Shown here: piece by piece, positions 1 to 20,558 of the stretch
Numbering within the stretch: position 1 is the stretch's first letter
Layout of the letters: every line of letters begins with the position of its first letter
Source: Armatimonas sp.
GTDB lineage: Bacteria; Armatimonadota; Armatimonadia; Armatimonadales; Armatimonadaceae
DNA length: 20,558 bases
NCBI RefSeq assembly: GCF_031410135.1
Contig: NZ_JANNYP010000607.1
Coordinates: 1-20,558 of the forward strand
Reading direction: 5' to 3'
The notes under the pieces: model-generated
Database searches by the model: none
What the model saw: only the letters and a program-made list of their open reading frames with translations
Told to the model about the DNA's origin: nothing
Position numbers and translations under genes: made by a program

Positions 1-758
1 CCAAGCGTATTGAGGCGCACTTTGCGGAAGTGGCAGGAGCGTGTAAGGGGAAAGTGGTTGAGTGGGACGTGATCAACGAGCCCTTTGACAACCACGACAT
101 CACCGATATTCTGGGCCGCGACTCGCTGATCCGCTGGTTCAAGCTCGCTCAAAAACACGATAGCAAGGCGCGGCTCTTTCTCAACGACTACCCGCCCATG
201 GACGGCACCGACAAGGGCAACGCGCACCTCAACCACTTCGAGGACACGCTACGGTTCCTGCAAAAAGGCGGCGCACCGCTCCAGGGGCTCGGCTTCCAAG
301 GGCACTTTGGCGCCTCCCCGATTCCCCCCGCTCGGGTGCTCTCCTGCCTGGATCGCTTTGGAAAGCTCGGCGTGCCCATTGCCATCACCGAGTTTGATAT
401 CAACACCGAAGACGAGCAGCTCCAGGCCGACTACACCCGCGATTTTCTCACCGCCTGCTTCTCGCACCCGTCAGTCTCGGAGATTATCAATTGGGGGTTC
501 TGGGAGAAGCGCCACTGGTTCCCCAAGGCCGCGCTGTGGCGTGCGGACTGGAGCATCAAGCCCAACGGCCAGGTCTGGGTGGATCTGACCACAAAGAAAT
601 GGCGCACCAACGCCAGCGGTGCCACCAATGCACAGGGTAGTTTCGCCGTGCGCGGCTTCCATGGTGCCTATAAGATCGCCGCTGTCCACAAAGGCAAGCG
701 CTCCGAAGTAAGCTGGACGCTGACGGGCACGCCTACTACCGTCACCCTTGCGATTTAA
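1..758 (+). CDS. Glycoside hydrolase family 10 (endo-1,4-beta-xylanase), C-terminal part; 5' end lies outside the window
   Basis: ORF 30..758 stays open back to the window edge. It has the WDVINEP motif (GH10 acid/base Glu region) and ITEFDI (GH10 nucleophile Glu region, ITELD-type). Stop TAA at 756-758. Confidence 0.8.
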   Translation, partial: KRIEAHFAEVAGACKGKVVEWDVINEPFDNHDITDILGRDSLIRWFKLAQKHDSKARLFLNDYPPMDGTDKGNAHLNHFEDTLRFLQKGGAPLQGLGFQGHFGASPIPPARVLSCLDRFGKLGVPIAITEFDINTEDEQLQADYTRDFLTACFSHPSVSEIINWGFWEKRHWFPKAALWRADWSIKPNGQVWVDLTTKKWRTNASGATNAQGSFAVRGFHGAYKIAAVHKGKRSEVSWTLTGTPTTVTLAI

Positions 759-759
759 A

Positions 760-777
760 CGCCGCTTGAAAGCGGCG
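760..777 (+). terminator. GC-rich hairpin CGCCGC-ttgaaa-GCGGCG directly after the xylanase stop codon; possible intrinsic terminator (no T-tract)
   Basis: Perfect 6-bp inverted repeat with TTGAAA loop read directly from sequence. No U-run follows, which may be normal in GC-rich genomes. Confidence 0.3.
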
Positions 778-823
778 GGCGACAGTTCACAATGTCTTAA
801 TATTGCCGAACTAAACTACCCAC

Positions 824-2608
824 ATGAACACACTCTATCCTCTCACCTCTCTCGTCGCGCTGGTAGCGGCTCCTGCTCTGGCGCAGGCACAGACAGGTGC
901 TACGTTTTTCGGTCAGACGGAGGTGCATGTGGTGCATATTGCCCTCACCCAAGAGCAGTGGGACGGCATGAGCCCCACCCGTCCACAGGGCTTCGGGCCG
1001 ATGGACTTGCAGTTCCCTGAGGTCAAGTCTACGATCGCCGTCGATGGCAAAGAGTATGTCGTCGGGCTGCGCTTTAAGGGCAATTCAAGCTACATGAGCA
1101 GCTCCCGTGGGCTCAAGCGCCCCTTTAAGATTGACTTTAATCAGCACGTCAAGGGCCAAAGCCACGAAGGGATCACCAAGCTCAACCTCAATAACAACTT
1201 CTCGGACCGCACCCAGATTCGCGAGACCCTCGCCTACGAGATCTTCCGACGGATGGGTCTTCCCTCGCCGCGCACGACCATGGCAAAAGTGGGGATCACG
1301 CTAGGCGGGGAAGAAAAATCCCTGGGGCTCTACACCCTGGTGCAGCAAGTGGACTCCAGCTTTCTCAAAGAGCACTATGGCACGGGCGAGGGCATGCTCC
1401 TCAAGCCGGAGGGAGCCCGTGGGGGAATCACCTATCTGGGCGACGACTGGTCGCGCTACGAGACAGGCTACGACCCAAAGGGTAAACCAACCCCACAAGA
1501 GAAAACGCGTCTGATCGCCTTTGCCAAGCTCGTTCACCAGTCCGACGAGGCAACGTTCCAGAAAGAGATCGGCAATTTTCTGGACACCGAGGGCTTCGCG
1601 AAGTTTTTAGCCGCCACGGCGGTGACATCTAACGGCGACAATATGTTTGCGATGGGCCATAATTTTTATCTTTGGCTCAATCCCAAGACCAATAAATTTG
1701 TCTACCTGCCGTGGGACTTAAACATGGCCTTTGGGGGCTTCCCCATCGGCGACCCGATTCACCTATCGGTAAAGAAGCCCTACAACGGCGAGAGCAAGCT
1801 CACGGATCGTTTTCTGGCGATCCCCGAGTTCCGAGCGGCGTACAACAAGTCTTGTCGTGAGGGTGCCAAGATCATGACGGAGCTAGATGCCCTCCATGAC
1901 TCCACGGCAGCAGCAGCCAAGCCCATCATGGCCTTCGATCCTAAAGACTCTGGCGGAGGCTTCGGTCCAGGAGGCCCTGGTGGAGGAGGCCCCGGCGGGC
2001 CAGGCGGCGGTGGCCCCGAAGGTCAGGGTGGCCCGGGCGGGGGACGGCGTGGGGGCGGTGGGCCGGGTGGCCCCGGAGGGCCAGGCGGCATGGGTGGCAC
2101 CAACGACCTCAAGACCTTCTTTGCGCAGCGCTCTGCCTCTGTAATTGCACAGCTTGACGGCAAAGAAGAGGGCATTATCCCCCAAAGCGGCGGCCCCGGA
2201 GGGCCAGGCGGCCCGGGTGGCTTCGATCCCGCCCAGATGCTCGGAACAAGCTTCCTCCAGCTCACGGGGGCAGGTGAGGCTCCGACGCTCACGGCCTTCA
2301 ACGATGCCTGGAAGAAAGGCGCGGCATTCTGCGACAAGAATAAAGATGGCAAGCTGACCCAAGAAGAGCTAAACGCGGGCGTGAGCTCCGTCCTCGGCGG
2401 TGGCTTTGGGCCAGGGCAGTTTTTAGGGCCGCAGATTTGGAGCGCTCTGAAAGCCAAAGATAGCGTTCCGGTGGCGACCTTCACTGCAACGATGGCGCAG
2501 TGGGGCGTAAGCTGGGATAGCAACAAAGACGGGAAACTCACGGTTTCGGAGGTGGGGGCGGGCCTGATGCAGGTACTTCCCCCACCCAACGCCGGAGGAG
2601 GGTTCTAA
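824..2608 (+). CDS. Secreted CotH-family (spore-coat-protein-H-like atypical kinase) protein with Gly/Pro-rich low-complexity linker and two C-terminal EF-hand Ca-binding loops
   Basis: N-terminal signal peptide MNTLYPLTSLVALVAAPALAQAQ. Central region (FKIDFNQH...KLNLNNNFSDRTQIRETLAYEIFRRMGLPSPRTTMAKVGI...LGLYTLVQQVDSSFLKEHYG) matches my recollection of the CotH kinase-like domain. Gly/Pro-rich runs follow (GGPGGGGPGGPGGGG...). Two 12-residue loops, DKNKDGKLTQEE (nt 2333-2368) and DSNKDGKLTVSE (nt 2516-2551), fit the canonical EF-hand pattern D-x-N-x-D-G-x-[ILV]-x-x-x-E. Confidence 0.65.
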   Translation: MNTLYPLTSLVALVAAPALAQAQTGATFFGQTEVHVVHIALTQEQWDGMSPTRPQGFGPMDLQFPEVKSTIAVDGKEYVVGLRFKGNSSYMSSSRGLKRPFKIDFNQHVKGQSHEGITKLNLNNNFSDRTQIRETLAYEIFRRMGLPSPRTTMAKVGITLGGEEKSLGLYTLVQQVDSSFLKEHYGTGEGMLLKPEGARGGITYLGDDWSRYETGYDPKGKPTPQEKTRLIAFAKLVHQSDEATFQKEIGNFLDTEGFAKFLAATAVTSNGDNMFAMGHNFYLWLNPKTNKFVYLPWDLNMAFGGFPIGDPIHLSVKKPYNGESKLTDRFLAIPEFRAAYNKSCREGAKIMTELDALHDSTAAAAKPIMAFDPKDSGGGFGPGGPGGGGPGGPGGGGPEGQGGPGGGRRGGGGPGGPGGPGGMGGTNDLKTFFAQRSASVIAQLDGKEEGIIPQSGGPGGPGGPGGFDPAQMLGTSFLQLTGAGEAPTLTAFNDAWKKGAAFCDKNKDGKLTQEELNAGVSSVLGGGFGPGQFLGPQIWSALKAKDSVPVATFTATMAQWGVSWDSNKDGKLTVSEVGAGLMQVLPPPNAGGGF

Positions 2609-2610
2609 AA

Positions 2611-3273
2611 ATGAGCATCGAGGGCGAGATTGTCCGCGCCGGTTTTGAGCGCAAGTACCTGGTTCCTGAGAGCCTCGCGGAGAGCCTGCTCAGCGCCGTG
2701 CAAGCGATCCTCCCTCCCGATCCGTACGGGGGACGCTACTCGGTGGCAAGCCTCTATCTCGATACTCCTGACCTGGCTTCCTATCGCCGCGAGGTGCAGG
2801 GCAAGTGGCGGCTACGGCGCTATAGCACCACCGAGACGGTCTTTGCAGAGTTCAAGGCTAAACCGGAGCCAGGAAAAGTCCATAAGCGCCGCAGTGCACT
2901 CTCGTCAGATCAGCTCCCGGCGAGTCTCCCCGGCTGGTTTCAGAAAGCGATCCATAAACAAAGCCTCTCTCCCACACGCCTCGTCACCTACACCCGAGAT
3001 GCCTTTGTCGGGGAGCTGGGGGGCGAGGAAGTTCGCCTGACACTGGATCATGCCGTCCAAGCAAGCTCCCATCAGAGCCTCCACTTCCCCCCGTTTGACG
3101 GGGGCCAGGGGGTAGGATTCCCCCTCACCGAGGGGCGCATCCTAGAGATCAAGTACGAGTTCGCACTGCCCGCAGAGCTGGCAAAGCTCACCTCGGAGCT
3201 CGGCCTGCTCCCGGAGTCGTTCTCCAAGTACCGCACCGCGATAGAGAAAATCCCCCCGTCGGACGGGGGCTAG
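2611..3273 (+). CDS. VTC / CYTH-like (triphosphate-tunnel-metalloenzyme-related, polyphosphate-polymerase-type) domain protein
   Basis: Starts 3 nt after the CotH stop, so it is coupled to it. N-terminal FERKYLVP resembles the CYTH/VTC ExExK-type strand. VTC-domain genes are recurrent neighbours of cotH-family genes (recalled knowledge). Assignment by motif only. Confidence 0.45.
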   Translation: MSIEGEIVRAGFERKYLVPESLAESLLSAVQAILPPDPYGGRYSVASLYLDTPDLASYRREVQGKWRLRRYSTTETVFAEFKAKPEPGKVHKRRSALSSDQLPASLPGWFQKAIHKQSLSPTRLVTYTRDAFVGELGGEEVRLTLDHAVQASSHQSLHFPPFDGGQGVGFPLTEGRILEIKYEFALPAELAKLTSELGLLPESFSKYRTAIEKIPPSDGG

Positions 3274-3282
3274 GGGGCTAGC

Positions 3283-4968
3283 GTGTCCGAAGTCTGGCGG
3301 CTGGCGCGGCGGTTCTGGCCGCAGCTTTTGCTCTTGCTCTTGTTGGAGCTGCTCGGGGCGGGGCTGGCCGTGCTGGCTCCCATCCCGCTCCAGACCGCGC
3401 TGGATGTGGTGCTGCAAAAACGCGCCGCCCCCGCTTGGCTGGTGCCGTTCTCGGGAAGCGCCCTGCCCGCACTGTGTGCTGGCAGCCTGTTGGTGACACT
3501 TCTTGCCCAGGGCCAAGGCCTGGCAACGGCGCTGCTCTCCACGGGCCTCGGGCAGCGGCTCATTCGTGATCTGCGGGCGCGACTCTTTGCGGCGGCGCAG
3601 CGGCTCTCTCTGGCGCGGCATATTGAGCGCGGCACGACCGACACCCTCTACCGCATCCAGTCCGATGCCCAGTCTATTGAGTGGTTCTTGCTGGATGGAG
3701 CACTTCCGGTGCTCACAGCCATCACGACCCTGGCGCTGATGCTCACCGCGCTCTTTCGACTCGACACAAGCCTTGGCTGGGTCGGGGTGGCGCTGGGGCC
3801 TCCTCTGCTCTTAGCTGCGCGCGCTACTCGCCCTGGCTTGAAAGCGGCCTCGCGTGATGCCAAGCAGAAAGAGAGCGAGGCGCTGAGCATTGTGCAGGCC
3901 ACGCTGGGGGCGTTGACCAGTGTGAAGGCCTTCGGAATTGAGGACGCGCAGACGCAGCGCTTCGCGGAGGCATCGGAGAAGGCGGTGAAGGTGCGCCTGC
4001 GCATCGCACTCCTCGACGGGCTCTTTGGGATGGGAATCCAAACCCTGACGGCACTGGGGACGGCGGCGGCGCTCTACATCGGCGTGGCAGCGGCGCAGCG
4101 TGGAGTGCTCACCGTCGGCCAGGTGCTGCTAGGTCTGCACTACCTCAACCAGGTCTACAGCCCGCTGAAGACTCTGGGAAAGAAATGGGCGAGCCTGCAA
4201 AACCAAATGGCCGGGCTGGAGCGAGCAACAGCGCTTCTGACGGAGCCTGCGGAGGTGCCGACTCACCCAAACCCCACGCCACTTCCCCAGCCCGTGCGCG
4301 GTGAGCTTCGCTTTGAGAACATCGCCTTTGGCTACGACCCACGCCGCCCCGTTCTAGAAAACGTCAGCTTCACCGTCGCGCCCGGTGAGCGTATCGGGAT
4401 TGTCGGTGAGACGGGCAGCGGCAAGTCCACGCTGCTCTCGCTCCTGATGCGCCTCTACTCCCCCACCAGCGGCGAGATCTTCTTAGACGGCATCAAACTC
4501 ACGGAAATAGCACTTGCAGAGCTGCGGGCGCAGCTCGCGGTAGTTTTTCAAGAGACGGTTCTCTTGCCGGGGACGCTCGCCGAGAATATCGCGGTGGGAA
4601 AGCCGGGCGCGACACTCACCAAGATCGAGGCCGCCGCCAAAGCAGCGCAGCTCCACGAGGCTGTCCAGCGCTTCCCCGATGGCTACCAGACCAAAGTGGG
4701 CGAGCGCGGCGCAGCCCTCTCCGGCGGTGAGCGCCAGCGCGTCGGCCTCGCCCGTGCTTTCCTGCGCGATGCCCCGATCCTACTCCTAGACGAGCCCACC
4801 AGCGCTCTCGATGCGACGACTGAACAAGAGGTCCTCAGCGCCATGGAGCGCCTCATGGAGGGCCGGACGGTGCTGCTCGTCACCCACCGCGAGAGCGCCC
4901 TGCGTGGAATGCATCGCGTTCTTCTGGTTGAAAACCGAACCTTAGTAGCCCACTTCCCCCTACCTTGA
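3283..4968 (+). CDS. ABC transporter, fused permease/ATP-binding exporter (MsbA/type-I exporter family)
   Basis: GTG start 10 nt after the previous stop. N-terminal hydrophobic TM region. Walker A GETGSGKST, ABC signature LSGGERQRVGLARA, Walker B ILLLDEPTSALD, H-loop region LLVTHR. Confidence 0.9.
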   Translation: MSEVWRLARRFWPQLLLLLLLELLGAGLAVLAPIPLQTALDVVLQKRAAPAWLVPFSGSALPALCAGSLLVTLLAQGQGLATALLSTGLGQRLIRDLRARLFAAAQRLSLARHIERGTTDTLYRIQSDAQSIEWFLLDGALPVLTAITTLALMLTALFRLDTSLGWVGVALGPPLLLAARATRPGLKAASRDAKQKESEALSIVQATLGALTSVKAFGIEDAQTQRFAEASEKAVKVRLRIALLDGLFGMGIQTLTALGTAAALYIGVAAAQRGVLTVGQVLLGLHYLNQVYSPLKTLGKKWASLQNQMAGLERATALLTEPAEVPTHPNPTPLPQPVRGELRFENIAFGYDPRRPVLENVSFTVAPGERIGIVGETGSGKSTLLSLLMRLYSPTSGEIFLDGIKLTEIALAELRAQLAVVFQETVLLPGTLAENIAVGKPGATLTKIEAAAKAAQLHEAVQRFPDGYQTKVGERGAALSGGERQRVGLARAFLRDAPILLLDEPTSALDATTEQEVLSAMERLMEGRTVLLVTHRESALRGMHRVLLVENRTLVAHFPLP

Positions 4969-4999
4969 CAGAGCTTTCTCAAGCCGCGCACAATGGGCT

Positions 5000-5437
5000 A
5001 TGGCAACGGAAGATGAGACACGAGCCGAGGCCCTGCGCGGCATGGCCGATCCCGACCCACGCATCCGCGCCTACGCCACAGGGCTGCTGGATCACCTAGC
5101 GACGGACGCGTGCGTGGTACCACTCACCAAAGCCCTGTCCGATCCTTCTGCCCATGTCCGGCGGCTGGCGGTGCACGCGCTGGGCTGCCAGGACTGTAAA
5201 GCTGCGCCGCTGGACATCGACATTGTGGGCCTGCTGGTAGATCGTGCGCTGCATGACAAGAGCATCCGGGTGCGACGCGTCACCGTGCACCAGCTCGGTC
5301 TTCAGCCCCACGATCCCCGCGCCGTCTCCGCGCTGGAGAGCATTCTGGAGCACGACCACGATGAAAAGCTGCGCTCACGAGCGGCGTTTGCGCTCAAGAA
5401 TCAAACAGCAGAGTATAGTGTGGTAAAATCCCGCTGA
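5000..5437 (+). CDS. HEAT/PBS-lyase-like repeat protein
   Basis: Repeated units of the type D(P/x)xxxVRxxAxxALG (DPDPRIRAYATGLL, DPSAHVRRLAVHALG, DKSIRVRRVTVHQLG, DHDEKLRSRAAFALK). Confidence 0.6.
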   Translation: MATEDETRAEALRGMADPDPRIRAYATGLLDHLATDACVVPLTKALSDPSAHVRRLAVHALGCQDCKAAPLDIDIVGLLVDRALHDKSIRVRRVTVHQLGLQPHDPRAVSALESILEHDHDEKLRSRAAFALKNQTAEYSVVKSR

Positions 5438-5465
5438 CAATCGTTATTCGTTAGGGATATTTACT

Positions 5466-6551
5466 TTGGAACAGCAGGCTGCGCATCAGTTTCCGGTAGA
5501 CAGTGAGATCGTGGAGATCAAGCAGGACACCACCGGCAATATCAATAAAACCTATGTCGTGACTCTCGCCGATGCGGAGCGCTTCATTCTCCAGCGGATC
5601 AATAAGACAGTCTTCACACAGCCCGAACTGGTGATGCGCAACATCCGTACGTTCTCAGAGCATGTCACGCGCAAGCTGGCTGTCGCGCCGCTAGACAAAG
5701 GCCGCCGCTGGGAGACGCCCCGCGTAATGGCCACGCAAGACGGTCGTGATTTCTGGCTCGATCCTGAGGGCGAGTACTGGCGCGCCCTGAGCTTTATCCC
5801 CCGCTCCCGCTCCTACAACACCGCGCAGAGTGAAGACCATGCCTACGAAGTGGGCTTTGGGCTGGGTGCGTTCCACAACCTCATCAGCGACCTGCCCGCC
5901 GACCAGCTCGCCGACACGCTTCCCGGCTTTCATATCGCACCGGGCTATCTGGCGCACTTTGATAAAGTCGTCACCAACCACAAGACCGAGCTCACCGCAG
6001 AGGTACGCTACGGCCTAGACTTTGTCGCGACGCGGCGCGGTCTAGCAAGTGTGCTGGAAGACGCGAAAGCCTCAGGAAAGCTCCCCCTGCGCCCGATTCA
6101 TGGCGATCCGAAGATCAATAACGTGATGATGGACACCACGACCGGGCAAGCCATCAGCATCATTGACCTTGACACCGTCAAGCCGGGTTTAGTCCACTAC
6201 GACATTGGCGATGGCCTGCGCTCGGCGTGTAATCCCCTCGGAGAAGAGACCAAGGACTTCGACTCGGTGTGCTTCGAGCCGGAGCTGGGCAAGGCGATTC
6301 TCAGCGGCTACCTTGAGCAAGCCCACCACTTCCTCACCCCCGCCGACTACGAGCACCTCTTTGATGCGATCCGCCTGATCGCCTTCGAGCTGGGCCTGCG
6401 CTTCTTCACGGATCACCTCGCCGGGGATGTCTACTTCACGGCAAACTACCGGGGCCATAACCTGGAGCGTGCCCTCGTCCAGTTTGCACTTTGCAAGAGC
6501 ATCGAGAGCCAAGAGTCCACGATTCGCAAGATCATCGCCGACGCGCTTTAG
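5466..6551 (+). CDS. N-acetylhexosamine 1-kinase (NahK)-like kinase of the APH/choline-kinase phosphotransferase superfamily
   Basis: TTG start as given by the ORF track. GNINKTYVV...ILQRINKTVF, HGDPKINNVMMD...IIDLDTV and GDVYFTANYRGHNL align by eye with the Bifidobacterium NahK motifs GHINTTYLV...ILQQMNTSIF, HNDTKLNNILMD...IIDLDTI and GDIYFATKYPEHNL (recalled). These include the catalytic HxD...N...D-L-D loop of the APH fold. Confidence 0.7.
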   Translation: MEQQAAHQFPVDSEIVEIKQDTTGNINKTYVVTLADAERFILQRINKTVFTQPELVMRNIRTFSEHVTRKLAVAPLDKGRRWETPRVMATQDGRDFWLDPEGEYWRALSFIPRSRSYNTAQSEDHAYEVGFGLGAFHNLISDLPADQLADTLPGFHIAPGYLAHFDKVVTNHKTELTAEVRYGLDFVATRRGLASVLEDAKASGKLPLRPIHGDPKINNVMMDTTTGQAISIIDLDTVKPGLVHYDIGDGLRSACNPLGEETKDFDSVCFEPELGKAILSGYLEQAHHFLTPADYEHLFDAIRLIAFELGLRFFTDHLAGDVYFTANYRGHNLERALVQFALCKSIESQESTIRKIIADAL

Positions 6552-6572
6552 CCGCCGGTTGAAACCGGCGGC
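6551..6572 (+). terminator. Hairpin GCCGCCGG-ttgaaa-CCGGCGGC immediately after the kinase stop codon; probable intrinsic terminator
   Basis: Perfect 8-10 bp GC stem read from sequence, abutting the TAG stop (6549-6551). It sits between convergent genes. Confidence 0.4.
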
Positions 6573-6589
6573 TGCAGTAGCCTTCGGCT

Positions 6590-6639
6590 GCAAAGCCCGT
6601 GCCGGGCTACAAATTTCCCGAGCCCGGCACGGGCTTTGC
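6590..6639. repeat. Perfect 19-bp inverted repeat with 12-nt loop (GCAAAGCCCGTGCCGGGCT ... AGCCCGGCACGGGCTTTGC)
   Basis: Checked base by base: the right arm is the exact reverse complement of the left arm. Located in the 130-nt convergent intergenic spacer. Confidence 0.8.
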
Positions 6640-6660
6640 GGCACGCAGTGCCATTGGTGA

Positions 6661-6679
6661 CGCCCCATTTCATGGGGCG
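6661..6679 (-). terminator. Hairpin CGCCCCAT-ttc-ATGGGGCG abutting the stop of the minus-strand 1003-aa gene; probable terminator
   Basis: 8-bp stem and 3-nt loop directly 3' of the stop codon (CTA at 6681-6683 on the plus strand). Confidence 0.35.
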
Positions 6680-6680
6680 G

Positions 6681-9600
6681 CTACCCGCCGACCTTCACTT
6701 CGCCAATCGTCACGGTTTCTTTGTTCTGCGTGAGCCGTAGCGTCAGGTGCTGGCGCTTCTCGTTGGGCCGCCCGAAGTTGGTGATGACCGTCGCCTGAAC
6801 CGTAGTGCCGCCGGTGAGCTTCTGCTCGCCACTACCATAGTAGTTGGTCTGGATTTTATAGACACCGGGCACGGCGCGGCGGATCATGTAGTCCTCGGGG
6901 CCGTAGCCACTGGTGAAGTCTTTCGAGAGCTTGCCACCCACTTGTGTTAAGTTGTAGCTGTAAAAGCACTCCTCGCCCGTCGGCTCGATCACGTGCAAGT
7001 CCATGTCCGAGCTGTCCGAGTCCCAGGTCATGACAATGCGCACGTCGCACGCCTGGTTAGTGAGCAGGCGGCGGTCGAAGCGATGGCGAGCCAGCGGGTA
7101 CTTGGCGATAATCGCATTGGCCTCGGTGAGAGCGATGACCTCGATGCCCTCGAAGCGCTCCCAGTGGCGCATGACGACCGTATGGAGCAGCTCCAGCGCA
7201 CGCTCGGTCTGGCCCAAGTCGGCGAGCACGAGCGCTAAGTCGCGGTAGCTCTGCGGCTCCTCGGGGCGCATCTGTAGAATTTTCCCAAAGAGCCCGGCAG
7301 CGATCTGTTTCTCTCCCAGCTGTGCCAGTCGGTGGGCCAGCACGCGCAGCAGCGCCGCGTCCTCGATCTGCAAGTCCGCCAGCGACGACAGCACCCGCAA
7401 GCCTTCGTCGCGGCGGCCCAGCTGCAAGAGCAGCTCCGCACAGTCCAGATAGAACGCAGGTGTTGCCGCGTAGCTCTCGCGCTCTGCAAGATAGGCCGCA
7501 TAGGCTCCCGTCGCCCCCGCCGCCTTGAGCCGCTTCAAATACGGTGCATCGGGTGTCCACGCCTTAATGGTGACGCCCAAACCACTCTCCTCAGAACCAG
7601 TGGCGAGAATATTACCATCTTTAGCGACCATAACTCCCTGAGTCCGTCGGCTCAACGTGTAATCCCAGGCGGGTGTTGGCTCTGGCTGTGCGGTTCGAAG
7701 GCGTACTTCCTCACGTGCAGAAGTGGCCAGGGGTAGTAGAGCGGGAGCGGCGGGGCGAATTTCTCGTGTTACGGCACGATCAGCGACGACTCCGCCCAGA
7801 CTCCCACTTAAATCCGAGCCACCTCGTCCATTGCTCCCACTTCCGACTCTTGGGGAGGCGGCATGTTTCTTCTTCTCGTCTTTTGGTTTTGCAGTGCGCG
7901 GGAACTCTTTCTTCCACCAAGCCATGCGCTCGTTCCACTGCGCCAAGACGCTCTGGAGCTGCTTTTCGTCCTTGGTGCGCTTTGTGTCTTTCTCCGTTTT
8001 CTCTCGGCCCAGCCAGGCATCGTAGAGCGCGGGGCGGGTGCGGGGCGGGGTGATATTGTGCTCGACATACTGCTCCAGGGACTCCAGAACCAGCAGCGAC
8101 GTTCCCGGCGTGACCAGGTTAAAGTCTCGGCCCAGCGACAGTAGCGCCTCGTGGTTTTCATCGGGCAGCAGCGCCAGACGCTCCACACGCTGCGCGGCCC
8201 ACTGGCGGGCGATGAGGCCATGAGCCGTGGTAGTGGTGCGCTTGACCGTCACCGTGCGCCGGGAGACGGGCTGTCCCCCCATGCCATAGACCAGCGTGAG
8301 GTCGGCGCTATCCGTGAGCAAGCGGCCCGTGACAAGCCCGTCTTGCCACTGAAGATCTGTAGCGCCCTGGCCCTCCACGCGAAGTAGCGTCACGCCTGGT
8401 CTGCCAAGAGCCTCGGGGTGGGTGCCGTCGCTCAGCGCACCGCCGGTCTGCTCACAGAAGTAGCGTAGCAGGCCAAAGTTTGTTCCCGACGCAGTGGCGA
8501 TGGCGTAGATAGGCGTGTTGGCCGCAATGGTCGGGAGTCCCTGCCCAAGATTGGAAAAACCATCCGTAAACCAGAGCCAGTAGTCGCGGTGGGGCAGGTT
8601 CAGAGCCCCCAGTGCCGTTCCCCCATCGAAGGGCTGCGCTTTCAGAAACGCGATCAGCTCACGGGCATCGCCGTTGGCAATCTTGAACTTGCGCGGCTTC
8701 TCGGCCCGCTCCCGCAAGACAATCACCTCAACAGCAACGGATTTTCCGGCCAGGTGCTGCCCCAACAGCGTCAGCTCCTTGCCAATATCGGCCTTGTGGC
8801 GGCTCAGGCTCGCATCCCAGACAATCCCGATGTCACGAGGCGCTACCCGCTCAAGCTTCACCTGCGGCGGCGTGTCGGCGATGCAGAAAAACGTCTCCGG
8901 GCGCGGGCTACTGGCACGCATGAAGCTCTCGCTTGCCACCATGGGCTCACCACTCTCGGGAACCGTGATCGTTATATCCTGCTCGGCGCTGTTTTCCAGA
9001 ACGGCCTCAGCAGTCAGGTGCCCCTCGACGCGCCCGAGCTCCAGTGCTCGCTTGCCCAGAAGCACACGGGCCTGAGGTGCGCTCAACACCTCCACGGTCA
9101 CTTTCCCCTCGGGAATATTGGTTCCAAAGCGCAGTGGGATGGTTTTCTTATCCGTGCTGTAGGTAATGCGCACCGTGCGAGCACCTTCGGCGGGAAACGG
9201 GTAGATGCGCGTCCGAAAGACATTGCCCTCCAGCCGCTCCAGAAGGCCGGGGTCTACGCCCTTGCGCACTTCTTTCTCAAAGACCACGCGGGCTTTCTCT
9301 CTCTCCACCGGCACTGCGTCCACCAGCTCGCCTTTGACATCCAGCGCAAACCCGGAGACCGCCGCGCCCTCGGGCAAGGGAAAAATCAGCTCACCCTCCA
9401 GAACGCGCTTGGACGGATTGCGAAACGTGAGCGTCTGCGTCACTTGCGTTAGCGACCCTACCACCGTGATCTGAACATCGGCCCGCTCCAGCCGTACAGG
9501 AGCCTCTTTCGTCTCTTTTTCTTCGCCCTTCACCGTAAACTGAATCGGGGCAAGCGGCGGCGCTTGCTGGTGCGCAGCAGGCGCAAATTGTGTTGTGGCC

Positions 9601-9692
9601 GCAAGGGCACAGAGGGATAGGGCAAAGGCAGTGAGGCGCATCGAATTGTTTTCTCCTGCGCTTTTGTCCTCCGCAACGGCCAAAAGGTTCAT
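6681..9692 (-). CDS. Large secreted multidomain protein: N-terminal VIT domain, vWA domain, central TPR repeats, conserved C-terminal beta-rich domain (YfaP/DUF2135-like, tentative). Probable true start at ATG 9641.
   Basis: A signal-peptide-like MRLTAFALSLCALAATTQFAPAAHQ begins at the internal ATG (9641-9639), which is preceded by GGAGAA 9 nt upstream. VIT-like N-terminus (IQFTVKGEE...VLEGELIFPLPEGAAVSGFALDV...NVFRTRIYPFPAEG). vWA-like block (IGIVWDASLSRH...PFDGGTALG...LWFTDGFSN). TPR-like helical repeats (AYAAYLAERES...LGRRDEGLRVLSSLADL...ERALELLHTVV). C-terminal segment DVRIVMTWDSDSSDMDLHVIEPTGEECFYSY...GPEDYMIRRAVPGVYKIQTNYYGS. Confidence 0.6.
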   Translation of the reverse strand: MNLLAVAEDKSAGENNSMRLTAFALSLCALAATTQFAPAAHQQAPPLAPIQFTVKGEEKETKEAPVRLERADVQITVVGSLTQVTQTLTFRNPSKRVLEGELIFPLPEGAAVSGFALDVKGELVDAVPVEREKARVVFEKEVRKGVDPGLLERLEGNVFRTRIYPFPAEGARTVRITYSTDKKTIPLRFGTNIPEGKVTVEVLSAPQARVLLGKRALELGRVEGHLTAEAVLENSAEQDITITVPESGEPMVASESFMRASSPRPETFFCIADTPPQVKLERVAPRDIGIVWDASLSRHKADIGKELTLLGQHLAGKSVAVEVIVLRERAEKPRKFKIANGDARELIAFLKAQPFDGGTALGALNLPHRDYWLWFTDGFSNLGQGLPTIAANTPIYAIATASGTNFGLLRYFCEQTGGALSDGTHPEALGRPGVTLLRVEGQGATDLQWQDGLVTGRLLTDSADLTLVYGMGGQPVSRRTVTVKRTTTTAHGLIARQWAAQRVERLALLPDENHEALLSLGRDFNLVTPGTSLLVLESLEQYVEHNITPPRTRPALYDAWLGREKTEKDTKRTKDEKQLQSVLAQWNERMAWWKKEFPRTAKPKDEKKKHAASPRVGSGSNGRGGSDLSGSLGGVVADRAVTREIRPAAPALLPLATSAREEVRLRTAQPEPTPAWDYTLSRRTQGVMVAKDGNILATGSEESGLGVTIKAWTPDAPYLKRLKAAGATGAYAAYLAERESYAATPAFYLDCAELLLQLGRRDEGLRVLSSLADLQIEDAALLRVLAHRLAQLGEKQIAAGLFGKILQMRPEEPQSYRDLALVLADLGQTERALELLHTVVMRHWERFEGIEVIALTEANAIIAKYPLARHRFDRRLLTNQACDVRIVMTWDSDSSDMDLHVIEPTGEECFYSYNLTQVGGKLSKDFTSGYGPEDYMIRRAVPGVYKIQTNYYGSGEQKLTGGTTVQATVITNFGRPNEKRQHLTLRLTQNKETVTIGEVKVGG

Positions 9693-9843
9693 TCAGCAAC
9701 ACGTAGGGATAATTAGGTGAAGGGTGCCAAAGGGATTTCCGAGGTCCGGCGGGAGATAGTGAGGGGCAACTCGAACTTCAAGACGGTCTTGAGACGGCCC
9801 CAGACAACATGAGCGCAATAAAGATCGCGAGTTTGTCGCTTTT

Positions 9844-10281
9844 ATGCTACAATACGTAGTGCCCGAGGATAACAACACTCTCGCCGCCGAAGCAAGCCAG
9901 CAAGACTCGCCTGAACAGAAAGTTCGCATCGTCGTGCTGGTTGAGGCTAGTGGAGCATGCCCGTTCGAGGATTGGCTCTATGGCTTGCGGGATCGTGCGG
10001 CTCAGGTGCGGCTCTTGATACGACTTCTGCGGATCGCCGAGCAAGGCAACTTTGGTTCTCATCGAGAGCGGATCAGCGGTGCGGTGAGTGAGCTAAAGCT
10101 AGACTATGGCCCCGGTTATCGTGTCTATTTTGTGCGACAGGGCGATACGCTGGTGATTCTGCTGGGCGGGGGAGTCAAGGCAAGCCAGCAGCGCGATATT
10201 GTGTCGGCAGTGGCACTGTGGGAGAGGAATAAAGACGATGCTGAAAGATTTTCGCGCGAGTTTCGCACCCCTGCTGAGTGA
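9844..10281 (+). CDS. Type II toxin, RelE/ParE superfamily (addiction-module killer, HigB-like); real start probably the internal GTG at 9934 (about 115 aa)
   Basis: EDWLYGLRD...LLIRLLRI...G..GSHRERISGAVSELKLDYGPGYRVYFVRQGDTLVILLGGGVKASQQRDI matches the recalled family pattern (..WL..LRD..ar.ri..Ri.rl..Gn.Gd...vg.gvsELridyGPGYRvyf...g...viLLcGGdKssQ..DI). Family members are about 100 aa; the first ~30 codons of the ORF have no counterpart. Confidence 0.7.
   Translation: MLQYVVPEDNNTLAAEASQQDSPEQKVRIVVLVEASGACPFEDWLYGLRDRAAQVRLLIRLLRIAEQGNFGSHRERISGAVSELKLDYGPGYRVYFVRQGDTLVILLGGGVKASQQRDIVSAVALWERNKDDAERFSREFRTPAE
9845..9853 (+). promoter_or_regulatory. Extended -10 promoter element TGcTACAAT upstream of the toxin-antitoxin pair
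   Basis: Sequence tgcTACAAT at 9845-9853. No good -35, but TGn extended -10 promoters do not require one. It overlaps the first ATG of the 145-aa ORF, arguing that ATG is not the true start. Confidence 0.3.
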
Positions 10282-10531
10282 CCCAGAGTTCCAGCGGGAG
10301 TTTCTGGCGGCTCTCTACGAAGAGAAAGGTGCTGAAGGGATTTTCGAGGGTCTGCGGGAGATCGCAACCGCCACCAAGAAAATGCCTGAGATCGCGGAGT
10401 CAGCGGGTGTAGCCCGCACGAGCCTCTACCGCTCGCTCTCGCTAGGAGGAAACCCGAACTTCAAGACCGTACGAGCCGCGCTCAACACACTCGGGATGGA
10501 CTTTGCCATCGTCCCCAAGAAAGCCGCGTAG
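10238..10531 (+). CDS. Type II antitoxin, HTH-domain addiction-module antidote (HigA-like partner of the killer-protein family)
   Basis: The internal ATG at 10238 is preceded by GGAGAGGA about 10 nt upstream (ORF track starts earlier at 10199). Overlaps the toxin 3' end by 44 nt. HTH-like segment IAESAGVARTSLYRSLS; about 97 aa; typical toxin-then-antidote order for this family. Confidence 0.65.
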   Translation: MLKDFRASFAPLLSDPEFQREFLAALYEEKGAEGIFEGLREIATATKKMPEIAESAGVARTSLYRSLSLGGNPNFKTVRAALNTLGMDFAIVPKKAA

Positions 10532-10720
10532 GCTGCACTGCTTCATCTGGATAGAGGCGACAGTTTATCAGCCGCGTCGTAGGTGTAGCTGCGAGACGCG
10601 CTGTAGCTGGCCATGCCTGTGCGACTCTTGAAAGACAGCGCAGTAGCGCGAGCGGCGTTTCTTCTGCCCAAGACCCGCCCCTCCCGTGGCTAGCCAAGAG
10701 GCTGTATACTAGCAGCATCC

Positions 10721-11944
10721 ATGCTGTTTTTGGCTCTGCTGATCCTGATCGCCTTGCTGGTCTTGCTCTTTACGCCGATCCTTCCGATGCGACGGCGACG
10801 TGGGGGTGTGGCGGGTTTTCCGTTCGTGACGGTGGGGCTTCTGGCGATCAACACGATTGTTTTCCTCGGGAGCATGAGCAGTGGCGAGGAGTTTATCCGG
10901 CAGTGGGCACTGGTGCCCAACGACCTTCAGCTTGCTTCCCTCCTGAGCTATGCCTTCCTCCACGGCGATATTTTTCATCTCCTAGGCAACCTGATCACGC
11001 TCTATGTGATCGGAGTGCACGTGGAGGAAGCGCTGGGCAACCTCCCCTACCTACTGGCCTACCTGGCCGGGGCGCTGGTGGCGGGACTCGGGCACGCGGG
11101 AGCGGTTCTGCTCTTTTTTCCCGGCTCCGCAGGGACTCCCATGGTCGGTGCCTCCGGGGCGATCTTCTGTGTCTTAGGGCTCTTTGCCGTGCGTTTTTGG
11201 CGAACTCGCGTCCGGCTTTTCTGGATTCCAGCGGTTCCGGCAGCCGTGGCAGTCGGGATTGTGATGGTTCTCCAGATCTTCATGGCGATTCGCTCTTTAG
11301 TGGACCATGGAGCGGACCAGGTGGCCTATGCCGCGCACCTGATTGGCTTCTTCTTCGGCTTTGGGATCGCCTTCCCTCTCCGCGTCTTGGAGCAGAGCGC
11401 CCGTGAGTACGGGATCGAGGACGCCGAGAAGGCACTGGCGGCGGGCGACCTGACCACGGCGGCAGGCTACTACCGCGAGCTACTCGTCCGCACGCCGACA
11501 GACGGCGGCCTGGCCCACACACTCGCGCTGGTGCATGTCCGCCTCGGGGAGCAAGAGGCGGCGCACCGCTACTTCACGCAGGCTCTGGACTTGTTCTCCA
11601 AGCAAGGAAACGCCGCCGCGGTGGCCCGAATCTACAGCGATGCTCAGACCAATCTGTTGCGCGTCTCCCTTCCGGTGCGCCTCTTGCAGCGGGTGGCCAG
11701 CGCCTGTGAAGATGCCCAGCAGTACGAGCTGGCCCGTCAGGCGCTGGCCAATCTCTGCCGCGACTTCACCCACACCACCGATGCTGAGCTAGGAATGCTA
11801 AAATTGGGTAAACTGCACCTACAGAAGCTAGGACAGCGCGACAACGCCTTAGCGATCTTTGCGGAGTTCCTACGGCTCTACCCCACGTCTGAGTGGGCAA
11901 ATCATGTTCGAGGATTGATTACGGAAAACCAGAATGCTTCTTGA
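10721..11944 (+). CDS. Rhomboid-family intramembrane serine protease fused to C-terminal TPR repeats
   Basis: Multiple TM segments. Rhomboid signature HGDIFHLLGNL (TM2 region), catalytic Ser in GASGAIFCVLG and catalytic His in AHLIGFFFG. C-terminal ~170 aa has TPR-like repeats (AAGYYRELL...AHTLALVHVRLGEQEAAHRYFTQAL). Confidence 0.8.
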   Translation: MLFLALLILIALLVLLFTPILPMRRRRGGVAGFPFVTVGLLAINTIVFLGSMSSGEEFIRQWALVPNDLQLASLLSYAFLHGDIFHLLGNLITLYVIGVHVEEALGNLPYLLAYLAGALVAGLGHAGAVLLFFPGSAGTPMVGASGAIFCVLGLFAVRFWRTRVRLFWIPAVPAAVAVGIVMVLQIFMAIRSLVDHGADQVAYAAHLIGFFFGFGIAFPLRVLEQSAREYGIEDAEKALAAGDLTTAAGYYRELLVRTPTDGGLAHTLALVHVRLGEQEAAHRYFTQALDLFSKQGNAAAVARIYSDAQTNLLRVSLPVRLLQRVASACEDAQQYELARQALANLCRDFTHTTDAELGMLKLGKLHLQKLGQRDNALAIFAEFLRLYPTSEWANHVRGLITENQNAS

Positions 11945-12701
11945 CCCCGAGTTTTTGCAAAAGCTGGCCACAGTGCTCCCCAACAGCGAGACGGGTGAGG
12001 CACACTCTAGCCGCACCACGCGCCGCACTCCCCGAAGCGACTCTCTCTTCCGGCTGGGGCGACGTGCCGAGCCCACCCGAAAATCCTCCCGCTTTGAGCG
12101 CATGCTGGCTCGCCTGCTGCGGCTGGAGACCACCTCGCTTCATGTTTTACTGGACGCCTCACTGGCCATGACGTTCGCGGGCTACACTCCCCCCGAGCCC
12201 TCGCAAAAGTTCGATTTTGCCCGGCGCTTCACCGCCATGCTTGGCTATGCCACCACCCAGCGCGACCTGCGCTTTGAGGTCACCGCCCTCTCTCCCGCGC
12301 GCGGCACACGGAGCCCCATTGTCCAGCACCCCGAGGACATCTCCCAGCTCCTAGACTATCTGGAGAAGCTCCGGGCGGGCGGGACGCGCAACTTTGCCTG
12401 GGCGCTCCGCAAGCGGATGCGCCGTAGCTCGCGACGCTCGCTGTTTATCCTGCTCTCCGACTTTCGGGATCGCAACTGGGAGTGGGGTGCCCCTGCGCTC
12501 TTAACGGGTGAAGCCCGTGTGGTGCTGGTTCATCTGATGGACCGCTCCGAGCTGCAAGAGAGCAGCCACGGACTACGGCTCGAAGACGACATCCGCCAGC
12601 GCCTCGCCGAGCTTGCCCAGCGCTACCAGCTAGAGTATCTCATCGTCCCCACTGACACGCCCCTCGAAGAAGCCTTTCTCCACGCCGCCGGGGATCGCTA
12701 A
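11934..12701 (+). CDS. vWA-like / DUF58-like domain protein (degenerate MIDAS)
   Basis: Overlaps the rhomboid gene by 11 nt. HVLLDASLAM (DxSxS-like), AGGTRNFAWAL (GGT...AL) and LFILLSDFRD (vWA strand plus acidic residue) resemble the vWA fold as seen in DUF58 proteins. The upstream DUF58 GDD/IDW region is not recognisable. Confidence 0.4.
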   Translation: MLLDPEFLQKLATVLPNSETGEAHSSRTTRRTPRSDSLFRLGRRAEPTRKSSRFERMLARLLRLETTSLHVLLDASLAMTFAGYTPPEPSQKFDFARRFTAMLGYATTQRDLRFEVTALSPARGTRSPIVQHPEDISQLLDYLEKLRAGGTRNFAWALRKRMRRSSRRSLFILLSDFRDRNWEWGAPALLTGEARVVLVHLMDRSELQESSHGLRLEDDIRQRLAELAQRYQLEYLIVPTDTPLEEAFLHAAGDR

Positions 12702-12755
12702 AAATCCGTCCCTAGACTGAGGGGAAATGCGCTACGGCGACGTACAATTAGAATT

Positions 12756-13823
12756 ATGATCAAAGGCCCCCCATCGCGCCTACGCACTCAGCTCCGGGAG
12801 TCGCATGTCAAAGCCGCTGCGACAACATCTCTCGCAACCCTGGGAGGACTGGTACTGCTAGGACTGCTCAAAGGCTCCAACGAGCCCAGTTTCCTGGAGC
12901 GCCTCCTGCCCAGTGCGCTTGTTCTCGCGCTCTCGTCGGGTGTGGTGGCGGGAATCTCGGGCTATCTCTCAGCGCGGCGACTTGCCTGGCGCTTCGATGC
13001 CATGACCCGTGCTGCAGATGCCTGGGCACGCGGCGACTTTACGGCGATGGCTCCCGAGGCCCCTGATGAGATGGGGCAGCTCGCCAGTCGCTTGAACCGC
13101 ATGGCCGCCGAGCTTCAAGACTTAATGGCGCTCCGGCAAGATGTCGCCACACTAGAAGAGCGCAACCGCCTAGCGCGAGATCTCCACGACACGGTCAAGC
13201 AACATCTCTTTGCTGCCTCTATGCAGATTGGAGCCGCCAAGGCGCTGCTTCCTGCACAGCCCGACCAGGCCCTCACGCGCCTTGACACCGCCAACGACCT
13301 TGCCCAGCAGGCCCAGCGCGACCTGACCAGTGTCTTACAAGAGCTACGGCCTGTCAGCGCCCAGGGTGCCCCGCTCGCGATTCTGCTCAAGGGCCATGTG
13401 AGTGACTGGAGCCGCCGCAATAGTATCCCGTCCACCTTCGAGAGCGATGAGCTTCCGCCGCTTGCACCCGAGGCAGCCAATGGCCTACTGCGGATCGCGC
13501 AAGAAGCTCTTGCCAATGCCAGCAAGCACAGCGAGGCAACTCGTGTGGAGGTCTCTCTCAGGCGCGATGATGCGGGAGGGGTTCGCCTGCTAATCCGTGA
13601 CAATGGGCGCGGCTTCGATGCCCGTCAGCGCCGAATTTGTGGCGGTGAGGGCTTCGGGCTCCACACGATGCGTGAGCGGGCACAAGACCTGCCTGGTGGT
13701 CGGCTTCAGCTCCTGAGCACTCCCGGCGCGGGCTGCTGCATCGTGGTGCGCTGTGATGGTGTCGCACGCCCCGCACGTATGGATGATTTTCTGGGGATGG
13801 AAGACACCATCCGGATGCTGTAA
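12756..13823 (+). CDS. Sensor histidine kinase, HisKA_3 (NarX/DesK/LiaS-type) with two N-terminal TM helices
   Basis: TM segments LATLGGLVLLGLL and ALVLALSSGVVAGISGYL. H-box ERNRLARDLHDTVKQHLFAASMQI; N-box ALANASKHS; G-boxes IRDNGRGFD and GFGLHTMRERA. Confidence 0.85.
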   Translation: MIKGPPSRLRTQLRESHVKAAATTSLATLGGLVLLGLLKGSNEPSFLERLLPSALVLALSSGVVAGISGYLSARRLAWRFDAMTRAADAWARGDFTAMAPEAPDEMGQLASRLNRMAAELQDLMALRQDVATLEERNRLARDLHDTVKQHLFAASMQIGAAKALLPAQPDQALTRLDTANDLAQQAQRDLTSVLQELRPVSAQGAPLAILLKGHVSDWSRRNSIPSTFESDELPPLAPEAANGLLRIAQEALANASKHSEATRVEVSLRRDDAGGVRLLIRDNGRGFDARQRRICGGEGFGLHTMRERAQDLPGGRLQLLSTPGAGCCIVVRCDGVARPARMDDFLGMEDTIRML

Positions 13824-14477
13824 ATGGACGAGATCACGGTTCTGCTCACCGACGATCACGCGATTGTGCGTCAGGGAGTTCGGGCGTTTCTGGAGACCCA
13901 GTCGGATATTAAAGTCGTGGGTGAGGCGGGCAGTGGCGAAGAGGCCATCCAGCTCTGTGAGGCCCTCGCCCCGGATATCGTGCTGATGGACCTACTCATG
14001 CCCGGAATGGGGGGAGTGGAAGCCACACGGCGGGTAAAGGCGATTAGCCCTCGCACCCGGGTGATTGTCCTAACCAGTTATCATGAAGATGAGCACGTGC
14101 TTCCCGCGATTCGTGCAGGGGCACTCTCCTACTTACTCAAAGACGTGGCGGCGGGTGAGATTGCCACGGCGATTCGCAAAGCAGCAGCGGGGGAAGTCAC
14201 CCTCTCTCCGGCGATTGCCGCGCAGATGATGAAAGCAGTCACGGGGGAACGTAAGTCACCCGAGGCCCCTGGCCCGGAGTCGCCGTTGACAGTCCGGGAG
14301 CGGGAAGTGATTCGTCTGATTGCTGATGGGCTCTCGAACACCGAGATCGCAGAGAGGCTGTTCCTCTCGGAGAAAACCGTCAAGAGCCACGTCAGCAATA
14401 TCCTCGCTAAGCTCCATGTCACAGACCGCACGCAGGCGGCGGTCTATGCATGGCGCGAAGGCATCATGACCCGCTAG
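13824..14477 (+). CDS. Response regulator, NarL/FixJ family (REC domain plus LuxR-type HTH)
   Basis: ATG immediately follows the kinase TAA. REC motifs LLTDDH, phospho-acceptor region IVLMDLLMPGM, KAISPRTRVIVLTS. C-terminal LuxR HTH LTVREREVIRLIADGLSNTEIAERLFLSEKTVKSHVSNILAKL. Confidence 0.9.
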   Translation: MDEITVLLTDDHAIVRQGVRAFLETQSDIKVVGEAGSGEEAIQLCEALAPDIVLMDLLMPGMGGVEATRRVKAISPRTRVIVLTSYHEDEHVLPAIRAGALSYLLKDVAAGEIATAIRKAAAGEVTLSPAIAAQMMKAVTGERKSPEAPGPESPLTVREREVIRLIADGLSNTEIAERLFLSEKTVKSHVSNILAKLHVTDRTQAAVYAWREGIMTR

Positions 14478-15226
14478 CGACCGAAGCCACCGAAGCCGCC
14501 CATTCCGCCTCCCATACCACCGCCCATACCGCCCATACCACCGCCCATACCACCCATCATACCGCCGCCACCCATGCCACCCATGCCGCCGCCCATGCCA
14601 CCCATGCCGCCGCCCATGCCACCCATGCCGCCGCCCATCATGCCGCCCATGCCGCCGCCCATGCCGCCCATGCCGCCACCCATGCCACCCATGCCGCCGC
14701 CCATGCCGCCCATGCCACCACCACCCTGCATAGCTCGACTGGAGAAGGAGACATTAATAATCCCTCCTAATATCTGGCTTAAGTCCATCGGATCAAGATA
14801 GGTGAGGCTAATGCGCTCGTAGGCCGCATTTGGCCGAATGATTTCATCGGGTCCTATCGGAGCAGGTGCTGAGTCCTGAGGATTAGGATTGATCGCACGA
14901 GGCTTGACAATCCAGACACCGTTTTCTTTGGTGTAGGTAAGAGGCACACTAGCTGCACGCATGATCAGCTTCAGTGCATTCTCAAAGGGCTGCTCTGTAA
15001 TCTTAAGCGTGACAAATCCCACAACATTATTGTCAATGATATAGTTATTAATGCCTGCTTGCTTGAACGCAGCCTCAATCGTAGAACGAATGGGCGAGTC
15101 TTGCAGGTCAAAAGTAACATTATTTAATTTTTCTTGTGCAAATGCGCTCATAGGAAGAACAATTGCAATAGCAGATAACACCGCCCCAGCGGCAAATTTC
15201 CCGGTAAAATTCACTTTTTTCCTCAT
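14474..15226 (-). CDS. Sec-secreted STN/secretin-N-like domain protein with ~90-residue C-terminal Gly-Met repeat tail, (GGGMGGM)n
   Basis: Signal peptide MRKKVNFTGKFAAGAVLSAIAIVLPMSAFA|QEK. NVTFDLQDSPIRSTIEAAFKQAGINNYIIDNN..VTLKITEQPFENALKLIMRAASVPLTYTKENGVWIV matches the secretin-N/STN short domain pattern (VxLDLxDxPLxxALxxLAxQxGLNxxIDPxVxGxVTLxLxNVPxxQALDLILRxNGLxYxxEGNIIxV, recalled). The C-terminal tail is only G and M (plus a final GFGGFGR). Its stop codon overlaps that of the convergent response regulator (CTAG). Confidence 0.7.
   Translation of the reverse strand: MRKKVNFTGKFAAGAVLSAIAIVLPMSAFAQEKLNNVTFDLQDSPIRSTIEAAFKQAGINNYIIDNNVVGFVTLKITEQPFENALKLIMRAASVPLTYTKENGVWIVKPRAINPNPQDSAPAPIGPDEIIRPNAAYERISLTYLDPMDLSQILGGIINVSFSSRAMQGGGGMGGMGGGMGGMGGGMGGMGGGMGGMMGGGMGGMGGGMGGMGGGMGGMGGGGMMGGMGGGMGGMGGGMGGGMGGFGGFGR
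14490..14740. repeat. Tandem 21-nt-period DNA repeat (unit approximately CCCATGCCACCCATGCCGCCG on the plus strand) encoding the Gly-Met tail
   Basis: Units read directly from sequence. Early copies use CCATACC, later copies CCATGCC. The period corresponds to the 7-aa GGGMGGM unit. Confidence 0.8.
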
Positions 15227-15329
15227 CTTCTAAATACGAACAGTTTACTACTCGTATTCTAAACAAATTGGACACGAGGAAAGTTCATTCCTTCAAATTA
15301 TTTTTATTTTTTTCTAAAAAACAAATCGT

Positions 15330-15860
15330 CTAAAGCGACGAAAGTACATTTAAAAGCACGGGTAGCTGAAGATACGGTAGCTCAGGCGAGGTGAGTATCC
15401 CTGAGTAGAGGGCCGGTGGCGTTCCAGGAGGCACTTGAAGAATCAACTGTACAGTTTGAATGGCATCGGGCGCTAGCTGAAAAACCGCTGAAGAGGGCAG
15501 AAGTTGCTCGGGTTCAATACGATTTCCCGCCGCGCTCAGCAGCGGCGTACTTCGCAGGATAAACGTCACCGGGTCGGCTTGGTCGTTGTGCAGACGAAAG
15601 GGCAAGGCAACGTGCTCCCCCGCACGAACAGGCAGAGCGGGCATGAGGCTGTGGCGTGCCAAGGTCGGCAAGGCTCCTCGTGCGACCTCGGTGTCTAAGA
15701 TGGAGGAAGCCACTTCCAAGAGATCTTGCGGAAGCTCGGGCGCTGCCGCAGGCTCGGTCGGCTCGATAGCGTCACTAGGCTCCAGAGGCACCAGCGTGCG
15801 GCTCCGGTAGGTAGCCAAAGGGGTACAAACGTCGAGGGGTTTTCGTCGGTAGGTCTGCAT
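15330..15860 (-). CDS. Hypothetical protein, last gene of the encapsulin-associated operon
   Basis: Its ATG (15860-15858) lies 1 nt after the polyprenyl synthase TAA (TAAGATG). No recognisable motifs. Pro/Leu-rich; C-terminal half is beta-like (HVALPFRLHNDQADPVTFILRSTPLL...AVFQLAPDAIQTVQLILQVPPGTPPALYSGIL). Confidence 0.45.
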   Translation of the reverse strand: MQTYRRKPLDVCTPLATYRSRTLVPLEPSDAIEPTEPAAAPELPQDLLEVASSILDTEVARGALPTLARHSLMPALPVRAGEHVALPFRLHNDQADPVTFILRSTPLLSAAGNRIEPEQLLPSSAVFQLAPDAIQTVQLILQVPPGTPPALYSGILTSPELPYLQLPVLLNVLSSL

Positions 15861-15861
15861 C

Positions 15862-16890
15862 TTAAGAGTTCCGTGAGATCATGTAGCCGATCAAGTCTGA
15901 GAGAAACGTGCGGTGCTCCGAGGGGCCAGCGTCGGCAAAGGCTTGCTCAAAGGCATCCAGGGTGGCCTGGACAAAGCGCTCCGAGACGGCCTGGGCATGT
16001 GTGATACTGCCGTAGTGGGTCATGCGCTCCAGAATCCACGCGACATCGTCGGCACTGCGCTGTGGGCGGGTCTGTGCCAGAAAGCCTTCAAGACGCTCCT
16101 GCTCACTGCGACTTGCGTGCTGAAGCAAGTGCACCAGCATCAGCGTGCGCTTCCCCTCCCAGAGGTCGCCACCGATCTCTTTGCCGTAGCTCTTGTCATC
16201 GCCCACTAAGTTGAGCACATCGTCTTGGATCTGAAACGCCACACCCATAAAGTAGCCAAAGCGATTGAAGACATTGAGGTCTAGCCGATCTTTGCGAGCG
16301 ATCAGCGCCCCGATGCGACACGGATGGATAAAGCTGTACCAGCAGGTCTTCTTGAGGATCATCTCCAGGTAGTCGGCCTCGGTGACCGTGATGTCGTTGT
16401 CGCGTATCCAGCCCAGCTCCAGTGCCTGGCCTTCCAGCGACTGCAAGAGAAGGTGCTCAAACTCCTCGATAATGCGCCAGGTCAGTGGTCCCCCCAGCGT
16501 CGGGAGATTCTCTCGCACCAGCTTGAGGCTGAGCATGTTGAGCGCATCGCCCGCGTTTACGGCCAGCGGCATCCCGTACTGTGCCATCATCGTGGGCTGG
16601 GTGCGCCGAAACTCGCTCCCGTCTTCCACATCGTCGTGGACGAGAAACGCATTGTGGAGCATCTCCAGCGCCACAGCGGACTTGAGTGCCTCTTCCTCAG
16701 AGCCACCAAATGCCCCGCAGGTCGCCAGGCAGAGTGCCGGGCGCAGGCCCTTTCCTCTCCGCGCTAGGTGTTCGGCCATCGGGCCATAGAGATAGCGCTG
16801 GGGCTCGCGTGTGGGCAGCGCCGCCAGCAGGCCCGCCTGGATCAGCTCTCCGTAGTGCGCAAGCCGCTGGCGTAGAAGCTCCGTGGTCAC
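15862..16890 (-). CDS. trans-Isoprenyl (polyprenyl) diphosphate synthase family protein
   Basis: First Asp-rich motif LVHDDVEDGSEFRRTQPT (DDxxD...RR) and second motif GVAFQIQDDVLNLVGD (DDxxN variant). About 340 aa, typical for the family. GTG start overlaps the upstream stop (GTGA). Confidence 0.8.
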   Translation of the reverse strand: MTTELLRQRLAHYGELIQAGLLAALPTREPQRYLYGPMAEHLARRGKGLRPALCLATCGAFGGSEEEALKSAVALEMLHNAFLVHDDVEDGSEFRRTQPTMMAQYGMPLAVNAGDALNMLSLKLVRENLPTLGGPLTWRIIEEFEHLLLQSLEGQALELGWIRDNDITVTEADYLEMILKKTCWYSFIHPCRIGALIARKDRLDLNVFNRFGYFMGVAFQIQDDVLNLVGDDKSYGKEIGGDLWEGKRTLMLVHLLQHASRSEQERLEGFLAQTRPQRSADDVAWILERMTHYGSITHAQAVSERFVQATLDAFEQAFADAGPSEHRTFLSDLIGYMISRNS

Positions 16891-18755
16891 GACAGGACAT
16901 CCTCAGGCATCAGGGGCAGGATATGCACGCGTCCGGTGCGGCTCTTGGGCGCTACGTTATTAAGACCAAGCTGGCTGAGATGAGCTAAAAGCTGCTGGCT
17001 CACGGCAGTAGGCGCTAGCGGGGCGGCTCCGGGTGTGCCTTGATTGAAGACCTGCACCGCGCTCTCGATCAGCGACATCGTGGCAAGCCCGAGGCGCACT
17101 TGGGAGTCGTCCCACGGCAGGCCCTGCTGGTAGCGCAGGCGGTCTAGGGCACGCCAGGGTTCAAACAGCTCCGGCTCATGAAGCTTCCAGAGCTGGCACG
17201 GTGTGGCGCTTACGCCCGAGGCGCTAAGAATTCCATTGACGGCACGACGGGCGGCTTCGTTAGCCCCCTCCATGGTCGCCAAGTCCGTGTAGGTCCGCAC
17301 GTAGTCGGAGGCGAGAAAGAGATTGGGAATCGCGGTCACTGCCTCGGGCCGCAGCCGCCAGGTATTGATCAGATTCACCAGAAGCGGCTCTTTGTTCTCC
17401 AGCACGCCGCTGGCATTGCGCTTGATATCAGGATCTAAGAACCAGCCGTGCAGATGGCGATCCTGAAGAATCTCTTGGCCGTTGATATTGATATTGATAC
17501 TGCGCTTGAGCTGCTCCCAGACCTCGGCCTTGATCTCCTCGCGCGTACACTGCTTGGCGGTCTTTCCATTGAAGCCGAGCGCCTCCCACTCGGAGATATC
17601 CACAGAGAGAATGCCTTGGATCGTGCCATCGCCATAGTGGCTCAAGTCAATCTCAGGCCAGAACTGTTTTTGCGACACGGACGTCAAGGCCCACGGCGAG
17701 TCAATATAGATCGTGTGGCCGTGTGTGAGCGGAGCATCTTTGGTAAGGTAGAGCTGGAGACCGTTCATCCAGTCCACACCGCCTTGGCTCAAGGGAAGGA
17801 GATTCCCCAGCGATGGATCGGCGTGAAGTAACTCGGGGGTAAGAAGCTGGGCCATGCGCTCGACAGGAACCGCGCAGATATAGTAGTCCCCGACGGCCTC
17901 AAACGTCCGCCCGTGCTGCGTGACCTGTGCACTGGTGATCTTGCCATCGGTGCAGCGAATCGCCTGAAGCTCGGACTCAAAGTGGTAGACCACGCCGCGC
18001 TGCGTCAGATACGCAAGCCAAGGGCCAATCCAGACCTCGTTGGTCGGGCCATTGAGAAGCCTATCGCTACTGGTACCGGGCTCCACCACATCAAAGAGGA
18101 GCTGTACTAAGATATCCCCGATGGTTTTTGTGCTCGCGAGGCGCGCTTTAGCCGCGACCAGCGAGCGCGTGATCCCAAAGCCTAAGAACTTCTGGTAGGC
18201 CACCGAGCGCGTCTCCGCTCCGATAAAGTCCCACCAGTCGAGCTTCTCGTACTCGTCGAAGCGCCGCTCCTGACAGGATGTGATAATCTGCCAGATCTTC
18301 GAGCCAAAGAACGTCAGCTCCTCGGGCGTTAATCCCAAGTCGTTGCCAAAGAGCAAGCTCAAGTCATCGAGAACCACCCGAATGTCTTCCAGCGAGCGCG
18401 GCGAGCGTGAGGGGAGCACAAACGAGTTTCTCTCAAAGCGGGCCATCTCAATGCGGGTCGTGTCTACCAAGTTATCTACCACGGAGCTACTCGCCCCGTA
18501 GGGGATGCGGCTCATCGTGTCGATAACATGCTTATAAAACCGAGGGAAGAAGCGGAAGCCGTGCTCACCGGGCAGGTCTTTTCGCATCCCGTCAGGCCCT
18601 GTCGTCGCAGAGCCCGGCACCGGGATGCTCCGGGCCTTGCCACCGGGAATGCTCTGGCGCTCGTAGACCTCCACGGCAAAGCCCCGCTCGATCAGCTCGT
18701 GCGCAGCGCTTAGCCCGGCGACTCCCCCGCCTAAAATGACGACTTTCTTCTTCAC
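16887..18755 (-). CDS. FAD-dependent oxidoreductase of the amine-oxidase / phytoene-desaturase (CrtI-like) superfamily, with ~110-aa C-terminal extension
   Basis: N-terminal dinucleotide-binding motif KKKVVILGGGVAGLSAAHELIERGFAVEVYERQSIPGGKARS. C-proximal FAD-binding motif LFLASDYVRTYTDLATMEGANEAARRAVNGIL, typical of flavin amine oxidase/CrtI enzymes. Another ~110 residues follow this motif. GTG start overlaps the encapsulin stop (GTGA). Confidence 0.75.
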   Translation of the reverse strand: MKKKVVILGGGVAGLSAAHELIERGFAVEVYERQSIPGGKARSIPVPGSATTGPDGMRKDLPGEHGFRFFPRFYKHVIDTMSRIPYGASSSVVDNLVDTTRIEMARFERNSFVLPSRSPRSLEDIRVVLDDLSLLFGNDLGLTPEELTFFGSKIWQIITSCQERRFDEYEKLDWWDFIGAETRSVAYQKFLGFGITRSLVAAKARLASTKTIGDILVQLLFDVVEPGTSSDRLLNGPTNEVWIGPWLAYLTQRGVVYHFESELQAIRCTDGKITSAQVTQHGRTFEAVGDYYICAVPVERMAQLLTPELLHADPSLGNLLPLSQGGVDWMNGLQLYLTKDAPLTHGHTIYIDSPWALTSVSQKQFWPEIDLSHYGDGTIQGILSVDISEWEALGFNGKTAKQCTREEIKAEVWEQLKRSINININGQEILQDRHLHGWFLDPDIKRNASGVLENKEPLLVNLINTWRLRPEAVTAIPNLFLASDYVRTYTDLATMEGANEAARRAVNGILSASGVSATPCQLWKLHEPELFEPWRALDRLRYQQGLPWDDSQVRLGLATMSLIESAVQVFNQGTPGAAPLAPTAVSQQLLAHLSQLGLNNVAPKSRTGRVHILPLMPEDVLS

Positions 18756-19687
18756 TTTTGCTTGGTGCTAGGGTCGGCCAGCTCAAAGGAGCAAATCGCT
18801 TCCGTTTCCTTAACTCGGTAGGTGAAGCGCTCGTAGACACGGAAGTGGTACTGGGCTTCGTCGGAGATATTGAGAAACTGAACCGTGGGCGGCGTGGCGA
18901 CGACGAGATCAATGGGATCGCCGCAGAGGGAGACCACCACACCACAGCGAGGCGGCAAGATCCCGGAGCGCTGGAGCGGCATCCCCAGCATCGGGGTGAT
19001 GCGATCACTGGGCAGCACCAGCGAGCCACGCTCGGGCGTAAAGGCCTCGACATAGGCCTGATCCCCCAGCACACAGGCAAACGGCCCGAGATGGCCATTT
19101 TGCTCCAACGCGGTGATCGCGGCCACGATGATGCGGACGATACTCTCCGAAAACGGGGGCTCCGCGACGGGTATCCGATAGCCTGTGGGTCGAAGCTTCA
19201 AGCCCTCCTGGAATAGCCCCTCTATCTTCTGTCCACTCGTGACAAGACACTGCTTGGGTACTAAAATATCGTTGAGCTCCTCACGGCTCGGGTTACGCCT
19301 AGGCAGCCCCCGAAAGGTAATCGCGTCCTCGGCTCGTGCCAGGATATTGGCCCCCCGTCGAAAGGCCAGCAAGGCATCCTCGATCCGCTCCTGCGCCATC
19401 TGCTGCTGCTTGAGATAGACATGTACCGTGAGCGAGCAGAGCGTCAAGGTCTCCACATCATCCACACGCAGGGGGGTACCCGCCTCGTCAAACTCCAGCA
19501 GGTTCTGACGCCGCACCACTTCCGCACTCTTTGCCAGTGGGCCATAACACGGAAGAAACGAGCCCGCCACGCTGGACTTAGTGACTTCTTCCTGAACCGT
19601 CTGATTGATCTGGTTCCACTGATCTTGCGACCACTCAATTTGCCGACTAGGACTCTCCATAGCTTTTACGCCTTTCTTTCTTACCAA
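18752..19687 (-). CDS. Encapsulin nanocompartment shell protein (HK97-fold, Family-1-like); probable start ATG at 19660 (302 aa)
   Basis: By-eye alignment to recalled Family 1 sequences. SQDQWNQINQTV fits T. maritima LTEKQWQEIDNRA. LEQNGHLGPFACVLGDQAY fits M. xanthus EncA LNEQGHFGPYAVVLSPRLY. CGVVVSLCGDPIDLVVA...YHFRVYERFTYRVKETEAICSFEL fits EncA SGVVVSTGRENMDLAVS...HPFRVLEALLLRIKHPDAICTL. Length is typical. The ORF-track start is a TTG (19687); an in-frame ATG lies at 19660. Confidence 0.8.
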   Translation of the reverse strand: MVRKKGVKAMESPSRQIEWSQDQWNQINQTVQEEVTKSSVAGSFLPCYGPLAKSAEVVRRQNLLEFDEAGTPLRVDDVETLTLCSLTVHVYLKQQQMAQERIEDALLAFRRGANILARAEDAITFRGLPRRNPSREELNDILVPKQCLVTSGQKIEGLFQEGLKLRPTGYRIPVAEPPFSESIVRIIVAAITALEQNGHLGPFACVLGDQAYVEAFTPERGSLVLPSDRITPMLGMPLQRSGILPPRCGVVVSLCGDPIDLVVATPPTVQFLNISDEAQYHFRVYERFTYRVKETEAICSFELADPSTKQK

Positions 19688-19702
19688 AGCGATTAGGAAG
19701 AA

Positions 19703-20558
19703 TTACCGAACCGCATAAACATCATACGAAATAACAAAATATTCTTTATAAACAACGCCTATTGCAATCGTAAAAAGCCTATTCATCCAAATATAGTCCC
19801 TATTCGATGTTAAAAACCGACAATTCAAACGAGCAGTCGGCTTTTCAGGCCAATTATTGTCTATAAAATTCTTAAATCCATTAATCCCTAATTCAAAAAC
19901 GCCTGTTGCCGTCATATAGATCAAAGCACCGTCATCTGTCTCAAGACAGGCATGTATATCAGGATCACCAATGCCGTCTCTGCGAATGGTCATCCAGTCT
20001 CCCCCGTGCTTTTTCACGACACCTCGTATTAAAGGCCCGGAAAATATACCTTCTTCCACAAACCAGTTCACTTTCAGGCCTTCCGGGGTATCACCAAAGA
20101 CTTCCAGGTTCTGTGTCAAATTTACGGTCAAGGAAAAAAGATAGTCCAGGTGAAAGGGAAAACGTGTCTGCGTAGGAGTCCGTAAAGTAAGCTCATTTTC
20201 TCTGGCTGTCGTCAGTTCTGATTTCATTTGAAACGACGATGGGAGTTGCTGATAGGTCGCAATGTCGGGCACCTGGCGACCGCCACAGTGAAAGACAGGT
20301 ACGTACTCCACAAGGCACTCTTGGCCGACATCGGGAAAGCTTGCCTGGTAGTACTGTGTGGCGCTGGCATAGTCAGTGCGCACTAAGACGGCGGGGATTG
20401 TCTGTGTCCGACCACTGTCAATACGACAGTGGACGACAACTCGGTTTCCCGGCTTGATCGGTGAGACGCCGACCGTGAGGGTCTGAGGCGACGGCAAAAA
20501 CTCACCATTCGCGGAGACCGGCGCGGGTGCATCGCTCGTGCCATACCAGAGGGTCAAG
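19703..20558 (-). CDS. DUF3237-like beta-barrel domain protein. The AT-rich DUF3237 unit probably starts at the internal ATG 20228 (175 aa); the GC-rich upstream 105 codons are of doubtful coding status and the ORF runs off the window.
   Basis: LTVNLTQNLEVFGDTPEGLKVNWFVEEGIFSGPLIRGVVKKHGGDWMTIRRDGIGDPDIHACLETDDGALIYMTATG...NRLFTIAIGVVYKEYFVISYDVYAV matches the recalled DUF3237 pattern (TPEG.R.i.pi.GG.f.GP.lrG.VlpGGaDW...rpDG...lDaRYtL.TDDGAlIyv...G...). Base composition switches sharply at about nt 20250, right at the in-frame ATG. The start at 20557 is only a TTG created by the window edge. Confidence 0.55.
   Translation of the reverse strand, partial: LTLWYGTSDAPAPVSANGEFLPSPQTLTVGVSPIKPGNRVVVHCRIDSGRTQTIPAVLVRTDYASATQYYQASFPDVGQECLVEYVPVFHCGGRQVPDIATYQQLPSSFQMKSELTTARENELTLRTPTQTRFPFHLDYLFSLTVNLTQNLEVFGDTPEGLKVNWFVEEGIFSGPLIRGVVKKHGGDWMTIRRDGIGDPDIHACLETDDGALIYMTATGVFELGINGFKNFIDNNWPEKPTARLNCRFLTSNRDYIWMNRLFTIAIGVVYKEYFVISYDVYAVR

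Follow-up and report, generated by a model that had tools for sequence, protein, structure and literature searches.

What membrane protein does a secreted kinase of the CotH family need beside a VTC-type enzyme, and what would such a protein do? The CotH-VTC-DUF4956 gene trio is widespread and has been linked to biofilm aggregation in streptococci, and its function is unexplained. In Gram-positive pel operons, CotH, 'poly-phosphate polymerase' (VTC) and DUF4956 genes are accessory genes, together with DUF4832 (Whitfield et al., 10.1101/768473 = PMC7112168); S. intermedius carries CotH, VTC and DUF4956 genes as SIR_1592-1594 (PMC12345266), and NELoc-2 of C. perfringens has a similar cluster of VTC, a 'tubulin-like membrane protein' and CotH (PMC2879425). 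The window analysed here, a stretch of 20,558 nucleotides from Armatimonas sp. (Armatimonadota), a diderm, raises this question in another form: on its + strand, at 824-4968, three ORFs encode CotH (824-2608), VTC (2611-3273) and an ABC exporter (3283-4968).

The three genes are separated by 2 nt (CotH/VTC) and 9 nt (VTC/ABC), both gaps being read directly from the sequence and agreeing with the first-pass annotation, and CotH and VTC adjoin as they do in the CotH-VTC-DUF4956 neighbourhood. Upstream lies a partial ORF (30-758) with a GH10 match (Pfam, E 4.6e-30). Just 3' of its stop codon the sequence contains a perfect 7-bp hairpin (CGCCGCT-TGAA-AGCGGCG, 760..777, + strand) that may mark a transcript boundary 5' of the cassette; it lacks a T-run, and the terminator scan did not pick it up. 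A promoter-like site (TTGAAA, 16-nt spacer, CACAAT; 766..793, + strand) is located 30 nt 5' of the CotH start codon and is a weak candidate, with 9/12 consensus matches in the consensus scan. The GH10 gene had suggested a polysaccharide-degrading context; it does precede the cassette here, but no relative has GH10 adjoining the cassette and the upstream genes all differ, so that this context does not hold. On the other side, a gene for a small cytoplasmic HEAT-repeat protein of 145 aa (5000..5437, + strand; Pfam HEAT_2, E 2e-15) has a promoter-like site of its own at 4965-4994 (consensus scan) and follows the ABC gene in the closest relatives only (L002/L003, 80% identity), being absent elsewhere; it is probably not a core part of the cassette and possibly a lineage-specific accessory. 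Nor is an APH-like kinase gene conserved at the relatives' cassettes.

The CotH-VTC-ABC triad recurs, as had been anticipated, in more than 20 Armatimonadota contigs (L002/L003, L004, L007, the P0042 contig, L009, L010, L012, L015-L019, L037-L040, L042-L046), with VTC proteins that are 43-89% identical and with unrelated flanks; the order is therefore not a chance one. CotH orthologues are present at every triad locus. VTC and ABC diverge from their window counterparts in step (89/93, 67/82, 55/77, 54/76 and 45/48% identity), and the adjacency of the two is kept down to 43% (VTC) and 47% (ABC) while all flanks change. The genes at these loci either overlap, as VTC and ABC do by 16 nt in the clade at 44% identity, or lie 9-70 nt apart.

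What is missing from all of these loci is DUF4956. An HMM of our own, built from five Pfam-verified DUF4956 proteins and run on six-frame translations, placed DUF4956 directly after VTC in 12/12 non-Armatimonadota genome loci and in 14 of the 16 metagenome loci with enough downstream sequence (n=26 DUF4956-bearing VTC loci in the non-Armatimonadota phyla sampled), and it gave no match in the window or at any of the Armatimonadota loci sampled. Since not one sampled locus has both (0 loci), ABC exporter and DUF4956 are mutually exclusive and the exporter appears to have displaced DUF4956. The two claims from which the analysis started, that a CotH-VTC-DUF4956 neighbourhood exists and that an exporter here replaces its membrane partner, are thus borne out, the one by published work (10.1101/768473, PMC12345266) and the 26 loci, the other clade-wide in Armatimonadota. 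All ABC-linked loci come from this single phylum, and the association may go back to one evolutionary event. The locus does not invariably include the exporter, since at L008, also from Armatimonadota, CotH and VTC are followed by a GDSL lipase gene with no exporter adjacent. At L005/L035 the genes follow a second layout: VTC, GtrA, NAGPA phosphodiester glycosidase, TM protein, ABC, CotH. An apparent ABC-CotH fusion elsewhere is an assembly frameshift rather than a true fusion.

It is probable that CotH, VTC and ABC act together as a unit, with the exporter in the place of DUF4956, and the cassette is an Armatimonadota-specific, so far undescribed version of the published CotH-VTC-membrane-partner module known as pel accessory genes. 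Both versions adjoin genes for a secreted CotH, a stand-alone VTC and an integral membrane protein, with function unexplained in both. The membrane partner among the pel accessory genes is DUF4956, a protein with four TM segments in which the S. intermedius authors describe an MgtC-like domain in the membrane and an ACT domain in the cytoplasm (PMC12345266); that of the cassette is a 561-aa ATP-driven ABC exporter. The two versions differ also in that the cassette CotH has EF-hand loops in place of the FN3 domain, and in the diderm host. Among the Pfam matches of the larger window ORFs scanned there is no Pel or DUF4832 family.

The CotH gene (824..2608, + strand) encodes a kinase-family protein of 594 aa, matched by Pfam CotH (PF08757; E 6.7e-47, 161 bits, cut-off 23.8) over a kinase domain at aa 82-348 (1067..1867) and by B. 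cereus CotH (5jd9) with E 2.5e-18. As PF09359 likewise recovers the second ORF (E 1.6e-23), the CotH and VTC assignments of the first-pass annotation stand. So does its view of CotH as secreted: in the translation, a Sec-type signal peptide without a lipobox Cys (aa 1-20/22, ...APALA/QA/Q, 824..889, + strand) forms the N-terminus, MNTLYPLTSLVALVAAPALAQAQ, and CotH orthologues also have short hydrophobic N-termini. Alignment to 5jd9 identifies catalytic Asp272 ('SNGDN', nt 1637-1639) and metal-binding Asp298 ('PWD', nt 1715-1717), which fall on two Asp of 5jd9 that are 23 residues apart; in B. subtilis CotH the corresponding residues, D228 and D251, have catalytic roles (PMC7821199). All of 20 CotH sequences share D272, and every ABC-linked CotH keeps 'PWD', so the active site looks intact at the sequence level. 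Beyond the kinase domain, a Gly/Pro-rich low-complexity linker (aa 377-425, 1952..2098; within aa 371-470, which include the linker, 44% of residues are Gly) leads to a C-terminal region with two predicted EF-hand-type Ca2+-binding loops (2333..2551), DKNKDGKLTQEE at 2333-2368 and DSNKDGKLTVSE at 2516-2551. The EF-hand_1/5/6 matches are just under the Pfam cut-offs (24.9 vs 25), and the region weakly matches the XopAW Ca-binding effector. The Bacillus spore-coat Ser/Thr kinase CotH (5jd9/5jda) is of the same Pfam family and shares both catalytic Asp, but the match extends over ~230 residues only, and Bacillus CotH has no VTC link, signal peptide, Gly-rich linker or EF-hand tail, all of which the cassette CotH has. 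It acts, moreover, in the ATP-containing cytoplasm of the mother cell.

The second gene (2611..3273, + strand) encodes a stand-alone VTC/TTM tunnel enzyme of 220 aa, a putative Vtc4-like polyphosphate polymerase (Pfam VTC over aa 13-212, 84 bits, cut-off 23). Its translation has no signal peptide, no hydrophobic segment and no other Pfam match, and thus neither an SPX nor a transmembrane domain, leaving a cytoplasmic protein that consists of the tunnel domain only. A profile of 20 VTC homologues matches yeast Vtc4 (E 1.3e-9), with K15, R67/R69, E179/K181 and S205/K206 aligning with Vtc4 tunnel residues (K200, R264, R266, E426, K458 and neighbours), the functional role of which was reportedly described by Hothorn and colleagues in 2009. 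The aligned residues are invariant across the 20 homologues, which share 33 invariant columns in all, and this active site, too, looks intact. The AF2 model (pLDDT 92.1, pTM 0.88) is a closed beta-barrel tunnel fold whose best Foldseek PDB matches are 3g3r/3g3q/8i6v (E 2e-11 to 2e-10, TMq 0.61-0.73), with ygiF and the CYTH cyclases ranking below Vtc4. By itself, the VTC profile recovers 5,165 cluster representatives (E<=1e-10); we know of no bacterial stand-alone VTC protein that has been found, by assay or structure, to make polyP.

The third gene (3283..4968, + strand) encodes an ABC half-transporter of 561 aa that presumably forms a homodimer. A TMD (aa 15-295, nt 3325-4167; Pfam ABC_membrane, E 3.8e-34), with TM1 beginning at residue ~15, is fused in a single protein to an NBD that begins at aa 358 (ABC_tran, E 1.1e-37), and a motif search located, on the + strand, Walker A GETGSGKST (4405-4431), the signature LSGGERQR (4717-4740), Walker B ILLLDEPTS (4777-4803) and the H-loop (4873-4890). 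With all ATPase motifs intact, this is type IV ABC exporter architecture, and the TMD-NBD layout is that of MsbA, the NdvA/ChvA glucan exporter and the cyanophycin-associated ABC, the best NCBIfam similarities (~300-336 bits). The earlier label 'MsbA-type' is therefore right for the fold class, but not for the MsbA equivalog TIGR02203 (335.8 bits against a cut-off of 602); the protein is under the cut-off of every NCBIfam equivalog, and several unrelated exporter families score nearly alike. Compared with MsbA-like type IV exporters, it lacks a C39 peptidase domain and a nearby membrane-fusion or outer-membrane partner, and its partner set of CotH and VTC is unique. A type I secretion or bacteriocin exporter was rejected, for there is no C39 peptidase match and neither the window nor the relatives have a neighbouring gene of HlyD/TolC type. 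Nothing in the exporter hints at a polyanionic substrate, and its conserved TMD residues give no clue to the cargo.

We propose that the cytoplasmic Vtc4-like enzyme would build a phosphoanhydride product from ATP at the inner membrane face, most likely (short-chain) polyphosphate, that the exporter, spending ATP, would carry this product to the periplasm, and that the Sec-secreted, Ca2+-binding CotH, residing in the periplasm or on the cell surface, both devoid of an ATP pool, would use or act on it, phosphorylating envelope proteins or glycans. To this full mechanism we assign a probability of about 0.35. The data establish gene order, tight coupling, domain identity, intact catalytic residues, the opposite compartments of VTC and CotH, and the exclusivity of ABC and DUF4956; from these we infer the chemistry of the VTC product, its carriage by the exporter and its use by CotH, and a supply of phosphoryl donor to an extracytoplasmic CotH by VTC and exporter would fit both the topology and the gene displacement. 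Against the proposal counts that, to our knowledge, no protein-kinase-fold enzyme takes polyP as donor, and that 5jd9 and 5jda are presumably nucleotide complexes; L008, the confinement of ABC-linked loci to one phylum, an exporter with no hint of a polyanionic cargo and the want of a bacterial stand-alone VTC known to make polyP weigh against it as well. In the yeast VTC complex (Vtc4 tunnel plus Vtc1/2/3 channel; 3g3q, 7ytj, 8i6v), which shares the tunnel fold and its basic and acidic tunnel residues with the cassette VTC, synthesis at the cytoplasmic face is linked with transfer across a membrane, the same logic as that proposed here. However, yeast VTC has SPX and transmembrane domains and threads polyP through its own channel, whereas the cassette VTC is without both and its putative partner is a separate ABC transporter. 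In S. intermedius, mutants in the CotH gene (SIR_1594) and in the membrane-partner gene (SIR_1592) have a common phenotype, the mechanism of which the authors left open (PMC12345266), and bacterial polyP export is itself an open question (PMC13484657). It is conceivable, if somewhat doubtful, that stand-alone bacterial VTC and a dedicated translocator (DUF4956 in most phyla, ABC in Armatimonadota) make up an unrecognised pathway that makes and exports polyP as phosphoryl donor for secreted CotH.

Perhaps the exporter carries the acceptor and not the donor, such that a lipid-linked glycan, polysaccharide or peptide is phosphorylated outside by CotH while the phosphate chemistry of VTC is separate. 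The L005/L035 architecture would suit such a role, with GtrA and NAGPA phosphodiester glycosidase genes between VTC and ABC-CotH and with the nearest relatives of its ABC found among LPS-core glycosyltransferase and Kdo-kinase genes, as would the attachment of the Firmicutes module to the pel exopolysaccharide operon and the similarity to MsbA and glucan exporters. However, the window-type cassette has no glycan-synthesis gene, all NCBIfam exporter equivalogs are far under cut-off, and the exporter replaces DUF4956 specifically, the gene directly after VTC, a position that ties the membrane partner to VTC and not to a glycan pathway. We consider acceptor export unlikely.

The odds are lower still for a role in phosphate economy and not in signalling or modification, in which case polyP or heavily phosphorylated envelope polymers would form an extracytoplasmic phosphate reserve that Pho-regulon phosphatases mine in starvation. 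In the freshwater clade at 44% identity, a PHO4 transporter gene precedes the cassette, and an OmpR-family RR/HK pair (PhoB being the second-best match, under cut-off) follows it, succeeded by convergent genes for a PhoD alkaline phosphatase and a glycerophosphodiester phosphodiesterase. Such neighbours are confined to this one closely related lineage (RR 93-96% identical), where shared ancestry can explain the synteny, and they are absent from the window and the 54-89% relatives; the need for a kinase-fold protein would also go unexplained.

It is improbable that the exporter supplies nucleotide (ATP) to the periplasm for a conventional ATP-dependent CotH, with VTC as a regulator or a triphosphatase/polyP sink and not as the maker of the donor. 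Eukaryotic secretory-pathway kinases do depend on ATP import, and the TTM enzymes include triphosphatases and cyclases, as the fold matches illustrate, but we know of no bacterial ABC exporter that exports ATP. The sole CotH characterised so far is a protein kinase for Ser/Thr whose active site is of the usual kinase kind (PMC7821199), which favours this reading; yet the cassette VTC, with its full set of polymerase tunnel residues, is nearer to Vtc4 than to the TTM hydrolases or cyclases. That the exporter is a general efflux or housekeeping protein, co-transcribed by chance and functionally unrelated to CotH and VTC, is no less improbable, for although ABC half-transporters of its class are abundant and promiscuous in genomic location and L008 has none, overlapping or closely spaced genes, adjacency that outlasts all flanks, and a position exactly where DUF4956 is missing speak against it.

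By retaining CotH and VTC but exchanging DUF4956 for an exporter driven by ATP, the Armatimonadota have performed a natural experiment, and the swap argues that the job of the membrane partner is to transport something connected with VTC from the cytoplasm to the compartment of CotH. The proposed polyP supply to CotH turns a vague neighbourhood into a concrete, testable hypothesis of polyP synthesis, export and extracytoplasmic phosphorylation, and ABC exporters are far easier to assay than a DUF. It bears on the source of extracellular polyP in bacteria and on the phosphoryl donor of secreted bacterial kinases: if such a polyP-donor pathway is true, it would explain how kinases work in an ATP-free compartment and would provide bacteria with a PPK-independent source of extracellular polyP.

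The CotH (824-2608), VTC (2611-3273) and ABC exporter (3283-4968) genes follow one another on the plus strand of the window as three open reading frames, with gaps read off the sequence of 2 nt between CotH and VTC and 9 nt between VTC and ABC. Pfam searches recover a CotH domain (E 6.7e-47, aa 82-348), a VTC domain (E 1.6e-23, aa 13-212) and, in a single 561-aa protein, ABC_membrane together with ABC_tran. The ORFs, gaps and Pfam matches thus bear out the three-gene cassette that the first-pass annotation had proposed, and the triad is found again in other Armatimonadota loci. A homologue search with the window VTC returned 47 proteins, and gene order could be followed from close to distant relatives: CotH-VTC-ABC(-HEAT) in loci L002 and L003 (VTC 89% identical to that of the window), CotH-VTC-CotH-ABC in L004 (67%), CotH-VTC-ABC in L007 (55%) and a 604-aa ORF-VTC-ABC in the contig of protein P0042 (43%), where the 604-aa ORF has no Pfam match and its relatives L015, L016 and L019 have CotH at that position. 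The flanking genes of these loci are wholly unlike one another. A scan of GTDB species genomes with a 12-sequence VTC alignment, the loci being annotated by tblastn, gave 11 Armatimonadota loci, and ABC directly follows VTC, or a second CotH paralogue (L012), in nine; the sequence of L014 ends 263 nt past VTC, and L011 has no ABC match across the 1.3 kb past its CotH paralogue, where its sequence ends. The metagenome scan added 10 loci from a clade with 43-46% VTC identity, 9/10 with ABC and one truncated. Identity to the window declines in parallel for VTC and ABC (89/93, 67/82, 55/77, 54/76 and 45/48%), and the two genes overlap by 16 nt in the 44%-identity clade. The single exception is L008, where CotH-VTC precedes a GDSL lipase gene with no adjoining exporter. 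The cassette is a real, non-chance arrangement. Its other neighbours do not belong to it: HEAT occurs only in the closest relatives and an APH-like kinase in none, both proteins being cytoplasmic. The partial GH10 xylanase ORF upstream (30-758, Pfam) had suggested a polysaccharide-degrading context, which we abandon, as GH10 adjoins the cassette in no relative examined.

In the Planctomycetota, Proteobacteria, Acidobacteria and Bdellovibrionota loci, the ORF after VTC encodes DUF4956, a membrane protein recognised by Pfam. By an HMM made from five of these proteins, DUF4956 immediately follows or overlaps VTC in each of the 12 genome loci from outside the Armatimonadota and in 14 of the 16 metagenome loci whose sequence extends far enough past VTC. 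The same HMM found no match in six-frame translations of the window and of every Armatimonadota locus, and none of the loci examined has both an ABC exporter and DUF4956. This is non-orthologous displacement, with the ABC exporter in Armatimonadota and DUF4956 elsewhere, and because it is clean and clade-wide, the proposal that the membrane partner is replaced proves correct for the whole clade and not for this contig alone. We put at roughly 0.8 the probability that the three genes make up a single unit in which ABC substitutes for DUF4956. The cassette is a phylum-specific version, itself new, of a module already known, rather than something categorically new. Indeed, Gram-positive pel operons have been described with adjoining accessory genes for CotH, a "poly-phosphate polymerase", DUF4956 and DUF4832 (10.1101/768473). 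In S. intermedius, deletion of CotH or of the membrane-partner gene reduces Pel-dependent aggregation by a mechanism that the authors describe as undetermined, and they note that pel loci were the only places where they found the synteny (PMC12345266). The C. perfringens NELoc-2 locus likewise encodes VTC, a membrane protein annotated "tubulin/FtsZ" and CotH (PMC2879425). Our literature search found no characterisation of a bacterial VTC protein and no ABC-linked version of CotH.

The 220-aa VTC protein has neither a signal peptide nor a hydrophobic segment, and it is identical to an NCBI entry annotated "polyphosphate polymerase domain-containing protein". Among 20 homologues (33-89% identity), 33 columns are invariant, their charged residues alternating as in a triphosphate tunnel. 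The profile of these 20 sequences matches yeast Vtc4 (E 1.3e-9), aligning Vtc4 K200 with K15, R264/R266 of the RLR motif with R67/R69, LEVK (E426) with E179/K181 and FSKF (K458) with S205/K206. A confident AlphaFold model (pLDDT 92.1, pTM 0.88) has as its top PDB folds the Vtc4 polyphosphate polymerase structures 3g3r, 3g3q and 8i6v (E ~1e-10 to 1e-11, TMq 0.61-0.73), ahead of E. coli ygiF and of CYTH cyclases and triphosphatases. Yeast VTC subunits carry SPX and transmembrane domains, whereas the window protein has neither. The VTC family is large: of 1.84 billion cluster representatives searched, 11,714 match its profile at E<=1e-3 and 5,165 do so at E<=1e-10, and the best 150 matches are nearly all stand-alone proteins of ~200-340 aa. 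One partial 219-aa metagenomic protein (P0043), 84% identical to the window VTC across one third of its length, has both Pfam GGDEF (PF00990) and VTC; its 791-bp contig may encode a fusion of diguanylate cyclase and VTC, or may join two separate genes into one.

CotH, in turn, is a secreted protein, as the first reading had it: its N-terminus, MNTLYPLTSLVALVAAPALAQAQ, is a Sec-type signal peptide with no lipobox, and the N-termini of its orthologues are similarly hydrophobic. B. cereus CotH (5jd9) aligns to the kinase domain (E 2.5e-18), and Asp272 ("SNGDN") and Asp298 ("PWD") match two Asp residues of 5jd9 that are spaced 23 residues apart, the same spacing as that of D228 and D251 in B. subtilis CotH, whose mutation abolishes activity (PMC7821199). 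D272 is shared by all 20 CotH sequences drawn from the loci, and "PWD" is present in all ABC-linked copies. C-terminal to the kinase domain lies a Gly/Pro-rich linker (aa 377-425), followed by two EF-hand-type loops, DKNKDGKLTQEE and DSNKDGKLTVSE, which score slightly below the Pfam EF-hand cut-offs. A C-terminal dockerin was considered and rejected, given these sub-threshold matches, the lack of any dockerin match and loops lying ~60 residues apart. Some Armatimonadota cassettes have a second, divergent CotH paralogue between VTC and ABC (L004 2948-4768; L012 9667-11478; L011 ~10101-11450), 31-35% identical to the window CotH over the tblastn match and with an EF-hand loop N-terminal to its kinase domain.

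The exporter combines TMD and NBD in a half-transporter whose Walker A, Q-loop, signature, Walker B and H-loop motifs are all intact. Its best NCBIfam scores are to MsbA (336 bits) and a cyanophycin-associated ABC protein (335), with HlyB-type exporters at 302 and glucan exporters at ~230-300 bits, and every one of these scores falls far under the equivalog cut-off. No C39 domain was found in the protein, no membrane-fusion or outer-membrane partner was seen, and the conserved charged residues of the TMD, viewed without three-dimensional mapping, gave no clue to the substrate.

Why would these proteins be encoded together? As judged from sequence, the phosphoanhydride-handling enzyme (VTC) is cytoplasmic and the kinase-fold enzyme (CotH) is exported, and between or beside their genes, L008 excepted, lies one for a membrane protein, either DUF4956 or an ATP-driven exporter. 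Given this layout, the simplest reading is that the product of VTC would have to cross the membrane to reach the compartment of CotH. By analogy with yeast, where the VTC complex couples polyphosphate (polyP) synthesis to translocation through its own channel (structures PDB 7ytj and 8i6v), that product is most likely polyP. CotH might then take its phosphoryl group from polyP, or it and polyP might jointly act on envelope proteins or glycans. Here we infer three steps, namely what VTC makes, what the exporter carries and which donor CotH uses. Since we know of no kinase-fold enzyme that uses polyP, the full scheme of polyP export for CotH is a tentative proposal, with the odds somewhat against it. 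According to a 2026 preprint, B. cereus has PPK-independent extracellular polyP with no known export route, and no VTC4 homologue (PMC13484657).

An alternative to polyP as cargo is that the exporter handles a glycan acceptor. This would be in keeping with a second architecture (L005 10001-16907; L035 3-5821), in which VTC (59% identical to that of the window in L005) is followed, in this order, by GtrA, a NAGPA-type phosphodiester glycosidase, a transmembrane protein of 227/244 aa with no Pfam match, and an MsbA-like ABC gene that is translationally coupled to the gene for a signal-peptide CotH. The gene order points to a link to phosphodiester-containing surface glycans, and relatives of the L005 ABC protein lie within LPS-core loci. 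L005 appears to encode a 1242-aa ABC+CotH protein, a fusion that, had it held, would have argued strongly that the two genes are functionally linked. We reject it as an assembly frameshift artefact: of 1,103 homologues it is the only one fused, its contig belongs to a series of long-read assemblies with other genes visibly broken up, and the expected "...EP" ending with its stop is regained in another frame right after a C7 homopolymer. In L035, a short-read contig 81-83% identical to L005, ABC and CotH are separate genes with an ATGA overlap. ATP synthase genes are broken into several short ORFs in a long-read metagenome assembly (L033 1-7000); frameshifts seem common in that data set, and its fusions and truncations are therefore to be distrusted. 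A link of the cassette to a Pho regulon is a minor alternative. In the 43-46% freshwater clade, an OmpR-family RR/HK pair follows the cassette, and convergent genes for a PhoD alkaline phosphatase and a glycerophosphodiester phosphodiesterase come next on the opposite strand (L019 4862-9565; also L038, L040, L042, L044, L046 and the P0042 contig, which has a PHO4 phosphate transporter upstream). This synteny is real in one clade, but it carries little weight because the close relatedness of the loci (RR 93-96% identical) can explain it.

The rest of the window holds genes of other kinds. A minus-strand gene (6681-9692) encodes a 1003-aa protein with VIT, TPR and C-terminal DUF2135 domains, weakly similar to sortase/exosortase-target VIT proteins. 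On the plus strand, a RelE/ParE-type toxin with an overlapping antitoxin (9844-10531; HI1419 family 92 bits, above cut-off; HI1420-type 53.6 bits, at cut-off) precedes a rhomboid protease fused to TPR repeats (10721-11944), which overlaps a DUF58 protein gene (11934-12701). A low-GC island (14474-15860, minus strand, ~0.505) holds two orphan ORFs, one of 250 aa weakly like a PilQ/HofQ secretin N-terminus and one of 176 aa with no match. Four tightly packed minus-strand genes (15862-20557) encode a polyprenyl diphosphate synthase (15862-16890; 194 bits to "family 2 encapsulin cargo polyprenyl transferase", cut-off of 450 not reached), an HpnE/phytoene-desaturase-like flavoenzyme (16887-18755), an encapsulin-like shell protein (18752-19687; Linocin_M18 E 5e-18; NCBIfam encap_f1 83 bits, cut-off of 100 not reached) and DUF3237 (19703-20557, truncated at the end of the window), and may form an encapsulin-associated isoprenoid operon. 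At the far end the GC content drops to 0.48-0.52.

As a whole, then, the earlier interpretation of the cassette is supported in part. The displacement of DUF4956 by an ABC exporter suggests that the membrane partner functions in transport, and the exporter offers a tractable system for probing extracytoplasmic polyP and phosphorylation chemistry.

Follow-up and report, generated by a model that had tools for sequence, protein, structure and literature searches.

A gene on the minus strand (14474..15226) of the window, a stretch of 20,558 nucleotides of Armatimonas sp. DNA, encodes a protein with a putative export signal and a long C-terminal run composed almost wholly of glycine and methionine, which raises the question of what such a tail could be for. 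The methionines invite a role in the binding of copper or silver, or in the scavenging of oxidants, and these roles had been put forward in the original prediction. The results presented here point instead to the machine of the type IV pilus (T4P) in Armatimonadota, of which the protein, with its secretin N0 domain and Gly-rich tail, is probably an undescribed accessory component.

Architecture of the gene product

The open reading frame, taken from the ORF list, begins with ATG and specifies a protein of 250 residues. An exact-sequence look-up of the protein in public assemblies returned no record; 147 homologues were found at E<=1e-3. The features of the gene and its surroundings are collected in Table 1.

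Table 1. Features of the tail gene and flanking DNA, in window coordinates.
Feature	Coordinates	Strand	Basis or remark
Complete CDS, 250 aa and stop	14474..15226	-	ORF list; orphan paralogue of the pilus-operon 'N0 + Gly-rich tail' gene
Sec-type signal peptide, aa 1-30, predicted cleavage after AFA	15137..15226	-	Inspection; A30/Q31 conservation; AF2 helix
N0/STN-like domain, aa 36-112	14891..15121	-	AF2, Foldseek, PDB profile, NCBIfam
Pro-rich variable linker, aa 113-135	14822..14890	-	Poorly conserved columns in two alignments; pLDDT about 46-60
Secretin N1 remnant (strand 1 and helix 1), aa 136-164, YERISLTYLDPMDLSQILGGIINVSFSSR	14735..14821	-	Invariant residues; alignments
Disordered Gly/Met tail, aa 168-250	14477..14725	-	Composition, motif counts, pLDDT, tandem repeat
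Conserved C-terminal motif GGFGGFGR, aa 243-250	14477..14500	-	Homologue C-termini
AT-rich stretch upstream, about 100 nt, presumed to hold the promoter and 5' UTR	15227..15326	-	Conserved with the gene
Hairpin and T-run resembling a terminator, where the upstream gene ends	15326..15341	-	Sequence

By inspection, the N-terminus (MRKKVNFTGKFAAGAVLSAIAIVLPMSAFA, followed by QE) is a putative Sec signal peptide. Residues A30 and Q31 are almost invariant in the family alignment and a helix at aa 9-22 was predicted by AF2, results supporting the export that had been claimed for the protein. The next domain was modelled by AF2 as a beta-alpha-beta-beta-alpha-beta-beta fold with a pLDDT of about 90. 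The model in use was obtained with a 71-sequence alignment; that obtained with a 15-sequence alignment was poor, with a mean pLDDT of 60 and values of only 50-83 in N0. The N1 remnant, in which I139, L141, D145, D148, L149, G154 and R164 are invariant in the family alignment, was modelled at low confidence (pLDDT 50-63).

The tail of 83 residues is composed of 58 G, 22 M, 2 F and 1 R, the methionines forming nine MGGM (MX2M) and nine MGGGM (MX3M) units. Thus, the long Gly/Met tail described originally is real, although the figures given for it (about 90 residues and 26 Met) were slightly high. Nor is the tail strictly pure Gly-Met as had been stated, because it ends in the family-conserved GGFGGFGR; 96 of the 120 close homologues terminate in GGFGG(G/F)GR(NF/GF). 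The pLDDT of aa 162-246 is below 50 in the AF2 model, predicting disorder. The corresponding DNA (14495-14722) is a tandem repeat with periods of 9, 12, 21 and 42 nt, the 42-nt period being present in 3.7 copies with an 89% match. An assembly error in this repeat, which had been named as a possible refutation, is unlikely since the reading frame stays open across the repeat and reaches the conserved terminal motif and stop codon, and since orthologues from three independent assemblies (L002, L003 and L005) have near-identical tails with in-frame indels only.

The resemblance to the C-terminus of GroEL, also part of the original prediction, is borne out. The (GGM)4M end of GroEL is likewise a disordered Gly-Gly-Met repeat that terminates a ring-forming subunit, and the tails of all GroEL subunits gather inside the ring. 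The GroEL tail is, however, cytoplasmic, measures about 13 residues as against 83, and is not homologous; a similar pooling of the tails described here can be envisaged by analogy only.

Relationship to the secretin PilQ

Comparison of the AF2 model with known structures by Foldseek returned the N0 domain of N. meningitidis PilQ (4AR0) as the best match, with E 1.3e-5 and an rmsd of 1.8 A over 78 columns, followed by the N0 domains of LspD, XcpQ and GspD. The N0 domain of the window protein is 26% identical to that of 4AR0. The family profile retrieved PilQ N0 from the PDB at E 9e-8, and the NCBIfam models for PilQ (TIGR02515, model positions 3-75) and HofQ matched at E 2e-7 and 3e-6 respectively. 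Pfam STN (PF07660) did not match the window protein and no Pfam family reached E<=0.1 on it; the STN assignment therefore derives from NCBIfam, the PDB profile and the fold search. Precomputed PF07660 matches are present on several homologues. These PilQ-type matches confirm the single N0/STN domain that had been recognized in the protein originally.

The N1 remnant aligns with the start of the N1 domain of P. aeruginosa PilQ (RELIQVNYAKAADIAKLFQS) and with WTKIDIKYLPPRDLVKLL of the neighbouring PilQ in locus L001. Family proteins are colinear with the N-terminus of the adjacent PilQ through N0 and strand 1 and helix 1 of N1 (E 7e-5). In the adjacent PilQ the Pfam Secretin_N match covers model positions 39-69 only, after a Gly-rich insertion of ~60 aa, and two variants of the family (P0118 and P0119) extend beyond the Gly-rich region into N1 strands 2-3 (GINNLIANQAGDAILVEY, to be compared with GITNIISHDADNALLVEY of PilQ). 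A complete N1 (Secretin_N) domain was not found in the window protein, strands 2 and 3 and helix 2 being absent, and the secretin pore domain PF00263, present in the neighbouring PilQ of L001 and L004, gave no match in this protein, which ends at aa 250. The alignments indicate that the window protein is a paralogue of the N-terminal part of PilQ, cut short after N0 and the first strand-helix of N1, and that its tail corresponds to the Gly-rich insertion that splits N1 in full-length PilQ. A split or frameshifted pilQ was considered and rejected, because the downstream PilQ has a signal peptide and an N0 of its own. The N0 fold and the N1 strand 1/helix 1 motif are common to the window protein and the PilQ proteins of known structure (4AR0/4AV2; 6VE2 of P. 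aeruginosa; 6W6M of V. cholerae). Unlike PilQ, which exceeds 540 residues and has in addition AMIN domains, the PF00263 pore and a complete N1, the window protein of 250 residues is made as a polypeptide of its own, with a signal peptide at the front and a Gly-rich end.

The family in type IV pilus operons

Members of the family lie directly upstream of pilQ in 18 Armatimonadota loci, where the gene order is pilM, a PilN-like gene, a gene in the PilO position, a lipoprotein gene, the N0-tail gene, the gene for the PilQ-type secretin, and aroC/aroK/aroB. The identity of pilM was established with TIGR01175 (234 bits) and the PilN-like gene encodes the motif LRINLLPAY. Searches of Pfam, NCBIfam and profiles against the PDB gave no significant matches for PilN, PilO or PilP, so that these names are positional, being assigned from gene position, the INLLP-like motif and the lipobox.

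The Gly-rich tail is not peculiar to the N0-tail protein. In 497 kb of DNA a Gly-rich low-complexity segment was detected in 83 of 96 ORFs of the five pil families versus 11 of 1293 other ORFs. The segment is present in 25 of the 33 ORFs of the N0-tail family and in almost all PilN/O/P/Q ORFs of the same operons, as against <1% of other ORFs, and occurs in every periplasmic component type of the pil operon. A literature search turned up no account of the N0-tail family, nor of pilus alignment proteins with Gly-rich tails, in agreement with the original remark that no STN-domain protein with such a tail had been described.

The window copy as an orphan duplicate

The window copy has as neighbours a histidine kinase, a response regulator and unrelated genes. 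It lies outside the pil operon and no T4P gene was found in the 20.5-kb window; its link to the machine is therefore by paralogy alone. The closest genome, MAG LacPavin_0818_WC50_MAG_59_12, contains three copies of the gene. The L005 copy is syntenic with the window (89%), L006 is an operon copy with 81% protein identity to the window copy, and L018 is a Met-free copy (54% versus the window copy). Besides L006, 17 other family members lie within the operon. Homology between the window and L006 at the DNA level is confined to the CDS. The dN/dS values for the window copy were 0.11-0.14 against the orthologues L005 and L002 and 0.06-0.11 against the operon copy, indicating that this orphan duplicate is under purifying selection.

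Variation of the tail among homologues

Loss of the Met-rich character in homologues had been named in the original prediction as a finding that would count against a function of the methionines, and the tail proved to be largely not conserved as Met-rich. Met makes up at least 15% of the tail in 62 of 117 close homologues and no more than 2% in 20 of 117; in the wider family the Met type accounts for only 5 of 148 representative clusters. The Met-poor tails carry Phe/Leu/Ile or Gln/Asn/Ser in place of Met. The operon copies of L028, L029 and L033 are Met-free, with tails of G/F/L, and the PilN/O/P/Q segments encoded in these operons are also Met-poor. In L027 the STN tail contains 28% Met versus 0-5% in the other four components, and strict co-variation of tail composition across the components of the machine is only partly true.

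The length of the tail varies from 8 to 97 aa among close relatives. Near-identical proteins differ in steps of 7 aa (P0025, 194 aa; P0027, 201; P0029, 215; P0030, 222; P0031, 229; P0033, 257), and P0023, P0081 and P0114 have almost no tail. The spread of lengths and the near-tailless members argue against a strict structural requirement and fit neutral drift of the repeat.

Proposed role and alternative explanations

In other secretins the N0 domain makes up the lowest of the periplasmic rings and is where the HR domain of PilP/GspC docks. The tail gene would have arisen by duplication of only the 5' part of pilQ and would encode an accessory subunit of the T4P machine in the periplasm. Its canonical copy is situated between the gene for the PilP-position lipoprotein and pilQ, and the window copy is a dispersed paralogue that is separately transcribed and still under purifying selection. 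It is proposed that the protein is incorporated through N0 into the periplasmic portion of the machine, and that the disordered tail cooperates with the Gly-rich tails of the PilN-like protein, the PilO-like protein and the lipoprotein and with the N1 loop of PilQ, the pooled tails producing a flexible, weakly self-adhesive mesh or tether. The GGFGG(G/F)GR end of the tail may act as a docking-like motif, and Met would be a flexible hydrophobic 'sticker', exchanged for Phe, Leu or Tyr in other lineages, and not a metal ligand. On balance, an accessory T4P subunit incorporated in this manner, with its Gly-rich tail in a machine-wide mesh or tether, is the reading that we favour. The paralogy of the tail family with PilQ and its T4P operon context, both missed in the original prediction, explain the protein.

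The variability of the tail could also mean that a functional N0 is followed by a functionless extension, a slippage-prone 21/42-nt repeat that is tolerated at the C-terminus and drifts neutrally in length and composition. The tandem nature of the DNA repeat, the range of 8-97 aa with 7-aa steps among near-identical proteins, the almost tailless P0023, P0081 and P0114 and the highly variable composition across the family are all as expected of such drift. This explanation is nevertheless unlikely considering that the Gly-rich segment is kept in the N0-tail family (25/33 ORFs, <1% of others), that the tail persists between orthologues at dS about 0.5, and that in 96/120 homologues a conserved motif lies beyond the variable repeat, which indicates that the C-terminus is read and constrained. 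A decoy or regulator has also been considered, in which free N0 competes with the N0 of PilQ for the PilP-like HR domain and the orphan copies modulate assembly or stoichiometry of the machine. N0 is an established docking surface for the HR domains of PilP/GspC and the GspC-GspD complex (3OSS) is among the Foldseek matches; furthermore, the orphan copies have a conserved upstream region of their own and several paralogues with differing tails occur per genome. Weighing against a decoy, and leaving it quite improbable, are the fixation of the operon copy in 18 loci at the position expected of a stoichiometric structural subunit and the lack of support for differential regulation. It is conceivable, though doubtful, that the Gly-rich chains with sparse Met, Phe, Tyr or Leu stickers on all periplasmic T4P parts, the orphan paralogues included, form a cohesive disordered phase in the periplasmic cage, comparable to that of FG-nucleoporins or to the GroEL tails. 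Such a phase might surround the moving pilus as a gasket or permeability barrier, or be a glue that assembles the machine, and paralogues with G/M, G/F/L and G/Q/S tails might tune its properties. The FG-nucleoporins show a similar grammar, with Gly-rich disordered chains and sparse hydrophobic or aromatic residues (here GGF, GGL, GGM and GYPGG) on many subunits of a ring-shaped conduit; the likeness is pure analogy between proteins with no homology, and the compartment here is the bacterial periplasm.

The roles based on methionine fared less well. If the MGGM and MGGGM units are taken as Mets motifs, the nine units of each kind in an extracytoplasmic protein would be compatible with a periplasmic Cu(I)/Ag(I) sponge or chaperone, and Met-rich disordered metal binders of the periplasm are known, for example SilE (PMC5008109) and, as a further precedent for metal binding, the Met-rich domains of CueO (PMC11494321). 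However, no cop, cus, HMA, multicopper oxidase or msrPQ gene adjoins the tail gene in the window, and none was found in six related loci with precomputed Pfam labels; the genomic association is with type IV pili. A search for a CueR-type dyad found none in the upstream spacer and window-wide counts equal to chance. Considering further that the tail contains no His, Asp or Cys as co-ligands and that Met is replaced by Phe/Leu or polar residues in many homologues, operon copies included, the copper role is unsupported and very improbable. A sacrificial scavenger of hypochlorite/ROS recycled by MsrP, for which the Met-rich periplasmic oxidant scavenger MrpX of Azospira suillum (PMC4436054) is the precedent, would be suited by 22 Met in an exposed, predicted-disordered periplasmic tail. 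No annotated locus has msrP/msrQ (yedYZ) or a further Msr gene next to the tail gene, and Met is not conserved across the family, results that leave the oxidant sink proposed originally unsupported and scarcely credible. CusF, CopC/PcoC, the Met-rich insert of CueO, SilE and MrpX are likewise Met-rich, often disordered and periplasmic, and the MX2M/MX3M spacings are common to the tail and the Met-rich metal binders; unlike these proteins, the window protein has a pilus-secretin N-terminal domain and no genomic link to copper, silver or Msr functions. Dense MX2M/MX3M spacing is by itself insufficient to make a copper protein, and a tempting misannotation is corrected.

Comparison with other systems

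Stand-alone polypeptides with secretin N-domains, including 'half' N-domains, that occur together with a secretin specified by another gene are also represented by GspDN1-3 of the mitochondrial type II secretion system (Horvathova et al. 2021, PMC8134430), of which GspDN1 interacts with GspD in yeast two-hybrid experiments (PMC8134430). The GspDN1-3 proteins are eukaryotic and T2SS-derived, represent N1-N3 (Secretin_N) and not N0, and have no reported Gly-rich tail; unlike that case, full Armatimonadota PilQ retains its own N0. DotD of the Legionella Dot/Icm type IVB system is likewise a small stand-alone N0-like domain with a disordered segment and is a structural subunit of an envelope-spanning machine, matched here in the fold search (3ADY, 7MUD) with weak structural scores only; it differs in being a lipoprotein of another secretion system with no Gly/Met repeat.

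The T4P machines are among the best-studied bacterial nanomachines, and to our knowledge their known periplasmic parts are folded domains. In Armatimonadota the machine would have one subunit more, not described hitherto and formed by PilQ N0 as an independent module, and every periplasmic component also bears a Gly-rich segment. Should these segments prove functional, whether as seal, lubricant, tether through the wall or assembly glue, they would represent a new design principle for envelope-spanning machines and a rare machine-specific disordered phase in the bacterial periplasm. The family also offers a clean example of how a gene is born when a secretin gene is duplicated in part and the paralogues are then dispersed.

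Base composition and upstream region

The contrast noted originally between an AT-rich 5' part of the gene and the GC-rich repeat is real. The N-terminal part has a GC content of 0.45 (GC3 0.45) and the tail 0.72, while GC3 of the neighbouring genes is 0.60-0.76. That the low GC stems from recent horizontal transfer was not established, since the orthologues and the operon paralogue have the same low-GC N-terminal part. A sigma-70 consensus scan of the upstream region identified no promoter-like site, and neither the gene nor its conserved leader matched any Rfam family. The upstream region is 87-92% identical to those of L005 and L002 versus 74-76% identity at third codon positions, with homology ending at about -100. 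The terminator-like hairpin and T-run at the end of the upstream gene indicate that the tail gene is a separate transcription unit.

Domain architecture of the window protein

The minus-strand ORF at 14474-15226 encodes a 250-aa protein with a typical predicted Sec signal peptide, read by eye, ending between ...LPMSAFA and QEK. Although Pfam matched no family, the NCBIfam PilQ and HofQ models matched aa 36-111, and a profile of 15 family members retrieved the N0 domain of solved PilQ structures (E 9e-8 to 1e-5) followed by HofQ and GspD. The AlphaFold model, built on 71 homologues, gave a pLDDT of about 90 for aa 36-112, in the order beta-alpha-beta-beta-alpha-beta-beta, and <50 for the tail. 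The closest PDB structure to the modelled domain was N0 of N. meningitidis PilQ (rmsd 1.8 Å, 78 columns). These results confirm the single STN/secretin-N-like domain of the original prediction and identify it as an N0 homologous to that of PilQ. A Pro-rich linker leads to a strongly conserved segment, YERISLTYLDPMDLSQILGG, aligned by the family profile with strand 1 and helix 1 of N1 in P. aeruginosa PilQ. Based on the N0 matches and this alignment, the protein comprises N0, half of N1 and a Gly-rich tail. It is not a secretin proper, since the pore domain is missing and N1 is incomplete. Besides the homologous N0 of PilQ, its nearest known counterparts are DotD, likewise a stand-alone N0-like subunit, and GspDN1-3 of the mitochondrial T2SS, likewise stand-alone secretin N-domain polypeptides (PMC8134430).

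By composition count the tail (aa 168-250, 83 residues) holds 58 Gly, 22 Met, 2 Phe and 1 Arg, and by motif count nine MGGM and nine MGGGM units; its original description was right, with figures of ~90 residues and ~26 Met slightly high. The noted contrast between an AT-rich 5' half and a GC-rich repeat was also found (GC 0.45 versus 0.72). The low GC is common to the orthologues and the operon paralogue (0.46-0.47 versus 0.56-0.61 in the flanks). An assembly error in the repeat, raised at the outset, is unlikely because the reading frame stays open to the family-conserved terminal motif and stop codon, and because orthologue tails from three independent assemblies (L002, L003 and L005) are nearly the same, with all indels in frame.

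Coordinates of features in the window and in related loci
Location	Strand	Feature
Window 14474-15226	-	ORF of the window protein
Window 14726-15226	-	N-terminal coding part; GC3 0.45 versus 0.60-0.76 in the region's other genes
Window 14495-14722		Tail DNA, tandem repeat with periods of 9/12/21/42 nt
Window 14450-14770; 14574-14801	+	ORFs rejected as genes, mirror images of the tail repeat
Window 14474-14477		Palindrome CTAG, overlap of the stop codons of the tail gene (-) and the convergent LuxR-type regulator (13824-14477, +); also kept in L002, L003 and L005
Window 15227-15326	-	Leader, AT-rich; imperfect inverted repeat GAAGGAA-N5-TTTCCTC
Window 824-3273	+	CotH-kinase-like protein with EF-hand and its own Gly/Pro-rich segment (aa 370-431); VTC-domain protein next
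Window 6681-9692	-	Large VIT-domain protein with TPR repeats and DUF2135
Window 10721-12701	+	Rhomboid-TPR fusion, then DUF58
Window 18752-20557	-	Encapsulin-like gene (Linocin_M18) adjoining DUF3237 gene
L001 5382-7963; L004 4949-7864; L006 5727-8265; L028 7494-9985		Three tailed proteins between pilM and the N0 gene; tails G/M/P/A in most lineages, G/F/Y/P in others
L031 5711-6817; L035 9317-11104		N0-like domain, greatly expanded in Armatimonadota, often in tandem (also proteins P0121-P0127, P0163, P0184, P0223)
L040 7001-8520 (same region as L026)		Two family paralogues in tandem, Armatimonas MAG; first with G/L/F tail, second with short aromatic-rich tail (…GGWGGFGSFYSFGGLSGGYVL)

A pilus-machine family derived from PilQ

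The tail-less part has 147 homologues (158-262 aa), of which all named ones are from Armatimonadota. The genomic context of two more distant homologues, P0014 and P0108, is unambiguously a pil gene cluster. The operon order is pilM (TIGR01175, 234 bits), a protein whose N-terminus carries the PilN-type motif LRINLLPAY, another bitopic protein in the PilO position, a lipoprotein, the N0-family gene, a PilQ-type secretin, and aroC, aroK and aroB; when loci of representative genomes were mapped by tblastn, 18 had this arrangement. When the profile was run against 1.84 billion representatives, 777 clusters reached E<=1e-10, and many of these carry N0 in tandem (2-6 copies). The analysis shows the window protein to be a member of a PilQ-derived family of pilus-machine proteins. 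No publication on the N0 plus Gly-rich-tail family was found; it is a genuine and conserved family, so far undescribed.

In some tandem-N0 proteins the C-terminus is short and secretin-like, with the conserved end '...RVSL'. The sole non-Armatimonadota label among 33 loci is that of L024, a very AT-rich 1.7-kb contig (flanks GC 0.27) that carries a family member and was binned as 'uncultured Cytophagales'; it is probably either misbinned or from a low-GC member of Armatimonadota.

The PilQ encoded downstream of the family gene keeps its own signal peptide and N0. Its N1 is interrupted by a long disordered insertion with some 60 aa of Gly-rich sequence, e.g. GGFGGMGGMGGGMGGMGGGRGG, and the Pfam Secretin_N match is restricted to the part after the insertion. 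The window protein aligned colinearly with this PilQ from N0 through N1 helix 1, and the family variants P0118 and P0119 continue beyond the Gly-rich part as far as strands 2-3 of N1. In the simplest scenario, the 5' portion of pilQ was duplicated and the copy was cut short within the Gly-rich insertion.

An orphan paralogue in the window

The window contains no pilus genes. Neighbouring genes encode a convergent HisKA_3 kinase and LuxR-type regulator, DUF58, a rhomboid-TPR protein, a 176-aa protein without assignment, polyprenyl synthase, amine oxidase and encapsulin. Three family copies occur in the nearest genome, a Lac Pavin MAG of Armatimonadota: L005, syntenic with the window (89% identical); L006, within a pil operon (81%); and L018 (54%), with a Met-free G/Q/S tail. 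At the DNA level the window gene resembles L006 from near the signal peptide to the stop codon, so the copying event took the gene alone. Other orphan copies are in unrelated genomic contexts. The window orphan is under purifying selection, with dN/dS of 0.11-0.14 relative to orthologues at a dS of about 0.5.

The ~100-nt leader is 87-92% identical among orthologues versus 74-76% at third codon positions, and synteny stops beyond it. It has no Rfam or sigma-70 consensus match, and with its conservation above synonymous sites may be an uncharacterised regulatory element. The upstream gene ends in a terminator-like hairpin.

Gly-rich tails across the machine and their possible function

Similar Gly-rich, low-complexity C-terminal tails are present on the PilN-like, PilO-position and lipoprotein components, and PilQ has a Gly-rich loop. 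Over 497 kb of loci, Gly-rich segments (at least 50% Gly in 20 aa) occurred in 83 of 96 ORFs of the five pil families versus 11 of 1293 other ORFs (>=90 aa). The window tail is one instance of a Gly-rich disordered element common to the periplasmic parts of this machine, and the tails of the three proteins encoded between pilM and the N0 gene look characteristic of the pilus machine in Armatimonadota. Met is present in the Gly-rich segments of most operons. All five components are Met-poor in L028, L029 and L033, where Phe, Tyr or Leu is used, whereas the N0 protein is the only Met-rich component in L027; tail composition therefore co-varies only partly between components.

Tails were Gly-rich in all 117 close homologues, with lengths of 8-97 aa (median 63) and steps of 7 aa between near-identical proteins. 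Met made up >=15% of the tail in 62 and <=2% in 20, the latter with Phe/Leu/Ile or Gln/Asn/Ser instead, and five Met-type tails were found among the best 148 of 777 clusters. From these counts Met-richness is a trait of some clades and not of the whole family. The C-terminal end GGFGG(G/F)GR(NF/GF) was present in 96 of 120 close homologues.

N0 is the docking site for PilP/GspC HR domains, and we infer that this domain would dock the protein into the periplasmic ring system. The tails, with their conserved terminal motif, may act together as a flexible mesh or tether in which Met would be an interchangeable hydrophobic sticker. The likeness to GroEL (GGM)n tails and to FG-nucleoporins is by analogy only. 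Neutral repeat drift is the main rival to a mesh or tether because tail length is so variable. The original proposals of a Cu(I)/Ag(I)-binding tail or a methionine oxidant sink gained no support: Met is not conserved, and no copper/silver or oxidant-related neighbour genes were seen in the window and annotated related loci. The cop/cus regulon box sought as a CueR-like dyad upstream of the window gene was likewise absent, and the protein differs from Mets-motif copper proteins in two of three testable respects. The machine-wide occurrence of Gly-rich tails was unexpected; their function is proposed here by inference, and the window copy is itself a detached paralogue.

Other genes in the window

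The rhomboid/DUF58/kinase/regulator block is syntenic in L002 and L003. The Linocin_M18/DUF3237 pair lies upstream of an amine-oxidase-type flavoprotein and polyprenyl synthase, a region that could represent a cargo cluster for the encapsulin or an isoprenoid cluster.

Follow-up and report, generated by a model that had tools for sequence, protein, structure and literature searches.

No protein organelles simpler than encapsulins are known, and Family 1 is seen as an iron and oxidative-stress system with a single type of loading, by a short peptide. In the solved Family 1 shells, the N-terminal helix forms the site that binds this peptide. Isoprenoid chemistry has been tied to a different shell, that of the Family 2B terpenoid systems, whose cargo comprises 2-methylisoborneol and geosmin synthases and a polyprenyl transferase (PMC8346489, PMC11550324). 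Gene clusters labelled "lipid/isoprenoid" were described as the setting of a "New" capsid clade in a preprint that reported 35-nm particles for the Acaryochloris marina shell and 35-37-nm particles for "New" shells, and that named no cargo, targeting signal or function (Giessen and Silver, bioRxiv 2016, doi 10.1101/085266).

The locus considered here lies in a window of 20,558 nucleotides (the whole stretch of DNA that was analysed) from an Armatimonas sp. and encodes a Family 1 shell beside a flavoenzyme resembling phytoene desaturase (PDS), a prenyl diphosphate synthase and a DUF3237 protein. An earlier note on this DNA had taken such a combination to be undescribed, which is too strong given that the 2016 preprint mentions the pairing. 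The shell belongs to this "New" clade: its Acaryochloris orthologues are 53-54% identical, it has outer-loop insertions and it lacks a GPxGxG motif. The gene cluster is likewise of the "New" type, with isoprenoid genes and a P-loop (AAA_16) protein. That single mention aside, the cargo, loading signals and chemistry of this pairing have never been worked out in the literature. The present analysis adds a candidate peptide at the flavoenzyme C-terminus, an N-terminal domain (N-domain) linked to the shell, fusions of the enzymes, relatives without a shell and Armatimonadota as a further host phylum.

With the classical Family 1 systems (M. xanthus EncA-EncBCD and T. maritima) the locus shares an HK97-fold shell with an N-terminal helix and a candidate cargo protein whose C-terminus consists of a short conserved peptide on a flexible linker. 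The partners, however, are biosynthetic (flavoenzyme, synthase and DUF3237 protein) rather than DyP, ferritin-like, IMEF or hemerythrin proteins, the peptide has the consensus G[RK]V.I[ILV]P where the classical one is LTVGSL-like, the candidate cargo is encoded downstream of the shell and not, as is usual, upstream of it, and a folded N-terminal domain offers a possible second targeting device. As in Family 2B, isoprenoid enzymes are linked genetically to the shell, a trans-prenyl diphosphate synthase among them, and cyclic-nucleotide signalling is close by, through a cNMP-binding domain within the 2B shell and through a nucleotide cyclase-STAND gene beside operons orthologous to this one. Unlike Family 2B, the present shell has neither the cNMP insertion nor the Family 2 N-arm, no terpene cyclase accompanies it, the synthase has no long disordered N-terminal loading domain and a PDS-like flavoenzyme is central.

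A conserved operon around the shell gene

The features discussed below, all on the minus strand, are as follows.

15316-15341, minus: weak terminator-like hairpin and T-run at the operon end (consensus scan, pattern match only)
15330-15860, minus: accessory protein, 176 aa, with conserved N-terminal peptide MxxYRRKPL at 15834-15851
15862-16890, minus: short-chain trans-prenyl diphosphate synthase, 342 aa, with FARM DDVED at 16621-16635 and SARM DDVLN at 16210-16224
16887-18755, minus: FAD-dependent oxidoreductase (flavoenzyme), 622 aa, phytoene-desaturase-like, Amino_oxidase superfamily, COG3349-type
16890-17033, minus: flavoenzyme C-terminal tail, with linker at ~16941-17033, peptide GRVHILP at 16914-16934, then 8 residues
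18752-19660, minus: Family 1 encapsulin shell, 302 aa (PF04454, AF2 fold, Foldseek)
18752-19687, minus: longest form of the shell ORF, start TTG at 19687
19703-20557, minus: N-domain (~20183-20557) and DUF3237 (~19709-20152) protein

Four packed genes had been noticed here earlier, and their coordinates, strands and overlaps were all verified in the sequence: two 4-nt GTGA overlaps join shell to flavoenzyme (18752-18755) and flavoenzyme to synthase (16887-16890), and one nucleotide separates the synthase stop from the start of the 176-aa ORF (TAA-G-ATG, 15858-15864). The operon is nevertheless larger than this four-gene unit, as a fifth gene upstream, encoding the N-domain and DUF3237, had been overlooked. 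It lies 42 nt from the shell start ATG at 19660, is kept together with the shell in orthologous loci, and is cut at its 5' end by the end of the contig, with about 8 codons missing. The coupled start and stop codons are present but peculiar to this genome, since orthologous operons have spacers of 35-350 nt. Stop/start overlaps alone are an ordinary operon feature, and on comparison of these loci it is gene content and order, not start/stop coupling, that are conserved far beyond chance.

The flavoenzyme gene follows the shell gene in 20/20 assessable genome loci, with the synthase gene next in 17/17, which bears out the two enzymes as conserved shell partners in the neighbourhood survey that the earlier note had proposed. 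Hosts fall in at least five phyla (Armatimonadota, Cyanobacteriota, Pseudomonadota, Acidobacteriota and Gemmatimonadota), and the enzymes are more conserved (54-73% identity) than the shell (36-58%). The operon is widespread and horizontally spread, and the window holds one copy. The other genes of the window are unrelated housekeeping or regulatory genes. Other genomes add a cyclase-STAND regulator, whose position here would fall past the contig end.

A divergent Family 1 shell

The ATG at 19660 is the more likely shell start, as the database protein has 302 aa and orthologue alignments begin at that residue. The earlier assignment of this shell to Family 1 rather than Family 2 holds. Its sole Pfam match is Linocin_M18 (PF04454; 65.6 bits, cut-off 24.3), and it scores 83.1 bits against the NCBIfam equivalog NF041155, under the cut-off of 100. 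The AF2 model (pLDDT 89.5) has an HK97-type fold with A- and P-domains, an E-loop and the N-terminal helix of Family 1 (residues 12-29), and the best 50 Foldseek matches in the PDB are all Family 1 shells (top E 1e-20), with Myxococcus EncA the best and the B. methanolicus and Q. thermotolerans shells also among the best. Neither Pfam nor the model showed a cNMP-binding insertion or an extended Family 2 N-arm in the 302 residues. Judged by these comparisons, the shell belongs to a divergent Family 1 subclade. Large variable outer-loop insertions define this clade (residues ~118-169 in the present protein), W10, Q14 and W15 of the N-terminal helix are invariant across it, and the protein has no GPxGxG motif, reading GPLAKS at 19526-19543. 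The particle probably belongs to the 30-40-nm size class (T=3/T=4).

Enzymes encoded with the shell

The flavoenzyme combines an FAD Rossmann GxGxxG (18714-18731) with a two-domain fold, and its catalytic body extends to GLPWD (17109-17123). It scores 74 bits against PF01593, its AF2 model has a pLDDT of 83.6, and among PDB folds it comes closest to rice PDS (5MOG; E 2e-24, TM 0.82 normalised to PDS). Plant PDS is a long-chain isoprenoid desaturase. Like PDS and HpnE, the protein consists of an FAD Rossmann domain and a substrate domain, with PDS the closest solved fold; unlike them, it has ~70-100 additional C-terminal residues and no phytoene/squalene synthase partner, and identity is 17%. 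It falls under every NCBIfam equivalog cut-off, with HpnE, the top match, at 83 against 283 bits, PDS at 45 against 569 and the CrtI family at 25 against 238. The CrtI-superfamily label that it had been given therefore stands as far as a desaturase-like flavoenzyme is concerned, but CrtI is more distant in fold than plant-type phytoene desaturase, and the protein fits no named equivalog. Orthologues are 58-72% identical. A head-to-head condensing enzyme (SQS_PSY; phytoene/squalene synthase) was not found in the window or in loci L001, L003 and L038, so the neighbourhood assigns no substrate to the flavoenzyme.

The synthase matches PF00348 (polyprenyl_synt) at 214 bits, above threshold, and DDVED and DDVLN are kept in all orthologues. 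Ala at -5 and Phe at -4 precede the FARM, and by the chain-length rules that we take to apply to these residues the predicted product is probably short-chain, C15-C20. The top NCBIfam matches (IdsA, GGPP synthase and the Family 2 cargo PT) are all under cut-off. We considered the synthase as a Family 2B polyprenyl-transferase cargo and rejected this, because its score for the Family 2 cargo model NF041169 (194 bits) falls short of the 450 required, it lacks an N-terminal extension and the shell is of Family 1. Alignment with orthologues revealed no terminal or targeting extension, and the synthase is therefore not established as cargo. Flavoenzyme and synthase form a single ORF in 12 loci, and such Rosetta-stone fusions indicate that both enzymes act together.

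The 176-aa accessory protein, which has no Pfam or NCBIfam match, is disordered in its middle part, where an ILD(E/T)E..xG motif lies at 15675-15701, and ends in a beta-sandwich-like domain of ~100 aa. In most loci an orthologue of 233-295 aa is encoded after the synthase, and some of those from Proteobacteria have an additional domain of ~400 aa.

The flavoenzyme tail tracks the shell

Beyond its catalytic body, the flavoenzyme ends in a P/A/S/T-rich linker of variable length with a near-invariant peptide at its end. Residues 599-622 of the tail are disordered in the AF2 model (pLDDT about 30). The motif G[RK]V.I[ILV][PS] occurs in 113 of the 120 best flavoenzyme homologues and lies 0-2 residues from the C-terminus in 110 of these 113; the window protein, with 8 residues beyond the motif, differs from 112 of them. 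No other protein of the operon contains this peptide, and the canonical Family 1 consensus (LTVGSL / LxIGSLK type) occurs in no real ORF of the window. We regard the tail peptide, from its position and conservation, as a candidate cargo-loading or docking peptide.

Among 80 flavoenzyme loci in a metagenome survey, linker and motif are present in 21, of which 16 have a shell and the other five come without flanking sequence. Short forms of the flavoenzyme account for 36 of the 80; they lack the motif and have no shell, synthase or DUF3237 gene beside them. Where at least 3 kb was available on both sides, a shell accompanied the tailed form in 6/6 loci and the short form in 0/14, and no shell lies alongside the tail-less homologues of 549 aa. 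Presence of the tail and the N-domain thus correlates with presence of the shell, in counts drawn from loci that are not phylogenetically independent. Since the shell, the synthase, the tail and the N-domain always occur as a set, co-occurrence cannot tell which element binds what. At the C-terminus of the shell-free flavoenzyme relatives there is an amphipathic helix of the membrane type.

The DUF3237 protein and its N-domain

Of the partners compared here, the DUF3237 gene with its N-domain, missed by the earlier note, is the one that best tracks the shells. DUF3237 (PF11578) covers residues 136-283 at 87.6 bits (cut-off 24), with 4pux, 3c5o and PhnH (6jjs) as PDB relatives, and orthologues of 289-296 aa adjoin the shell in L001, L003, L007, L008, L010, L018 and L038. 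Characterised members are cofactor-less acid-base enzymes, and PhnH acts on a prenyl alkene (PMC11969235, PMC9942872). In Acidobacteriota the DUF3237 proteins are fused to a truncated globin, suggesting a chemistry linked to O2.

The N-domain, a beta-sandwich of ~115 aa with weak CBM likeness, belongs to a family of 251 cluster representatives in which it is nearly always N-terminal. At one locus a shell-less 549-aa flavoenzyme homologue is accompanied by a 151-aa DUF3237 protein without N-domain. The domain also heads unrelated giant proteins of 1,800-3,600 aa encoded directly after divergent encapsulin-like shells, which lie between TcB-TcC-like and TcA-like genes in Tc-toxin-like loci. A possible, if doubtful, reading is that the N-domain is an unrecognised folded module that docks the DUF3237 enzyme, and elsewhere TcA-like giants, onto encapsulin-type shells. 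If so, encapsulin partners would extend beyond luminal cargo tagged with short peptides, possibly to exterior decoration.

A possible isoprenoid compartment and its alternatives

The explanation to which we give somewhat better than an even chance is a Family 1 isoprenoid compartment in which the flavoenzyme is held by its tail, the DUF3237 enzyme by its N-domain and the synthase in a complex. The core set would be the shell, the PDS-like flavoenzyme, the short-chain prenyl diphosphate synthase and the DUF3237 enzyme with its N-domain, to which this genome adds the partly disordered beta-sandwich protein. The flexible linker and G[RK]V.I[ILV]P peptide would tether the flavoenzyme to the compartment, and the N-domain would tether the DUF3237 enzyme. 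The synthase, complexed with the flavoenzyme, could then build a prenyl diphosphate from IPP and DMAPP, which are small enough to permeate the pores; the prenyl chain would be desaturated or oxidised by the flavoenzyme, and the cofactor-less DUF3237 barrel might carry out an acid-base follow-up. Because the free relatives of the flavoenzyme carry a membrane-type helix, the shell appears to take the place of the membrane, and an isoprenoid intermediate that is lipophilic or reactive, perhaps along with H2O2, would be confined in it.

If the tail peptide were instead a dock between enzymes, binding the synthase or the beta-sandwich accessory protein, then the DUF3237 protein, through its N-domain, or another accessory protein would contact the shell, with the enzymes carried along as passengers. 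We consider this unlikely as a whole, but the fusions speak for it: the peptide is gone exactly where flavoenzyme and synthase are one protein, and the shell and N-domain-DUF3237 genes stay, so that the peptide may dock enzymes together rather than load the shell. The fusion subclade fits enzyme-enzyme docking at least as well as loading. In addition, the N-domain is the only module common to other shell-adjacent proteins (the TcA-like giants by divergent shells), and the peptide departs from the canonical Family 1 consensus. On the other hand, Family 1 cargo is classically recognised by such a feature, a short conserved peptide on a flexible linker at the extreme C-terminus of a protein encoded next to the shell (PMC8346489); the flavoenzyme is the sole operon protein to bear the peptide, and the shell keeps W10, Q14 and W15 in the helix that forms the peptide site of solved Family 1 shells.

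The enzymes might also sit outside. Ig-like decoration proteins occur on HK97-type capsids, and the beta-sandwich modules (the N-domain and the C-terminal domain of the 176-aa protein) could decorate the variable surface loop of a shell acting as a scaffold or a store for a hydrophobic isoprenoid product. The outer-loop insertions of the clade, the CBM likeness of the N-domain, which suggests a binding module, and the giant N-domain proteins, implausibly large as cargo, are in keeping with such an arrangement, which we nonetheless hold to be improbable: the disordered tail of the flavoenzyme resembles luminal cargo tags, and we know of no precedent for decorated encapsulins. A chance neighbourhood, or a prophage capsid gene in the guise of a shell gene, is scarcely credible: no evidence in favour was found, synteny holds across five phyla and the best fold matches are all encapsulins; no phage morphogenesis genes (terminase, portal, protease) were found in the window or in loci L001, L003 and L038.

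If the isoprenoid compartment is real, Family 1 would include a biosynthetic lipid/isoprenoid cargo set, parallel to the Family 2B terpenoid compartments on a different shell, and its distinct C-terminal peptide and folded N-terminal domain could be used to engineer ~35-nm nanoreactors. The shell-free flavoenzyme relatives, probably membrane-bound, offer a natural comparison for why a hydrophobic reaction would be enclosed. The system is present in the cultivable strains Acaryochloris marina MBIC11017 and Variovorax sp. HW608, which makes direct testing possible.

Operon structure and a divergent Family 1 shell

The window is an entire Armatimonas sp. contig, 20,558 bp long, and its encapsulin gene belongs to a minus-strand operon with the following parts, in which the shell, FAD enzyme, synthase and 176-aa reading frames come from an ORF scan and the terminal element from a consensus scan by pattern match.

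19703-20557, minus strand: gene for an N-domain plus a DUF3237 domain, 42 nt upstream of the shell, with about 8 5' codons lost at the contig end
18752-19687, minus strand: shell ORF
16887-18755, minus strand: FAD enzyme, 622 aa (the flavoenzyme)
15862-16890, minus strand: polyprenyl synthase, 342 aa
15330-15860, minus strand: 176-aa protein (the accessory protein)
15316-15341, minus strand: weak hairpin with a T-run at the operon end

The minus-strand coordinates claimed in the earlier note for four of these genes match the window ORF list exactly, and the close packing that it described is present in the sequence, with GTGA overlaps at 18752-18755 and 16887-16890 and a single nucleotide separating the synthase from the 176-aa gene in a TAA-G-ATG junction. 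Its four-gene unit stands as far as those genes go but was drawn too short, having overlooked the fifth, DUF3237 gene, which is a member of the operon unit. Intergenic spacers in orthologous operons elsewhere run from 35 to 350 nt, so the tight start/stop coupling seen here is a matter of local compaction. The shell more likely starts at ATG 19660, giving 302 aa, since the deposited protein and all orthologues begin there; the protein is 100% identical to the database entry “encapsulin [Armatimonas sp.]”.

The shell scores 65.6 bits against Pfam Linocin_M18 (gathering score 24.3) and 83 bits against the NCBIfam Family 1 equivalog, under the cut-off of 100, and among PDB sequences it matches that of Myxococcus xanthus EncA best (E 6e-13). 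Its AlphaFold2 model, made from 32 clade members (pLDDT 89.5, pTM 0.87), contains the N-terminal helix, and the model's top 50 Foldseek PDB matches are without exception Family 1 encapsulins, led by EncA and the shells of Bacillus methanolicus and Quasibacillus thermotolerans, all T=3/T=4 formers. Neither Pfam profiles nor the predicted model revealed a cNMP domain. The proposed assignment to Family 1 is borne out by the Linocin_M18 score and these uniform fold matches, and profile and model together place the shell as a divergent member. W10, Q14 and W15 of the N-terminal helix are conserved across the clade, as are the P- and A-domain cores, and the clade conservation profile puts most of the variability at residues ~118-169 and the C-terminus. 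In one Vicinamibacterales MAG (L017:8735-10861), a locus with many apparent frameshifts has two divergently oriented shell-like stretches upstream of its flavoenzyme gene; they may reflect either a second shell gene or an artefact of assembly.

Conservation of the shell-enzyme association

Look-ups of shell homologues recovered the same cluster in locus L001 (the MAG GCA_025362935.1) and in Acaryochloris sp. CCMEE 5410, in the order ~1,150-aa cyclase-AAA_16 protein, DUF3237, shell, Amino_oxidase, polyprenyl_synt and hypothetical protein, and the L001 layout was found again in a Chthonomonadaceae MAG (L002, the same as L005). A genome scan with one genome per species gave 32 loci, which were compared to the window proteins by tblastn and counted as assessable where the shell was at least 36% identical and downstream sequence was present. 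The flavoenzyme adjoins the shell in all 20 assessable loci, and the synthase is present in all 17 that reach far enough; both enzymes, put forward earlier as possible conserved partners of the shell, are confirmed as such by these counts. The cyclase-STAND gene and the genes for the accessory and DUF3237 proteins are also present in most of these loci. Hosts are Armatimonadota, Cyanobacteriota, Acidobacteriota, Gemmatimonadota and Pseudomonadota, the last including Burkholderiales, Mesorhizobium, Granulosicoccaceae, Steroidobacteraceae and, as locus L038 on LT607803.1, the isolate Variovorax sp. HW608. Locus L008 is that of Acaryochloris marina MBIC11017 (NC_009925.1). The enzymes are better conserved than the shell, with identities to the window of 58-72% for the flavoenzyme, 54-73% for the synthase and 36-58% for the shell. 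From these comparisons of gene content, the association is genuine and conserved.

In the survey of Andreas and Giessen (2021; PMC8346489), polyprenyl transferases and terpene cyclases occur in Family 2 only, and 90 “Minor” Family 1 operons have no defined cargo. A fourth Family 1 sequence cluster, named “New”, with outer-loop insertions and no T3 motif, had been described in the 2016 preprint of Giessen and Silver (doi 10.1101/085266), where its shells from Acaryochloris marina, Methylocapsa acidiphila and a Geodermatophilaceae strain formed 35-37-nm particles and neither a cargo nor a signal was proposed (doi 10.1101/085266). The window operon resembles this cluster in its Acaryochloris orthologues, its AAA_16 protein and the GPLAKS that the shell carries where GPxGxG stands, and by these sequence features it fits the cluster description. 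We found no later literature on this encapsulin-isoprenoid enzyme association. The combination, which the earlier note took to be undescribed, had therefore been noticed in 2016, yet it is uncharacterised. Its interest rests mainly on candidate new loading signals and on an unexpected link, through the N-domain, to Tc-toxin-like loci.

The enzymes and the accessory protein

The flavoenzyme matches Amino_oxidase (PF01593); its top NCBIfam models, HpnE and PDS, fall far under their cut-offs, and its sequence matches in the PDB are limited to the Rossmann motif. In its AF2 model (pLDDT 83.6, residues 599-622 disordered), the closest fold is rice phytoene desaturase 5MOG (E 2e-24, TM 0.82 normalised to PDS, rmsd 3.8 Å, 17% identity), well ahead of oleate hydratases, amino-acid oxidases, amine oxidases and CrtD-type desaturases. 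The family is large, with more than 7,995 homologues at E<1e-10. The synthase scores 214 bits against PF00348 with both Asp-rich motifs intact, and the models nearest to it are short-chain IdsA and GGPP-synthase. Ala stands at −5 and Phe at −4 relative to the first Asp-rich motif, and these residues, read by general chain-length rules, suggest a C15-C20 product. The substrate-defining partner SQS_PSY was not found in the domain annotation of the window or in L001, L003 and L038.

The product of the gene upstream of the shell opens with the N-domain, a putative beta-sandwich of ~115 aa without a Pfam family, and continues with the DUF3237 domain (87.6 bits). Among the DUF3237 relatives of solved structure is PhnH, an enzyme that hydroalkoxylates a prenyl alkene; the decarboxylases PhcF and PhcG work without a cofactor (PMC11969235; PMC9942872). 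The DUF3237 protein of three Acidobacteriota loci (L014, L015, L023) bears an added C-terminal truncated-haemoglobin domain (Bac_globin, E 1e-11).

The 176-aa protein has no match in Pfam or NCBIfam. Its orthologues have three parts in common: the peptide MxxYRRKPL at the N-terminus, a disordered middle section that contains a motif of the ILDEEMAxG type, and a beta-rich C-terminal domain of ~100 aa; the accessory protein and the flavoenzyme linker of the window are the shortest among those seen. Homology of its C-domain to the N-domain was considered and rejected (hhalign probability 13%). Pseudomonadota loci L016, L018, L019, L035 and L038 encode, downstream of the synthase, an accessory protein of 650-715 aa with an extra C-terminal domain of ~400 aa that is faintly ADC-like (E 0.009), and L038 and L073 encode an additional charged helical protein of 164-174 aa beside the shell.

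A conserved C-terminal peptide of the flavoenzyme

Past a conserved GLPWD, flavoenzyme orthologues continue with a variable P/A/S/T-rich stretch of 30-100 residues, and a conserved peptide forms their extreme C-terminus. The pattern [R/G][S/R]-G-[R/K]-V-x-I-[I/L/V]-[P/S] is present in 113 of the 120 best homologues; in 110 of these, 0-2 residues separate its end from the C-terminus. The window flavoenzyme has the following version.

16914-16934, minus strand: peptide GRVHILP, with 8 more residues after it

Motif searches found no GRV.II-type peptide in the synthase, 176-aa protein, DUF3237 protein or shell, and no canonical LTVGSL-type Family 1 targeting peptide in the window. Three flavoenzyme homologues of 549 aa end directly after GLPWD; two of their loci have an AAA_16 gene and no shell, and the third, on a 3.6-kb contig where no shell was seen, has a DUF3237 protein of 151 aa that lacks the N-domain. 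A metagenome scan seeded by the flavoenzyme gave 80 loci.

Metagenome loci classed by flavoenzyme C-terminus
Linker plus motif: 21 loci; shell in 16, the other 5 without flanking sequence; shell in 6/6 flanked by at least 3 kb on each side
Flavoenzyme-synthase fusion, one ORF of 960-1003 aa: 12 loci; shell in 8/8 with upstream sequence
Short form: 36 loci; shell 0, synthase 0, DUF3237 gene 0; 14 flanked by at least 3 kb on each side
Remaining: 11 loci; 7 cut by a contig end, 4 with a long tail without the motif

Among loci with full flanks, the shell thus accompanies the tail in 6/6 cases versus 0/14 for the short form (exact p ~3e-5, for loci that are not phylogenetically independent). The synthase is adjacent in the linker-plus-motif class wherever downstream sequence permits. 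Many short forms have an amphipathic or hydrophobic helix at their end, and 6 have an AAA_16 neighbour; a membrane-bound ancestral form of the flavoenzyme and a conserved tie to the regulator are suggested by sequence. Shell-free relatives 49-66% identical to the window flavoenzyme (L053, L055, L067, L080, L085, L089, L090, L110, L119; L037, L039) stop soon after GLPWD, often in such a helix, and several directly follow an AAA_16 STAND gene that lacks the cyclase domain.

The 12 fusion loci have no motif in the linker and no detected 176-aa-type gene. The fusions (L062, L069, L071, L073, L079, L081-L084, L091, L094, L109) read through without an internal stop, and their loci still hold the shell and DUF3237 genes, the C-terminal peptide and 176-aa-type gene being missing. 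A search for loci with the peptide and without a 176-aa-type gene, meant to tell binding of the peptide to the accessory protein from binding to the shell, turned up L072, which has a different beta-sandwich protein in another position and so does not tell the two apart.

The N-domain and Tc-toxin-like loci

A word-indexed homologue search with the N-domain alone gave no matches; an exhaustive HMMER search of a 1.84-billion-protein library gave 251 cluster representatives, in proteins of 120 to 3,662 aa, where it nearly always occupies residues ~8-118. Its profile, compared with PDB sequences and Pfam, picked up no more than sub-threshold hints of a CBM_56/Lmo2446-N-like kind. In eight loci with shells 24-30% identical to that of the window, the gene directly after the shell encodes a giant protein that opens with an N-domain (38-41% identity). 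Since the N-domain heads both the DUF3237 protein and these giants, it is, at the level of domain content, the common denominator of the shell neighbours.

The eight loci are L025:2633-16732 (a Waterburya MAG), L022, L024, L027, L028, L029, L030 and L033, each with an encapsulin-like gene of 340-360 aa. In the Waterburya locus, the giant resembles TcA, with ABC_toxin_N and TcA_TcB_BD domains, and the shell is preceded by a gene for a TcB-TcC-like fusion (SpvB, TcdB mid domains, RHS); the upstream giant of L029 is similar to this fusion in sequence. We found no paper linking encapsulins with Tc toxins.

Proposed pathway and role of the peptide

Fusion of flavoenzyme and synthase in one reading frame is Rosetta-stone evidence that the two act together. 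The membrane-type C-termini of the short free flavoenzymes make a lipophilic, membrane-located substrate seem likely for them, and the fusion of a globin to acidobacterial DUF3237 proteins suggests that O2 takes part. The dedicated synthase of the shell-linked forms could supply an amphiphilic prenyl diphosphate from pore-permeant C5 units; the prenyl chain would be desaturated or oxidised while enclosed or scaffolded by the shell, with an acid-base step by the DUF3237 enzyme to follow; the flavoenzyme would be attached through its tail and the DUF3237 enzyme through its N-domain. We favour this pathway because of the fusions, the membrane-type short forms, the dedicated synthase and the globin fusion.

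The tail is a candidate loading signal, but the fusion subclade has lost the peptide and kept the shell, so the peptide could instead be a docking signal between the enzymes. Shell, synthase, tail and N-domain always co-occur, and the comparative data therefore do not separate loading from docking. The beta-sandwich modules, for their part, may decorate the shell exterior.

Surroundings of the operon

Domain annotation of the remaining window genes found no isoprenoid or phage genes; they encode GH10, CotH, VTC, ABC transporter, HEAT, APH, VIT, rhomboid, DUF58 and two-component system proteins, and a secretin-N-like Gly/Met-rich protein. This last (14474-15226, minus strand) is 250 aa long; its N-terminal region is secretin-N/PilQ-like and its tail is an extended (GGM)n stretch, and a His/Ala/Thr-rich ORF at 14450-14770 on the plus strand is the antisense shadow of its gene. 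Downstream of the operon, L001 has a PAS/GGDEF/HD protein, a 257-aa protein without a family match and a secretin. Since secretin-type genes occur downstream in both, the two neighbourhoods may be partly syntenic beyond the operon. G+C falls to 0.48-0.51 at 19500-20500, a dip that spans most of the DUF3237 gene, and at 14500-15500, against 0.58-0.62 in the remaining operon and window. At 824-3273 on the plus strand, a CotH kinase-like gene with an EF-hand adjoins a VTC-domain gene, a pair unrelated to the operon.

Follow-up and report, generated by a model that had tools for sequence, protein, structure and literature searches.

Which protein would an encapsulin shell package, and by what signal, when no protein encoded beside it carries the canonical targeting peptide? 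Most of what is known of Family 1 encapsulins concerns peroxidase and ferritin-like cargo. Family 1 cargo tags are conserved peptides at the C-terminus, preceded by a disordered, Ala/Pro-rich linker (PMC11126975; PMC7925596), with the consensus LTVGSL / GSLxIGSLK, in which GSL is widely conserved (PMC7925596). The locus considered here lies in a stretch of 20,558 nucleotides from Armatimonas sp. (contig NZ_JANNYP010000607.1), which we call the window. As read from the sequence, it is a five-gene operon on the minus strand that encodes, in this order, a DUF3237 protein, a divergent Family 1 encapsulin shell, an FAD enzyme, a polyprenyl synthase and a beta-sandwich protein:

19703..20557 (-), DUF3237 protein (PF11578, 87.6 bits, residues 136-283), its N-terminus cut by the window end
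18752..19660 (-), divergent Family 1 encapsulin shell, 302 aa (Pfam Linocin_M18, AlphaFold2, Foldseek)
16887..18755 (-), FAD enzyme, whole, 622 aa (translation ending ...PLMPEDVLS)
15862..16890 (-), short-chain polyprenyl diphosphate synthase, 342 aa (Pfam polyprenyl_synt, 214 bits)
15330..15860 (-), 176-aa protein, beta-sandwich-like, ending ...YSGILTSPELPYLQLPVLLNVLSSL (no Pfam or NCBIfam match)
15326..15341 (-), terminator-like hairpin followed by TTTGTTTTTT, at the operon end (a consensus match alone, of a kind whose count is not above shuffled expectation)

The operon and its shell

The stop of the shell gene and the start of the FAD enzyme gene overlap by 4 nt. The stop of the latter likewise shares 4 nt (GTGA) with the GTG start of the synthase gene, and the synthase is translationally coupled to the FAD enzyme.

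Against Pfam Linocin_M18, the shell protein scores 65.6 bits, over the cut-off of 24.3, and against the NCBIfam equivalog encap_f1 it scores 83.1 bits, under the cut-off of 100. Its AlphaFold2 model (pLDDT 92, pTM 0.90) displays the HK97 fold with an N-terminal helix (residues 12-29), P-domain, E-loop and A-domain. A Foldseek search of the PDB with this model ranks M. xanthus EncA and the shells of B. methanolicus and Q. thermotolerans highest (TM 0.7-0.8); every one of the best 50 matches (TM 0.6-0.8) is an encapsulin-type HK97 shell, and 49 belong to Family 1. The sequence matches found in the PDB with phmmer are encapsulins without exception. No phage genes were found near the shell gene in about 30 genomes and five shell-centred look-ups. 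Its metabolic neighbours recur across these genomes, FAD enzyme and synthase genes being found beside it in all five look-ups. Judged by the Pfam match, the predicted structure and the PDB matches, the protein is best regarded as a Family 1-type encapsulin.

The first-pass annotation of the window had reported that no operon member carries a canonical targeting peptide, and a check of the C-termini and translations bears this out: neither LTVGSL nor GSLxIGSLK occurs in any operon protein. The four C-termini that it quoted also match the translations, namely ...VISYDVYAVR (DUF3237 protein), ...PLMPEDVLS (FAD enzyme), ...DLIGYMISRNS (synthase) and ...LLNVLSSL (176-aa protein).

Two strings with some resemblance to a tag were considered. 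The ending ...LLNVLSSL is ruled out, as it forms the conserved last beta-strand of the beta-sandwich domain, seen as YSGLIQAMGSKYFKAVLSLEIL and similar sequences in homologues. The other string is 'LTVGVS' in the DUF3237 protein. It stands close to the N-terminus, inside a strand-rich N-terminal domain, and is not conserved (the Variovorax protein has LWFTVFPAH at this place); we take its likeness to LTVGSL to be due to chance.

The tail of the FAD enzyme

The core of the FAD enzyme is conserved in relatives both with and without a shell. A fold search returned rice phytoene desaturase (PDS; 5mog) as the closest structure (TMt 0.78). With phmmer, no PDB sequence matched at E <=0.001, and the scores against all NCBIfam equivalogs fall far under the cut-offs (for example, 83 versus 283 bits for HpnE). 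The parts of the protein referred to below are as follows:

17112..18755 (-), catalytic core, residues 1-548, ending in the family-wide GLPW (Pfam Amino_oxidase and NAD_binding_8)
16890..17111 (-), shell-operon-specific C-terminal tail, residues 549-622 (from the comparison of tail length with operon presence)
17040..17105 (-), tail helix 1, residues 551-572 (DSQVRLGLATMSLIESAVQVFN; predicted helix, pLDDT 51-60)
16959..16976 (-), SQLGLN, residues 594-599 (within a low-confidence helix, 583-595)
16914..16934 (-), candidate targeting peptide G608-R-V-H-I-L-P614, or GRVHILP (clade-wide motif; DNA read directly)
16887..16913 (-), eight atypical residues, LMPEDVLS, and the stop codon (this DNA includes a GAGGA ribosome-binding site)

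An extension of about 110 residues past the last FAD motif had been proposed earlier as the best candidate for cargo loading. The length is right, the Pfam Amino_oxidase match stopping at residue 510 of 622, but the first part of this region is not specific to shells: residues 511-548 (...HEPELFEPWRALDRLRYQQGLPW) are conserved family-wide, also in members without a nearby shell. The shell-specific extension is therefore limited to residues 549-622, that is, 74 aa. The tail sequence quoted at the time, NQGTPGAAPLAPTAVSQQLLAHLSQLGLNNVAPKSRTGRVHILPLMPEDVLS, is confirmed in the translation. The tail is predicted to be disordered, with AlphaFold2 pLDDT values below 50 over residues 568-622; ahead of these, tail helix 1 is semi-conserved in the shell-linked clade, with the aligned consensus D-D-x-L-V-x-x-G-L-x-x-L.

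The same annotation had suggested comparing the C-termini of FAD enzymes with and without an encapsulin neighbour. Among 67 relatives with sufficient flanking DNA, all 29 that belong to a shell operon have 55-138 aa after GLPW, or are fused to the synthase, and none has a short tail. Conversely, the operon is absent around all 37 relatives with 42 aa or fewer (3-42) after GLPW. A single relative of the 67 combines a long tail with no operon, and its tail is membrane-like. Barring this case, long extensions are restricted to operon-linked copies, which supports the choice of the extension as the best candidate for cargo loading. In a neighbour-joining tree, the shell-linked enzymes form one clade, so that the association corresponds to a single evolutionary gain; the Fisher P value of 4e-18 therefore overstates independence. 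The operon is conserved across seven phyla or more, in differing gene orders (among its carriers are Cyanobacteria, Bradyrhizobium, Variovorax, Myxococcota and Actinomycetota), and the adjacency of FAD enzyme and shell genes is conserved in related loci.

Conservation within the tail is concentrated at its end. Unfused shell-linked FAD enzymes share a motif at the C-terminus, G-[RK]-V-x-I-[ILV]-P, which holds 2-3.9 bits per position at six positions, versus 0.2-0.6 upstream in the linker (116 non-redundant tails). The linker ahead of it is rich in Ala, Gly, Ser and Pro and varies in sequence and in length, from about 30 to 110 residues. For 120 of 125 relatives, the distance from the motif to the C-terminus is 1-3 residues. 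The Armatimonas protein is an outlier, with nine residues (P614 and LMPEDVLS) after the scored core GRVHIL, versus 1-3 in relatives. Its tail end, with the candidate tag, reads ...KSRTGRVHILPLMPEDVLS, the consensus being SRSGRVRIIPQ. Among 33 operon loci, no second protein with a GRVxIIP-type ending was found beyond spurious ORFs.

A candidate loading module and its alternatives

These patterns lead us to propose that the FAD enzyme is the cargo of the shell, and that it bears a targeting peptide of a divergent Family 1 type, carried by a linker of unusual length; we put the probability of this reading at about 0.6. Several points weigh against it: the single origin of the tail, the shell-linked fusion enzymes without the motif, the eight residues beyond the motif in the Armatimonas protein, and the departures from canonical tags described below (no GSL, far longer linkers, changed shell residues). 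GRVHILP is probably the tag that loads the enzyme. The 74-residue tail would then be a cargo-loading module made of a semi-conserved helix, a variable disordered linker and a short conserved peptide. By analogy with known shells, the peptide may bind during assembly as an extended strand, in a lumen-facing groove by the N-terminal helix of the shell, and would thereby tether the phytoene-desaturase-like flavoenzyme within the lumen. The polyprenyl synthase, which is untagged, could remain outside as a supplier of the compartment, or enter it in association with the flavoenzyme; where they are fused, as in a derived subclade, they would enter as a single polypeptide. Such a compartment might keep the oxidation or desaturation of a polyprenyl-derived lipid enclosed, and the DUF3237 protein may act as a tailoring or cyclising enzyme that needs no cofactor.

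Might the signal lie elsewhere in the same tail? The hydrophobic-x-G-L patch SQLGLN (594-599) had been put forward as a loose echo of TVGSLK, and as a possible divergent targeting peptide. A loose L-x-x-(G)-L patch does occur some 20-25 residues before the motif in the nearest relatives (FLSSLLGGLG, IADFYGLAG, LSALQTLS), but SQLGLN aligns, loosely at that, only with the closest Armatimonadota and cyanobacterial relatives, and the patch is absent from proteobacterial, actinobacterial and myxobacterial members. Its positions hold 0.2-0.6 bits in the 116 tails, the conserved element being the terminal motif, and it sits in a low-confidence helix away from the terminus. The proposed echo is not supported, and a targeting role for SQLGLN is most improbable. 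A different kind of doubt concerns the shell itself, which could be empty or have no role in enzyme encapsulation, the association of tail and operon being a historical accident of one clade. The single gain of the tail and the absence of a canonical tag would fit this, as would the fact that Andreas & Giessen were unable to assign cargo to the 'Minor' operons, as listed in their survey (PMC8346489). We nevertheless hold it to be quite unlikely: a terminal motif of six to seven residues is under strong purifying selection across phyla while the linker drifts freely, and the enzyme pair strictly keeps its shell gene through extensive horizontal spread and changes of gene order.

The tail may instead serve the synthase, as a tether or docking peptide for product channelling, the shell being loaded otherwise or acting differently. 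The synthase gene invariably follows the FAD enzyme gene, is coupled to it in the window, and has exactly the same pattern of co-occurrence with the tail as the shell. The two genes are fused in 11 scanned loci and in locus L084, and probably in L087. These fusions form a nested subclade that retains the shell gene and has lost the terminal motif, with only a weak internal island left (GSVYVP, GRSSVLP, RRAAYIP), a decay expected if covalent linkage makes docking redundant; the loss is thus compatible with a synthase-docking role for the peptide. Yet the linker of the fusions has not shrunk (it keeps its full length of about 110-130 aa), and the tail helix is even better conserved there. To our knowledge, trans-prenyltransferases offer no example of such docking through a C-terminal peptide. 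For Family 1 cargo, by contrast, a C-terminal peptide that follows a disordered linker is the rule (PMC7925596; PMC11126975), and docking would leave the shell without a recognisable cargo signal. Compared for signs of a lost binding site, the luminal N-helix region of the shell is as well conserved in fused systems as in unfused ones, which suggests a persisting ligand, although this equality is uninformative for the choice between the rivals. Overall, docking seems to us unlikely. Loading could also depend on another operon component, the tail of the FAD enzyme having an unrelated role in lipid or membrane association, oligomerisation or degradation. Relatives without a shell carry short amphipathic or hydrophobic tails, which makes the C-terminus a site of lipid-related adaptation, and the loss of the motif in the fusion clade would agree with this as well. 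Several candidates can be named. Homologues of the 176-aa protein occur in many operons, free or fused; in the Armatimonas protein, the N-terminus (starting MQTYRRKPL) is disordered and is followed by a conserved helix and then the beta-sandwich-like domain, and the long variable N-terminal region of the family bears short conserved elements (MxxYRRKPL and the helix). The DUF3237 protein is extended at its N-terminus by a domain of about 135 aa and adjoins the shell in most related loci. In many loci, small Ala/Lys-rich helical proteins are encoded between the shell and FAD enzyme genes. No candidate is universal, however: YRRKPL is found in three sequences only, the DUF3237 protein is missing from locus L088, and no small helical protein is encoded in the Armatimonas window. 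The tail of the FAD enzyme with its motif is the sole feature common to all unfused systems, and we regard loading by another component as rather improbable.

Relation to known systems

With the FAD enzyme as cargo, the operon may represent a widespread Family 1 system for isoprenoid chemistry, in which a PDS-like enzyme is packaged by means of a new peptide class and a long tether, and the synthase is co-packaged when fused; we give this broader reading about even odds. If true, enzyme-in-shell terpenoid biosynthesis would extend from Family 2B to Family 1, and a function would be assigned to a shell subfamily spread over at least seven phyla that the survey listing sets aside as 'Minor' (PMC8346489). 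The encapsulin engineering toolbox would gain a sequence-distinct targeting peptide, and the natural FAD-synthase fusions would offer a handle on the organisation of multi-enzyme cargo. It would also point to a compartmentalised step in isoprenoid oxidation, the rationale of which may lie in an intermediate that is reactive or hydrophobic, or in hydrogen peroxide.

In the literature searched, we found no description of an operon combining encapsulin, FAD enzyme and polyprenyl synthase beyond this 'Minor' listing, where Andreas & Giessen (2021) enter the shell A0A1C6PT54 of Variovorax sp. HW608 as Family 1 'Minor', with neither cargo nor peptide (PMC8346489). The HW608 locus is orthologous to ours, with DUF3237 protein, shell, FAD enzyme ending in GGRVEIIPN, polyprenyl synthase and a homologue of the 176-aa protein; whereas the listing gives no cargo accession, candidates for both cargo and tag are proposed here. 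A paper on Acetobacteraceae encapsulins deals with DyP systems, not with the present operon type.

As in Family 1 systems, an enzyme gene adjoins a shell of the Linocin_M18/HK97 fold, and a conserved C-terminal peptide stands behind a disordered Ala/Pro/Gly-rich linker. Known tags include NTGGDLGIRK of T. maritima Flp, LTVGSLR(R) of M. xanthus EncB/C/D and the DyP/Flp consensus DGSLGIGSLKG (PMC7925596; PMC11126975). The candidate peptide resembles them in its two hydrophobic residues one position apart (V-x-I versus L-G-I and L-T-V) and in its basic residues, but G-[RK]-V-x-I-[ILV]-P contains no GSL, and its linkers of 50-130 aa are far longer than the 10-20 residues typical of Family 1. In EncA, D39 and D214 anchor the arginine of the tag (PMC11126975); in a phmmer alignment, P37 and M227 of the Armatimonas shell take their places, which speaks for a different binding chemistry and is not evidence against binding as such. 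The candidate cargo also differs from DyP and ferritin-like proteins, being a 68-kDa PDS-like flavoenzyme. It shares with plant and cyanobacterial PDS (5mog) and with HpnE/CrtI the fold, the N-terminal GxGxxG FAD motif and the Amino_oxidase domain, and has, like these isoprenoid desaturases, a polyprenyl synthase as neighbour. The likeness is one of fold alone, with 17% identity to PDS (5mog), and neither Pfam searches nor the related loci revealed a phytoene/squalene (head-to-head) synthase in the operon.

A second parallel is with Family 2B terpenoid encapsulins, whose cargo is a 2-methylisoborneol synthase, a geosmin synthase or a polyprenyl transferase. Both associate a shell with isoprenoid enzymes, a polyprenyl synthase among them, and both have disordered targeting regions; Family 2 also provides a precedent for internal targeting motifs. 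Unlike Family 2 shells, which have a cNMP-domain insertion and no Linocin_M18 match, the present shell is Family 1-like. Family 2B cargo carries long N-terminal targeting domains with GPTGLGT-type motifs, whereas the synthase here has no terminal extension (its Pfam domain covers residues 34-286 of 342). It scores 194 bits against f2_encap_cargo4, where the cut-off is 450, and 198 bits against IdsA, also under the cut-off.

The operon and its neighbours

The FAD enzyme, a phytoene-desaturase-like flavoprotein, is encoded in a compact minus-strand operon (15330-20557), in which the shell and FAD genes, and again the FAD and synthase genes (16887-16890, GTGA), overlap by 4 nt. A terminator-like hairpin with a T-run lies 3' of the last gene. 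Both the FAD enzyme and the shell protein are 100% identical to Armatimonas sp. NCBI records.

Features of the operon
19703-20557, minus: DUF3237-domain protein, N-terminus truncated by the window end
18752-19660, minus: Linocin_M18/encapsulin shell, 302 aa, stop overlapping the FAD start
16887-18755, minus: FAD enzyme, amine-oxidase/phytoene-desaturase superfamily, 622 aa
16890-17111, minus: shell-specific extension of the FAD enzyme (residues 549-622), from comparison with relatives
16914-16934, minus: terminal motif G608-R-V-H-I-L-P614, read from the DNA
15862-16890, minus: short-chain polyprenyl diphosphate synthase, 342 aa
15330-15860, minus: 176-aa protein without family assignment

The remaining genes of the window have unrelated functions (GH10, CotH, VTC, ABC transporter, rhomboid, two-component system). 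Directly downstream of the terminator-like site, a 250-aa protein (14474-15226, minus) begins like a signal peptide and contains a segment resembling secretin-N/PilQ (an NCBIfam match far under cut-off); its C-terminal half consists nearly throughout of GGM/GGMGGM repeats, and the DNA at 14495-14722 is tandemly repetitive with periods of 9-42.

By its fold and Pfam match, the shell is a divergent Family 1 protein. Its Pfam Linocin_M18 score is over the cut-off, that for NCBIfam encap_f1 under it (83 bits versus 100), and its AlphaFold2 model (pLDDT 92, pTM 0.90) includes the N-terminal helix. The best PDB fold matches are Family 1 shells, namely M. xanthus EncA, B. methanolicus and Q. thermotolerans (TM 0.7-0.8, 20-23% identity), and a PDB sequence search matched encapsulins only. 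The subfamily is already catalogued in the literature, without assignment: the entry for the orthologous shell of Variovorax sp. HW608 (A0A1C6PT54) in the survey of Andreas & Giessen 2021 (PMC8346489) places it in the Family 1 'Minor' class and gives no cargo.

By fold, the FAD enzyme is closest to the plant-type phytoene desaturase 5mog (TMt 0.78), then to amine oxidases and oleate hydratases; it scores far under all equivalog cut-offs, HpnE, PDS and CrtI included. The partner synthase is an IdsA/GGPP-synthase-like short-chain prenyl synthase, and one member of the DUF3237 superfamily, PhnH, works without a cofactor and cyclises a prenyl alkene by hydroalkoxylation. The most economical model would be a terpenoid-type pathway with its FAD-dependent step confined in the shell.

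In most related loci (L numbers below, each with flanking DNA from another genome) a large STAND-type regulator, Guanylate_cyc + AAA_16 (+TPR), adjoins the operon; the corresponding side of the window is cut off. Upstream ORFs of ~1070-1230 aa occupy the same regulator position in many loci. A homologue of the 176-aa protein is encoded in most of them as well. This family has a variable disordered N-terminus (three members, the window's included, begin M-x-x-Y-R-R-[KS]-P), a conserved helix LxxAxxILDxE and a beta-sandwich-like domain, which is also found fused to a ~400-aa C-terminal domain (Variovorax) or to DUF3237 (Nitrospiraceae). A role as second cargo or as adaptor is conceivable for the 176-aa protein. 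In many related operons the shell and FAD genes are separated by one or two genes for small proteins (100-200 aa) that are rich in Ala, Lys and Glu, probably all-helical, and phasin- or apolipoprotein-like in composition; the window has none. The DUF3237 proteins of beta- and gammaproteobacterial operons bear a conserved C-terminal extension of their own, GQPLxSSGLPxV...PLTGDxH, which the window's protein lacks.

Sites of the accompanying genes
Regulator: L001 12992-16192; L084 3746-6967; L085 14747 onwards; L086 1523-4963; L087 2721-5969; L088 10907 onwards
176-aa family: window 15330-15860; L005 13124-13885; L022 13128-15206; L001 11020-13008; L031 6820-8145
Small helical proteins: L001 7468-7992; L006 9558-9953; L015 8512-9036; L018 9012-9620; L027 9588-9971; L022 9308-9975
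DUF3237 extension: L001 5440-6369; L006 7520-8488; L032 7894-9024

The C-terminal extension among relatives

The first-pass annotation had named a C-terminal extension of ~110 residues on the FAD enzyme as the best candidate for cargo loading. About 110 residues do remain after the Pfam Amino_oxidase domain, which ends at residue 510, but only residues 549-622 are shell-specific: the segment before them (511-548, with GLPW at its end) is conserved in all relatives, shell nearby or not. The four operon-protein C-termini and the tail sequence quoted there agree with the translated sequence, and no operon protein carries a canonical Family 1 tag, as had been noted. A stretch of the DUF3237 protein, QTLTVGVSPIK (residues ~26-31; window ~20470-20490, minus), resembles the M. 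xanthus tag LTVGSL, probably by chance, given its internal position within a strand-rich N-terminal domain and its lack of conservation among orthologues. In the AlphaFold2 model of the FAD enzyme (22 aligned sequences, mean pLDDT 71), the tail forms a helix at 551-572 (pLDDT 51-60) and a low-confidence helix at 583-595, corresponding to the previously noticed LLAHLSQLGL; residues 568-622 are below pLDDT 50.

Most homologues at 59-72% identity have 606-703 aa, and a few, of 549 aa, end right after GLPW; one of the latter has unrelated genes as neighbours. Variovorax HW608 has the same operon, with a FAD enzyme of 650 aa ending in GGRVEIIPN. We scanned one genome per species (80 loci, flanks up to 10 kb), scoring tail length past the residue aligned to W548 and the presence of shell, DUF3237 and synthase genes.

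Tail length and operon, loci with adequate flanks only
Long tail (55-138 aa, or FAD-synthase fusion): operon present 29, absent 1
Short tail (3-42 aa): operon present 0, absent 37

The extension is thus confined to encapsulin-linked copies, as the earlier proposal had expected, with a single exception, L026, whose tail is membrane-like. Fisher P for the association is 4e-18, on loci that are not independent, and five of five further shell-centred look-ups gave the same neighbours. In a neighbour-joining tree of catalytic cores, every shell-linked enzyme falls in one clade; tail and operon were therefore gained once, and the contrast does not amount to 66 independent observations. What still carries weight is that both were retained over the long term and that the motif was selectively conserved as the linker drifted.

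Shell-less family members often end in a short basic amphipathic or hydrophobic helix, for example LPLFFETIQRILIFLKRIF; such tails occur in L017, L025, L040, L042, L056, L060, L072 and L077, and the tail of L026 (10001-12151), 169 aa long, contains transmembrane-like segments. Tails of this kind suggest that the free-standing enzymes associate with membranes or lipids. Some loci are irregular: in L016 (9914-13991) the FAD gene is present twice in tandem, with the motif missing from the first copy and the second ending in RRRIRITQKA, and in L022 (7672-11946) and L030 (8143-10332) FAD, shell or synthase genes are frameshifted, the displaced frame of L022 still ending in GSGRVEIIPN. Such cases reflect either pseudogenes or errors of assembly.

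The terminal motif and its possible roles

Among 116 non-redundant tails anchored at their C-termini, six terminal positions, G-[RK]-V-[R/Q/E/H]-I-[I/L/V], hold 2-3.9 bits each; as a rule, P or S and one more residue come next. Over the 35 positions before them, where Ala, Gly, Ser, Pro and Thr abound, each position holds 0.2-0.6 bits. A consensus for the tail end reads SRSGRVRIIPQ. In 120 of 125 tails the motif stops 1-3 residues short of the C-terminus; among operon loci, it is carried by the FAD enzyme only.

Cognate variants of the motif in more distant clades
Polyangia: GLRRLR[LIV]V
Actinomycetota: TGN[VI]RFVE
Alphaproteobacteria: [TR]R[VI][IR]ITQK
Nitrospiraceae: RLRIVQKP
One further locus: RTKVRISQSS

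The window protein is an outlier, with eight residues, LMPEDVLS, past the motif (16887-16913, minus). Because the GAGGA ribosome-binding site for the overlapping synthase start lies within their codons, they look like translated former spacer, and an out-of-frame TGA directly follows ILP (CCC CTG ATG). This suggests that an ancestral stop just past the motif was lost through a small indel.

We consider it probable (about 0.6) that the motif represents a new and divergent kind of Family 1 targeting peptide, and with it a new class of cargo. The earlier proposal is partly supported: it had pointed to the right region and the wrong motif, the loading mechanism itself being one that we infer. It had picked SQLGLN, which is very improbable as the tag: residues 594-599 lie within the low-information stretch, and only the nearest relatives mirror them, loosely.

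A nested subclade within the shell-linked clade consists of FAD-synthase fusions, single polypeptides of ~970-1010 aa (L027, L028, L032, L033, L035, L037, L044, L046, L047, L051, L052 of Bradyrhizobium sp. STM 3557, L084 and probably L087), from Bradyrhizobium, Variovorax saccharolyticus, Pseudonocardiaceae and Gemmatimonadaceae, among others. The shell gene is retained, and their linker is still full-length (~110-130 aa), its first helix well conserved. The terminal motif is absent from these polypeptides, and only a weak internal island is found at the corresponding place (KGSVYVPAP, GRSSVLP, RRAAYIPPP). An internalised, weakened tag would fit this pattern, and the internal targeting motifs of Family 2 encapsulins offer a precedent for it. 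The pattern is equally expected, however, of a synthase-docking peptide that fusion made redundant, an explanation that we regard as unlikely overall, though the most serious of the alternatives. Loading through another operon component is somewhat less probable again, and a shell that is empty, or serves a role without encapsulation, seems quite improbable.

Comparison with known Family 1 tags

Published Family 1 tags include NTGGDLGIRK, (P)LTVGSLR(R) and the consensus DGSLGIGSLKG; they bind through two hydrophobic residues one position apart and a basic residue on an acidic patch, behind Ala/Pro-rich linkers of 10-20 residues (PMC7925596; PMC11126975). The window-type motif likewise has a hydrophobic-x-hydrophobic core (V-x-I) and basic residues, but it lacks GSL and sits on a tether of 50-130 residues. 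The most conserved part of the shell subfamily is the luminal N-helix segment W-T-x-x-Q-W-...-V-x-E-E-...-F-L-P-x-x-G-P-L, whose conserved EE pair might contact the basic residues of the motif, as a lead only. In EncA the tag arginine is anchored by D39 and D214 (PMC11126975); these align with P37 and M227 of the window shell, so that the binding chemistry must differ from that of EncA.
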